From Phoronis australis (Eukaryota > Animalia > Phoronida), in assembly GCA_002633005.1 (NCBI GenBank), contig NMRA01000163.1, positions 559,961 to 623,960 on the forward strand: a DNA stretch of 64,000 bases, given 5' to 3'. Both the position numbers and the translations under genes were made by a program. The notes beneath the pieces were generated by a model, which was not told where the DNA came from, made no database searches, and was given only the letters and a program-made list of their open reading frames with translations. Shown here piece by piece: positions 1 through 64,000 of this stretch (within the stretch, counting starts at the first letter, position 1; every line of letters begins with the position of its first letter).

Positions 1-691
1 TGGCAGTGAGGAACAACAAACTGTCAGTTCTATGCAAGAACAAAAATCTCATTGTCCTAGTGAGGAACAAGTTAAGAAGGGTTTGTTGTCATTTTAATCA
101 ATAACAAAGACAATGTTTTAGGAAAAAAAACATCAAAGGAAACGGTAATTACTGGAAGGTGATGCTCTTTCCTTCACTTCATACAAAAGTTTTTCTTGTA
201 TATGGACCTGAATGTGAAGAGCTAAAACAACTCATAGATAAACAGGGTGTGCCTTTGTAGTGAACGGAAATGCCAATAACTTGGTAATTATATGTCGGTC
301 AATAATCAATTTTTGTCCTCGTAACTCTGATCAAGCAATTAGGGTTGGAGCTACACTTACAATTTTTTACTTGTGGCTGAAAGACCATTGAAAAAACGTT
401 AACTTTACTTAACCATGAACTATTAATGATTTACATTCCCCTACAGCAGACTATAATTAAGACGGCAATAACGGTGTGACAAAAATGCATCAGACATTGG
501 ATGGATCTCTACCATCAAGGGAAGCAAGATATAGACTGAGTCACAATTTTAATTTGATGGTTAATAGCATTATCAATTGAATTCTAGTTCCAACAGTACA
601 CGCCTTTTTATAAACCGAGACTTACGCGATGGTCAACTTGAAGGTGGTGCAATCGACTTGAAGGTCATGTGAGACTGTAATTAACTGAGTA

Positions 692-1157
692 TTAAGGCAC
701 ATATAGATCTACAAAAAGTAGATTTTGAGTTTAAAATACTTTATGAAAATGGAAAGCCAGTAGAATTTGATTTCTGACTTCTAACCAACCCATCTTGTTT
801 GATTGGTCACATGACCATGACTTTTTAATGAAATACGCAAAAACGAAGACTCATTGACAGCAAAATGACAGGTGAATATTTCATAAAATTTTATTTGATT
901 AATTAAGATCTCAAAACGTTGTTACAGATTTTTAAAATATCATTTCATTTTCGTTTTATGCAACTTTAGAATTAATCAGGATTACTTTTTCATAGTCCGT
1001 GGTGCTAAAGTGTCCAGAACATTTAAAAACAAATCCTACCAGTGTTTTTAGAAAATTCAATGCACCTTGTGTAACATATGTGAAAGTTTCATATGAATTT
1101 GATGATGTTCCGATTTAGCCAAATGTGGAAATTTTTTAAGGTCCTAAGTAACCTTAA
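692..1157. mobile_element. Probable TTAA-flanked MITE
   Basis: Begins TTAAGG and ends CCTTAA, with degenerate inverted termini. Confidence 0.35.
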
Positions 1158-1304
1158 TCATGGTCTTTTAAAGCTCAGCCATAAAGGCAGGGTATATTAC
1201 AATGTTATCAGCCATGTATAAACACACTAGCTGTGATTACCATAATCAATGGTGATATAACTACCTTGATGGTCATTAAATAGTAGGGCAGAATAAGCAA
1301 TAAG

Positions 1305-2024
1305 TTAAGAAACATGTCTTACCGCAAGTGGTGCAGTTTGTGGCCTTTTTCGTTGATACTCGGTAAAAGTCTTGTCCGTTGGGAAGCCAGCCAAAACTGC
1401 CGCCGATGTAGGACGGAAGTTACAACAAAGGTTTGATGGATTTTCATCGCCACACCGACCACATATTTTACGTGGACGAAACGCTAGAAGTGGCTCATGG
1501 ATGTGGTTATTGTCATGGCAACGAGCATGGCGGTCCATGAAATGCAGATCAGGGTGTGGCGGAGGGCGTATGTAGTACATCCGTTCTCTTTTTCGTTCAT
1601 GACTTTGATAGCAGTCGGCTTGAGAATAACTTGTGTTAAAAGTCCGCGTACTGAAGTTACTGGTGCGACTTGCGGCACTTTTAATTCGCCGCCTTGCATT
1701 TGCAATTCGAATCGAATTAGCTGTCGGAGGCTGACTGCTTCCACCATGAGAACGATGGTGTGTCTTTTCTTTTGCACTTTTCGGTCGAGCCGACGTCAGA
1801 ATGTTACGAGATCTAGACAATCCGGCACTTTTAGCGCGTGAAGCACGTGACCAGTTTTGAACGTCTTCATTTGCCTCTTCATCAGAGCTTGAAAAATCTA
1901 CTTCTGGGCATAATATGAAACTGTCCTCTACGTCAATTTTTTCACGACTGTAAATTCCAGTGGCACTACAACTGGCCACTTTGTTATAACCTTTTGCCAA
2001 CCAAGGAATTCCAGGATGCAGCAT
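1305..2024 (-). CDS. Uncharacterised 239-aa basic, Ser/Arg-rich protein with one coding exon (probable 5' UTR intron 2029-2389)
   Basis: Longest ORF in the window, in AT-rich DNA. On the - strand the ATG is preceded by an acceptor (tttcag|tacaATG), with a matching donor gtgagt at 2389-2384. Repeated RPKSA/RPTSA/RPQTA motifs. Confidence 0.7.
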   Translation of the reverse strand: MLHPGIPWLAKGYNKVASCSATGIYSREKIDVEDSFILCPEVDFSSSDEEANEDVQNWSRASRAKSAGLSRSRNILTSARPKSAKEKTHHRSHGGSSQPPTANSIRIANARRRIKSAASRTSNFSTRTFNTSYSQADCYQSHERKRERMYYIRPPPHPDLHFMDRHARCHDNNHIHEPLLAFRPRKICGRCGDENPSNLCCNFRPTSAAVLAGFPTDKTFTEYQRKRPQTAPLAVRHVS

Positions 2025-2539
2025 TGTACTGAAATACTTAAGCTTTGGTTCTCGAAATGTCAGCTTGCCACTGTCAACTTAATGCTAGTCATTTTCAATC
2101 AATTCTGTTGAGCGCGCCAACGTAACAAAATTAGGAGTCTGGTTTGCGAAAACAGGCCTGCGCACACTTTGATATGCTTCTTTCTTCTCAGCTTCCGTGA
2201 CCGATTAATAACATGCCGCTGATAAGAACGCAACTTTTAAATATTTCCCCGGTATTGCATTGTAGCACATCGATGAAGGAATGATGGGTCTTACTAGTAG
2301 CACAACACACGCTAAGATGATCTGAGTGATTATATCCTCGAATGATGGCTAAGGCAAAGCAGTTAGCCAGTGAATTGAATGTCACTCACAGGACTGAAAA
2401 TTCGGCGTTGGTGTGCCTTATTACCAAGAAAAACAGGCTGCTATGGTCAGTAGACACTGAAGACTAACTTGAAAAACAAATTTGGAATATTCCGCACTAT
2501 TCTCTTTGAACTTTTCTCCTCTGTCCCACGGCGCTTCGA

Positions 2540-2620
2540 CGTCGACCTTGCCATCCATTTATGACCTGTCACGTGACCTGTCTTGTTGCCATAATAATTT
2601 TGTAACACGAAATGTTCAAA
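2540..2620. promoter_or_regulatory. Candidate bidirectional promoter core: palindromic E-box GTCACGTGAC (2568-2577) and RFX X-box half site GTTGCCAT (2585-2592)
   Basis: Lies between divergent splice donors at 2389 (-) and 2987 (+); locally richer in CpG. Confidence 0.45.
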
Positions 2621-3779
2621 TCGGAACAAGCCTTAAACCATCGCATTGCCCGGTCTAGCTTGACACTTTATTTGATATTATTATGTTTTGTATTTTATTT
2701 TTTTGCCTTAAGACATTCATGCCAATATATTAAATACTTTTTAGTGAAGGAAATGACCAGCAATATCAAAATATGTACAAAATTAGTTAGACTCGATATC
2801 GAGGCAGGACTTTAAATGCGTCATCTTTACTGAGTGCAACAGTACGATTTCTACAACAACAACATGGAGTTACAGTCAAGTCCTTGCGAGTGAATGGAAA
2901 AATGCGGGACCGTTTTAGACTAGATATCCATGTACTTATGAAACCTGATTTCCAAATTACGTGAGGTTTGAGCTGACCAGGAGAAAGTGAGTGTATGCGT
3001 GTGCGTATTTGATTTCATGCTTTTCTCACAGCTCGGCTCTAAGACTAAGGCTTACCAGCCATGTCATGTGAACATGTTTGGATTTAACCGGCTATCTAGT
3101 TGACTGACACTTGTGCCTTAAATCGTGATCTGGGCACTGAGAAGGACCCTGATAATTGATTAGTACTATTTGATGCTTTGCTGATATTAGTTTATGTCGC
3201 AGACTTGATTTTGAAACTTCACTTGGGCAATGCTTATCAATATCAATGTGCTTCGTGACTTTCTCGGCTGGATATCCATCCGTGGATTTTGTGCTGTCTA
3301 GGCACTGATGACTGATCTGGTCATGTACTTGATATAGCCTTTACCTCTCAATGTATTATGTCTGAAAATGGTGCTGCGGCAAAAAATTGCAGGAATCTTC
3401 GAGACAATACAATTGACAATGTACTAGTTCTTAGTATGGATCTGCATAATATGTATGGTTGACGTACTGTCATCTATACTTTGCGCAGATACACACATTA
3501 CGCAGAACTATGCAGCAAGCGATAGCTGAGGTCACCAAAAACAAGCGAACCTCATACAAGGGGATTTGAAACTCCTGACCCTTACAATACATTCAGCAGT
3601 GAATAGCTGGCAAGTAGGTGAAAAACCGGCATATCTAGTATATTTTTACTGGAAGATGTTTTTTGTCAAACAGAAGTTGGGGCAAACGATTTTTTTGTCA
3701 AATGAAAGTTGAGATTTTTTATGCTCTGCGATAATCAGTTTCTCTCCCTTAAGGTCCAATATCCTGGGCAGGATCACCC

Positions 3780-4620
3780 TAAGACAGACAGAAGTTGGCG
3801 ATTGGCACATTGTTATCTTTGCCGTGTATGGTGACACATGACTTTGAGTGTGACATAGTCATATAAATTAAGCCTCTCGAAGTGGCTTGCATTTGCTTCT
3901 TGGCGCTCATGTGGGAAACTCCCCCATTGCAAATCTCGGTGTCGGAAGAATTTTCTACCTTGAATAAGTGAAACCCACAAAACCTCTGAGATATAGATAG
4001 TTGTTCTGAGTAGCAGATGGAGAGAGTGCTGGTGGTGGTAGATCCAGAACACAAGGATAGCGTTTACCCAGGGCAAATTCTAGGGTGCTAGGGTGTTGCT
4101 GTTATCTGCAGCCAGGAGGCACACTTGTCCCATGGAAGGTGGAGGAGTGGTTATTTCCAGGTGTGATGTAGAGCCATATAAAGCGTTTCTAAATTGCTTG
4201 CCAAATAACTGTTGCCTTTTGGCTGAATGGTTTGGATGCACACGGGAAATCCCAGTTCAAGTCCCAGTGTTTTCCTACCTCTGGGATAGTCTGGGCAACT
4301 TAACTGCCAACATATAGTGATGGCAGCTACGGCCCATGGAGCTGGTAATAACTTATGAGTGAAAATATTTTACTCCCTTGGTAAACATCCTCTTTAAATG
4401 AGATATGGATGAGGAGAGATTTCTCCAAGGTCACCTAGTGAGCCCAACTGCATGGTTATCCACATTCCATTCTCCTAAGTGGGCTGGTCATAGAAGGAGT
4501 TACTCCAGTAGGTCAGTAGTGATGGTGTTTACTGTTTCTGGTCAGATCATATCTAAACAGAAGGCTTCAAAGCATCTGGCCAGGCTGTACATCCCATTTT
4601 CTTTTTGGGACATGAAACTG
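3780..4620 (-). mobile_element. Possible decayed DIRS/Ngaro-type retroelement fragment
   Basis: Broken - strand peptides VDNHAV, MLAVKLPRL and FCGF occur in the order expected for the RNase H (DN.AVV, AD.LSR) and tyrosine recombinase (F.GFLR) motifs. Heavily decayed. Confidence 0.25.
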
Positions 4621-5319
4621 ATGGATAACCATAAAATCTGATAAGAGGAGTAAAACTAGACTATGTGGGTTTTTGAATTTTCAAAATCTGTCATGTAATA
4701 GTGATTTTGTCAACCCAAGCCTTGAGCTATGATCATTGAAGTGTAGTTCCCAGTATGGCACATAAGCTAATAATACTGCATCACTAACTCACAATGGAAC
4801 CTGGACCTGAAAGAATGTGTATAACCAGTTGTGATGATGGAATGATTAAACGACACCTATCAGGATAATCCACTGGTGTGGTATTTTCAAATGAGAAAGT
4901 CATAGTCATAAACTTGATGGTATTTTTGGCTTATTTGAGGCTGACTATGTAGTATGCAGCTGTCTGTAACAAGGCTACTTTGTACCAACGCTTCTATCCA
5001 TAGTTGCAGTCTGAATCGTATCAGCTTTTAACTGTCAGTTTGTTGTTGTGAAATGTACATCTTGGGGTGGTTTCTTAATTTCTTTGACATATCCGCCCAA
5101 AATTGCTTGTAACATGCTGCCTGATGCATTTGGCTATGACTGCTGGAAGATATTTGAATTTTTGGGCGTTGCGAATTCAGACAAAGTCATTGCAAAATAA
5201 TTTTACCGAATTATGCAGTGCACCAAGCTATGTCCTTGCCAATGTTTTGCATTGTTCTATTAGTTTGTAAGTACTGTTTGTGCACTGACGAAGACAAATA
5301 TGACTTCCACAGACAAAAA

Positions 5320-5451
5320 ATGGCTGACGAGCCTGTGACAGCGATGGAACAGCCATCCACTGTTAATGCAACACCGTCTGGCACTGAGGTAAAGAAGAAA
5401 AAGAAGGGCAAAGGCAAAAAAGTGAAAATGACCAAGGCAGAGAAACTACTG
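5320..5451 (+). CDS. EF-hand gene coding exon 1
   Basis: ccacag|acaaaaaATG; MADEPV...KKKKKGKGKK...KLL|gtaagt. Confidence 0.8.
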
Positions 5452-8400
5452 GTAAGTGGTAATTTGAACTGTTTGCCCAAATTGACATTTTTCCATTTTC
5501 CAGAGCATTTTAACACTGCTGTGAATGGTTCGTAATGTTTTCAGATAACAGCTATGTCACAGAAATGGCTCATTAATTTGGTGTACTTTGCATGTCTTTC
5601 ATGAAACAATGAGAAAATAGGAAATTCATTACTCTGCCTTTCATGATCTAATTTTTTTATACATTTATTGACAATGAGAAAAACATTACAATACCACAAA
5701 AAGACAAAGAACACCACAGACACGCACACACACACACACATGCGCATACCCCATAACTAATCCTCTTGACTGCTGAGAAAACCCATTTCAAAGTTACACC
5801 ATCTTTTTTGTATAAATTCTAAATTCAAATCCTTACGAGCATTATACTTTTCACTAATATAATATTTTTTGATGAAGTTAAAAAATCTACTTGGAAGTAA
5901 TCTTTTTGATCCAAACTTTTAGATATAAATAAACTGTGTACCCAATAATAAAACAATGTTTTTAAAATTTTCTTTTTTATCAAAAACCCCAAAAATAACG
6001 TTGTTGCAGGAGAGAGTGCCGACACACTGAGGATTTGCTTTGTTTAGAATTTCATTATTAACTCTTGTCCAAAATGAATTTACTGTTTCACATTCCCAAA
6101 ATAAGTGTTTCAAAGTCTCTTTCAATTGTCCACAAAAGGAGCAAGAGTCGTCATCCATAACTTGAATTATTTAAAAAAAAAGAGTTAGTAGTCAAAATTC
6201 TCATCAAGAGTCTGAACTGAAGCCACCTAATTCTTGGGTCTCTTGTTGTGTCTCTTCATGATCTAAATTGATGAGAATTAACCTATGAAGATATTTTTAA
6301 GTGTACAAGGCTTAAATTATACTGACTTTTAATGTCACTAATCAAAATGACCTCTGTGTGCAAATATGTGACCAGCCACTGAAATCATTGCCACATGGCA
6401 TATGGTGGCTGACAGGCACGTGTGCATTTAAAACAACCCAATGTGTACATGTAACTATAGTCATCCTCTCTGAAAGTACATGACTTTTGTATTCTGGTTT
6501 GTGTGACTGTAAGGTATTGTGAGGTAACAACTGACTCGACGATACTGTACGTTTCCTGTGTCAGCATACAGCACACTTTACAATTTTAAAAGATTCTCCT
6601 AATTCAAAGTTAAGAAATTAAATGACAAAATTGTCATTTCTTGTTTTTTCAAGCAGTCATGTGCCATGAGATGCTAAAACAAATCCGTCTTTTCATTTGA
6701 TCTTTTTGCCTGTTGTGAAAAGTCGTTCTAAATTGACTGAAGAAACATTTCTCTAAGCTGTTGATTGCTTGGGTAGATTAGAAACTGTCATGATATTCCA
6801 ATGACTTCTGTCAATTTGCTTGCAGTCAGATAGTTTTATTAATGTAATGTCTTCATTCTTGTGAAAGAACTCGAGACTGATGTGAAGTGATGCAATGGGC
6901 ATGTTTTAGTCCAATGTCATTTTGACGTTTTCAGCCTGTCAAATCATAGTAGAATAACAAATTTAAAATAATAGTAAGAATATTTTACATAGTGCTTTAA
7001 ATAGCATTTTGAAAATTGTTATCGGGCCATAGACCTGGTAATTCTTTTGAACTCCCTGGAGGAGCATACGGAGGGTGCAACCATTGTTGGCACACATTCA
7101 CTTATTTAAACACAGTTTTGTAAAAACTTCAAGTAAAAATGTTTCTTTAATCTGTGGTTACTGTGAATCGGAAAATATCGAAAACTCATGAAATTTTTTA
7201 AATGTGATATGAATTTACTTTCCATTCTTGCTTGCTGGTTCGAATTGTGTCAAAGAAGTAACAGATACACCATTGCTAAACATCTTCATGTGGTCTTTCT
7301 TTCTGCAGGCAAAGCTAGAAAAAGGCACAGAGTTATATAGGAAATCTGGAGGGAACTATATATACTTCCTTGACAGAATGAATCAGTGGATCACAAAATT
7401 TGCCTCTCCAGCCATGGAACTCTTCAGGAAGTTTGATGGGGATGGTGACGGTTATTTAAGTTATGAAGATTTCAAGTCATGTACGTTCATGGACTACATT
7501 GTTGTGGGGTGTGGGTGACTTGATATGCTCTAGGTGGTGCTTTTTGGAGCTGGAAATAGATTGAGAAATTCAATGGAAAAATAGCTGCTGCCTTACTTGA
7601 AGACATGTGTAGCTTAAATCTAAATGTGATTGCCTGAATGCATGCATTTTTAGATAACATAGTTGTGTCACTTGTTTTTATTCTTCATTAGTCTTTTTGT
7701 TTGAGGAATAACTTGCTCTAGACACCCTTGGCGCAGCAAGTATGCATACTCACTTCATGCGAAGCCATCATAGTAACTACATGGCACAGCTTACCCACAT
7801 GCTTTGATGCCCTGCACTCAGCCCTTTAGCCAAGGCTAGTTTAGTGTGGTCAGCTGACATGTTACATCAATAAAATATATACTTTGGCCACATGATGCTG
7901 ATAGAGAATCATGTGCAGCTACCTGTAGTGTAAAAACAACAGTTGAACATAGCGCTTCATAAAAATTGTTTGGTTTTATTTTTGTTTACTTTTCCCTTGA
8001 GCTGAAATTTTGCTAATTTTCATTTTTGTGTCAATATATCTGCCAACAGAGATCCTTCTTTTTTGTCATTCTTTATATGAGAAACCAGACACACAGTATT
8101 GTTTGTTGTAATGTTTAACAGCTGTATATTTTAACAGGCCTATTTGATCTGAATGCTCCGTGCAATGCTGTAGAGCTCCACCTACTTGCAAAAACATTCG
8201 ATAAGGACAACACTGGCGACATTGAGTATGAAATATTTCAAGATGGCCTCGGCTTTGCCAAAATGGCCGCTCAGTCTGGCAGAGTAGATGAGGATATGGA
8301 AGAGGAGGAGAGAGCCCAGCGTACACTGATAAGCCGTGGTGAAACTCCTAAGGATTTGGCCCACTGCCCTTGTTGTGCACTAGGCTTGCATTCATTCTCT

Positions 8401-10143
8401 TTAGAAAAATATCCAAGGTTTGTACTCGGGCTTTATTAATTATTGATTGTTTCAACAATGAATCTGAACATTATGTGCACCATCATGGACATTTGTCTGA
8501 TTTTTCAATGTAAATTGTAGTATTTTTAGGCCCTTGCACCTCTATGTGAAGAGTACAGGTTTATAATGCAAAATTAAATGCATGCACTTGCATGAATGAT
8601 CAACAAAGGTGAGCAAAAACTAATGCCCCCATCACACCCCAGGCACAGTGCCACCACGGTTTTTAGTCAAAACCGCCATCACCGAAGTGACACCGCCAGA
8701 AGTGTTTCATAGTTTTCCCGTACCTGTCACACATGTGGTTTTCTTCATGCCATGGGATCGCTGTAGGTTCGCCAGTCTACGTTTTCAGCAATTGCACAGC
8801 AGTTGTACTGCAGAAGCATGGCAGTGAAGGAAGTGCTTCCGCGGTTCTTGTATGGTGCAACAGCGGTCATGACAATGTCACGGCGATCCCACTGAGGATT
8901 GACCCAACCCGTGGTGGCACTGAGGAAATTTTGAACATATTCAAAGTTTCCGTCGTTCCATCGCGATGGTCCGTGGTTTTGACAGTTTTGCGCTGCTATG
9001 GTGATCAATGGCGGAAGCACTGCAGTTTATGTAGTACAAGCACTACAGTAGCATCGCACCTCCGGTGTGACAGGGGTATTAGAACCACTTTTGGGCCTGA
9101 GTGAGGTTTGACCATCAAAATTTTAAAACAGCAGATTTCATGAGCTCTAATTACCATGTTCCTCAGATTGGGCAAAATACGCAATCATGGAAATCACCAA
9201 ATTTACGACATACGTGTACATGTACCCATATGTAAGGAATAGCAGTCTGTGCATATGGAATCTACGAGCAAAATGTTTTGATAAAAAACTTTATTCTGAA
9301 TATAATGCATTAGCCTGAAAAATGATGCACCTAACACTGTATACTGTTGTCATAAATTTCTGTGTTAAAATGTTTAGATTGTCTAAACTAGTTCCATTGT
9401 CCACTGATGGAGTTGGTGACAACTGATGGGAATTGGTGTCTGAATTTGATCTCACCCTATGTTATGAAAACTAGATTTACTTGACTTTTTATTACTACCT
9501 AATGTTGATTAAGTGTTTGATCAATTATGACGAACATTTAGGGCGTTGTGTGAAACAGAGGCATAATTTGCATGCTGTAAAGATATTGTTAGCCAATTGA
9601 ATAATTGAATCTAGGTAAGGCCTGTTCATCACAGAATATTATAAAAATCATTTTAAATTTTAAGACTGAAGTTACAAACTCATTAAATTCACCCGGTTTT
9701 AAGATAACCTCATTTTTGTTGAATGCATTATGCCTGCTAGAGTCATCGTTTTGAATCGGCTATTTGCTTTGAGCCATCACATTTGGTCCTCGCTTATGTT
9801 TTGCAGGTATGTCCAACTGTTGATGACACTGGTGACATTTGACAATAAACCGCACCACGGACATTTCACCAAACTGGTCCACGCGCACATGAGAGTCTTT
9901 AACGTAATTGAACTTATTAAGGAAGAGACAGGAATACAGTCGACTAAACTAGCAGTGTTCACGGATAAATCTCGAGAGGACAGTGCTAGTTTGCCTCCTG
10001 ACAATACTTTAGAAGAGTGTGGCATAGAAGGAGGACCTTATGAGTGCCCACAAGATGTACAGCTGTACTACGATTACACCACAGAGTTTAATGACTGTCC
10101 TATACTTATGTGCGACCATTACTTTGGACAAAAGAAAAAATAA
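5320..10143 (+). CDS. EF-hand pair plus probable ubiquitin-like domain protein, 306 aa (coding exons 5320-5451, 7309-7480, 8138-8417, 9807-10143)
   Basis: All junctions are GT-AG with consistent phases (0,1,2), giving a 921-nt open frame. EF-hand loops DGDGDGYLSYEDF and DKDNTGDIEYEIF; Lys-rich N-terminus; AATAAA at 10529. Candidate 5' UTR donor gtgagt at 2987, acceptor at 5311-5312. Confidence 0.85.
5652..6254 (-). mobile_element. 5'-truncated L1/Tx1-like LINE
   Basis: ORF2 C-terminal zinc motif CSFC..ETLKHLFWEC..V..FW. AATAAA and a short A tail at the 3' end, (CA)n in the 3' UTR, 12-bp target-site duplication TTCATGATCTAA at 5640-5651 and 6255-6266. Confidence 0.85.
7309..7480 (+). CDS. EF-hand gene coding exon 2 (EF-hand 1)
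   Basis: ttctgcag|AKLEKG...FRKFDGDGDGYLSYEDFKS|gtacgt. Confidence 0.85.
8138..8417 (+). CDS. EF-hand gene coding exon 3 (EF-hand 2)
   Basis: ttaacag|..LFDLNAPC...FDKDNTGDIEYEIF...HCPCCALG...YP|gtttgt; not shown in the ORF track. Confidence 0.85.
8621..9081. mobile_element. MITE / non-autonomous DNA transposon in EF-hand gene intron
   Basis: TIRs TAATGCCCCCATCACACC and GGTGTGACAGGGGTATTA; GC-richer, partly palindromic interior. Confidence 0.7.
9807..10143 (+). CDS. EF-hand gene terminal coding exon (ubiquitin-like region)
   Basis: ttttgcag|..YVQLLMTL...TLEECGIEGG...LYYDY...DCPILMCDHYFGQKKK*. Confidence 0.85.
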
Positions 10144-13100
10144 ATCTGTGCATAGTAATTTGCTCCGCATGCAAACCGTCGTGAAAGCTTTGTTGTTGGC
10201 CTTATCTATTACAACAACTGTATTTAGGAAGAAAATAACAAAAGTGTTCATCTTAGACTCAGATTTTAATAAATTTGACTTTAACTTAATGTTCCAATAA
10301 CTCCGTAACACTGAGTTATTCACACTTTACAGTAGTTTTAAACTTTGACTAAGACATAACTATGTCTTAGCTGCAATCATAATTGGAAAATTCAATTCTT
10401 GTCAACTTTTTAAACTTTTGTTTTCTGTTTTCTGTTCTTTTTTTCCTCTTTTTCTTATGTCTGAACTTTTAACTTTGTTTATGAATACTTTATCTTGTTG
10501 TGCTATATTATTGTGTTTTTAAAGTTGCAATAAAACCCAAATAAATGTATTTTTATATCAGTAATAGTCCTAGTTTTGTTGATTTGTGCATTCCTGGAAT
10601 TTATTGTCAAAATGTCAAAATTTGGTTAAGCTCGAAAGATTATATCTGAGCAAGTTGTAATCCTACTCTCATAAAACTTTCAGATAATACATTAATATGC
10701 CAATGTTCTTCAAATCATTTTTAACATGTTTTTCTCTTGTATCCATGTAATAAAAGATTGTGATTTTTCAGATTTTAATTAAGACCTACCAAGTTGCATT
10801 AAGTATAAAAGAAAAAATCACTTTAAAAATAAGAAGGCTTGTTTACAAATTCATCTAAAATATTTGTGTCAACAGATTGGTTACTGACTTGATCAACTGA
10901 ATCGTTAGGAAACTAGCGGTTCAGTGGTATCTTGTAGTTCCATGTTTCTCTACATCAACCGGTATCTCTGTCCGTCCTTGATATCAAGAAATTTGATCTA
11001 AGTTCTTATTGCGTTTAAAGCATTTATCGCATTTGCGATGTCTTCACGGCAATACGGTATGACTGAAATAGATGGCAAGGACAGAAGTGTTTGGCTTCTG
11101 AAATTGAATTCTTTGTGAATAGTTTGTGCGGATTCCATCTTTCGCGGAAGAAATATGATAGCAATTGGCCAAAACGCTGTCACGGTCTTTTATTTGTTAT
11201 CAGTAGTTGTGGGTCAAATGTGTGTCTACATTAATGAATTCATTTAGCGTAGTAGATATGTGATTGGCGTTTACGTCGTGACGTCGGACACTAGACTGAG
11301 CCTGGCGATTAACAAGAGAAAGATTGATATCAAGTCTCTGATAACTGATGTTGTCTTGAATACGGATTAAACAGTAGTTTTGCCTCGAACTTTTACCTTG
11401 TTTTTGCTAAATTTTCTGACATGGTTGTATGAAAAACAATAAAGTCTTGGTAAGTTCCCAGTCCGACTTGGTAGAAAACACTCCGAGCAGTCTGATCATC
11501 TTCCGCAGTCAATGGGGGTGCAACGACAATTGAGAGAGAGACTGGTGAAACGGACAATGTACAGCTCAGGTGTGCCTCAGGGTGACCCGAATAGTTTCTA
11601 AATTACTCGAAAAATAAATATGCTTTGCTTTTTGTCCTTATTTTCAAGAATTTGAGGAAACAATAGACGCAATTCATTATTACATAAGTATGTCATGGAA
11701 ATTTCCTGGAAATTCGATACGTATCTCGATCGGGCCATCCTATGTTAAGATGACTGATATATAACTGTTACAAGAGCTGTCAAAATACATAAAATGATTT
11801 TCGTTATAAACCCGTCTTCCGTGACAAGAACCGATTTCGATTTCACGTACCTCTGTGAAATCGCAGGCATTCAATTGTTCTCTTGATCAACACAGGTGCG
11901 ATTTTTGAACTAGCATGGAATATAGGAAGCGTTCCTATCAGTGACTGACAGGTTGTTTGTCGAGACAGGCCGGGGCTCTGCGTACAAGTTTATTTGTCTA
12001 ATTAGTCTCGAGTGCTCAACGAATTGTCAGTTCTTAGCATGAAACCCAGCTGAAATCACTTCTCATTTGATGTAGAAAATAAATCTCAAACTAAAAGAGG
12101 CGATCCAGATCCTCTTGAGGTTGGGCGAAATGTAGAATATATAAATAGGTAAATAAAACAACAATAACGGATCAACTGAAAGTTTCGGATATATAAGAAC
12201 ATCATTTGTCAACAGAAACAGAAATAAAGTAAAATCAAACAAGATGTGACAAATGACATCTGATATTTTGGCGTAATGAACATGATAGATTAATTTTTGC
12301 GGGAAAAGTAATGGATATGATTTAAGAAGTCTTTATGTTTAATCCATTGGGTCAAGTGTGTTAAGCTTATCTATCCAAAATTGTTCTCTTTTGAGTCTAT
12401 GAGGGATACTGGGGTATTGGTATTTTTCTATTATTTGTACTGAAAGATCTTGTAGATTATGGTTTTGGAATTGAAATGATTACCTATAGTATCAGAACGT
12501 AGGTTTATTGTCAGTATGAGTGTAGGTTCACGGTTTATGGAATATGATGGAAATATCGGAAATTTTCAAAGGACTGAATTTCTGTGGAGCCCCTTTCAGT
12601 GGGTCAAATTGGGCAGCCAGGACGTGAATGCGAAATATTTTAGTAATTTTGTGCATTAGTGTGGTCCACCAAGGGACATTAGAGTTACTTTCCACCTAAT
12701 ATAATTACAAAGCAAACAAAACCATCGAACAATGAGTGAAACATTTACGCCATCCCAAAACATATAATTCAGGCAAGTAAGAGGCACATGCTAAAGAGGC
12801 CTGGAACGCGAAGAAATAGGCTAAGTTGCATTATTCAAAGTTGTTCTCTGCCACTGAAAAAATTCAACCAGTTCATCAGGTAACATTGAAGACATTAAGT
12901 AGTACTCCAGCAATTGTGTAAGTCGTAGCTGTTTAAAATTAGTTGAAAAAGGCATCGTGAAGAAATTCACATGGCACTGGTTGAGATCAGTTTTATTATG
13001 AGAGTGTTTAGAGCCTTAAAAGGTTCCTTCATGGAAGAGGCGGTTTCGTCACGATTTTAATTGATACTCGTCGTTGAATTGGTAAACATTGAGTTACAAA

Positions 13101-13667
13101 CGGATGAATCACAGACCCGAAAAATATACCGCCGGTTTCAAAAAGATGAACTCTCTTTATGATCGACATTTCTATCACAACGATGAAAAATACTTCGACC
13201 TGTGCCACAAGCTCCAGTTATGACAAAATATAAGTTTAATTAGCACAAAAAATATGAATTAAAATAAAATATAATATGCAAAAATAATTATCTCCGCCGG
13301 GCAGAACCACGAGACTGACAGCTCACGCCCATTGGCAGTGACCCCGGCACTAGAAAAACGGGAGGAATTAGTGCAGAGAAACTTTTAGATTACGGTAAAG
13401 TCGCGAGATTTTCGGAAACTGAAAATTATTTCCAATTGAAAAAATTCATTCTTGGACGAATCTCGCGAAACATCATTTTTGTGCTTTTCGAATTTGGCGG
13501 ACCTCCAAATTTGGGTTTCCGCTAGTGTCCGAATTTCGTGGGTGTACGTGTACGTGTACATTATTTCGATGAGCGGTCGTAGTATCAACATTGCTGGCTC
13601 GGTCATTTGACAGCAGTATAATTGCAGGTAAATGACACTCAAATGGTATGCGCGATTATTTTTTGAA

Positions 13668-14109
13668 AATCTGACTTTCCCAATAAGAAATGCGCGCTGC
13701 CGACGCACAAAGACCGTTCCCGACAAGTGTTGGTTCTTCTTTTCAAAGATGCGCTTTCTCAATATGCGGCTTGCATTGCCGATGCTCAAAAACCGTTCTC
13801 GGCAAGTGACGGAATCTTTTCAAAACTGCGCTATCTCACTTGAAATATCGGGCTGCGTTGTGAAAAAAGAGTCTTCCTGGTGACAAATATGGGCTTTCCA
13901 ATGAGTGGGTCTAGATCTGGTTTGCGTTGTTGACGCACATGAAACCGTCGTTGCAGACAACTGATTCTCTTTCTTTTGTAAATATGCGTTTTCTCAATAA
14001 AAAATGTCGAGTTTGCGCTGTCAACGCATGGTTTCCCAAAAAAAAGCTGGACTTGCGTATTCGACGCACAAAGAGGGTTCCCGACCATCAAAACATGCGC
14101 TTTCTCAAT
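13668..14109. repeat. Degenerate repeat array (probably transposon-internal)
   Basis: CGACGCACAAAGA..GTTCCCGAC twice, and AA.ATGCGCTTTCTCAAT-like units about 4-5 times. Confidence 0.5.
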
Positions 14110-14567
14110 TTTAACGAATTTTGCATTAAACGTAACAGTAATGGATGAACGAGTTCAATGAAGAAAGTGATGAACAATGACGAGAACATAGCATATATTT
14201 ATGTTTTTCAAACGTATCCATGCATTGTCTGCTGGTTACAAACCGAAACGCAAGTTAACTCCGACACGTTTATTTCCATATTAACTGAAAGCTCAGTTTC
14301 CACATGAAAACTTCGAATGAACAATTACCCAAAATAGATTACAAAGACAATCATGATAGTAAAATGATTAGTTTCTCATCGACTCGTGATCCTCATTCGT
14401 CGTCCTGATAGTCGTCTGAATTGTTGAAGAAGCGCTGTCGTTCTACATGTTTAGGCCTACTGCAAACGATGGGAATGTTTCGACTAGTACAGTGCGATTA
14501 ACTAACATATTCTATATATAAGGGCGTTGTCTAGAAAGCGAATACAATTTCAAATGCTACCAACATC

Positions 14568-14723
14568 NNNNNNNNNNNNNNNNNNNNNNNNNNNNNNNNN
14601 NNNNNNNNNNNNNNNNNNNNNNNNNNNNNNNNNNNNNNNNNNNNNNNNNNNNNNNNNNNNNNNNNNNNNNNNNNNNNNNNNNNNNNNNNNNNNNNNNNNN
14701 NNNNNNNNNNNNNNNNNNNNNNN
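14568..14723. other. Assembly gap
   Basis: Run of N. Confidence 1.
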
Positions 14724-15745
14724 AGGGGGGGGGGGGGTAGCGGTTTTCCCAAAACAGCTGGCAGGTATTCATGGTTGAATACGATGAGGTGGACATGAAT
14801 ACAAACAACCAATTTGGATCCTTCAACGGAAACCCAAAATCTCGTAAGCTGGACTGCATTTTCGGTCTGGACCGCACTCGACCGCCTACTGAGTCTCAAA
14901 TGATGCGTGAACTCAGTTATAGAAAGTCGAGATTTCCGTATTGAATACACGGATGATCTTGCGCTCGCGCGTACGGTAAACATTGTAGAGATATCTCAAC
15001 TCAGTCCAAATTAATTCAAACTTCCACATCCGGTAAGTTTGTCAAAATTAAGACAAATCTTAAGTATAAACTTTAAACTAAACTTAGATCTTTTTAAACG
15101 GACTTCTGACAAGTTTAATTTTTTCTTCAAATTGGCTGAAATTTAAGACTTGTCTTTTTTAAATCAATTTTCTTGGAACGGCATACATGTATCTCCCAAT
15201 GGAACGCGAAAATTTGCACTTTTTGAACAGATCGTGACGAATTTACTTTTTGGAGATGCTAACGTTCTAGTTCTTGGGGCATTGCAAGAGTTTCTAGAAA
15301 AACTCGTCAGATTCAGTATTATGAAACACAGACGAAATATAAAATCTTTCATCCCGATATCTCAGTTTAAAATTCTCCGCCTCCACTATCAACGCGTATG
15401 CGCTCAAAGAAGTCGGACAAACAGGCTGCTGCTTGGAAACAAAATGAAGGTCATCACATTTTCAATTGGAAATGTCACGGTGCTGTCAACTATACCAAGT
15501 AAGGCTGTACTTTGATGGTGGGAGAAAAATTGTTGAACTGACGAGCAGTTGATAGATAGCCTTTTCTTTGAAATTGGAAACCAAATGGAAAAATACTGTT
15601 GCGTGGGCGGCGTACCATAGGACGGGCTGGGGGAGGGGCTTAAGCCCGCCACTTTAGTTCAGTGCTGCTCCGCCCATGGTCTATATATGGGCGATGCACC
15701 ACAGGAGGGCCGGGGGCTATATATATAGCCCCCCCCCCCCCCCTG
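14724..15745. mobile_element. Possible DNA element bounded by AG(n) and C(n)TG homopolymer termini
   Basis: G-run at the left end (next to the gap), C-run plus TG at the right end, subterminal palindrome GGGGGCTATATATATAGCCCCC. Confidence 0.35.
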
Positions 15746-16834
15746 NGTTTTCAATGCTGCGCCCGGCCGTACTGTTCAATCGGACATCAACTGAGAAATA
15801 CCACGTGAAAACAAGTAGTGAACAGTTTGACTCATGTTTTGTTTCAGTGGCAGAAAACCATACTGTTTTTTCGTGTTCCAATGAACGATAAATGCGGGTA
15901 ACTTTAAGCCCTTAATTCTGATCGAGGGGCGTTGTAGTCGGTAAAAAGTTCCCCGCTCTGTAGTAACCTATTGAGAATTCAATGCCGAATTCACTCTCAC
16001 TGAGTTTGTATCAAAGCCAAGAAAACTTAGTAAATGAAAATAAAACAGCATAAAAAGGACAATCATTGTTTAATTCACAAGTCTACAAAAAAGTTCGATT
16101 CATAATTGATTTCCCTGCGGGCCAGACAGGCTGTTTCGGCATACTGTCTGTTCAGCTGGATTCCTAGTCAGCCGCCGGAGTGAGGCCCGTGGCTTCGGGT
16201 TTGGAGTTTTGTCAGTACCGGACCAATGGAGTATGCTTTATAGCACCGTGGAGTTTTTAGCGCGAAGTTGTACCGCGGCCGGGTTTGTTTCGTCGCCGGG
16301 GTACGGCCGCAAGTTCGCCGGGTTTTGACCGGACCCGAAGCTGGATGCGCGGCCGTCGGTAACATCATAGATCTATGCTATCATGATGGTGATGGCATTC
16401 AACGAATTTGTGGACCCAATGCACGAGAATAAGATGCGCAGCGTCGCAAAGTCTACACAGGCGCTGTCACGTAAAATTTCTTTTGTCGGGACTCCATAGC
16501 TGTGCCTCATCCCGAGTGGGACATGACACTAGGCTCGTTATAGTTGCAAGGCAAAATGTGGACCCGCCCGATGGCATCGATGCGAAGTCAGCATGCCCTG
16601 AAGTACGAAACTCGGCAATAACTGACACCCCCTTGTTTATCCGGAAACATCTCGCGTAATCTGGCGAAGTCTTGCTTTTCTACCGTCCTAGACGTTACTG
16701 ACCTCCAACCAAAGACGCTACGGTCTCTGCTCCAACCAACCTGGCGTCGAAAAATATGCCTAGTCATGTTGTTTACTTACAGAGGGCGCTGTAAATCATT
16801 CATGTTTACGATTTCTTTCACTGGCTCTCCTTTG

Positions 16835-16849
16835 ATGACACTGCATTTT
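16835..16849 (+). promoter_or_regulatory. Antioxidant response element (CNC/Nrf2-sMaf type) ATGACACTGCATTTT
   Basis: Matches RTGACnnnGCA plus AT-rich flank. About 60 nt upstream of a strong donor AAG|GTAGGT (16907|16908), which may end a non-coding first exon of GSS paralog 1. Confidence 0.5.
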
Positions 16850-18488
16850 GTGTGAAACGCGTGATCAGGTGGTAGCTGTTCGTCTCGAGGAAAGCAACGT
16901 TATCAAGGTAGGTACCAATGTTATGGGTGCTGTTCAATGTTGCAAAACCGGCAAAACCTGAGAAGTTTTTACTTTTGCTTGCCGGTGGCTGTGCCGATGT
17001 CGGGGGTGGTGTTCACACAGTTCACAACCATGGCAAAATAGAGCGAGACTGATAGCCAGTCAGCTAGTTGCCTGTACAATTTCCATTATGCAGCTTTGTA
17101 CCGGTGACCAGAGTCTCACCCCCAACCCTAGCTGCTAGTGCTTAATGAACGCCTAGGCCTAGACTAAGGCCAGGGCAAGGCTAAGGTTCACCCGAAAAGA
17201 ACAAGCAGACATGTACACAAAACATGTATCGTCCGGTTACCTATTTTCGTCAGGCTCCAAAGTTCGTCCGCCATCTTGTTTCGCGTGCAGCGCAACCACG
17301 CGGGACTTAGCGTTCCAATTTGGAGTGCTCGTCTTCACGTTAGGTACTAACCTCTCGGGAGAAACACGTATCAAAGTAATGAGACAAAAATCGGTGAGTT
17401 TACCGATTGTTTTTTAAAACCACTTAAAAATCAGTAGATTTTACTAATACACTTTTTTGTGCGTTTTCAGAAGATGTTTTCGAATTTAAATTTTCTTCCG
17501 ACGGGACACAAAACATGATCCAGGGTTTGTTTATGCAATGTATCTGTTTGTCCCAGGCACTAGTAGGATCTAGAAGGCCAAAGGAAAAATCCGCAGACAA
17601 ATGCGATACGCTGGGTTCTTAACATTTTTGCCTCACGTTCACCATTAAACTGCATTGAAATGTCCAATTGGCTTTTATTGGAAACCACAGTGCAGAGCTC
17701 AACATCAAAGCTTCAAATCGAGTTTATGTCAATAAAAACAGGCTGTTGCAATTTTCATTACTTCGTTGGCCTTTTTCTGCATGTTTCTCAGTTTTTACAA
17801 AAGGGGGCAGCATATGACGAACTTAGGTGTCACAATAAAATGGCTGCCGAAGGCAGTGCACATTTGAAATAACTCGGCACAAATTAAAGAAAACTTCCGA
17901 ATCGATGAATGCGGTATATCTGTGAGAGTTAAATCGAATCCTATTCAGATCATAACTTTGAAGTGGAATAATTCGGTGAGTACAACAGCAAGTCGGTTTT
18001 ATGCTTAGGCGGACGAACATTGGGTTCCCCAGTATACTAGCTATCACTGTCTCAAGCAAGCAGGCCAGGGTATCATGATTAGATTATGATTAGATGATTG
18101 CTGATGCCGGTGTATTATCTGCCTGAATTGTGACGCGACCAACTCCCTTCACTCTCCACCCACTTAGGTTTAGCAAGCTGCGCACCAAAAGCTATGAAAA
18201 CCAAATCTAGACTATCATTTGAAAATGTCGTCCAATAATATGTTTTAAAGATGTTTACTTGACAGTTAATTTTCTGCGCATATGCTGGAATGTTTAAATA
18301 TTATTGATTTTGCTTTACATAATCGTATGATACTAGCCGCATTTTGCTCTTGTTGGCATGAAAATTGTGCAACTTGAGGTTACTCTATTTTCAATTGATT
18401 TCAGTCTATATTCGAAATTTTGTCGATTAGGTCCATAATTATATGATTTAAAATTTTCTGTTTTTTAATCCGCAGACTGCTCCACACA

Positions 18489-18576
18489 ATGTGTGCAATG
18501 CCGTGGATGGAGGACCTCAGTGAACAACAGATCGAGGAGATTGGTTTATTTGCAAGAGATTGGGCATTTCTTCATG
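18489..18576 (+). CDS. GSS: GSS paralog 1 coding exon 1
   Basis: MCAMPW...ARDWAFLH|gtcagg; acceptor ccgcag just upstream. Confidence 0.85.
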
Positions 18577-21500
18577 GTCAGGAAATTTTTTTGTTAACAG
18601 CATATCTGCTCCATTTGTTTTGGATTGTTCAAAGAAGCAATGTTAAAGTCCCAGCATTGCTAATTGGGTCAAACAAATGGAGTGAATTTATGTACTGTTT
18701 GGTCTTAGGAGTTCACCATGGCAACAAAATCAGTCAACGATCGAGAGATAGTCCAAGCACACCCAGTGCAACTCTCTGGATGTTAAGCCAAATTTGTAGT
18801 TCGAGAAAACGCCTATGCGGGGGGCTCAAAAGTGTAAAATGCAATGATGGCCAATACTTAGGTCGAATGCTGAAATTCTCCTGATTTTCTCAATTCAGTC
18901 CTGGTAGGTGTTAATCTGCACATGAACAGTAATTTGAAATCACTTTTAATTCCTCATTTCCTTATCTAGTAAGCACAAAATATTGTTGACAAGTGAAATT
19001 TCGTTTTGTCATATTTCTTGAGCAATAAAGATAGAGACTAAGAAAATTTTTGTTACTTGTTTAGCTTTTTTGTAAACTTTTCATAGTCACACAATCATGT
19101 TGTTTTCTTTGACATGAAGTTACTAGATAGCACTTGAAATTGCTCCATGATGGCCATGCTGCCTCAGCATGTGAAACTAAGCTGGCATGACAAGTTAATG
19201 AGTGGTCCTAATCTGAAGGTATAATGAATTGTCAGTTCCTGCCAATCTTTTCTTATTTGAGTAAACAACATGATGTAGGGTCGATCTTATAATGATATGG
19301 AGTTTCTTTTTGACAATTCAAACTTATTTCACCTTATAAGCGATATTTAGATTATTAGTAGAAAGTCACTAGGCTTCTTTTTTTCCACGACAAATATTGT
19401 TTTTCTCTTGTATCATTTGTTGCTATGTTCTCATTTTCGGCATTTGAGAAAGTTCACTGCCTTCATAAATATTTTAGATTTTTTGTAATTATTTTTTATA
19501 TGATTATTACAAAACGTAAGTAAGGCACCCCTATTGTCAAAGTTAATGGTAATTTCTATTCTTTGAATACCTCTGTAAACATAATTGACCCTGATAATGA
19601 CGTTGCAGGGATCACCATGCGCACATCTGAGGCTCCTGGGATCTCAAACCAAGCCATACACACTTCTTTGACAATGTTTCCTTCGCCTTTTAAGAGAAGA
19701 CTCTATGAAGAAGCCGTGGCACTGCAGCATGACTTCAACCTCCTCATGTTTCGAGTTGCCTGTGATTACGACTTTTTAAAACACTGTTTAGAAAGGTAAT
19801 TTACATAGAACCTAGACTGTAAATTGCTGACCAAGACAAATTTGTGTCCAATGAAATTGATCGGTTACTCTTTTCATTTTGACTCCATACTTCCTTCGCT
19901 CAAATTTGGATTAAGATGGCACTGAAGATGTGAAGTATGGTATGAATTCTATAGTTTGGAACTGCGAAAAATTAATGATTTTGATCAGTGTTGTAGATTG
20001 TTCCAAATTTTAGAAATTGGCACAAAGTTGGCCATCTCTAACATAAGGAGTGCAGTCAACAACAACAAACATTCACCTTGATGCTACACACTATGGGAAG
20101 GCATGAAAATTTTGTGTCGGTGGCTATTTTTCACAATTTTATGAATTATCGACTAGCAGTACAAAACGTAGAAATATGATGGTGAACACCAAATTTTAAA
20201 TTGCCTACTGCAGGCATGTCTCAATTTTCAGATTCAAGAAAGTCTAATTTCGGCTTAAATTTCAGCTGGTGTCGCAAAGACTATCCCAACTTTTATGGTA
20301 CTTTCAGTGCAAAGTGACGTATATATTCTCATAAAAAATGCGAATATTTTGAAACACAAAATTTCTAGCATCTGTCCAGTGTTTTACTGAATTGATTTTC
20401 ATCTAGTTTTCTTCACAATTTTTGTGATAATTTCATAAAAATTCATCTCTTTTTTGTGAAACTGCTGCACCCTATTTTGTTTCTAGGTGATATCTGTCCC
20501 ATGGCACGTGGTGGATCATTCTCGTTGCCATCTTCCCATGTGTTTGCTATGGAGTGTGATATGTTGATCACAGTTGTCAAAAGCGAATGTAACTAATTAG
20601 TAAAGACCTTTGAAACCTTAGAGACTCATATTTTGCAATATTTTCTTTTGAGGACTAACGTGTATTTACGATTGTGAATTTTACTGCTAAATTAGTAAAT
20701 TACACCACTTCTGAAAATGTTGATCGTGGCTTTGTTTGTTTATGACAGTTATTATTTTCTTTCTTTTCACCAATCATTTGTATTGTAACATTATTTATTT
20801 GCAGCATTATTAAAGTTGACGCCTTCACGAAAGGACTTTGGGATATTTATGAACGTGTTCAAGAAGAGGGTGTTACTCAGGTACCACGTCAGTTCATGTA
20901 AAATATTCCCGTCTACCCCTGAACAGTTTAAATTAATTTAACTTTGTCTTCTGGTTATTTTATTTCAAATGTAAGTCAACTATATTAAGAAAATGTTTTC
21001 CAATTGCTACTGTATGTCTTTTCCTTTCTTCCAGCCTTGCACACTAGGTGTGTTCAGAAGTGATTACATGCAGCACTCAACAAATGACCACGAGACGTGT
21101 TTAAAACAGGTTGAATTCAACACAATTGCTTCGAGTATGGCGTCTTTTGCTAAGGAAGTTTCAGGCTACCATAGGTTTGTTGTTCAATGTGCAGGAATGT
21201 CAAATGGCTAAAACTGAAAAAGCAGGATTTGCCAATGAGGGTTAATACCTTGCTTGGATTTTTCATTACACCCATCGCTCAATTATAAGCCTACCCTGAA
21301 TTACTGCACCTGGGACTTTCAGCTCAGCACTTTTAAAACCATCATAAATTCTCACAAACATTTCTAAGTCTGGTCAGCATGCCACCTGTGGCCACATCAT
21401 GTGACCTAATGAATTTTTCTGATAAGGTTTCTGCCCCAAGACTTGAACTCGTGATATTCTGCTAAGGCCGTGCACAGGTGGCTTGATGACCAGACATAGA

Positions 21501-24500
21501 AATGTTTGCTGTATACATTTCCATGCCGATTTAAGATTTAAATTTGTAAATGTCCAACGAAGAATTTCGGCTCTCGAAGTTCACACAATTCTCTTACCTG
21601 TGACAAATCTATTTTCAATTTTTCAGTTTATTTGTTGACTCTGTATAAATCATGATGAGGTGGTTAGCATAAACATAGCTGCGTAATGTGTAAAACCTTT
21701 ATTGATGGTTCAAGTTCATATACATCCTTGAAAATTTTGTTTTAACACCCATGGTCGAGTTAATGGCCATCACCTGATTTTTTGTTTTTTTCAAATTAAC
21801 CTACAGTGCAGGTCACAAATTGTTACCTCACAGGTTGGCATCAAGTTGCGATCCAACTTGTTGACTGCTCGTCTAGCCATCACTGTCGAGATAAGCAACG
21901 GTTTGCAAGCAGTTGTCAGTTCACTCCCCACTGTGGTCGTCACTTAGGTAGGCCCTACCTAAGTGAAATCTGGGACAACCTCATGCTGAGGTGTATTTTC
22001 TAACATCTTGCCCATGCATTAAAGCAATGTTTCGTTATTACAGTCAAATTGATGAAATTCAAGAAAATCCCTGTATGTGGCATGACAACAGGGAATATTG
22101 AATAGCCTTCATTCGTGTGCTGAACATGCCTTTTAAAGGAGAATCCTTCATTTAGACCAGTTGTGTCCCCATTCTATCAGTCACAACTTCTGTTGTTAGT
22201 CACTGAGGCATATAATTAGCTGACAAGTCATGCAGGAAACAATACTTTGTAACGAGTAGCTCAAGACTTGGTTTTTTTGTTGGAAAATTGTTATTACTTC
22301 ACCAATTTTGAAAATTCAAGATTCCACATAGTCAAATTTTTAAGACCTATATTCAGATTTTTTTGGTTTCCATTGGTTTTCATATCCCAAAAATAAAATG
22401 GTAAAACAGAACCATGATGCTTTCAAAACTTCTGTTTAGGTGTTATCTGATAAGAAACAGTTGCCCTCACTGTGTGACAGTGAACAGAGCTGCTCTATAG
22501 ATAACTAGCCTCTATTGAGAATGGAATGTGGATAGAACTGGTTCCGGGGGACCTGTGTGACATTGGAGAAATTCAAAAGATTTCTCCAATTCGATGCTTG
22601 TCTCGCTTAAAAGGGACATTTACAGCTTGTCTGAAGTTGGAACTGCAATTGGCTGTGTGATATGCTTTCATTCTACTAACATTAGGAGAGCGGTCGGCTA
22701 TTTTTCCTACGGGTCGATGGCTAGTTCTCGACTCGTTTCCAGACCGAAATGCTTGACCTTTGCTATAGCATTATCCTGGATGAATATATTGTGTAGTTGA
22801 TGTAATCATTACACTCTATCAACAACAGTTGTGTTACAGAAACTGATTTGCTTTTATTCCTTCTTGTGTGTGCACGTGTAGTGTCAGAAAGGTGAGCAAG
22901 AATTAGTCGCAATCAGCTAGGGATTTGGTGGGACCTTGAATGGAGAATTCATGGTTAGTGGAAATCATAACATGACCTTCCCTTCGCACCCTGCTTTACT
23001 GAAACATTGCACTGGTGTGCATTCACATGCAACCACAGCTACCAAATATTTCTGTATATGAGCTCTTTCAATCAAATAAATTTCCGGAAAACATGCACAC
23101 TTTTGGGTAATCTATGCGTGTTGGAAACCCCGAAGCTTTCTAGCAGAGAACTTTTCTTTTCGAAAATGCCATCAGCTGAGTGTGCCCTGGGTTAATGGAG
23201 GTATTCACATAAATCTGTGACTGTGAAATCACTTTCCCCAGCTGGCAACTTATGTACATGATATGTGAAGAGAACTAGCAAGTTCATTAAATTAATGGTT
23301 GACTGGTTTTAATTCTTGCTCTTCAATGATTGTCACATGCACTCTTGACCCACTAAGTGAAATTCAGTTTTTGTTCTTTTTGTTTCTCATTTTGCCTTGT
23401 AATTTTTGCAGGTTTTTGATGTCCAGTTATCTTGGTGTTTTTGGTGGTGATAATCTAAACAACTGGGTATGTCTACTGCTTAACCACACGTTGATAACTG
23501 TAGTGGGCAGTTAACACCTATTTACAAATTTCACTACATGCATGATTTTTTAGTTCAGCCTTCTCAGTGTAATTTAAGAGCAGCAATTGCTTGAAAGAGA
23601 TTCCCATGCCAGTATGTGCAAGAGCTAGCAATGGGCAAGTTAGATTGAAGCATTCTTACGCAGCATTGTTTTGGGACTGTTGAAAATTATTGCCATTTTT
23701 GTATGCTAACTGGTGTCATGAAGGGATGTCAGCTCAAAAACACATAGTGACTTCACAGGAATCATGATTTATGATTGGCTTTGTAGGTGGTGAGATTTAG
23801 CATGATCGAATATCGGATACCTCGAGAATCGTTCACGCAAAGGACTTGCTATTGACTATTCAATGCAGTTACTTGATGCCTTGTGATGCTTGCTTTCAGT
23901 CTTTTTTCTGTCATGGTTGCGTCAACGTACTTATTGCAAAAGCGCATGTTTCAGTGGACCCATGCTTTCAATTTTGATGCACTGAAATGACAATTTGTCC
24001 ACTCATCCGTCATCATCAACTTATCCTGCTTAATCTTGAAGATGTTTACGAACTGACAACCATCCCACAATGCATTTGGAAAATGACTTCAGCACTTTAA
24101 ACATCGCATTTCTTCTTCCCTAAATGTGTATTCTGAGGTATCGATGAAAGTGAAAAAAGGAAATTGCCTCTGATGGAATGATATTTAGCTACAATTTCAA
24201 CTTCCTTGCTGCTTGATTATTACTTTTCTTACTGCTTCATGTTGCACACTATTTTGAGGTGAGACTGCACTAATTTTTACTGGTTCGTGGTACACACCAT
24301 TATGATGTGAGACTGCACTTCTAATTTTTACTGCTTCATGGTACAAACCAGTATAATGTGGGGCTGCACTAATTTCTACTGATTCATAGTACAGACCATG
24401 ACACGAGGGTACACTCTGAGTGCTTCATAGTACAGACCATTATGACATGAGGGTGCACTAAGTCTCTGTGTGCGTACACAGTGTTGCTGAGAGGAATATT

Positions 24501-27500
24501 ACTTGAACGTCTCATATTTGAAATATTGGATTCGTTAATACATATGCCAAAAATGGGAGATCAGGAGATTATCAAGATTGCGTGCAGGCAAACTAAAATC
24601 TTTCCCTGTGCCTGGCTGACTCTTCAGTCACAAGTCATCGGAATATCGTTGGATGATGGTTAACATTGCTCAATTATTGCCTGATGATTGACACATTTTT
24701 AAGCAATTTCAAATATTAGTTTCAATATTAAGTTTTTCAGAAATATGAATTTTGCTTGTTAACTCTCTAAATTTCCCTGGTTTCCCTGCCTATACTTATA
24801 ACAAAGGTTCTGTAATGTCATGGGCTATTGCCAATACCATATTTCCTGATAGTCTGCTAACCTCAGTCCCTCGTTATTGATGAGTCATTTGGCAAGCCGG
24901 TAATTTTTGAAGCCGCCAGTCTCAATCCCCACCCCATGGTCTTCACATACATGTAATATGACCATTTCTCATCTGTCAGCATCAAAAGCTAAAATGTGAC
25001 TGATTGTATAAAAAATTGCCCAGTCATGTTAGGCATTGAAATACTTGTAGAACTGCAGATGGGATACTCAAGGGCCAACACTGAATTTAGTGAATAATTT
25101 GAAGATAATTATTGCTGTGCATTGTCGCTTCCAATTTTTTATCTGTCTGAACTAACTTTGTGTGCCAATATTTGAGAATAAAAAAGAGGACATTCAGATA
25201 TAAAGCGGGACATTTTAGTCAATGCCAAAATGCACTAGGTTGAAATGGGCCGGAAAACCCTTGGTGGCGTGTTTGTGGTGTCAAACGTGGTAAATATATG
25301 GCTATATTGGCATCATGGGAAATCACATTTGATGTATGATGATTAGTAAATTTTGCTATGTGTCAAAAAGCCAGACAATTTGATGGTGTGCAGGATGCGT
25401 GTCTAGCCTGCTGAAGGCTTCAAAAAGTGTGACAGTCTCGCCAAAAGCAACAGTTGACGTTCCTTGTTACATTGGCAGTACTGTAAAATGTCACCAATTT
25501 CGTAAATAAATAATTACCATAAATTTCTCTCATTTTTCAGAAAATTATCGATTGAGCTACAGTACAGAACTTGAAAATGGCAAAATATTATTTTCGTACT
25601 TTGTATCACATAAAAGCTCACCTCTCTGCAGTGTTGTGTCCGAAATTAGTGTGATTTCACAGCTGTAGGTCTCTGAGATATTACCTTTTGCTCAGGATTT
25701 TATGGGAGATACACACTCATTTTGCAAATGGCACTTAAATGCTTACTATTTCCCATGAAACAGTTGTTAGAACTTAAGTTCTCTCTAGTGTTTTGATTTT
25801 GCTTCCAACTTTAACTGGTACTAGTTCCAGTTGAGACATATCATGGGAGTATAATTGCTACAACTGATCCTGTCACAGAAGGCGTGCTTCAGTACTGACT
25901 TACTGATCAAATCTGACTGGTTTCAAATGTTTCAATGACACCTCATATCAAGTAATTGCCGTATTTGATTCTATTGAAATCACTTGATGTTTACAGCTTC
26001 CACAGAATGATCCCACTCAAGGCATGGCAAAGGGACTCGTGAAGGCTTGGCAGGTGTTCAAGAATGAAAGGTACAGTCATGTCTATTCTTAGTTGAACAC
26101 TAATCACCCCAAATTTGTTTTTCAACCATAAAAATGATACTTTCCCTTTAACCCTGTTCTGGTGAGCAGGAGGTTCTCAATCTTGCCCTCGACTCAGTTG
26201 TACTTGGAATGCTTATTCTACATCATTGATACATTGAGAATTAGAACGTAGTCCATTACAAACTGTCCTATCATAAAATATCTTCAACTTACCTGCTAAA
26301 ATATTGTACGGGTATTGACTAATCAGACCAATTCTCATGACTCCACAACCTTTGCTTTTATCTTTTTTACAGTGCAATTATTTTATTCATTGTTGAGGGA
26401 GAAAGTAGAAACATTTTTGATCAACGTCAAATTGAGATAGATATCATTCAGCTTGATCGTCGCATCAAAGTTTTTCGCAGAGATTTACGACAAGTGTTCA
26501 ATGATGCTGCACTAAATACCGAGAAGGAGTTAGTCATGTGAGTACGTTTATCATCGAAAACTGTTTGATGTTTCCTTTCAAGCATGTGTCGTTAACAGTT
26601 GTGAATCATCTTTTAGTCTGCCTGACTGCTCTTAATGTGATTGTCAAGATTTTCTTGAGATGAGGCATAGCTTAGTGCTGCATTAACCTTTGTTGCAAAG
26701 TTTCAAACAAATGTGATGATAAGCTGGCCTCATTTACTAGGCTAGAAACAGTCCACTGAACTGGTGTTCTTCTCATTCAGTGGAAAATTCTATCTGATTG
26801 GAGGATTGCGGTATGGTTTCTTATATCAGAACAAAAAATTTTTAAAAATAAATTTTCGGACAATAGATCATGTTATTTGTAAATTGTATCCTGTTTCTGT
26901 ATCTCCGAAGTTATTCTTTTCATGGCAGAACAGTCATTATTTTTTAAACATTTCCAACAAGACAGAGTAAAGAAGACAATTTACTTCTGATTTGAAAACA
27001 TTATGTATAAGTACTGTCAACAACAAATACTGGGTGACATTTTGAACATTTTTGGCTATGCAGTGTGCACTTAAAAGTGAAACTTGAATTGACAGCTTTG
27101 ACCATTATTTTTGTTTGAATTTGAGGAAGGTTTAGGTTCGATTTTGTGAATGACATGAATTCTCTAACTGAAAACTTGATATCTGATTCGCTAAACAATT
27201 ACAGTTGATTAAAAACAGTCAAGTGCTGCATAGGGTTTCTTTTCAACTGCATTCATTTGATTTTGTGTTTATTTTTTATTTAACTTTCAGAGATGGCAGG
27301 ACTGTGGCTGTAACATATTTTAGAGCTGGCTATACTCCTGAATTTTATCCATCTGATAAGGTTAGTTTGTATTCTTATTTATGTGTGAGACCAACTGTGT
27401 CATGTGCTGAATGGGAATCCATGTTTTTTACGTATTAAACGTAATACTGCTTGCCATTTTAGAAGGCAATTATCATGAAAATTATTCAATGCAGGACTCA

Positions 27501-30500
27501 TTGTGACAGACACGTGGAATATCGCATTCAAATGTATGGACAAACCTAATTTTTCACTGAATTTATTGGTTAAACGCTTATAATATGAAGTTGGCCAGCA
27601 AATGTCGGGCAACTTGGTAACATTTGAGCAGTTTCAACAAATGCAGAAAAAATTGTATTAGCAGTATGTTCCAACTTGCAGTACAAAGTTTAACTTTTTC
27701 GGGGGCAGTTCATGCTTTTGCTCACTGCTTCTTTCTTGTGTTTTGTTTCAAATATCTGAAATAACCGGTCATTCCAACTGGAATAGTGGCAGGGGGGAGT
27801 GTCATTCTTGTGTTGTATCAAGTATCCTAAAAATATTCACATTCTAAAGTATGACTTCCTGAACATGGTTTTACTGGGAGCTAAAAAATTGATTTTCCTA
27901 CTTCGGGAATACCATAGTTTGTGCTGCAGTGTGTAGAAATTAGGTAAAAGTGCGCAACAGTTGACTAAGACTGAGAAGAAAATTGGTGTTTTGGTCCCAA
28001 ATGATCCTGCAGTACAGCTCCAGCAGATATCAAGGCTTTTTGGGCAAAGCTAATACACCAAGGTGGAACACAATTAAAATTAATGTTTCTATATTTTCTG
28101 CTGCTGATTGTGTCCGATTTGAACATATGGGACTGTAGTTGAATGAAAAATTCTCATTTTCTTACCAGCGTGCGAAGGCTTTAGTGTGCTGTGAAGTGTC
28201 ATTTCTCGTTGATTTGCAATAATTGTGTTAACAATCATGGGACTTTTCCTTACTTTTGTGCCTTCCAACGGGAATTTTAGAATTCATAAGATACAAAACA
28301 CCATTAGTTTGAATAGCTGCAAGCAGTCACAGACAGGCACGCAGATCACATTCGGGGTGATGAAGTGGGTCCTCAACCTTTCATAATTAATGGAAAAGCC
28401 TGGCCAACTCCACGTAGCTCTCCAAAGTTTTTAGTTAATTCTAATTTCTCATTTTTGCTCAAAGACCTTCTCTTCATGGGTTTTGCAGGCATATTTTTAA
28501 ATAATGTTAAATCTTTGACATTGCCAGATAAGAAATGATTAAGAAATTAAAGTGTTTATATTATTAACTTGAAGTGTGAATATTGCCATTAATGATAGCA
28601 ACACCTACCAATCACTATCATGATGACATCACAGTTGAACGTTCACACCACATTGAAGCGATGATGCTCCATTGCTAATTCAACCTGATCTCTGCAAAGT
28701 TACCTTGTGCTATTCACTTCGATCCAATGCCAAAGTGAAAGGTTCATATCAACCAACACTCTGTAGAACGTGTTGACGTTGGTATGAAAGGCCCTAAAAC
28801 CAAATTATTCAGTGAAGGGCAGCCAGTAAGGGTATGCTTAGGCTTTTTCCATGTCTGGGTAATTATAAAGGTAATGGGTCAATGGTTTGGAGACAAAGCC
28901 ATTCAATTTATCAGTCTTAAGCCGGTTTCCCATTGCTTAAACCAAAATGAAGGACCTGCTGAAAATATCTCACGATAATTAAGATAAGCAAACACAGTAA
29001 CTTGCCAGTCAATGTTCCCATTGGACCGGACTAACGGCCGTCGCGGTAAGTATTTAGGGATAAATGGATACATGGGGTGCATGTGTCAGACCATGTGGAA
29101 TGAGAACAGGATAAAAGTGGTGTGAAATTGGCCAAACGAGACGCCTGAATCTGTATAGTTGCATTATCCGTGGTGTTTAGGGGTTCCACTTGGTTTTATT
29201 TAAATGTAAGTTGACTTCCTCGGATATAAATTGAGCCAACGACGTATGACCTACATGTATGTGGCGTTGTACACTTTATTAAGGGACTGGTGTGTTTCTG
29301 ATTTTTCTATGTAATTCTAATGTGATCTGAAGACTGAAAGCTATCAATTTTTTATGCGCCCACATATTTATATGTGGACGCATTGTGCCGTCCTATCAGT
29401 TCGTCCGTCCGGCGTCTGTCCGGCGTCCGGCATCTGCTGCTCTATCTCCAAAACCGATTGATGTAATGTTCATGAAATTTTGCACGTGTTCCTTTCATGG
29501 ATGGTACGGCATGAGTAAACTTTCGGACGGATCCGACTCACGGTGTGCCCCCTAGTGGCAATAATTATTTTTACGTTTACGTGTACCTTCAAAGGTCCTC
29601 AACATATTTTCACAAAATTTGGTATATAGGCATCTGTTAGTGAGACGACAGTATCCTTTCGTTTTCGGATGGATTTGACGTAGTTTGCGCCACCTAGTGG
29701 CCATTTTTCCTTTTTTTGCGTCTGTTTTTAGCGTCCACCCCTCTATCAACCAAACCGCTTGAAGCATAATTGTGAAAATTGGCATGTATGTTAATGACGA
29801 GAACGGGTGACGATGATTTTCCGACGACTTTGACTACTGTGGCGCCTCCTAGTGGCAGTTTTTTTGCGTCTATCACTATATCTCCTAAACCGTTAGCAGG
29901 ATCTTTACTTTATTTAGTAAGTGCATTTACATAATGATGACAACGAACAACAACTTTCTGACAGATTTGACTACTGTTATGCCACCTAGTGTCAATTATA
30001 TTTTTTTACGTTTTCCTCTGTATCTTCAAAGGTCCTCACTGTATTTTCATAAAATTAGGTGTATAGGCTTCTGTTAGTGAGGTGACGCTATCTTTCTGTT
30101 TTCAGATGGATTCGAGCTAGGTTGCGCCACCTGGTGGCCATTTTTACTATTTTTTACTCTGTTTCTTGGCGTCCAGCCCTCTATCAACCAAACCACTTTC
30201 AGGACAATTGTGAAAATTGTCATGTATGTTTTTACTATGAAGTGGACATGTGACAATGATTTTCTGATGACTTTGACTATTGTGGCGCCTCTTAGTGGCA
30301 GTTTCATTTTTTTCGCCCATGCGTGATCTTGACAAAGGACCACGCCGATCCCAACGGAACGTTGATTTTAAATATGTTTCATGTACCTGTTTTCATTACT
30401 TTATTTTTAATACTACTGTCTACTTGCAATGTTTTCTTTCTTTCTGGTTAGGGTTGCTATCTTTTTTTTTTAAATGAAGTATCAAAACAACTTAGAAGTC

Positions 30501-33500
30501 AGTTAATTGTGAACCCGTCCCTGACTTTTCCAGTTACAGCTACACCAAACATGTCACAGGAAACAAAGCTACACTTTTTATTAGTTCAAGTTCAATCTTT
30601 ATTAGAACTCAAATCATAAAATATATACAAAAGCGCAAATATGATCCTGGTACGGGAATTGGGGATAGTTAGGCCTATAAAAGATCTTTAACCCAGCCGC
30701 AGAGCGTCTAAAGCCGCGCACCGTACCAGTGACTGCTGGCAACTCATCGGAGACTCAACTTAAACATCCTTCGCCGCAGAGATAACAACTCTTGAGCTGT
30801 CTCCTGTGAGTCCATTCTTTGTTGAATGATGTTTAGGTAAAAAATAGCCAATATGAGGATTTGAAACCTCTGGACGAATTTTGGTTGCAGTAACTGCATA
30901 ACTATTCTAGCTTTTCCTCAGTCATAAAAAATGAAATCACAGATCTTGCCCACCAACCAACCTCATCCACTGCTTGCACTCTCCCGTTGACTATAAAGCT
31001 ATCCATCTTGTCACGTGGTGAATATCTTGCTGGTAGGCGGTTGAAACAACACAATTTGATTTGGATGTAATAATGAGTATATTGACTAAATGTTTGAATT
31101 TCCCTAAATAAATAATCATAAAGATTAACAAAGAAGGCTAATTTAATCAGTCTGTGATCATGTTTCCCGTTCCTGGCGTCTACCTTGGATCCAGTGTTAC
31201 ACTTGTCCGGTTAGTGTAGGACTCCTCAAGTAAAGTAGTTCGGCATGCCCTGGACCATAAGCGATGTTTTAAAAGTTATTGGCATCTAATTTAGCCACTG
31301 TGTGTTGTTTATAGATGTTTCAGTGTAGCTTAGTTGTATATTAAAAGAATAATCCACGTGATATTATTAACTATGATCAGCATTTGTAAATCCACCGAGT
31401 ATATCAATCACACAGTCGTTAATTGTACCCAATGTTCGTAGTTTTTAGCTTAATAGTTGATCGGTTTTTAAAAATTGAAATCCAAACTTGGTTGTTTTTT
31501 CCATCTGAACACCGCTGTGGTATTTGTTTTTTTATGAAAACTGTTGGTTAATGCGTTTTGAAAAATCGCCAGTAGGCCTATGTACAGGCAGAGATGTTTA
31601 CTACTGTTTATGGCCAGGTAGTTACACTAAATTGGATCTTGCTCGCACTGGACAATGCGGTCCGACTCTGGTGCCACGCTCTCTTTGTTCCTGGTAAAAG
31701 CTGCTCAGGAGGATGAGCGATGAAAAGTCACGCATATCTTTAGAAATGCATGACTTTCATGTAAGCGTAATATTCATGGCATGCCCCCCCCCCCCTCCAA
31801 GCCCAAAATGTAGGTTTTGGGGGACATGTTTGGACCATTCAATTATTGTAACCTTGTTGAATACAACAAGTAACCATGAGTGAAGGAAAGTAGAAATCGC
31901 TTCCGCATTATATGCAGGTTCTCATTCACTCCCTTTCATGCACCCACTACTAAGACCGAACTTAGAGGAGCAAGGGACACCTAATTTGTGCCATGCTCAA
32001 TTGTCTGCCAGTAATGCCAGGATTCGAACCTGTGTCTCCCAAATGGGAGCCCGGAGCTCAAACCACTGAGCCACACTGTCTTCTGTTGTAATATCTTAAC
32101 AACTGATTTGTGATCCACCGTCTCTGGGCAGGTGGTCGCCCCTTACCATCATCCAACAATGTTGCCACCTGTTGCACTAGGCTTGTGAACTGTACTGTTA
32201 CAGTAGTAGCCCATTGCCAATTTCAGTCAAGGAGTGGTAAGTTTGGTTTAGTTGCTAAGACTGAATATAGTATGTCGGGTGGTAGTGTTTGTTTACTTGG
32301 TGGTTGCTTTTCTAATCCAGCTTTTCCTGGCATGATGTTAGATTAAACTAATGGTCGATTTTACTGTTTGTAACAGGAGTGGGCAGCAAGACTCCTGATT
32401 GAAAGGTCCAGCTGTATCAAGTGTCCATCAATCAATGTGCACCTGGCAGGAGCTAAGAAAGTGCAGCAGGAACTATGTAAAAGCGGTGTTGTTGAGCGCT
32501 ATTTGAAGGACGCTGATGCAGCAGCTAGGATCAGAGCCACGTTCATGGGACAGTATTCACTTGAAACTGTACGTATATGTGTAGGCTTACCTATGCAGCA
32601 ACACTGGGACCATTCCTGTGACCCACTTTCTTGACCCGCAAAAACAGTTCAGTGGTGGGGCAAAAATGCCATTATAACCATGATTATAACATGGACACAG
32701 GGCCACGTTCATTGGACAGCTTTCACTTGAAGATGTTAATGAATTCAGTTTACTATGCATCCCCACATACCTGCTGGAGTGCATTTCATTGACCTAAGAA
32801 TAATTTTTGTTTTTTTTTCCTGTGGCTCCATAAGTTACACTTGTAAGGTCTCGAGCAGACTCATGAAACACTCGCCTTTCACTCGCATGATTTTGTTATA
32901 TGACACACATTTGTGAGTTTATTCTTGTGCCTGTAACTGATAACGCATGAATTTTTTGAAGGGAGTCTCTGGTGACCAAAGTGTTTCTATGGCATTATCG
33001 ACACCCGGAAACTTTGTGCTGAAACCACAACGAGAAGGGGGTGGATTTAACCTCTATGGTGAAGACATGGTGCCCCTACTGAAGAAAATTCAAAATTCCA
33101 AAGAAAGGAGTGCTTACATATTAATGGAGTTAATTAAACCAAAGATATTCAGGAATGTCCTCATCAAGTCTGGATCACCAGTCACTGCCGGCGATGTGGT
33201 TGGCGAACTCGGCATATATGGTGTTCTTTTAGCGTAAGTTTGTTACAGTCCTGTAACCACATTTCATTATATTACTTATTACTCACCTTTCGCTGGCAAA
33301 AGAGCTTACATTTATTGTCAGGAGAAACATTAACAATTGACGTAATGTTTTGGGGATGCCCAAAACTAGTGGAATTTTACACCTGAGTGTCCATTTTTAT
33401 ACAGCCCACATAAATATAGCAGTAGTGAGACGAAACTGTCATCTTTTTGCATAACCTTGCCCAAGGTCTATTCCCCTGGACGTGTAAATCCCAGCTGCGT

Positions 33501-34181
33501 GAGGTCTTACACCTTTAATGCAGATGCCCACTGCGCAGTGAATGATTAGTGTCGGGACATCAATGGATTCGGAATCAGGACAAAAAGTCACTTTTAGTTA
33601 CTTGCAAAAGGTGGTCAACTTACTATATTCGATGCGTGTTACTCAAATGGCGTAATGCAAAAATTTGAGCTTTCCCTCTGACATTTGCTATTTATAGCTG
33701 GGACAGTCTTGATATCTCACAAACATTCTGTTTGAAATTTAAGCTGCCATATGTTTTGGAATTGACAGGGGTACCTAGTCCCCATAGTGGCTTAGGATTA
33801 TGTAAATCATGGGACGGTATCATTCACGCAATAGGTCTTTTGAAATTGATATACAAGGTCAGTGAAAACAGTTGTTTATGGGCCCTGCTCTTAGTCACGC
33901 AACTGTCCCAGATGGACCCTGTAACTAAACACAGAAAAGGTAATTCTTTTATTACCCCCTGTGGATTCATGAATAGCTGAGCCCAGTATGATTCCTAGAC
34001 TAGCAAATCCAAATCCTGTGTGGTGGTCCACTCATTTGAAGTTGTCTTTTTCAGTTGCGGTGATGAAGTTATAGAAAACCAGTTTGTTGGGCACTTGTTG
34101 AGAACAAAGTTATCTGGTGTAAAAGAAGGTGGTATTGCAGTCGGTGCGGCTTGCATTGATTCTCCTTTGCTGGAAGACTAG
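18489..34181 (+). CDS. GSS: Glutathione synthetase (eukaryotic ATP-grasp type), paralog 1, 481 aa, 11 coding exons
   Basis: Exons of 88,187,76,140,55,74,165,70,192,272,127 nt give a 1446-nt open frame with GT-AG junctions. Motifs FRSDYM, KQVEFNTI, RNIFDQR, YFRAGY, IKCPS..HLAGAKKVQQ, LKPQREGGG, MELI, GELGIYG, GHLLRTK, EGGIAVG. AATAAA at 34245. Confidence 0.95.
19609..19795 (+). CDS. GSS: GSS paralog 1 exon 2
   Basis: ITMR...LTMFPSPFKRRLYEEAVALQHDFNLL; GT-AG. Confidence 0.9.
20805..20880 (+). CDS. GSS: GSS paralog 1 exon 3
   Basis: IIKVDAFTKGLWDIYERVQEEGVTQ; GT-AG. Confidence 0.9.
21035..21174 (+). CDS. GSS: GSS paralog 1 exon 4
   Basis: LGVFRSDYM...KQVEFNTIASS; GT-AG. Confidence 0.92.
21355..21508. 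mobile_element. Small TIR element with tRNA B-box-like core
   Basis: About 35-bp inverted termini (CAAACATTTCTAAGTCTGGTCA..GCCACCTGTG and its reverse complement). Core is homologous to 38239-38320. Confidence 0.65.
23412..23466 (+). CDS. GSS: GSS paralog 1 exon 5
   Basis: FLMSSYLGVFGGDNLNNW; same length as the paralog 2 exon. Confidence 0.88.
24231..24470. repeat. Minisatellite, about 48-bp unit, about 5 degenerate copies
   Basis: Unit resembles ACTGCTTCATGGTACAcACCATTATGATGTGAGACTGCACTAATTTTT. Confidence 0.8.
25997..26070 (+). CDS. GSS: GSS paralog 1 exon 6
   Basis: LPQNDPTQGMAKGLVKAWQVF; GT-AG. Confidence 0.9.
26373..26537 (+). CDS. GSS: GSS paralog 1 exon 7
   Basis: ILFIVEGESRNIFDQRQIE; GT-AG. 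Confidence 0.92.
27291..27360 (+). CDS. GSS: GSS paralog 1 exon 8
   Basis: VAVTYFRAGYTPEFYP; GT-AG. Confidence 0.92.
29348..30325 (+). mobile_element. Helentron-associated (HINE/DINE-like) non-autonomous element with internal repeats
   Basis: T-run start, subterminal hairpin GCGCCCACATA..TATGTGGACGC, (GTCC/GTCT) microsatellite, repeated GCGCCACCTAGTGGC units and an internal duplication of about 430 bp. Confidence 0.7.
31850..32078 (-). mobile_element. tRNA-derived SINE
   Basis: A box TGGCTCAGTGG and B box GGTTCGAATCC on the - strand (32016-32076), followed by a non-tRNA body. Confidence 0.7.
32377..32568 (+). CDS. GSS: GSS paralog 1 exon 9
   Basis: EWAARLLIERSSCIKCPSINVHLAGAKKVQQEL; GT-AG. 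Confidence 0.92.
32962..33233 (+). CDS. GSS: GSS paralog 1 exon 10
   Basis: FVLKPQREGGGFNLYG...YILMELI...GELGIYG; AAG acceptor, gtaagt donor. Confidence 0.92.
34055..34181 (+). CDS. GSS: GSS paralog 1 terminal exon
   Basis: GHLLRTKLSGVKEGGIAVGAACIDSPLLED*. Confidence 0.92.
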
Positions 34182-34374
34182 TCACATATTGGTTGTGCCG
34201 GTTTGTATGCATTGGCATCTAGTTGGACATTTCTGAACATTGTAAATAAAGTTACTGGTTTGACTAAATTTACTACAATTACCATAGAAGTGCCCAAGAA
34301 AAAGGAGAAGTCAGTGATCATGGTGCAGTCATGTTTATTCTAAGGTGAAGGTGATGGGGACATAGTAATCGATG

Positions 34375-36870
34375 GACATCATTTTGTCCAACAGTGCAAC
34401 TCCTAAATGATTTCCACAAAACTTAAGAAAGTATGCTTATGTAGGGTCATAGTGCATATCATCTGCATTTTATGATTCGACACTATTTTCCTGAGTTTTG
34501 CCCATTTTTGATTTTCACACATCCATGTTCTAGGGAGATGCTCTTCTGTTCTTTTACATTCCATGGGTGATATTTATCAAACCTTTTAACAAGAGCGCTC
34601 GGAGGAGCGACACTGGGCGGAATTAATCGAAAAGACGACGATGGGGAGGACGACGACAATCATGACGATCAAGGCGGCAATTATGAATAACACGATAACA
34701 TTCATGTGACTAGCGAAAAAATCAAATAGAGAGCATACAATCAACTACAATAAAGAACAATAGATGGCGCAACATGACGGACGAGCCACGCTTTGTTCCC
34801 ACATTCCAAAATAGGTGGCACTATGTGACAGTGTGCAGAGCAAAGTTATGTTTACAATAAGTATTTGGCCTGGAATTCCAGTCTACAGTAGGACAGTGCT
34901 GGCTGGGTCAGTCGGGGTCAAATGGGCATAACCAAAACAAAGTGAACTGAAAGCCAGCCAGCTGCGTGCTTGCATAGGTGACCGAAGGAACAATGGTATC
35001 CGAAAATCTCAAATAAGTCGTAGTGCAAAATGGAAAGTATCTTCTGGAAGCCCGTTCAAAACTCTATCTAAAGTGATAATTTGGCAAAAATCAAAAAAAA
35101 ATTCGAAAAAATTGAAAATTTGCCGTTTTTTTTGAAATTCAAAGTCCAATAACTCAAAAACGGTAAGTCTGAGAAATACGCTCTCGCAGACTTTTTGAAA
35201 GGCCATGCTTCAACGAATCCACATGCAAAAATTCACGTCATTTGCTCTTCCCGTTAAAAATGCGACACCAGAACGATTGAAACCGTGTGAACATGCGCCA
35301 CAGCCGCCATCTTGAAAGTGACTTCCAGTTCAATAAACTTTTATAAAACCTTATTTAACTCAACAAACACGTGACCAGTTTGAAAGTGATTTTTTCGCAA
35401 ATGCGCCCTCTATAGGAGAAAACATTTTTGGCCATATTTCGGCGTGCGCATGCGCCACTTCCAATATTTCCGCCATATTTGACCGGAAGTCAACGATTTT
35501 CGGTACAGTTGTACCACATGTGCTCTATAATAATCGTACCACATTTCAGCCCTGTACGTTGAAAAATGCGGCCTCTACGAACACTTGACTGTGAAATCGG
35601 ATACAAAATGGCCGCCACATCCGCCATTTTGAATTCGATCATGACCAAAAACAATAGGCTTCCAGGACATTCTGATCTACACGTTGTGTGCAAAATTTCG
35701 TGAGAATCGGACGAAAATTGCGACCTGTAGAGTGCGAACAAAAAAAAAACTTGACGACAGCAACATACTTGTCGGAATTTGAAGAATTCCGCCAAGTAAA
35801 AAGAATGCTTACGAAGGACCATAGTGTATACAGTGAACCTTTTGCAAATCAACCATATTTTCCTGGATTTTGTCCTATTCTTGTTGTTCACATCTCTTTG
35901 TAGGGAGGTCCCCTACAACTTAAGTAGGATTTTAACCAAAATTTCAAGAAAGAGTACTTGCAAAGTGACCTGCATATAGTTGAAATTTCACGATTTGAAT
36001 AGATTTTCTTAAAATTTACCCATTTTTGATTTTCTCGCATTCATGAATGGCTGAATATTCATCTGTGTGCCACTACCCCTACTGTTCATTTCTCATGAGA
36101 CTTTGAAAAAATGTTAAAAGAATTATGCTTACAAAGTGCCGTAATGTATATTGTCTACATTGTGTAATTTGACCATCATTCCATTATTTTGCCCACACCG
36201 GATTTTCATGCGTCCAGGTAGGGAAATGTTCTTCTGTTCATAACTCCTACGTTTCAGTGGAGGATTTCGACCAAACCTTAAAAGAATACACTATGAATTA
36301 CCATCACGTATCGCCAGCTTTTTGTTACGTATTTGGCCATTTTCTGGAAAAGCTTTTCAGTGCCCAACTCCTACATTTTTTAGAGTTCAGAAAAGTATGC
36401 TTGGGAGCTGCCATTGCACGTATCATTAGCATTTTGTTATTTGACTTTTGATTATCTGGAATGTGAGCCTGTGCTTAGGTTTGCACACTCCCATATAGGA
36501 ATCCTCCTGTGAGCACAACTCTTTCTGCATTTTATTGTAGATTTTATCCAAACTTTCAAAAATTATACTTACACAGAGCATTATTTATTATTCGATATTT
36601 TGTGAGTAGACCATATTTTCACGAATTTTGACGACTTGCGTAACATGTCGGCGTAGAAGGAATGGCTGTCCTGTGTGTAACTCCTTCTTCATTTCAAATG
36701 GGATTTTGACCAATCTTTTAAATAAAAAATATGCTTGTGAAATGTTGTATCACAAGTTTTCAGCATTTTCTGATTTGACCATATTTTCCTGAATTTTGTT
36801 CTGTTCTTGATTTTCATGCATACTTGTGTGGAAACGCTCTACATTTCTTAGGAGAGTTTACCAAAGTTTT
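34375..36870 (+). repeat. Old degenerate tandem array (units of about 125-140 bp) interrupted by a younger insertion
   Basis: Recurring CAACTCCT..AAAGTATGCTTAC..TTTGACCATATTTTCCTGAATTTTG.CCATTTTTGATTTTC on both sides of 34588-35801. Confidence 0.65.
34588..35801 (-). mobile_element. Helentron/HINE-like element nested in the tandem array
   Basis: - strand starts TTTTACTTGGCGGAATT..AATTCCGACAAGTA (hairpin) and ends CGCTCCTCCGAGCGCTCTTGTT (hairpin + CTTGTT). CpG-rich compared with its flanks. Removing it restores a host repeat unit. Confidence 0.7.
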
Positions 36871-38200
36871 TAAACAAAAATCACCACAGTGGCACCCCAT
36901 TGGGTCCATGCAAATGCACCAATAAGCTTACCTCTGAAACCACAAGTACACCAGTCCAGTACCTTCAAAGAAACAATCCCACAGCAGCTGATGTCTCTAT
37001 TCTTGTGTAATCCCAAAAGTAACTCTTCCCAATTATTTACAGTTAACAGTTTGTAAACTTTTCTGTTCTATTGCACGGAAAGCAATCCACCACCAGTATT
37101 CCACATGAAGAAGTCTGTCCAAAACACAGCATAGACTAATTACCTTTGGTCAAACACCAGCTGTTGGAAGTTGAAGTGTGTAAATTTGTATCACTTTTGA
37201 TTTCTGGATGTGAAGTGTGCTTGGATTTACTCAATTCCAGTTTTAGTAAGTAGAATCAATCATTAGACAAAGTTGTAGTCATAGCTAAGATGTTAGTTGG
37301 GTTAAAATGTGACTGGTGTCTGGTTTTCATTCTAGATTACATTTTGGTGGAAGGCAGTTCATGCTGGATGTGGACGTTGTGGAAATTCTGGATCCCTTGA
37401 TCATCCAACCAAGGAACAAGTTTCTTAGTGTAACACAATATCCTATTGAATTCAGTGGTCCACATGACCTTTGAGGCCATGTCTCTAATTCCTAAAGATA
37501 CCTCAGTTGCGTCAATTGGTGTTTCATTCAGTAGAGGTTATTGAAACTTTCATTTCGTTGCACATATTTAATTGGGGTTTCCCTCACACGTTCACCTTTG
37601 GTGTGGTTCTTGTATACCTAGGCCTCAAAATCCCGCTCGCCAGGTGGGCGACTGAGCCAGAAAATCAAGTCACCCAGCCTAAAATTAAGTTGCCCGTTTT
37701 TGCGTTGGTCGCAACAGACAGTCTGGCCGTCTGAAAATTCAAGAATCACCAGAAAGACGGCATAATTAATCATGTGCGAAAGTCAGAATTAATTTGGTGT
37801 CATACAAGGTACACATGTTTCAGTACAACTTTTGTACTCTGTAACATGTCAGTGGTCAGTTCTTTGTTTGCACTTTCCTTTTTAACTTTTGGTCTTTTTT
37901 GTTTTTCATGTGTTTCAGGGTAACATTACATTCAAAGCATTGTCTGCCAATCAATTTGGACAAACATGGTTCCTGTTTGACTTTAATTTGTGGCAGAATG
38001 TGTTACTGTGCATTTTCCCATATGCCACATAATTGTTGACATCTTAGGTTGTAGAATGTGGTCAAGTAGGGACAAGTGATAGAGCTACATGTACATGTGT
38101 GATTGCAAATCTGAATGAATGTGGGACACCATAAATCGTCTCATACAATTTTAATTAGTTGTTCTCTTCTTTTTGCTGAATTGAACCAAAACCCAGTATT

Positions 38201-38466
38201 TTGCAAGCAGTTTATCCCGTTCAATCTGGCATCTTTTTGGTCACATCACGTGACCTAATGAATATAAGTCCGAAAAGGTTTCTGCCCCCGACTGGGACTC
38301 GAACCCAGGACCTTCTGCTCACCTGAGTTCGAGTCCCCGTCGGGGGCAAAAATCTTTTCGGACTTATATTCGTTAGGTCATGTGTTCAACCAAAGATGGT
38401 GGATTGAACGGATAAACTGCTTACAACATATTCCACACCTCGGCTGAATAAGATATATATATATAC
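38201..38466. mobile_element. Fold-back element with two outward-facing B boxes
   Basis: Inverted arms of about 100 bp spanning 38201-38426, a (TA)n tail, and flanking 11-bp direct repeat AAACCCAGTAT (38189-38199, 38467-38477). Confidence 0.7.
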
Positions 38467-41262
38467 AAACCCAGTATGGCTGTGCAAAATGCTCTGGAAA
38501 ATTCGTTCCATAGTATGTTATTTTAGTTAGGCAAGTAGTGTTTTCAGGATATTTAACCAAGAAATAGTCTGGGAATTTGTGTTTTTAAGTGGAAGTCGTC
38601 TCTGGTAGGCATACCAGTTGCTGTAGTTTAGTCTCGAATTGGCTGTAGAATGCCCCAACAATGCCTTTAAATTCGTGTTTATGACTGATGCTGTAATAAC
38701 AAAACGGGTCTACCTGTCAGTTTCCAAAAATTAGCCCTGATGAGCTAGACTGGACTTGCAGTCTCTACAATCAGTTTGGAAACTGACTGAACTCAGCAGC
38801 GAGGAAACTGGAGCGTTTCATAGTGTAATGGCTGTGTATGATTGGCATCGCTCAGGTTCCGCCAGGTCAACCAGCTAAGACATATGATTGTTCATAGCGG
38901 TGACATCATGCTTACAAACCAGTCAGATGCTGGTTGACCTGGATGAACCAGTGAAGTTGTTGAAATGCAGCTAATGTCACACTTCATGTTTTTCTCTACT
39001 ATAGTCATAACTTTGAAACTCCCATAGTTGTTTAACGAATATACTCTTTTCTGTGTTCAAGTAATTCTCATGTTAGATGGTACAACTCCGTCTATTGGTA
39101 GTTAATGGCAGTGATATTAAGTCAAATACCGAATTATATGTTTATCGAAAGTTGCTTACCCTAAATTCGAACAGAATTGTGCACTTGACAACAATCTTCT
39201 ACTGTGTCCACATTGTAAGAATTAGAGGTGTGTTTAATAAATTGGAACTTCTTCAAAAATGTGTGTACCAGGGAGGGAATTTGAGATTGTTCTTTTAAAG
39301 GGGAGTTTGAAATGTTGATTTTATAAAAAATTCTATATTGAACGTTGATGATAAGAAATTCTATATTGAACGGTCAGAATTCATGACTTGATTCATAACA
39401 TTTGAATATAAAGTTTTCCCACGCATTAGTGTCATTGTGTATTTCAGATGTTACCTGTCATGTTTTGCACAGGTATCATTCCCGTTGGTGCCTTTTTGGT
39501 TATGCATTCAGCATCCGTTTTCATTTGTAGCACATCCGGACATTGTGGTAGTGCAATCATAGTTTAAAATTTGAAGTTTGTTTTTAATAATCTATGTGTA
39601 GTAAGCAAGAGAAACAATAACCAGTATCCAATATACATCAATTCTATTCTCTATTAACTAGACCACAAGTTATGATACAAAACAAAGTGTGGTTATCCTC
39701 ATGGACTACCGCCATATCAGAACCAATAGCAAATACGTGGTCTAGTAAGTTGCAACCATGATGGATACGAAAGAAATTCTAAATGCATCTTTGCCAAGAA
39801 TTTCCCCTTTTAATACATAAACCATTAAAATATCTTACCCAGGAACCTTTATCATTTCAACTGAGCTTTACGAAAAATCGGATCGTGCAGTTTACAAATC
39901 TTCATTGGTCTCCCCCAGCCTCTTTTGAGAACACCAGTGCGCAAAGAGTATAGTATTAAAATGGGAAGACTGTCATTATGTGCTCCAGTGTAGAACCAAT
40001 GTTGGGGTATGCATCTGGTGTGTGATGTTACGAACATTAAACTAGTTCCGTGAACATTTAAAATAGATCGAGCTATGTGTTTTTATTTATGGGTAACGGG
40101 TTTACGCTTGCTCATGCTATCTGTGGTGGTATGCGGTGGCCCGGCAGAAAGCAGGCTTATGGGCATATAATTGTTATTTTTTTAGTATTACCCCATAGTG
40201 TGAATCTCCAATTTTATTCTTGCCAATAGATGTCTCCTTGTATGTCTCTTGTAACACTGACAACACGGTTGTATTTGTGTATTGAATGGTTAGCCTGTAG
40301 ATTTACTAGCTGCCATACAGGGATATGCCGAGTTGCTGTATGTAATCTAGGTAGTGTGGTTAATTTTTGACTAAGCACTTAGCCACGGTAATTCCGTAGT
40401 TTTTATTTAGTAGCCTACTTCCTGAGAATTAAGATTACAGGTTCTAGCTTGGACGCTCTTGACGGCCAATATCCGTATAATTGACGAGGCTTTAGCTAGG
40501 GAGCCCTGGGCCGGAAAGGCGGGAGCTCTGATGAACAGAGGTCGGTCACGTGACATAATTTTACGACGTGTTATTCAAGTCACAAGCACGTGCACGTGCA
40601 TGGTGGTAAAAATATAATTTCATTTCGCATTACATCACTCAAGAGTTCAAGTTGATCTAGGCTACATGTACTTTGATAAGGACAGTTGTCAGTACGTGGC
40701 GGAAATGCCATGGTCCCTCTAAACTTTTAGCCACCGTGACGATTTCGTAGACCCAAGTCCCAGACCAATAAACACTCGTGAGCACTAGCGGGAAGACTTC
40801 TGTTCCGGTGCGCCCGCTCCCAAACTCCAAACGCGCCTAAACTATCCCCTACCCGGTGACCAAACTCCGTATGCGGGCCATTATGTACGGGGCACTGAAC
40901 AATTAAATTCTTAAAACTGCAAAGTGTTTTTCTATCGAAGTTAGTGCTTTGTGATTGCAAAAGAACAAGTCAGAAAAGTTCACTTCAGTCGAAGGCAAGA
41001 TCGCCGACGAGAGCATTGCTTCATGTAGGGACTAAAAATTATCGCGAACAGCTCGTCACTTATTTGTGTCATATAGATCGCACATGTTTCTAAGTAAACA
41101 GGGGTTTGTAAGAAAACTATATTGCCGTCGACTTAATGCCTGCGCCCATATTATACCGGTATACAATTAATGTCGCTACTGAAACAGGAACAAAACACGT
41201 TGACAGCGACAGATCGTCATATCAATATGCGGCTCAATAAATTTTAACATAGCTTAATTACA

Positions 41263-41620
41263 GGAAGTTGAAGGCAACCGCGTTTCTCCGAGCCTATAGG
41301 CCTAGTGATCTGCCTCCCGTTCATTAACGCTAGGACCTCGCTAAAAAGCAAGACTTCGCGAGATTACGAGAGATATTGCCGTGTATTTTTAATTAGAACA
41401 CGTGACTTTGGCTAAATTTTAGCTAGGGCCTAGCTTACGTAGGTCCTAGCGTTAGTGAACGCACGCCAGTAATGAGTGCTTCGCGCAAGGAGAAGCAGGC
41501 CTACTCCGAAGTCCTGTGAGAGCGAACGCGGCAAGTCTTCGGTCTTGCAGCGAGCGAGCGAACATTATACAGATAAGGTTCGTGTATTGCATTTCAGTCA
41601 GTACCGAATCAACCACAATT
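41263..41620 (+). repeat. About 360-bp direct repeat, copy 1
   Basis: Differs from 43916-44276 by 3 substitutions and one 3-nt indel (hand comparison). Confidence 0.95.
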
Positions 41621-42266
41621 TAAAAGGGAACTGTATTTTATTCTGAATAAATTCTGGATAGTTTTCTATGAATTGGTGATTAATTTCACAAATAATTCAA
41701 CACGAAAAATTAAACTTATGTTCTCTAACGAAGCTCAAAAAATTACCGGCTTAGAGCGCTGCTTAGTCTCGTGACGTATTTGGCGGGGGCAAAGTCACTG
41801 TCCTGTGTTAGCGTGCAATCAAGTAGCGTTTTTATATTGTCGGAATAAGAAATTTTAGTGTGAAATTTCGGGTCACAAGGGATACCTGTTTGAGCCAAGG
41901 CAACACAAAGTGATACCTAGTCATCGTCATCGTCAGACGAAAATTTGCCGGTGTAACTGGTGTCAGTGACTGTGCCGAGGGCAATGTGGACTCTAGCCAT
42001 CCAGTCAGCCAGTTGTCAGCCAATACTCCGGCAGCTCTGTAAACCTGAAGGGTTGGTAAGTTACCGACTGTACCTGTATGAAGACTATCGTACCACTGTT
42101 TGTTGAGCTCCGTTAACCCCGAAATTTCAGACAGCCATTGACTACCCGGGTATAGTTGACTCAGTTATGCTCGTCACCTCGTCGTAAAACTTAGGCTACA
42201 TCAACATATAAAGCTAACGGACCGGCGGGGGCGCATGCAAAATCTGATATAGTCACCCGACACTTC

Positions 42267-42462
42267 NNNNNNNNNNNNNNNNNNNNNNNNNNNNNNNNNN
42301 NNNNNNNNNNNNNNNNNNNNNNNNNNNNNNNNNNNNNNNNNNNNNNNNNNNNNNNNNNNNNNNNNNNNNNNNNNNNNNNNNNNNNNNNNNNNNNNNNNNN
42401 NNNNNNNNNNNNNNNNNNNNNNNNNNNNNNNNNNNNNNNNNNNNNNNNNNNNNNNNNNNNNN
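42267..42462. other. Assembly gap
   Basis: Run of N. Confidence 1.
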
Positions 42463-42924
42463 AAAAAGTCCTTAACTCAGTATGTTACCACTAAATTACA
42501 CAAAGTCTGCCAGACACAACTTTTTGAAAAAGACATACTTTTTATCATCAGGGGCACCCAAAGGACACTGGTTCAAATGTGGTCAGGAATATCCCTGTTT
42601 ATGCAATACCAGTCTGAGGGAGGTGCACACAGATTTTACTTGGGACTTAGAACAGTTGAAGCTGGCAGCCTAGGCTTGGCAAAATTTAAGTGTCCAACCT
42701 TTATGTTTAAAATATGGTTAACTTATTGGTCATCGGGAAATTCTTCCGCCCCTGTTGTAAATCACAGGCATCCTCAACTTCTGATCATCCTTAATAATAT
42801 AGGCCTACCACAAGGCATGACACTCGGAACTGGTAATTCCATGAGTGCTTCACTTCACACAAAAATCGAGTGTACGACCTTTTTGTATTATAGTGTATTT
42901 GGAGCGGTCAGACTCAGAGGCTGA

Positions 42925-43395
42925 TGACGCCTGTGGTTTTACTCAGACGTCCTCAGCTTCTGGTCGTACCCAATACACTATACATATATACAACACAGTA
43001 TGACACTCAGGACTAAAAAAATCATGTGTGCTTCACTGGGTCACTACAGCTGTCAATATCAAAGGCGAAACTCAATGAATTTACACAAAACAAGGGTTCC
43101 GCAATAGCCGGCAAACCATGATCAATTCAAAGGTGTCCTCATCCTCTGTATATAAATACTACAAGGTATGACACTCGGGACAAGGAATTCCACGGGTGGT
43201 TCACTACCAGGAGAAAGATATATTGCTCGTTGTTTGTTGGACCCCTGTTTTGTGTACATTTATTGAGTTTTGTATCTGATATGGGCGAATCCCGAGTGTC
43301 ATATCTTGTAGTATATTGTGTGCCCAATTTGTATTGGCCATTGGCCTGATTGGCGATCAGAAGCTGAGAACGTCTGTGGTATAAATCATGTTTTG
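42925..43395. mobile_element. Inverted-repeat (MITE-like) element
   Basis: CAGACGTCCTCAGCTTCTGGTCG..ATGACACTCAGGA is mirrored by TCCCGAGTGTCAT..CGATCAGAAGCTGAGAACGTCTG. Confidence 0.55.
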
Positions 43396-43915
43396 TATAC
43401 TCTTACAGACACTGGCATGACATGCAAAGTGAAAAAATATGAAACTTACCAGAAATCTGAAGTTCACTGTGAAAATCCTTCACTATTCTGTTACACACGT
43501 TGGTTTCAAACTCTAAACAACTCAAGTGTTCTTCAACGGAAATTTCAAAATGGCGGTTTTTTTCATGAAGGTCACCTGGTGGAAAGTTTTCTTTAAACAA
43601 TAAAATTACACTGTAATACAGCTGCTGGTAATTGATTTTTTATGAAAATTGAAAAGTTTTATTGTCACACATCTGATTTTTTAAAAAAAATCAAAAGTTT
43701 TAGCCTTCCTGTGGGCAAGCCTCTAACTGCCCTCTTGTGTTCAAGTCTGTGTTTACCGGTCCAATACCGGCGAGCCGCTAAGGGAAAGTTCACTGGGTTA
43801 GTGTCGTGGGGACGGTACTGGGCCATTCGTGGCCCAGAAACGTAAACCGGTATACGGTACAAGCGTTATCAAGCAACAGAAATACAGTACTGGGCCAATA
43901 CTGTCATGTTTACTG

Positions 43916-44276
43916 GGAAGTTGAAGGCAACCGCGTTTCTCTGAGCCTATAGGCCTAGTGATCCGATGCCTCCCGTTCATTAACGCTAGGACCTCGCTAA
44001 AAAGCAAGACTTCGCGAGATTACGAGAGATATTGCCGTGTATTTTTAATTAGAACACGTGACTTTGGCTAAATTTTAGCTAGGGCCTAGCGTACGTAGGT
44101 CCTAGCGTTAGTGAACGCACGCCAGTAATGAGTGCTTCGCGCAAGGAGAAGCACGCCTACTCCGAAGTCCTGTGAGAGCGAACGCGGCAAGTCTTCGGTC
44201 TTGCAGCGAGCGAGCGAACATTATACAGATAAGGTTCGTGTATTGCATTTCAGTCAGTACCGAATCAACCACAATT
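43916..44276 (+). repeat. About 360-bp direct repeat, copy 2
   Basis: Near-identical to 41263-41620. Confidence 0.95.
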
Positions 44277-44741
44277 AAAGTTAACGAAATCAAAGGTTCA
44301 GGTCCTTAACGGGTTTAGCGCTGTTGTGAGGAGACGGGGCGGAGCAACCGACATCCGCGCATATAGGCCCTAGAATCGTCATGCCGACGTTGTTTTTCTG
44401 GTGGCACCTGTTAACGTGAGGCGGGCGCCTGCCCTCAAATCCCAGTAGCCAATTAAGCCCCCTTATTATTCAATTTCCTTCATTGCAGTTAAAATGTAAG
44501 GCTCCCCACCAAACAGTTATGGTGGCCTCACTTGCGGCGAAATGGGGCACACTGGCATCAGGTAGAGGAGGGATATAGTCTCGAACTCATTGAGAGTCTG
44601 GGTGTGGACAAATCTCGAAAGCGAGACCATTTGGTAAGATGTTTAAAACATAAGCCTGACAAAGCCTCTCTGATTACATAGAGGGTTCTTCGAATGAACG
44701 CTGTCTTTTCACACGAAGCTCCGATCTGATTTATATGTAGG

Positions 44742-44905
44742 CAGTGGCGGATTTAGAGGGGGGCCAAGGGGGCCATGGCCCCCTCTAAAATTACCCCAGC
44801 TTACATTTAGCAGTTCGGGGGTGCAAATGTCTGACTGGCAAACTACTGGCCAATACTCTGCCCTGCCGCCCCCCCCTCCAACTCAAAATCCTGGATCCGC
44901 CCCCG
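44742..44905. mobile_element. hAT-like MITE
   Basis: Termini CAGTGGCGGATTTAG and CTGGATCCGCCCCCG; internal GGGGGCCATGGCCCCC; GTAGG on both flanks. Confidence 0.7.
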
Positions 44906-45904
44906 GTAGGCCTATATATCAACATTTCAAGTTGTCTCTTATATCTCTCATTTGCTTTAATTTTGCTGAGACAAATACTAATCAATTGCCCGGCGCTGGA
45001 TAATTTCAATTACTCGCTGTTCCATTCTGAATTAAATTCAATGGATACAACCGTGACGAAGAAGCTCAATTGTACTGTAAACCAAAACAGGTTTTCTGCT
45101 GGAACATTTTAATCAGCGTGATCACATTGAGTCCACGTGTGTCATCTGGATTATCACTCAAGTTACACCAGCTTCATGTACTAAAGGTAAACGTTTTTTT
45201 ACGTTCAAGTGATTTTGAGCAGCATTTCGCACTGATAAGCTGGCTAAAGAGATAAAATAGAATTACACGCTCACGTCACAGGCAATGCGCAAATCGAATT
45301 TGCACTTGGGTTGCAGGGCCAACACAAATATACTCGGAAGGGCTTTCTTGAGTCGCTGATGTTTTCAAAATTGATGTTCTTGTTGGCAACGGGCATAGAA
45401 TCCTGTCACTCTAAGAAGTATTATGAGGCCGATCGTATGAGAGTAAAAGGCCAAATTCGATTTTTGTGTTTAGACAGCTACGCAGCGCAATATTCACATT
45501 TATATAAGCTTTATTTAAGAAGTTAACGTTTTAAACACGGATGTGAGTTGGGTAAAATCGCCAATCCAAATCCCGACGAAATGACCATGATTAGCAGACG
45601 ACGTACTTGCCAGAAGTAAAGCGTGCTATATCTGCCTCTCGTCGCTAATGAATAATGACGTCACAGCTTATGCGTAAGATCACAGATTTCGCCCATGGAC
45701 TATGATCAGATGAAAATAAAAACCATGCATTTACAATATTGATTGGCGCAACTTCATCGAACATAAGGCCAGATTATAAACGCGGGGTGTGATCTACATA
45801 CCCACCACTCACCATGTCACTTGAGCATTAGAATACAAGGCCTGTTTCTATTTTTGAATATCCGTCATAAAGATTACAAAAAGGAACAGCGAACAATTTA
45901 AATC

Positions 45905-46089
45905 ATGGATCTGCCATTGAACCAATTACAAAAAGCGGAAGCAATAAGCCTAAAGGATAACTTGAAATTTTGAAGCGCGCTAACATACCAGATGGATCTG
46001 CCATCGAACCAATTACAGAAAGCGGGAGCAATAAGCCTACAGGATAATTTGAAATTTTGAAATGCGCTTACATACATGTAGCAGATGGA
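45905..46089 (+). repeat. 87-bp tandem duplication upstream of GSS paralog 2
   Basis: ATGGATCTGCCATYGAACCAATTACA...TTGAAATTTTGAA twice (starting 45905 and 45992). Confidence 0.9.
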
Positions 46090-47116
46090 AGCTAAGTGTA
46101 GTAAAAAGCGATTAGAACAAATAGCCCCGTTTAGAGTTGTTCAACAGGCTTTAATGCTAAATTGGAGCAAGATGAGAGACTACTGACTTGGTTCCTCAGA
46201 GAGGAATTAACTATTTTTTGCAGGTTTGGCCTGCAGTGTTTCTGGGCCAACAATTGAATAACTGGACGACCGACTAATTGTGCAAAGCAACACGCCTGCA
46301 TTAAAAGGAAGAATACTACTAATAATAAATTACAGGTCAATGGACAGTTGTACCAGGGTCGTCGGGGTAGTCAAGTGCGAGGTACATGCCATCGTTTTCT
46401 ACTGAAACTATTTTTGATAAAGTGGGTGAGATGATTTAAACTCTGATTAACTGAGCGTTATTTTATGCAAGTGCATGTGTTGTAACAACTGGTCGCTTGA
46501 TAAATCACTTACGTCTGAGAACACATTTTTACATTCGAGAAGTTGCAAAATCTATTTCCAACGCCTGAAAGTAAGATTAAAAATTGATTCACTGAAACTG
46601 TGTTACCGCTATTCAAATTTTAACTTATTGGAGCGGGTTAATCAGTTTTCGAACACAGAGAATATTTAATTGGCTTACAAAAGCCGGGTGATAGGGGTAA
46701 AATCCGCAAATGTTTTGTTCATGATATTAACTGCACCAATCTCTTGTTTCATAGAAGCACACAAAGTGTTTGCTCGGGGAACTTCTAATCACATGCTGGC
46801 GATAAATATTCATGTAGCTTGAATACGCTACACTTTCATTCATCCAGTCACATACAGTTGCTAGTAGGAGGCACACTGAAGGATAGAAATTCAGTCATAA
46901 CAAGAAAGCAATTTGTCGAAAAGCGTTACTAAACTGGTCACTACTGCTAGTGCTGTATGTACTGTATTTGTCGCCGCGGTTGCATTTTTGCTCAGAACTT
47001 GCGCGGTCGACGTGTTACTCTTGCAGGGCTCGTTTGATTTCCAGTGAGGATATCTCACTGTTGACAGGTCGATGTAATTGAAATTCACTCGTTTATTCCA
47101 GAGATTGGGCAATGCT

Positions 47117-47204
47117 ATGAGCGCAATGTCGTGGATGGAGAACCTTAGTGAACAACAGATTGAGGAGATCGGTTCGTTTGCAAGAGACTGGGCGTTTCTT
47201 CATG
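47117..47204 (+). CDS. GSS: GSS paralog 2 coding exon 1
   Basis: MSAMSWMENLSEQQIEEIGSFARDWAFLH|gttagt; acceptor ttccag at 47100-47101. Confidence 0.85.
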
Positions 47205-50200
47205 GTTAGTCGTTTCATTATTCTCGTAACTACTCTATCTGTATCTGGATATCACGTTCAAGGAAATCGTAGGCAACTAGACAAACTTGGAATAGAACAA
47301 AACCTATTTTAACTTTTTTCTTTCGTGGATGTAGGAAAAAGTAACATATTGGATGGCTGACGTGTGTTTCAAAATATCTCGGGCACTCGCGTTGCTTAAC
47401 AAAGGATGTGCATACAACATTACGTCTCAAAATGCAATTATTCAGGTTTGCCTGAAGAACAATGGCTGCACTTGATTGAGAAATCTGATTGGTTCTCGAT
47501 GTCTAGTTCCGGCTTTTAAACCAATCAGGTGTCTTAGCCGTTTGACCCAGCGTGACTGGCTACGTCAATCATGTGCAGCCAATGTTGATTTACGTAATTC
47601 TTACTGTGTGGAAAATGACTTGTTCATTTGCAGCTATAAGAATCAGAACAAGTGCTTGCCACATGTGTTGTATTGTGGGTGTATATCTTAGAATCAGAGT
47701 GGTGTTGTGCTGTTTCTTCACATGAGGCAACTCGCACGCTAACATTTAGCCTTTGTTTCCCTTTCGTAATTGCGACCGAAACTTCGCTCGTGTCGTACAA
47801 CTGTAATCGTTACATTCGATGAAATACTGTTTTGCATAACACGTGAGCTCTGAAGATGTTGCACAGTTATAAATTCACGCTCCAAGCTTTTGCCGGTAAT
47901 TTTACGCTCATAATTTTAGCAAGATGTCGTTAGATTTTAGTACCAGTCCCCGAGACCACCAATAATTCTTATTTGATGTAGTTTTGTGGTGCAAATGGTT
48001 TGTTATTCAAATGTCTTGAATAAAAAAATGAATGATTTGCCACCAACATTTAGAAATTCTACTACAATACCCCGAAAACTGTTTTTTGAAATGTTATATA
48101 TCATCTACACAGTCACACTGCTAAGAGTATAAGCGAATGAAGCTTGGCCTAAGTATTGAATAAGCACGGTAATTTCAACAAATAAAATAAAAACATTGTC
48201 AGGCAACCTGCTAGATTTATACTTTGGGACCTCAATATGTACAAAAACTAAATCCCTGTGATGGCTGGGGTAGCCCGGCCGTAAACATAACGGTCAGTCT
48301 TCGATATTTTTCAAGCCTTTACACTTGTACATGTATACTTTGCACTTGAGATTTCACCTTCTGTGCACTCCATGACATGAGCAAAAATACGAGCATAGAA
48401 TTACGAGCGAAAAATGCGGTGAGCGTAAAATTACGGGCTCACGTGACCTAAAATCCAATTTCTCATTGGATATAACAATTACGAGCGTAATTACGGGCGA
48501 CACACACGACAGTGACTAACCTTTCCTAAGCGTTAGGCACAGCCGCACTGCTGAAGAAAACCTATTCGCCAATTTCTTTAATACTGCACCAATTTTAAAA
48601 ATTCGAAGACGGCTAATATTTCCTCTTCAATTTTAAAAACAGCCATGATGGTCGTTTGCTGTATTTATTATTCGTTTTTTGGCTTTGAAATATTTATTGT
48701 TCGTTTTTTGACTTTGAAACTCGTACGCATAACAGGCACGTTGTTATGACAACAATTATCTCATCCAATACACATTCGGCCAAGCCCATGGATACCGACT
48801 AGCTCACTTACATGTAAATCTGTGACGGCGCAATCAAGTCTTTCACTTCGGTGTGAAAGACGCGCTCGTTCTCATCCACCTGCGTGCAAATAGCGTACGA
48901 GTTGCCTAATGCAGGTCGGGCCTAATACCTTGTGTACTGTGAGTTACGCCGGCCGTCCATTTGTTCGCTATCTGGGCTCCCGTGGCCGTCTTCGCTTGCG
49001 TGTCCGTGTGCATGTGTCGAGGCAGCAACTATCCATTCATTTTTTATGAGAAGCTCGAGCGTATCCTTGGATTTGTCATAGGTATTCAGTTCTCTTTTGA
49101 TATCAACATCTATCATGTCCAACTGGCAGATCTATGATATGGAATTGGTAGTGGGGCCGCCACAGTTGAAAATGAAGAAATGTCCCCTTAGCCTCTAAAT
49201 TCGGCAGATCCAGACCCCGAATCAAGCTAGATATGTTTTTACCAACTATTGAGCCAACTCTTGCGAGAATATCTTCTCTTTTAGTAGCGGCGTCGGGTCA
49301 CTGGGCACAAAAGATAACCGGAACAATAGAAACTTAGATGGCGGGTATACGAGATCTTTCGAAAAGACTGTAAATCTAGTACACTTATATTTTCGCTTAG
49401 TTCGGGAATTGGAACTGCATGAAGAACTTTTCCAGAGGTCATGTGCTTCCGCCTAAATAAGAGGAATTTCTTTACGTATTGGAACTGACACAGAAAATTT
49501 AGTAGAAGAGCAGAACAAGGAACGCTTATAGCCACCTAACTAACGTTCATGATAATTTCCCTTCATCCTCTGTCATGACAGAAGACTACTCTCTTTACGA
49601 TGAATTCGGCTTCCCCCCAACCACTATGACGGGGTCCAGAACGTTTTGCCAGAATACATTTGGCTTGTGCTGTACTTGTTCCACTTTTGACAACCAGTCT
49701 AACACGGATCTATGCAATGGAACGCACCATGTCGCACCATGTGTATTCATAATTGTTTACAATTTTCAGTGCAATGTGAAAGTTACTAAGCGTCTGTTAC
49801 AGGGATCACCGTGCGCACACCTGAGGCTCCTGAAATTTCGAATAAAGCAATGCACGTGTCTATGACTATGTTTCCTTCACCTGTCAAAAGACAGTTTTAT
49901 AATGAAGCCTTGGCACTGCAGAGTGAATTCAACCTCCTCATGTTTCGAGTTGCCTGTGATCACGATTTTTTGGAACATTGTCTAAAAAGGTAATGCATAT
50001 AGAGCGTTTGCAATTACGCCATCAGTAACCGGAAGTGTGTCATGTTGGAGGACAAGCAATCAGTTGAGTTATCGCGAGTTGTTAGCTGCTTATAATTCCA
50101 ACAGTTTGCATGGACTTCAACTATATTTTCATACTCCAAGGAACATTTAATTTCGACCTCGAGTTCAGAATTCACGCCACGCAAAATGGCCGACCCGATT

Positions 50201-53200
50201 TAAAGAAGTGACCCAAATTTTGCCACAAAAGTTGCATTAACTTTGTACTGCTTAACTCTATTTTAATACATTTTTATTTTTTTTATATGGGATGCATTAT
50301 CTTTCCTATGATATTGGATAATTTCCTTAAAACGAAAAGAATTGGTTCGACTGCCCTATTGCAAAACTACTCTTCGGTCTTTCCCCCTTGATGCTCAATA
50401 ATTATTGGAAGACAATATAACGACGTAACATCTCAATCACCCCTGCTCGAGCAGCCAGATATTGCTCAAAATTTTACCATTAGGCCTACACTGAATAAAT
50501 TCTATCGAGAATTCAGCTGAGAAATGTGTCTGCCTCACGATACCACAATAGTACTGAAATGTTTGCCCTCCAACGTTGGCGGATGACCTAATTGGTGACG
50601 TCATGTGAAAACACTATACATGATCTCGTGCTGTAAGTGATTAATAAAACTGGACTTATTCTTTGAAATGAATGAGCCAAACGGGATTCATTGGTTTTTT
50701 CTGTCAGTTTTGGTTAGTCCTTCCTAACACTTGATGTACCATTGTCTTTTCGACTTAATAGTACCAGGTGACATTAATGAAAGCAAAGTCTAACTGCAGT
50801 TTCTGAAGATTTATTCACTGGAGAAATGGCAAAAACTTGCATTGAAATTCATGGTTTTTCGTCAAAATGTAATGTTTTAGGCAAAAAATACGACATTTAG
50901 GATCTATTGTACTTTGGTTGGTTCTATAACAATTTCTTTATTTACTTTTTCTTTTTTTGGTTCTCGTCACGACTTCGACGACTGCGATTTCCTTTTTGAA
51001 CATTACTGTGGCAGCCTACCTCATCTGTGGTATTTGTGTCATTAATCCTGTTGTGTTATCCAACATTTCAATCGTCATTGACATAAGATATAGTGCACAT
51101 AATGCGGGCGCACAGATCTTTCCGTTTTGATAGGACGCGTATGACGTGCCTCAGTGGCGACTGTTGCTTCGTTTTGATTCTGTGTTTGTCAAAAGAAATA
51201 ATTTAAGTTCTGAAACGAGACCACATGCACGTGTTGTACACGTCTCTGTAATTTTGTGGCGCGTTTTATCACGTTTGAAATCGTCTCAAATTTGTTTTAT
51301 TTCAGTTCAAATTTGCGATCACCCAAAAGAGTTCTGAATACATTTTGACAATATTCTGTGGCAGAAATGTTCCTTACATTATGCAGAACACGTTTTCTTT
51401 TGCTCAGAAAGTGACATTGCGTGCCACCGATTAGGCGTGCTACAATACGGTACGTCAGGCATTTATTACTGGAAAGAGAACGGTGCCATTACGTGGTGGA
51501 CGATTGTAAATTTGTGTGACACCTCTAGTCACTGTGAATTACGATTTGAAAAGGATCGCAAAAATATTTATTTTCTTGATTCATTGCAAAAGATGGATTG
51601 TTATGTTTGAAAATCTTGGTAAGGCTAAAACTGGATAGAAGCTCCTGGTCTCTTTCAAACTCATTTTGAGACGAACGCTCACCAACTAAGTTTTTAAAAA
51701 TTTAAAAAACGCTCCTCCCCCGCATTAATTTCAAGCAGGGCCTCGTGTTTTTGTGCTTTTATTTTTGAAAAGCTGCAAAAAGGCAGGTAAGCAAGGTTAA
51801 GCAAGGTTTGAGAAGCCATGATTTGCAAAGCGATGAGTAAAAGAAAACAAATCCCGTATCAGGTTTGCTCGTCTCAAGTGTATTTTCCTTTCTGAAAAAG
51901 TGAGCAATTAAACAAATACCGTACCACCAACTCGATTTTCGAAAAAGTAACTACTTTTTTGGCCTAATAAGCATTTTAGAACATCTTTCACCATTCAATA
52001 TTCAGTCATAGCTTGCCTTACCGTTCATCAGTCATAGCGTATTTACTATTATTTGTTTACAGTGTAATTAAAGTTGATAGTTATACAAGAGGACTTTGGG
52101 ACATTTATCAAAGCGTTCGGAAAGAGGGCGTAACTCAGGTAGTCCATTAATTAAACTATTAAAATATTCACGTGTCTTGTAAAACAGTTTTATCTGACAT
52201 CTAATTTGGCATCTGGGTTTTAACGTATATTCGTACTCAAGCATTGATAGCTGACTAAAGGTTAAAGAAGATGCTCTAATTGCACGCTCACCTATGCTAT
52301 TTAGAAATCTAAAATCATATGCTGAAATTTAAACCTGCTATTAATAAATTTCGATCTGCATTTTTATCATCGTTTAACTCTAGTTAAAAATATAACTATT
52401 AAATTTCTAAAACACACGGGAAATTGTCTACATCATCGACTTTGTCACTAGCAGACAGTGCCATTTCCAACTGGTAGTTGTTGAGTTTCGCGCTGCGTTC
52501 TTAGATTGCGGATCGGATCGGTCGAAATACAATTTGTTCTGAACTCTTTCGCTCGTATCTGAATTCTTCATTGTCATCCTTGTTATGGTAACCTTGCCAC
52601 TCATTTTCATCCAAAATGTTCTCACTCACAAAATGTCAAAGGTCCGCCGTTCAATATATTCGAACCACGGCGCAAAGCTGGCTGCGGGCCTGATGCTTAA
52701 TGTGTGAGTTACAATGCAGCTTCACTATTTTGTGTTCTCCTAATTATTTACGTTCACTGAACTCGACCGTGAACACCAAATAGTAAGAAAGGCTGTGATA
52801 ATTAACTTTTTAGAATCTGTTGCTCAATAAATATTTATTGTCTTTACTTCCAGCCCTATGCCCTCTGTTTGTTCAGAAATGACTTCATGGTGCACTGCCC
52901 AAATGAAGATGAGATGTGTTTGAAGCAGGTTGAATTTAATGTAATTGCTTCATCCTTGGCTTCTCTCGCTCAAGAAGTTTCAGGCTATCACAGGTTTGTG
53001 GTAAACGGAATATTAAAAACAGGTGTACTCACAGTGTTCGCCCAGGTTAACTCCACTTCCAAATTTTCGAAAGATATACTTTAAAATAACCAAACATGTG
53101 CTCTGTGCACCAACTGCTTCTAGTGCCTTCAAATCGTCTAGTTCTCCATGGACACTCGTTTACAAAGACAATTTGCTCCTAATGTACATGTTTCTCTCAC

Positions 53201-56200
53201 AAACGATGCACATCGCCTATGCCTATCTGATGTTTTGCGTGACGCTTACTCCTGCAGTGGCTGCCATGAATGTTACTATTAACTCGGGTTGATTCCCGCA
53301 TAATCTGACCTTTTAATTTTTGTTTTCAACACTCGTGCTCGACTCAATAGTCTCTCTCTGTTTTTTGGTTTCTCAATTTGAACAAGGCTTAATTCTTACT
53401 TTTCAGCGAATAGCAGAGTGCTCTAGCTTCATCCAGGGCCTAATTAGATAGCTGTTCATTATATAAAAAATATTCTGTGTTGAAGGAATAATTTAGTAAA
53501 CGGAGCTTTGTCAGTTTTTTGTCCATGTAATGCATGTCATGCGTTGTTGTATCATTTTACAGATTTTTGATGTCAAGTTATCTTGGCGTATTTGGTGAAG
53601 ACACGTTAAACAGTCGGGTATGTTTACTTATTAACCACATATTGATTAGCGCAAATGCGCGCCTATGCAAAGGTGTGCGAAGCATTTGCCGCAAATCCAC
53701 GCTACGGCCCACAAAAGGATGTGAATGGGGGTTGCTTGGATCACCTGTTGGAGTAGATGTTAACTTGATTTCAGATTATGTAATTAAAATGCCTTTAAAT
53801 GAATTATGGTCGCAAAATATTTACTTCGAATGGGATACCTGGCTGCACCTATAAGTCAGTCTTGGACACTTGGATTTGTGTCAGTTTTCTTCGTAAACTA
53901 ACACTAGCGAATTATCTTACTTAGATACATGTATGGTCAAATTATCTTCACATGTAACCACATACTTCCAGACTAACAAGGCATGACATTGTGGTGTAGT
54001 ATTGGTTATAAAAACAATGCGAAGTAACTATTTTTGCTTTGATAGCTTCCCCTTCTGTCCTGTCTCGTAATTTCTCTCTTTGTGGAACTGTTTTTGAGCC
54101 GACTCATGAAATGTCGTCCATTCCCATGACATGTTGTTTGGCAGTTCTTGGCAAGCCGACTCAACTTTTAATTTATGACATAACGTTGGCCTCAAAATAG
54201 TTCCTTACTCAGGTCAGAATTGATCTCTGAAGTGACATTGTTAGGCCATGTTCGACCATAAAATGACCTGCCTGGTCAAGCTGGTTTCTTAAACCTGCCC
54301 TCTGACAGCTGTGAACATTCAGTTCTTTTCAAGCCTAGGGTTCAGAAATTTGGTGTTACACACCTCTCAACTATAATCTGAAAAATTATTAAAATCTCGG
54401 TACTATAGCAAAGATACAAAATCTATGAGAAATATACCCATTGCTTTTAGTTACTAAGATAATTTGTTTGAATTATTTCTAGGCAGTAATATGCTAATAC
54501 TTACATGACTAAAACTTTATTTAATAATTGTGAAGTGAGAGCGTATGACAAATTTCTGTCTTAAATCTTAACTCAATTTTCATGAAAGAGACCCCAGAAG
54601 TCACGTGCAACTCATATAAGGGACTTTTTGTGGCTAACTTTAAAATTAGTTTTAAGCGGGAGATGGGTTCGCAGCAGTTTAGTTCAACTAATTCTAGCTG
54701 TGTGACTGCTTCTTCTGGAACATTTAACTGGTAGAAATAAGAGGATGCTACTTGAACCTTGTCAAAGCTCTAACGTTTATAGCCATTTATTACGTAGTTT
54801 GTTATTTCATCAACGCTTTTGTCCAGGGATATCCCATTGCCATTTCAATTTGTTTACTTCAGTGGAGTAGTTTTGACGTTGGCGTTTTTTCCTCTGTGAA
54901 AGATGTTCGATGAGAATTATTGTGTAATGCATCTTCTAATTTTTACCTAAACTAGATTTATTTTTATTTCTATGCCATTTTAATTTGACCGAGGACAAAT
55001 AGTTTCAATTACAACAAGTAATGCAGAAATAATCGAGAGTAAACAGTTTAAATGGTTGTTTTAGAACTTGTCAACGTTCAATTCAACCTGTCGTCTCTGG
55101 TAGGCCCACCATGTGAAACTTTGAATTCATTGAAACTCATTGATATTTCTTAGCTTCCACAAAATGATCCGAATGAAGGTATGGCGAAGGGACTCGTGAA
55201 GGCTTGGCAGCTCTTCGGACAGGAAAGGTACATTGTTTACGCCGTGCGTTTAAGGTTTTAACAACTGTCTCGGCTAAACACACACACTGGAATTTTTTTA
55301 GAAATTTCACTTTCTAAGATTGTGCGTTTGAGGATTAACATTTTCATAGATTTTATCCGCGGAACTCACACTTCTTTAAAAGCGCTCGTATTTCCGTGAA
55401 CATCTGCCAACAGCGAATTCCACCTCCAAAAATGTGAACTATTCCCTTGAGCGACACAAAAACATTGCATTTACTCTCAATTTAACCATAACCACTACTC
55501 TTCTTTGAAGAAGACATACATGTACATGTAAAAGAAGTTTCTGCTCGCGTACCTTTTCAGCAGTTCCTTGTGTTTGGTCTAGTGACATTTGCATTTCCTG
55601 GACATGTGAATCTTATCCTCATACGTTGACATCGCGATGCGTACTTGTACTCACCTTGATGTACGATATCAATAATTACAAAGTAACATCATATGACTAC
55701 AAGGGACCCTTGATGTCAACTCAGGCGACTTCATGGAGCTTGATTTATTGGATCTCAGTTATAAAACATTTCTTTTTTTCAGTGCAGTTATATTACTTGT
55801 TTGTTCGCAAGAAATTCGGAACATATTTGATCAACGTCAACTTGAGATTGCTATTATTCGACTTGATTCTCGCATCAAAGTCATTCGGAGAAGTTTGCGA
55901 CAAGTATGCGACAGGGCCTCAATGAATTCCATGAAAGACTTAGTCATGTAAGTACTCAAAACTGGTAGATGAAAACAGTAACTTTACAGTTCACATATTA
56001 GACATCTAAGACATCTGTGAAAGGGTGATTGTAACCAATCTATGGCTAGCGTGCGACCAAAATATTGCACTGTCAAATTTATTCACTCATATGTACAGGA
56101 GTTTTCAAAAAGCTGATAAATCCTCTTTCTGTTGAAACTGGCGAAATTTCAGAGTAAACATTTCAATTGATTTTCAAATGTTATTCGAAAAAATATTGTT

Positions 56201-59200
56201 CGTCTGATTTCTTCTCCGGTTGTCTCCTTAACTTCGACCATGCTACTTGTAGACAAATTTCGACGAAATCCGACAGGGGTCACTTTAGAAAAACGTGGCC
56301 TCAAGTCTATGGATCAGTTTAGAGGTACTATGGGTCACGTTAGTATCGTCTGTCCTTTTTAGATTCTGTTCTTGGGGCTGGCATAATGAGTGTGATTTCG
56401 TCTGCTGACCTTAGTACATACATGTAACGTTTCGCACGGATAAGCGTTTGATTTAAATAGCTAACTGCATTTCAATTAAATTCACAAATCCGCTCTTGGA
56501 ATAAGTATTTTCACAATGTGTTTTCCCTGTTGTCGGTGACATTGTTGTTTTGATCTCTAACGTTAATTTCGGTTCGCTGCCTTGCGTTGTCACTGTGTTA
56601 GAAGCTGAATGCAATACGTACATGTATGTGCGCAATATTTCGACACCGTTTTAATGTGCCGTTTAGACGGAGAGCAATGACAGTGCAACATTTTTAAGCG
56701 ACGATGGCTGCGACGCACTTTCCTCATTTTGCTAGCAGATATTGTTTAAATGTTTTGGTGAGCTCCTATACCCAGCTCATGCAACCACGCTCACTGCACT
56801 CCGTAATTTGTGAAGGTTTTATCAGAAATTCATATTCATTTCTATATCCCAAGGTCTATTGTTGTCGCCTTCCATGCAAGCTAGTGTTTTCAGAATCCTC
56901 ATGGTGGTAGGTTAAAACACAGAAATCAACTCACCGTACCACATGCGCTTTACGTGTGTCCATGAGCCTATAATGAAGATGCGCCTGTATCCAGAATTAG
57001 GCGTACACGTACATATTCGTGCGCCTGTTTTGTGAAACACTAATGAGTAAGAGCCAATTTTCAAAATATTACGTGAGTGAACGTGGCATATCCGTTTTAA
57101 AATCGTAAACACTGAAGTGTGTATTCAACTCTGAAGTGTTAAATGAAAACTAGCCATTAGGCTGGACTTAAAAACCTAATCTTTTTAGACCACTGATCGT
57201 TTTGTAAGCAATAGGATTTTAAACTGTGTCCTGAAACATAAGAAACCTGATTTGGAGAGAAAAGCATGTTTAATTACTACATTAGTTAGAATTAAGGTCG
57301 AGATGCCTGAAATGGTCACGCGGAAAAGATAATGAACCCTATTTTAGTGATTTCTACCAATCGTTGTTTTATTCCCTGTTAATGCATCGTTAGGGCCGCC
57401 CTTGAGTGACAAAAAATAAAACAGGCGTGCATTAAAAGGACGTGAAAACCTCGCAAAGCCACGCTACATTTCGTGAGACATCGCCCTGTATTATAAACGA
57501 ATTACGTGAACACATTTAGCTTCGTCGTTTTTCATAGGTAGGCCAAAACCGGGTTTCGTACCTTGTAGATTACTAACAGTGAAGTCATTTATATTCTCTA
57601 AATTTGTTCACCTACTTGTTACACTATCGTCTCCACAACATGAGATGATTAGTAAGTTAGAAAAAAAACTAGTAACAATATGCGTCAGTGGGACCACTTT
57701 TATTCCAATCTTTTCTCGCGAAGGTTGTAAAGCGATTCACATCCACTTCTTTATCAAATCACTGCTAAGCCTATCTTGTGATGACTCCAATCCAAGAAAT
57801 TATCTAGCTTTTGAAAGAAGTATTTTGAAATCTTAATGAATTTCCAAGTCCAATTTCCTGTCTGGAGGGAGAATATTCCTTTTGAACCACTGTAGTACAA
57901 CTCTGGTAAAAAAAAACTTTTATACATTTGTACGTGGTGTGAGCATAACTTTGTATTTATTTAAAATCTTTGGACACATGAAACTTTTTCTGCTACACAT
58001 GGAATTTCATCTCTCTTAATCGAGCTCTAAAGCTTTTAAGCTTTAGAGCTTAAAAGGGAAATAGTGTGAACTTAATTATTTAGATATTCACTGAGTTAGT
58101 CAACACTACCGCCCATTGTCTTACTTAGTTCCGGTCAAATTAACTCCACGTGTAACCAGGTGCAGTATTTTCTGACGAAAAAAGCATATCACTGTCTTGT
58201 ATAACTGGGCATACAGCAATACCAGGTAACCATTTCTACTTTTGAAAACTTGTTATGCTTCCGTTGTTTGTAAGTTGTTCCTTTGGCGAATTATTTTTAA
58301 GCGAACTCACGAAATGTCGTCTTTCCATGACATATATTGGTGACAATTCTAGTAGGTGAGCCATCTCGTGGACGAGGCAGTCTCGCCATCTGGTGACAAC
58401 ATACCTAGATGAAAGCAAGGGTGATTCCTTTAAAGTTACTTTACCGAAAATTTCCCAGATTTTTTCTAATATCGACTTAAGCAAAAAGACAAATGTTCCC
58501 CGTGACCAATGCACCCCCGTATTCCTTCGCTTAAAGGCCAATATATCATTTTCCATTGTTCTCTAATGGTTCAACGTTTCCCAGGCAAATGGCCCCCACA
58601 CGTGAATTCAATTTCTGCGGTTAAATTGTGCCTTTTCGCGCATTAGATTCTTAAACTCATGTACTGTAAGTCAATAACCCCTCAATTAAGAAGTTCCAAG
58701 TGCTCATTGCGGTATCAACTAAAACTGCACGTTGAGTCGTTTTGTTGATTTTCAGAGATGACAATACTGTGGCTGTTACCTACTTCAGATCTGGCTATAC
58801 ACATCGAGCTTATCCGTCTGAAAAGGTTAGTTTGCTTTATTACCAGAGTAACGATGTGCTTTTAAAATGTGTGGTGTCATTCCGCATGTGAGCACATTTA
58901 TGCCCTTGGGTCTATGATTGAAGGTGCGGTTATATTATCCGGAATTTTCCCATGCGCCTGTGTATGAATCATTTGAATAAAATCATGTGAATGAAACTTG
59001 ACCTTCTGTTACAAAATGAATGGATTTCTCACGTTCTTCCATTCAGTGAGCCTTTCGGTGTGCCCCCATACTGCACACGTCTACACCTTACAGGTTATTT
59101 GCCCTCTTCGCGGACACTGTTATCAAATACACTCCTTGCTGTTATTCTGGGCTGTGTGAGATACGCATCTTTGACGTGGAGACGCGCGAGAAAAGCTAAT

Positions 59201-62200
59201 TTGATCATGTGCCTCGCTTGCAATGCATTGCGATATCTCGCGAAGGCTCACGTGATCTTGAATTTTTGCAAGTTTCCTGAAGCGAGTTTATAAAAAATCG
59301 CACGCGAGGTCCCACGCTGGTATGTTTTTAAACCTACGTCATCGGGAATTTCGTCACTCTAGTGGCTGTCCGATATTCGAATTATCGTTCTCGTTTCTGT
59401 ACGAAGCAAGTTTGCAACGTGGCATGAGGGCAAACACGTAACTTCCGCGAAAACATCTGTGCTGCAATAGTACATTCAGTAAATGTGCATCTTAAGTCCG
59501 TTACATGTGTACATGTATGTAGGGTACACATCTACAGCGTTTGTGACGATAATTGTGGATTAATATATGTTGTGGGTTATGATATCTCCATTCATGATAT
59601 GCAAGCCGATTTAAACTCGGGCGATATCACGAATATCGATTTTGTAACCCACAGTTATCATCACGTGCTCTTTCGGCAACGCTGTATATTCGAAGAGTCA
59701 AAAAAATTATGGCGGCCTTAGTCAAACAATTCAAAGTAAAAATATTATTTAGGCAGTTTGACTGCTTACAACATATGACATAAATGTAAAAGCGAAGTTG
59801 CACGTGTCTGAAAAACGACCACGACGTCGTCCACGAGCATAGTAGCCCCACAGGTTGGAAAACCCAGGTCTATGCCCAGCCACCCAGGACACTTGCCAAG
59901 CACCTGCGGCGAAACAAATTTGCTTACGGAACGGAAACAGTGAATTTTATGGCATAACTAATCATTCCAACGTCACCGACCAATCACTTCAGTGGGCGCC
60001 ATTTTTTTAGGGAACGTCAGAAGGCTTCCGAGCATACTCACCTTTCACTCTCGTGATCTTGCTTTTTCGCAAGATTCATGTGTCTACGGAATGCAACCCA
60101 GAACTTGAGTTCTTTGTTTAAACGCAAAATCAAAATACAACAAACAAACAACGTTTACGCGCGAAAAAGAACACAGGATACAACCTTCCGTAGGCCTATA
60201 TGGCACATCATGTGAAAATTACAGGTGATTACTGTAGGAGAAGTCAGGCGAGACCCACGGCCACTGTGATGTCTAAGGTACTACATGTAGTCGTGCGTTC
60301 AGTTTCATAACTAAAATGGATTCTATAAATTACGTCATGTAACAATGTTGTGAATGAACAGTAATTTATCTAACAACACTTTGCGATTGGACTTTTGAAA
60401 AAGCCCGGGGTAATGTTGCCACATTGATATCGTTGTTTATTCGCTAATAAGCAGGTTTAGAGTTTCGTAGAGACAAGAAGCTAGCAAAGATAGTGATTAT
60501 GTAGTTCTCTTGTAATACATGTACAGTACATGGCGATATCTCGCGCTCGTCTTGCATTTCCGCGAGATTCTCGTACCCCTGAAAATAGCTCGGCACACAA
60601 GTTGGTGATCTGAGATGCTTTCCGTAGTGCAAGTTTCTAGCGAGGAAGAGCGAGATCGGGCAAGACCAAGAGGGAGTTTCGCCAGAAGTCTCGAAACCTC
60701 ACCGGCGTAGACTAGCAAAGTGGTCGCCACTGAAGTAATTGGGAGGCGAGGCTGAAAAGTTTAGTTATTGGAGGAAATTTAGGCCTATGATTTCCGTTAA
60801 AGAGGTGAAGGCTTCCACTATGGCAAGTGTCACTACAAAACACTTCGTTTCCACTTGTACGGGCCGCAAGGTTTACGAAAACGCGCCTAGCTCGGACAGT
60901 GCTGCTCCCAAGTACGGACAGCACCAATTTCACTATCTAGATGCGGGACGTACACTGTAGAAGCGCAATTTCGCCACTAGGTGCATACTTAAGCTTAGAT
61001 TAAACTAATTACCAAATTCACTGTTTGTTTATTGTAGGAGTGGGCAGCGAGACTCCTGATTGAAAGGTCCAGTTGCATCAAGTGTCCATCAATTAATGTG
61101 CACTTGGCCGGAGCTAAGAAAGTGCAGCAAGAACTGTGTAAAAGCGGTGTTGTGGAGCGCTACCTGAAGGACGCTGATGCAGCAGCTAGGATCAGAGCCA
61201 CGTTCATGGGACAGTTTTCACTCGAAACTGTACGTATATGTGTAGGTTTACTTAAATTCCGACGGCGACACGGGGACCATTCCCATGATCCACTTTCTGG
61301 ATCCGCAAAAACAGTTCAGTGGTGGGCAAGAAGGCCATTATTGCAATATGGAAACTGACATGAATGTAGACGGTAAAAATATTTTTGTAAAGGGAATGAC
61401 TTTATGACATTTTCGGTTAGTATTTTAATTTACGCACGTTAAATTAAAAAATAACGTGCGTAAAACGGTGATAATGGGTGATAGTTCAAAACATATTCTG
61501 CCATGCGTTCCGTTGCCTGATTTATAGTGATGGCATTCAGTTGGTGGCGGTAAAACAAAAAGCAGGTGGTGGAAACGATTTCGTTGCCGAGCTTGTAAAT
61601 TCCAGCCTTGGTGAGGGAACTGGTCCCTGGAACTCAGGACTGAGTCCCCGGGACTTGGTCACGGAGTCGGCTCGTGCGTGTCGAAGAGTTTGTTGGCCCG
61701 AAAGGGTGCAATTGTATAGCTGGTTTGGTTTCTACTGCTCGGGCAACTGGTGCCACCGTAGTTGGAATTGACTGAGGCGCGGACGTGGGATCATTTCCGT
61801 TTCATGTAAATGGTACTGTAACGAAGACGTGTTGTATTCAATCAGTATTAAAAATCCCATCTCTCAAGTGGTGACCTCTATTGACTTCACGTTACTGTTG
61901 TGTCATCCATAGTGGTATCCGCTATGCAGCCTCAATGACTGTCGTCTTGTAGTGGGCCGCGTTCCGGCCGTAGACCCACTCGCAATGCAATTGAGACGTT
62001 TTCACTCATGGAACGGAAACACTGAAGTAATGTTTGCTAGAATCATTTCTTCCATAAATTACTTCACTGTTTCTGTTTCAAGCTAATTGACCTATCGCCA
62101 GGATTTAGAGTGACTGTTTAACTGACCAATCGGAATGCAGCATTCTTGACGCACCTTCATTTCCAAGCCGCATTATACCCGTCAAACAACACGTGGTCAG

Positions 62201-63212
62201 GTAAAACGTACTGTCTGTTTGTCGACTTTAGGCAAGTAGGCGGAGCTTGCGATAGGTCAATTACGAAAGGAACAGTGTCGTGTGCGAAAATAAAGGCAAC
62301 TCTAGAGAAGAAATAGTATTGGGTGACATCATGAGAACGTTGCAACAAAAGTTTGTGGTATTGCGTTACAGTGAGGAGAATATAACAACTAGGAATATTG
62401 CATGAGTCACTGTTAATGAGATATTTTAGCTACGCTCTTCCAAAAATAGTTGCTAAACGTCGGTTTTGTTAAGGAAGAGAATCGTTTGTTTGATCTTACA
62501 GTGTACCTTTGTAGGGTCCCGTCGGTGACCAAATGGTTTCTATGGCATTGGCAACACCCGACAACTTTGTACTAAAACCACAGCGGGAAGGAGGGGGAAA
62601 TAACCTGCATGGTCAAGACATGGTGCCCCTGCTGAAAGAAATTCAGCATTCAGAAGAAAGGAATGCTTATGTATTAATGGAGTTGATTAAACCATGGGTA
62701 GTCAGGAATGTTTTCATTATGCCTGGATTGCCGGTAACTTCTGGTGACGTAACAGGAGAATTAGGCGTATTTGGTGTTCTACTAGCGTAAGTTTCGAGCT
62801 CAGTTTTCTTACATAGCTTGCCACGTACACTGCACTTTACTGTGGATGACCAATTATGGAAATCTAATGTCTTTGTATCAGCAAAATCACCGCGGTAATT
62901 CCCGTGGTCTTTACGGCGAGGTTACCCTTCTGTAGTGAATGTCTTTCGTTAGCTGTAATTCTTTTGAACTTTCTGTTTGTAAAGTAACCTTTGTAAAACC
63001 TGCTGTAGATGTCGAACCGGCAAATCAAAGCCATGCGTTATTGTCTTTTTATAACTCCACAAGGCTCTCGAATCTACCTTTTCAGGTATGAGGACGAAGT
63101 AATTGAGAACAGGTTTGTTGGGACTTTGTTGAGAACAAAGTTCTCAGATGTGAAAGAGAGTCGTGTTTTAATTCGAGCTGCTTGCGTCGATTCTCCTTTG
63201 CTGGTAGACTAG
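47117..63212 (+). CDS. GSS: Glutathione synthetase-like paralog 2, 481 aa, 11 coding exons, divergent A-loop
   Basis: Same exon lengths and phases as paralog 1, no stops or frameshifts, all junctions GT-AG. Motifs [53 protein letters not shown], LLRTK. A-loop reads ESRVLIR. Confidence 0.93.
47755..48530. mobile_element. Degenerate inverted-repeat element in GSS paralog 2 intron 1
   Basis: TAATTTTACGCTCA and CGCTCGT motifs on the left are mirrored by TGAGCGTAAAATTAC and ATTACGAGCG on the right. Confidence 0.45.
49803..49989 (+). CDS. GSS: GSS paralog 2 exon 2
   Basis: ITVRTPEAPE...MTMFPSPVKRQFYNEALALQSEFNLL; GT-AG. Confidence 0.9.
52063..52138 (+). CDS. GSS: GSS paralog 2 exon 3
   Basis: VIKVDSYTRGLWDIYQSVRKEGVTQ; GT-AG. 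Confidence 0.9.
52854..52993 (+). CDS. GSS: GSS paralog 2 exon 4
   Basis: LCLFRNDFM...[11 protein letters not shown]; GT-AG. Confidence 0.9.
53563..53617 (+). CDS. GSS: GSS paralog 2 exon 5
   Basis: FLMSSYLGVFGEDTLNSR; GT-AG. Confidence 0.88.
55154..55227 (+). CDS. GSS: GSS paralog 2 exon 6
   Basis: LPQNDPNEGMAKGLVKAWQLF; GT-AG. Confidence 0.9.
55783..55947 (+). CDS. GSS: GSS paralog 2 exon 7
   Basis: [19 protein letters not shown]; GT-AG. Confidence 0.9.
58756..58825 (+). CDS. GSS: GSS paralog 2 exon 8
   Basis: VAVTYFRSGYTHRAYP; GT-AG. Confidence 0.9.
61038..61229 (+). CDS. GSS: GSS paralog 2 exon 9
   Basis: [33 protein letters not shown]; GT-AG. Confidence 0.92.
62515..62786 (+). CDS. 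GSS: GSS paralog 2 exon 10
   Basis: [16 protein letters not shown]...YVLMELI...GELGVFG; GT-AG. Confidence 0.92.
63086..63212 (+). CDS. GSS: GSS paralog 2 terminal exon
   Basis: GTLLRTKFSDVKESRVLIRAACVDSPLLVD*. Confidence 0.9.
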
Positions 63213-64000
63213 CCAGGTAAGTTATTTTTGGCATTCGATGCCAAAAAGTGTGTGTTCATTCCAATTGTAAAAAGCCGAATATTTTCTAAAATATCGGCGT
63301 TTCTTTGCCATAGGGCTAATGTGTATTTTCTAAAAGTTTTTATTCAATAACAAATAGAAGCTTCCACGAAAATGGAGAATATCATGTTTACGTGAGGTGT
63401 CCATACATTTACTCTTGACTATTTCAAGTTATCCCCCCTATTTGACTTCATACGTTCAAGAGTTATGTGGTCGATTCTTTCAGCCTTATTATCAGATGTG
63501 ATCTTTGCACGTGCATGGTTATCATAAAGGCACTTCATGGTGGAAATGACCCGCTTTTAAAAATGTCACAAGTTAGGAAAGTTTTCAAGAGCAAATTATT
63601 TCGTAATCAACGTAAAACTAGTCCACGAATTCACCATTCTTTGCACCTGCAGTAGTGTCCTGCGTTTAAGACACAATGCATACAACTGCTTACTGAGTCA
63701 CAATCCAATTAAGCAGCAAATAAATTTTCGGAAAAACGTTTTTCCGTATTTCCTTCTTCCTGGAATGTTGCTGTTGCCTTTAAAGTTCTACGTGTGACCA
63801 GCACCTATCAAATCATGAATGGTATGGCGCAATAGTTCTACAACTTGTCAACCATAACTTCTGAAATTCCAGTTAAAGCGAAGGGGTTTATTTCAACAAG
63901 ATGAGTTACTGGCCTGTGTTTCTATTGCAGGTTGTGTTCTAGTGGTATCCAACAAATGCATTTAGGTCACGGCTACCATATAGGCTACCGTTGTGAAGTT

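Follow-up and report, generated by a model that had tools for sequence, protein, structure and literature searches.

Two genes for glutathione synthetase (GSS)-like proteins stand in tandem in the stretch of Phoronis australis DNA analyzed here (64,000 nucleotides of contig NMRA01000163.1, called the window), and the second of them, paralog 2, lacks all three glycines of the A-loop, which binds the acceptor amino acid. The initial annotation took this loop as the mark of an active ligase with a new acceptor. The question raised by the locus is whether paralog 2 is still a peptide ligase and, if so, which substrates it would join.

Structure and transcription of the tandem genes

The coding span of paralog 1 is 18489..34181 and that of paralog 2 is 47117..63212, both on the + strand. 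The two genes have equal exon lengths and phases, with 11 coding exons, GT-AG introns, and open frames of 1446 nt each without internal stops. Both encode proteins of 481 amino acids, which are 75% identical. Exons 1 to 6 of paralog 2 are located at 47117-47204, 49803-49989, 52063-52138, 52854-52993, 53563-53617, and 55154-55227, and exons 7 to 11 at 55783-55947, 58756-58825, 61038-61229, 62515-62786, and 63086-63212. A 5' UTR intron (46955..47101, + strand) was defined by an RNA joint from 46954 to 47102 with GT..AG ends (2 and 3 reads). A 3' UTR intron (63217..63930, + strand) begins 4 nt past the stop codon and has an approximate far end, with a loose end in 3 reads of RNA run X1 located near 63933. 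The N-terminus of paralog 2 is collinear with that of paralog 1. Paralog 2 belongs to the eukaryotic GSS family, as PF03917/PF03199 scored above the Pfam gathering cutoff in all six exons scanned; the last exon scored 26.3 bits versus 41.6 bits for paralog 1. A further GSS copy was sought within the 64-kb window, and none was found beyond paralogs 1 and 2. Runs of N occur at window positions 14568-14723, 15746, and 42267-42462, and neither GSS-like gene is touched by them. The description of paralog 2 as intact in the initial annotation agrees with this structure, and every residue that it listed as kept is present. Residues are numbered as in human GSS, via the bird GSS P0074, which aligns to human 2HGS one to one without gaps.

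Transcription was examined in RNA runs X1, X2, and X3, raw-read data sets selected by species label, with about one-fifth of each run covered. Seven of the 10 coding introns of paralog 2 were seen spliced at GT..AG joints, as was the 5' UTR intron, and the joint of the last intron was read 6 and 8 times. For introns 6, 7, and 9, no joint in paralog 2's own form was found among the joints listed, and run X4 had no listed piece on paralog 2 exons. The loop region (63157-63183) was covered at a mean depth of 6 to 10 in X1 and X2 with no alternative letter listed there, and 8 + 8 reads linked the gene's own exon 10 end to the last exon. Absence of transcripts had been named at the outset as grounds for giving up the proposal; instead, paralog 2 was spliced, and its loop motif SRVLIR was read unchanged in X1 and X2. 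An assembly error in the loop was rejected because these two runs read the same letters. The corresponding motif of paralog 1, GGIAVG, was likewise present at the loose ends of X2 and X3 RNA reads. At position 63123, paralog 2-type reads accounted for 8 of 9 reads in X1, 10 of 12 in X2, and 0 of 11 in X3, giving a ratio of 18:3 in X1 and X2 versus 0:11 in X3 (Fisher P = 3e-6).

Reads on exon 9 revealed a third paralog outside the window, whose flanking exon sequence is unlike that of both window genes. Its marker letter was found in 123 of 129 exon-9 reads in X1, 107 of 126 in X2, and 5 of 17 in X3. The letter specific to paralog 2 was found in 5 of 133, 6 of 117, and 0 of 15 exon-9 reads, respectively, indicating low expression. 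The family thus numbers three or more genes, of which paralog 2 is a minor one. Third-paralog reads were placed on window 58768-62562, and the S-loop translated by eye from their joint letters keeps Tyr270 and Pro272 and has Leu at 275. The last exon of the third paralog gave no alignment to paralog 2 at 80% likeness. In X1, at window 61041, 20 third-paralog reads apparently passed from exon 7 directly to exon 9, versus 29 reads with the intervening exon; the apparent skip omits the 70-nt S-loop exon and shifts the frame.

A-loop change and selection on paralog 2

The A-loop core of paralog 1, GGIAVG, is encoded at 34128..34145 (+ strand) by the codons GGT GGT ATT GCA GTC GGT, and that of paralog 2, SRVLIR, at 63159..63176 (+ strand) by AGT CGT GTT TTA ATT CGA, corresponding to GGVAAG at human residues 459-464. 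These codon strings were given correctly in the initial annotation, whose start at 63156 adds the preceding Glu codon. The loop was compared with two sets of related proteins. From 120 listed homologs, 91 of 380 to 600 residues were retained (29 outside this length were dropped), 90 of them with the loop aligned. The second set was drawn from 147 new representatives of 50% clusters, of which 99 had an aligned loop and Arg or Lys at 450; the remaining 48 were fragments or had different ends. At the sites of the canonical frame (Gly459, Gly460, and Gly464), paralog 2 has Ser, Arg, and Arg. Gly was found at these sites in 87, 89, and 90 of the 90 aligned homologs and in 85, 92, and 97 of the 99 representatives, and Arg at 460 or 464 was found in none of either set. 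None of the 90 homologs had the paralog 2 residue at 460, 462, 463, or 464; among the representatives, Leu462 and Ile463 occurred twice each. Val461 is the family consensus (77 of 90 homologs), and therefore at most five of the six loop positions are new in paralog 2. The loop had been called completely rewritten, which holds for the three glycines but not for position 461, where the change from Ile to Val yields the consensus. Glu458 and Arg450 are kept. By sequence comparison, the A-loop of paralog 2 is the most altered among the homologs examined.

A run of six differing residues is in itself not rare at the divergence of the two paralogs (P ~0.15, shuffling 120 differences over 417 codons). 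By conservation weighting, however, the loop change is unusual. Among 94 columns that are at least 90% conserved in the 91 homologs, 8 depart in paralog 2 only, and 3 of these 8 are all three conserved columns of 459-464 (hypergeometric P = 4e-4, with the region chosen post hoc). Private departures at conserved columns numbered 8 in paralog 2 versus 1 in paralog 1 (P = 0.04), and the protein branch of paralog 2 was 0.227 versus 0.126 for paralog 1 (FastTree, 38 sequences); polarized changes overall, at 21 versus 13, did not differ significantly (P = 0.23). As origins of SRVLIR, neither a compensated frameshift nor a small inversion was favored: 9 of 18 bases match both with a -1 shift and in register, and the reverse complement matches 8 of 18 at best.

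The divergence between the paralogs was dN 0.153 and dS 0.682, a ratio of 0.22 (0.24 without exon 9) that is a pairwise value spanning both branches together. The per-exon ratio never exceeded 0.55 and was 0.07 in exon 1 and 0.44 in exon 7. Paralog 2 is under purifying selection. In the six loop codons, pN was 0.56 and pS was 0.37, based on few changes (7 and 2, respectively), and the gene-wide pS was 0.45. In a neutral simulation with substitutions only (2000 runs per distance), the probability of no stop was 0.0005 at distance 0.17, the distance needed for five loop changes, and the probability of at least five loop changes was 5e-5 at distance 0.03. The joint probability of five loop changes and no stop was below 1e-4 over distances of 0.03 to 0.17. 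These results indicate that the loop changed within a gene that stayed constrained, and the change fits positive selection or local relaxation of the loop equally well.

From exon 9 into the beginning of the adjoining intron (61038..61330 in paralog 2, + strand), the paralogs are unusually alike. Exon 9 is 93% identical in nucleotides, with dS 0.33 and dN 0.007, and 82 of 100 bases are alike in the intron that follows, versus 50 to 63 elsewhere. Gene conversion is the likely source of this similarity, and the conservation of exon 9 is weaker evidence because the tract looks converted. The counterpart of the tract in paralog 1 is window 32377-32670, where the third paralog also aligns at 93% or more.

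Donor pocket, ATP core, and related proteins

The densest cluster of nonsynonymous change between the paralogs was not the A-loop but protein residues 211-218, which carry human positions 211 and 214 (8 changes per six codons versus 7 in the A-loop). Positions 211-214 of the gamma-glutamyl pocket (55805..55816, + strand) have Ser at 211 and Ile at 214 in paralog 2, with an acid at neither. An acid at 211 or 214 was found in 89 of 90 homologs, in 69 of 71 representatives, and in paralog 1. Over the whole pocket (211, 214, 216, 220, 267, and 270), paralog 2 reads S, I, N, Q, R, Y and thus keeps four of the six residues (Asn216, Gln220, Arg267, and Tyr270). Glu213, present in paralogs 1 and 2, might stand in for the lost acid; E214 presumably pairs with the alpha-amino group of the donor, to judge from the charges. 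A third cluster of change falls on the S-loop at 272-274 (HRA; 58802..58810, + strand), where Pro272, found in 89 of 91 homologs, is replaced by His. Three of the five runs of at least three differing residues sit on substrate-lining segments. Excerpts of PMC6297838 describe E214 of the human enzyme as a gamma-Glu-Cys-binding residue and report a 94% loss of activity for P272A. The losses at Q211/E214 and P272 were absent from the initial annotation. Since the gamma-glutamyl pocket and the S-loop are both changed, the identity of the donor as gamma-Glu-Cys cannot be taken for granted, and the donor side of paralog 2 appears to be altered alongside the acceptor side.

The ATP side and the catalytic residues are retained in paralog 2. 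At the ADP-pocket positions (S4 Table of Lilley), it is identical to the human enzyme at 13 of 15, with Val143 and His375 differing, and the ATP/Mg pocket and G-loop are preserved, with QREGGGN intact. The cysteine pocket (R125, S/A149, and S151) reads Arg, Ala, and Ser, and Ala149 is found in 79 of 90 homologs. The catalytic set of R125, E144, N146, K305, K364, the G-loop, E425, R450, and K452 is complete.

Paralog 1 is near-canonical, with E211 and the GG..G loop kept, and its transcripts were seen. In its exon 10 (region of window 33045-33050), Phe occupies G-loop position 372 in place of Asn, and Met occupies 152. Position 372 is Asn in 91 of 91 homologs; in the wider set of 99, it is Asn in 86, His in 9, Tyr in 2, Phe in 1, and Gly in 1. 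Paralog 1 may therefore be a not fully ordinary GSS by its sequence, but because position 372 varies among the 99 representatives, it was not treated as clearly noncanonical.

Paralog 2 was compared with characterized enzymes. With human GSS (2HGS; PF03917 and PF03199), it has in common the fold family, the length, the ATP/Mg pocket (13 of 15), the G-loop, and residues R125, R450, N216, Q220, R267, and Y270; it differs in SRVLIR for GGVAAG, the lack of an acid at 211/214, P272H, and Y375H. Excerpts of PMC2845819 describe the glycyl carboxylate as bound jointly by R450 and by main-chain amides of the A-loop, at V461 and A462, and report that the side chain at 462 varies among ordinary GS enzymes and that the first two loop glycines are almost fully conserved and the last one fully. 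Because the backbone makes the contact and position 462 varies (Leu in 2 of 99 representatives), Leu-Ile at 462-463, which had been read as a sign of a new acceptor, is not diagnostic. The accompanying argument that two Arg residues would suit an anionic amine such as taurine is weak and amounts to a guess, since the glycine carboxylate already has R450 and the backbone as partners. In the consulted parts of other reports, D458 influences glycine binding and cooperativity, residues 212-236 are named as a dimer-interface region (bioRxiv 10.64898/2026.06.09.730884), and the human mutation G464V causes deficiency (PMC11725857).

Two plant systems provide measured new products from GS duplicates. 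In legume homoglutathione synthetase (hGS), specificity is ascribed to Leu-Pro and the gene arose in tandem (excerpts of PMC6192434), in agreement with the precedent cited in the initial annotation, which places Leu-Pro at the same two positions. Rice OsGS2, a hydroxymethyl-glutathione synthetase, prefers serine (excerpts of PMC6508825). Both are GS duplicates, as is paralog 2, and soybean hGS (3KAJ/3KAK/3KAL) also has Leu at 462. In contrast to paralog 2, the soybean hGS loop, GGVLPG, retains GG..G with Pro at position 463, and the plant enzymes use gamma-Glu-Cys and are of independent origin. Whereas hGS is marked by Leu-Pro at 462-463 within an intact GG..G loop, paralog 2 has Leu-Ile, and the glycines are lost.

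The GS-like effectors of cyst and reniform nematodes (Lilley et al. 2018, PMC5919673, in excerpt; 5OEU/5OEV/5OET) resemble paralog 2 as animal GS duplicates with a changed substrate pocket, a kept ATP side and catalytic Arg, and an inferred function. As described in the excerpts of that report, the clade 3 proteins lose canonical activity, accept no tested terminal amino acid on gamma-Glu-Cys, and have no product identified, and clade 1 and 2 enzymes with altered Ala positions still prefer glycine. Unlike paralog 2, the nematode effectors are secreted parasite proteins, and they keep 0 to 2 of the six gamma-glutamyl residues, versus four in paralog 2. Gpa-GSS22 keeps GG..G (GGISVG), whereas paralog 2 has its A-loop rewritten; by sequence, the loop of paralog 2 appears more radical than that of legume hGS or Gpa-GSS22. 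Paralog 2 has lost the GG..G that soybean hGS and Gpa-GSS22 keep, and replacement of the last of these glycines in humans (G464V) causes deficiency; the loop is therefore as compatible with lost ligase activity as with a new acceptor.

A wider survey found no ortholog of paralog 2 in three homolog searches and the search of 50% representatives, the best matches being 55 to 58% identical over exon 10. A profile of the last exon gave 8 matches among 215 candidates, all generic GS, and GSS trees gave paralog 2 no supported sister group. The GG..G frame was noncanonical in 20 of the 99 representatives. Ten representatives were identified by name, eight of which belong to the 20; they included Mercenaria, Ptychodera, Branchiostoma, Lineus, and Aplysia, plus a flatworm and a chytrid fungus. 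With the last two among them, mild changes of the loop are no rarity and do not have to imply new chemistry. Altered A-loops were found in the GSS-like proteins P0200, P0184, P0180, P0165, P0143, P0055, P0085, and P0007, most of them with altered gamma-glutamyl pockets too, from Mercenaria, Ptychodera, Branchiostoma, Lineus, Aplysia, syngnathid fishes, and Nelusetta. Uncharacterized proteins of Mercenaria (P0200), Ptychodera (P0184), Branchiostoma (P0180), Lineus (P0165), Aplysia (P0143), and Vanacampus (P0055) are like paralog 2 in coming from free-living animals and having altered A-loops. None of the six is an ortholog by tree (no supported grouping), and they are unlike paralog 2 in that none has Arg at 460 or 464 and in all of them position 211 or 214 is acidic. 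Another Mercenaria copy, P0039, has the GG..G frame, and the several copies in syngnathid fishes vary in their loops. Literature word searches, with most subscription journals outside their coverage, returned no report of repurposed GS copies in free-living animals among the papers listed.

Candidate functions of paralog 2

Paralog 2 should be filed neither as a canonical GSS nor as a homoglutathione synthetase, but as a variant of the known repurposed-GS kind. It is an intact, spliced, and constrained GSS duplicate with the ATP-grasp core kept, and as the best explanation, held tentatively, we suggest that it is a peptide ligase working with ATP on substrates different from gamma-Glu-Cys and glycine. 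A ligase with both substrates changed is favored because the catalytic set is complete and the new residues concentrate on substrate-lining segments. By analogy with GSS, R125 and S151 would hold a Cys-type donor, whose carboxylate would be phosphorylated; the activated donor would then be ligated to an amino acid, and R450 and the 461/462 backbone would still grip the carboxylate of this acceptor. Without its three glycines, the loop would form a lid of different shape, able to admit a larger acceptor. On the donor side, N216, Q220, R267, and Y270 remain and the acid at 211/214 is gone, a combination that would fit a donor with a glutamyl carboxylate but with its alpha-amino group blocked or missing. 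Ordinary glutathione would probably come from paralog 1, from the third paralog, which is more abundant, or from an unseen gene. Legume hGS and rice OsGS2 offer precedents by analogy for new products from GS duplicates; by the same kind of analogy, with human G464V and P272A, the changes may simply cripple the enzyme. The part of the initial proposal that survives is an intact, transcribed, and constrained gene with its ATP and catalytic residues kept, whereas its ordinary gamma-Glu-Cys donor does not follow. It is also possible, though doubtful, that paralog 2 is a working ligase for a thiol peptide other than glutathione and the extreme member of an unrecognized, repeatedly evolved class of remodeled GSS-like enzymes that build small peptides in clams, sea hares, ribbon worms, acorn worms, amphioxus, and pipefish.

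Paralog 2 could instead be a catalytically crippled subunit of GSS, an enzyme that is obligately dimeric and cooperative: it would fold, dimerize, bind ATP, and tune paralog 1 or the third paralog, its A-loop having drifted freely. We consider this rather unlikely. It is consistent with a loop pN near the neutral pS, with the conservation of Gly464 (90 of 90 and 97 of 99 proteins) and the deficiency caused by its replacement, with changes (P272H and loss of E214) at residues needed for activity or gamma-Glu-Cys binding, with the nearly unchanged exon 1, and with low-level coexpression alongside the other paralogs. However, full retention of the purely catalytic set is unexpected in a long-dead enzyme, and the dimer-interface region 212-236 is among the more diverged parts, as the ratio of exon 7 shows.

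In the reading closest to the original proposal, paralog 2 would join gamma-Glu-Cys to a nonglycine amine (beta-alanine, serine, taurine, Glu, or Asp) and so make a glutathione analogue. The Leu462 in common with soybean hGS, the kept cysteine pocket and four gamma-glutamyl residues (versus 0 to 2 in the nematode effectors), and the plant precedents speak for it, but we judge it improbable given the lack of the nearly universal acid at 211/214, the glycines and Pro463 of hGS, and, in the excerpts of PMC5919673, the failure of clade 3 proteins to take any tested terminal amino acid on gamma-Glu-Cys. Quite improbable in our judgment is continued synthesis of glutathione from glycine, less efficient or with altered cooperativity, in a gene kept for separate expression. 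Backbone contacts in the loop, the kept V461, E458, and R450, the glycine preference of nematode clade 1 and 2 enzymes in the same excerpts, and the difference between runs in paralog 1 and 2 reads would agree with it; two Gly-to-Arg changes at near-invariant sites and the losses of E214 and P272 would not. A young decaying pseudogene that has yet to acquire a stop codon is highly improbable, for although low expression, the lack of reads in X3, and the longer branch are compatible with decay, the simulated probabilities and the intact ATP residues and splice sites contradict it.

Measured new products of GS duplicates are known from plants, and a new activity is presumed in plant-parasitic nematodes. 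If paralog 2 is active, its product is a small animal peptide that the textbook glutathione pathway does not include; if inactive, it would be a pseudoenzyme subunit of a cooperative dimer, which is of narrower interest. The recurrence of remodeled GSS-like copies across marine animals suggests a question wider than one genome. Paralog 1, next door with 75% identity and the same exon structure, is a ready loop-swap control for donor and acceptor choice. Elsewhere in the window, a 257-codon open frame at 1305-2078 (- strand) encodes an Arg/Ser-rich protein with a Cys-containing tail and gave no Pfam match. Upstream of the GSS-like genes, a multi-exon gene for an EF-hand protein lies at about 5158-10143 (+ strand), and the best matches of its last exon among 40 candidates were uncharacterized lophotrochozoan EF-hand proteins with 45 to 57% identity.
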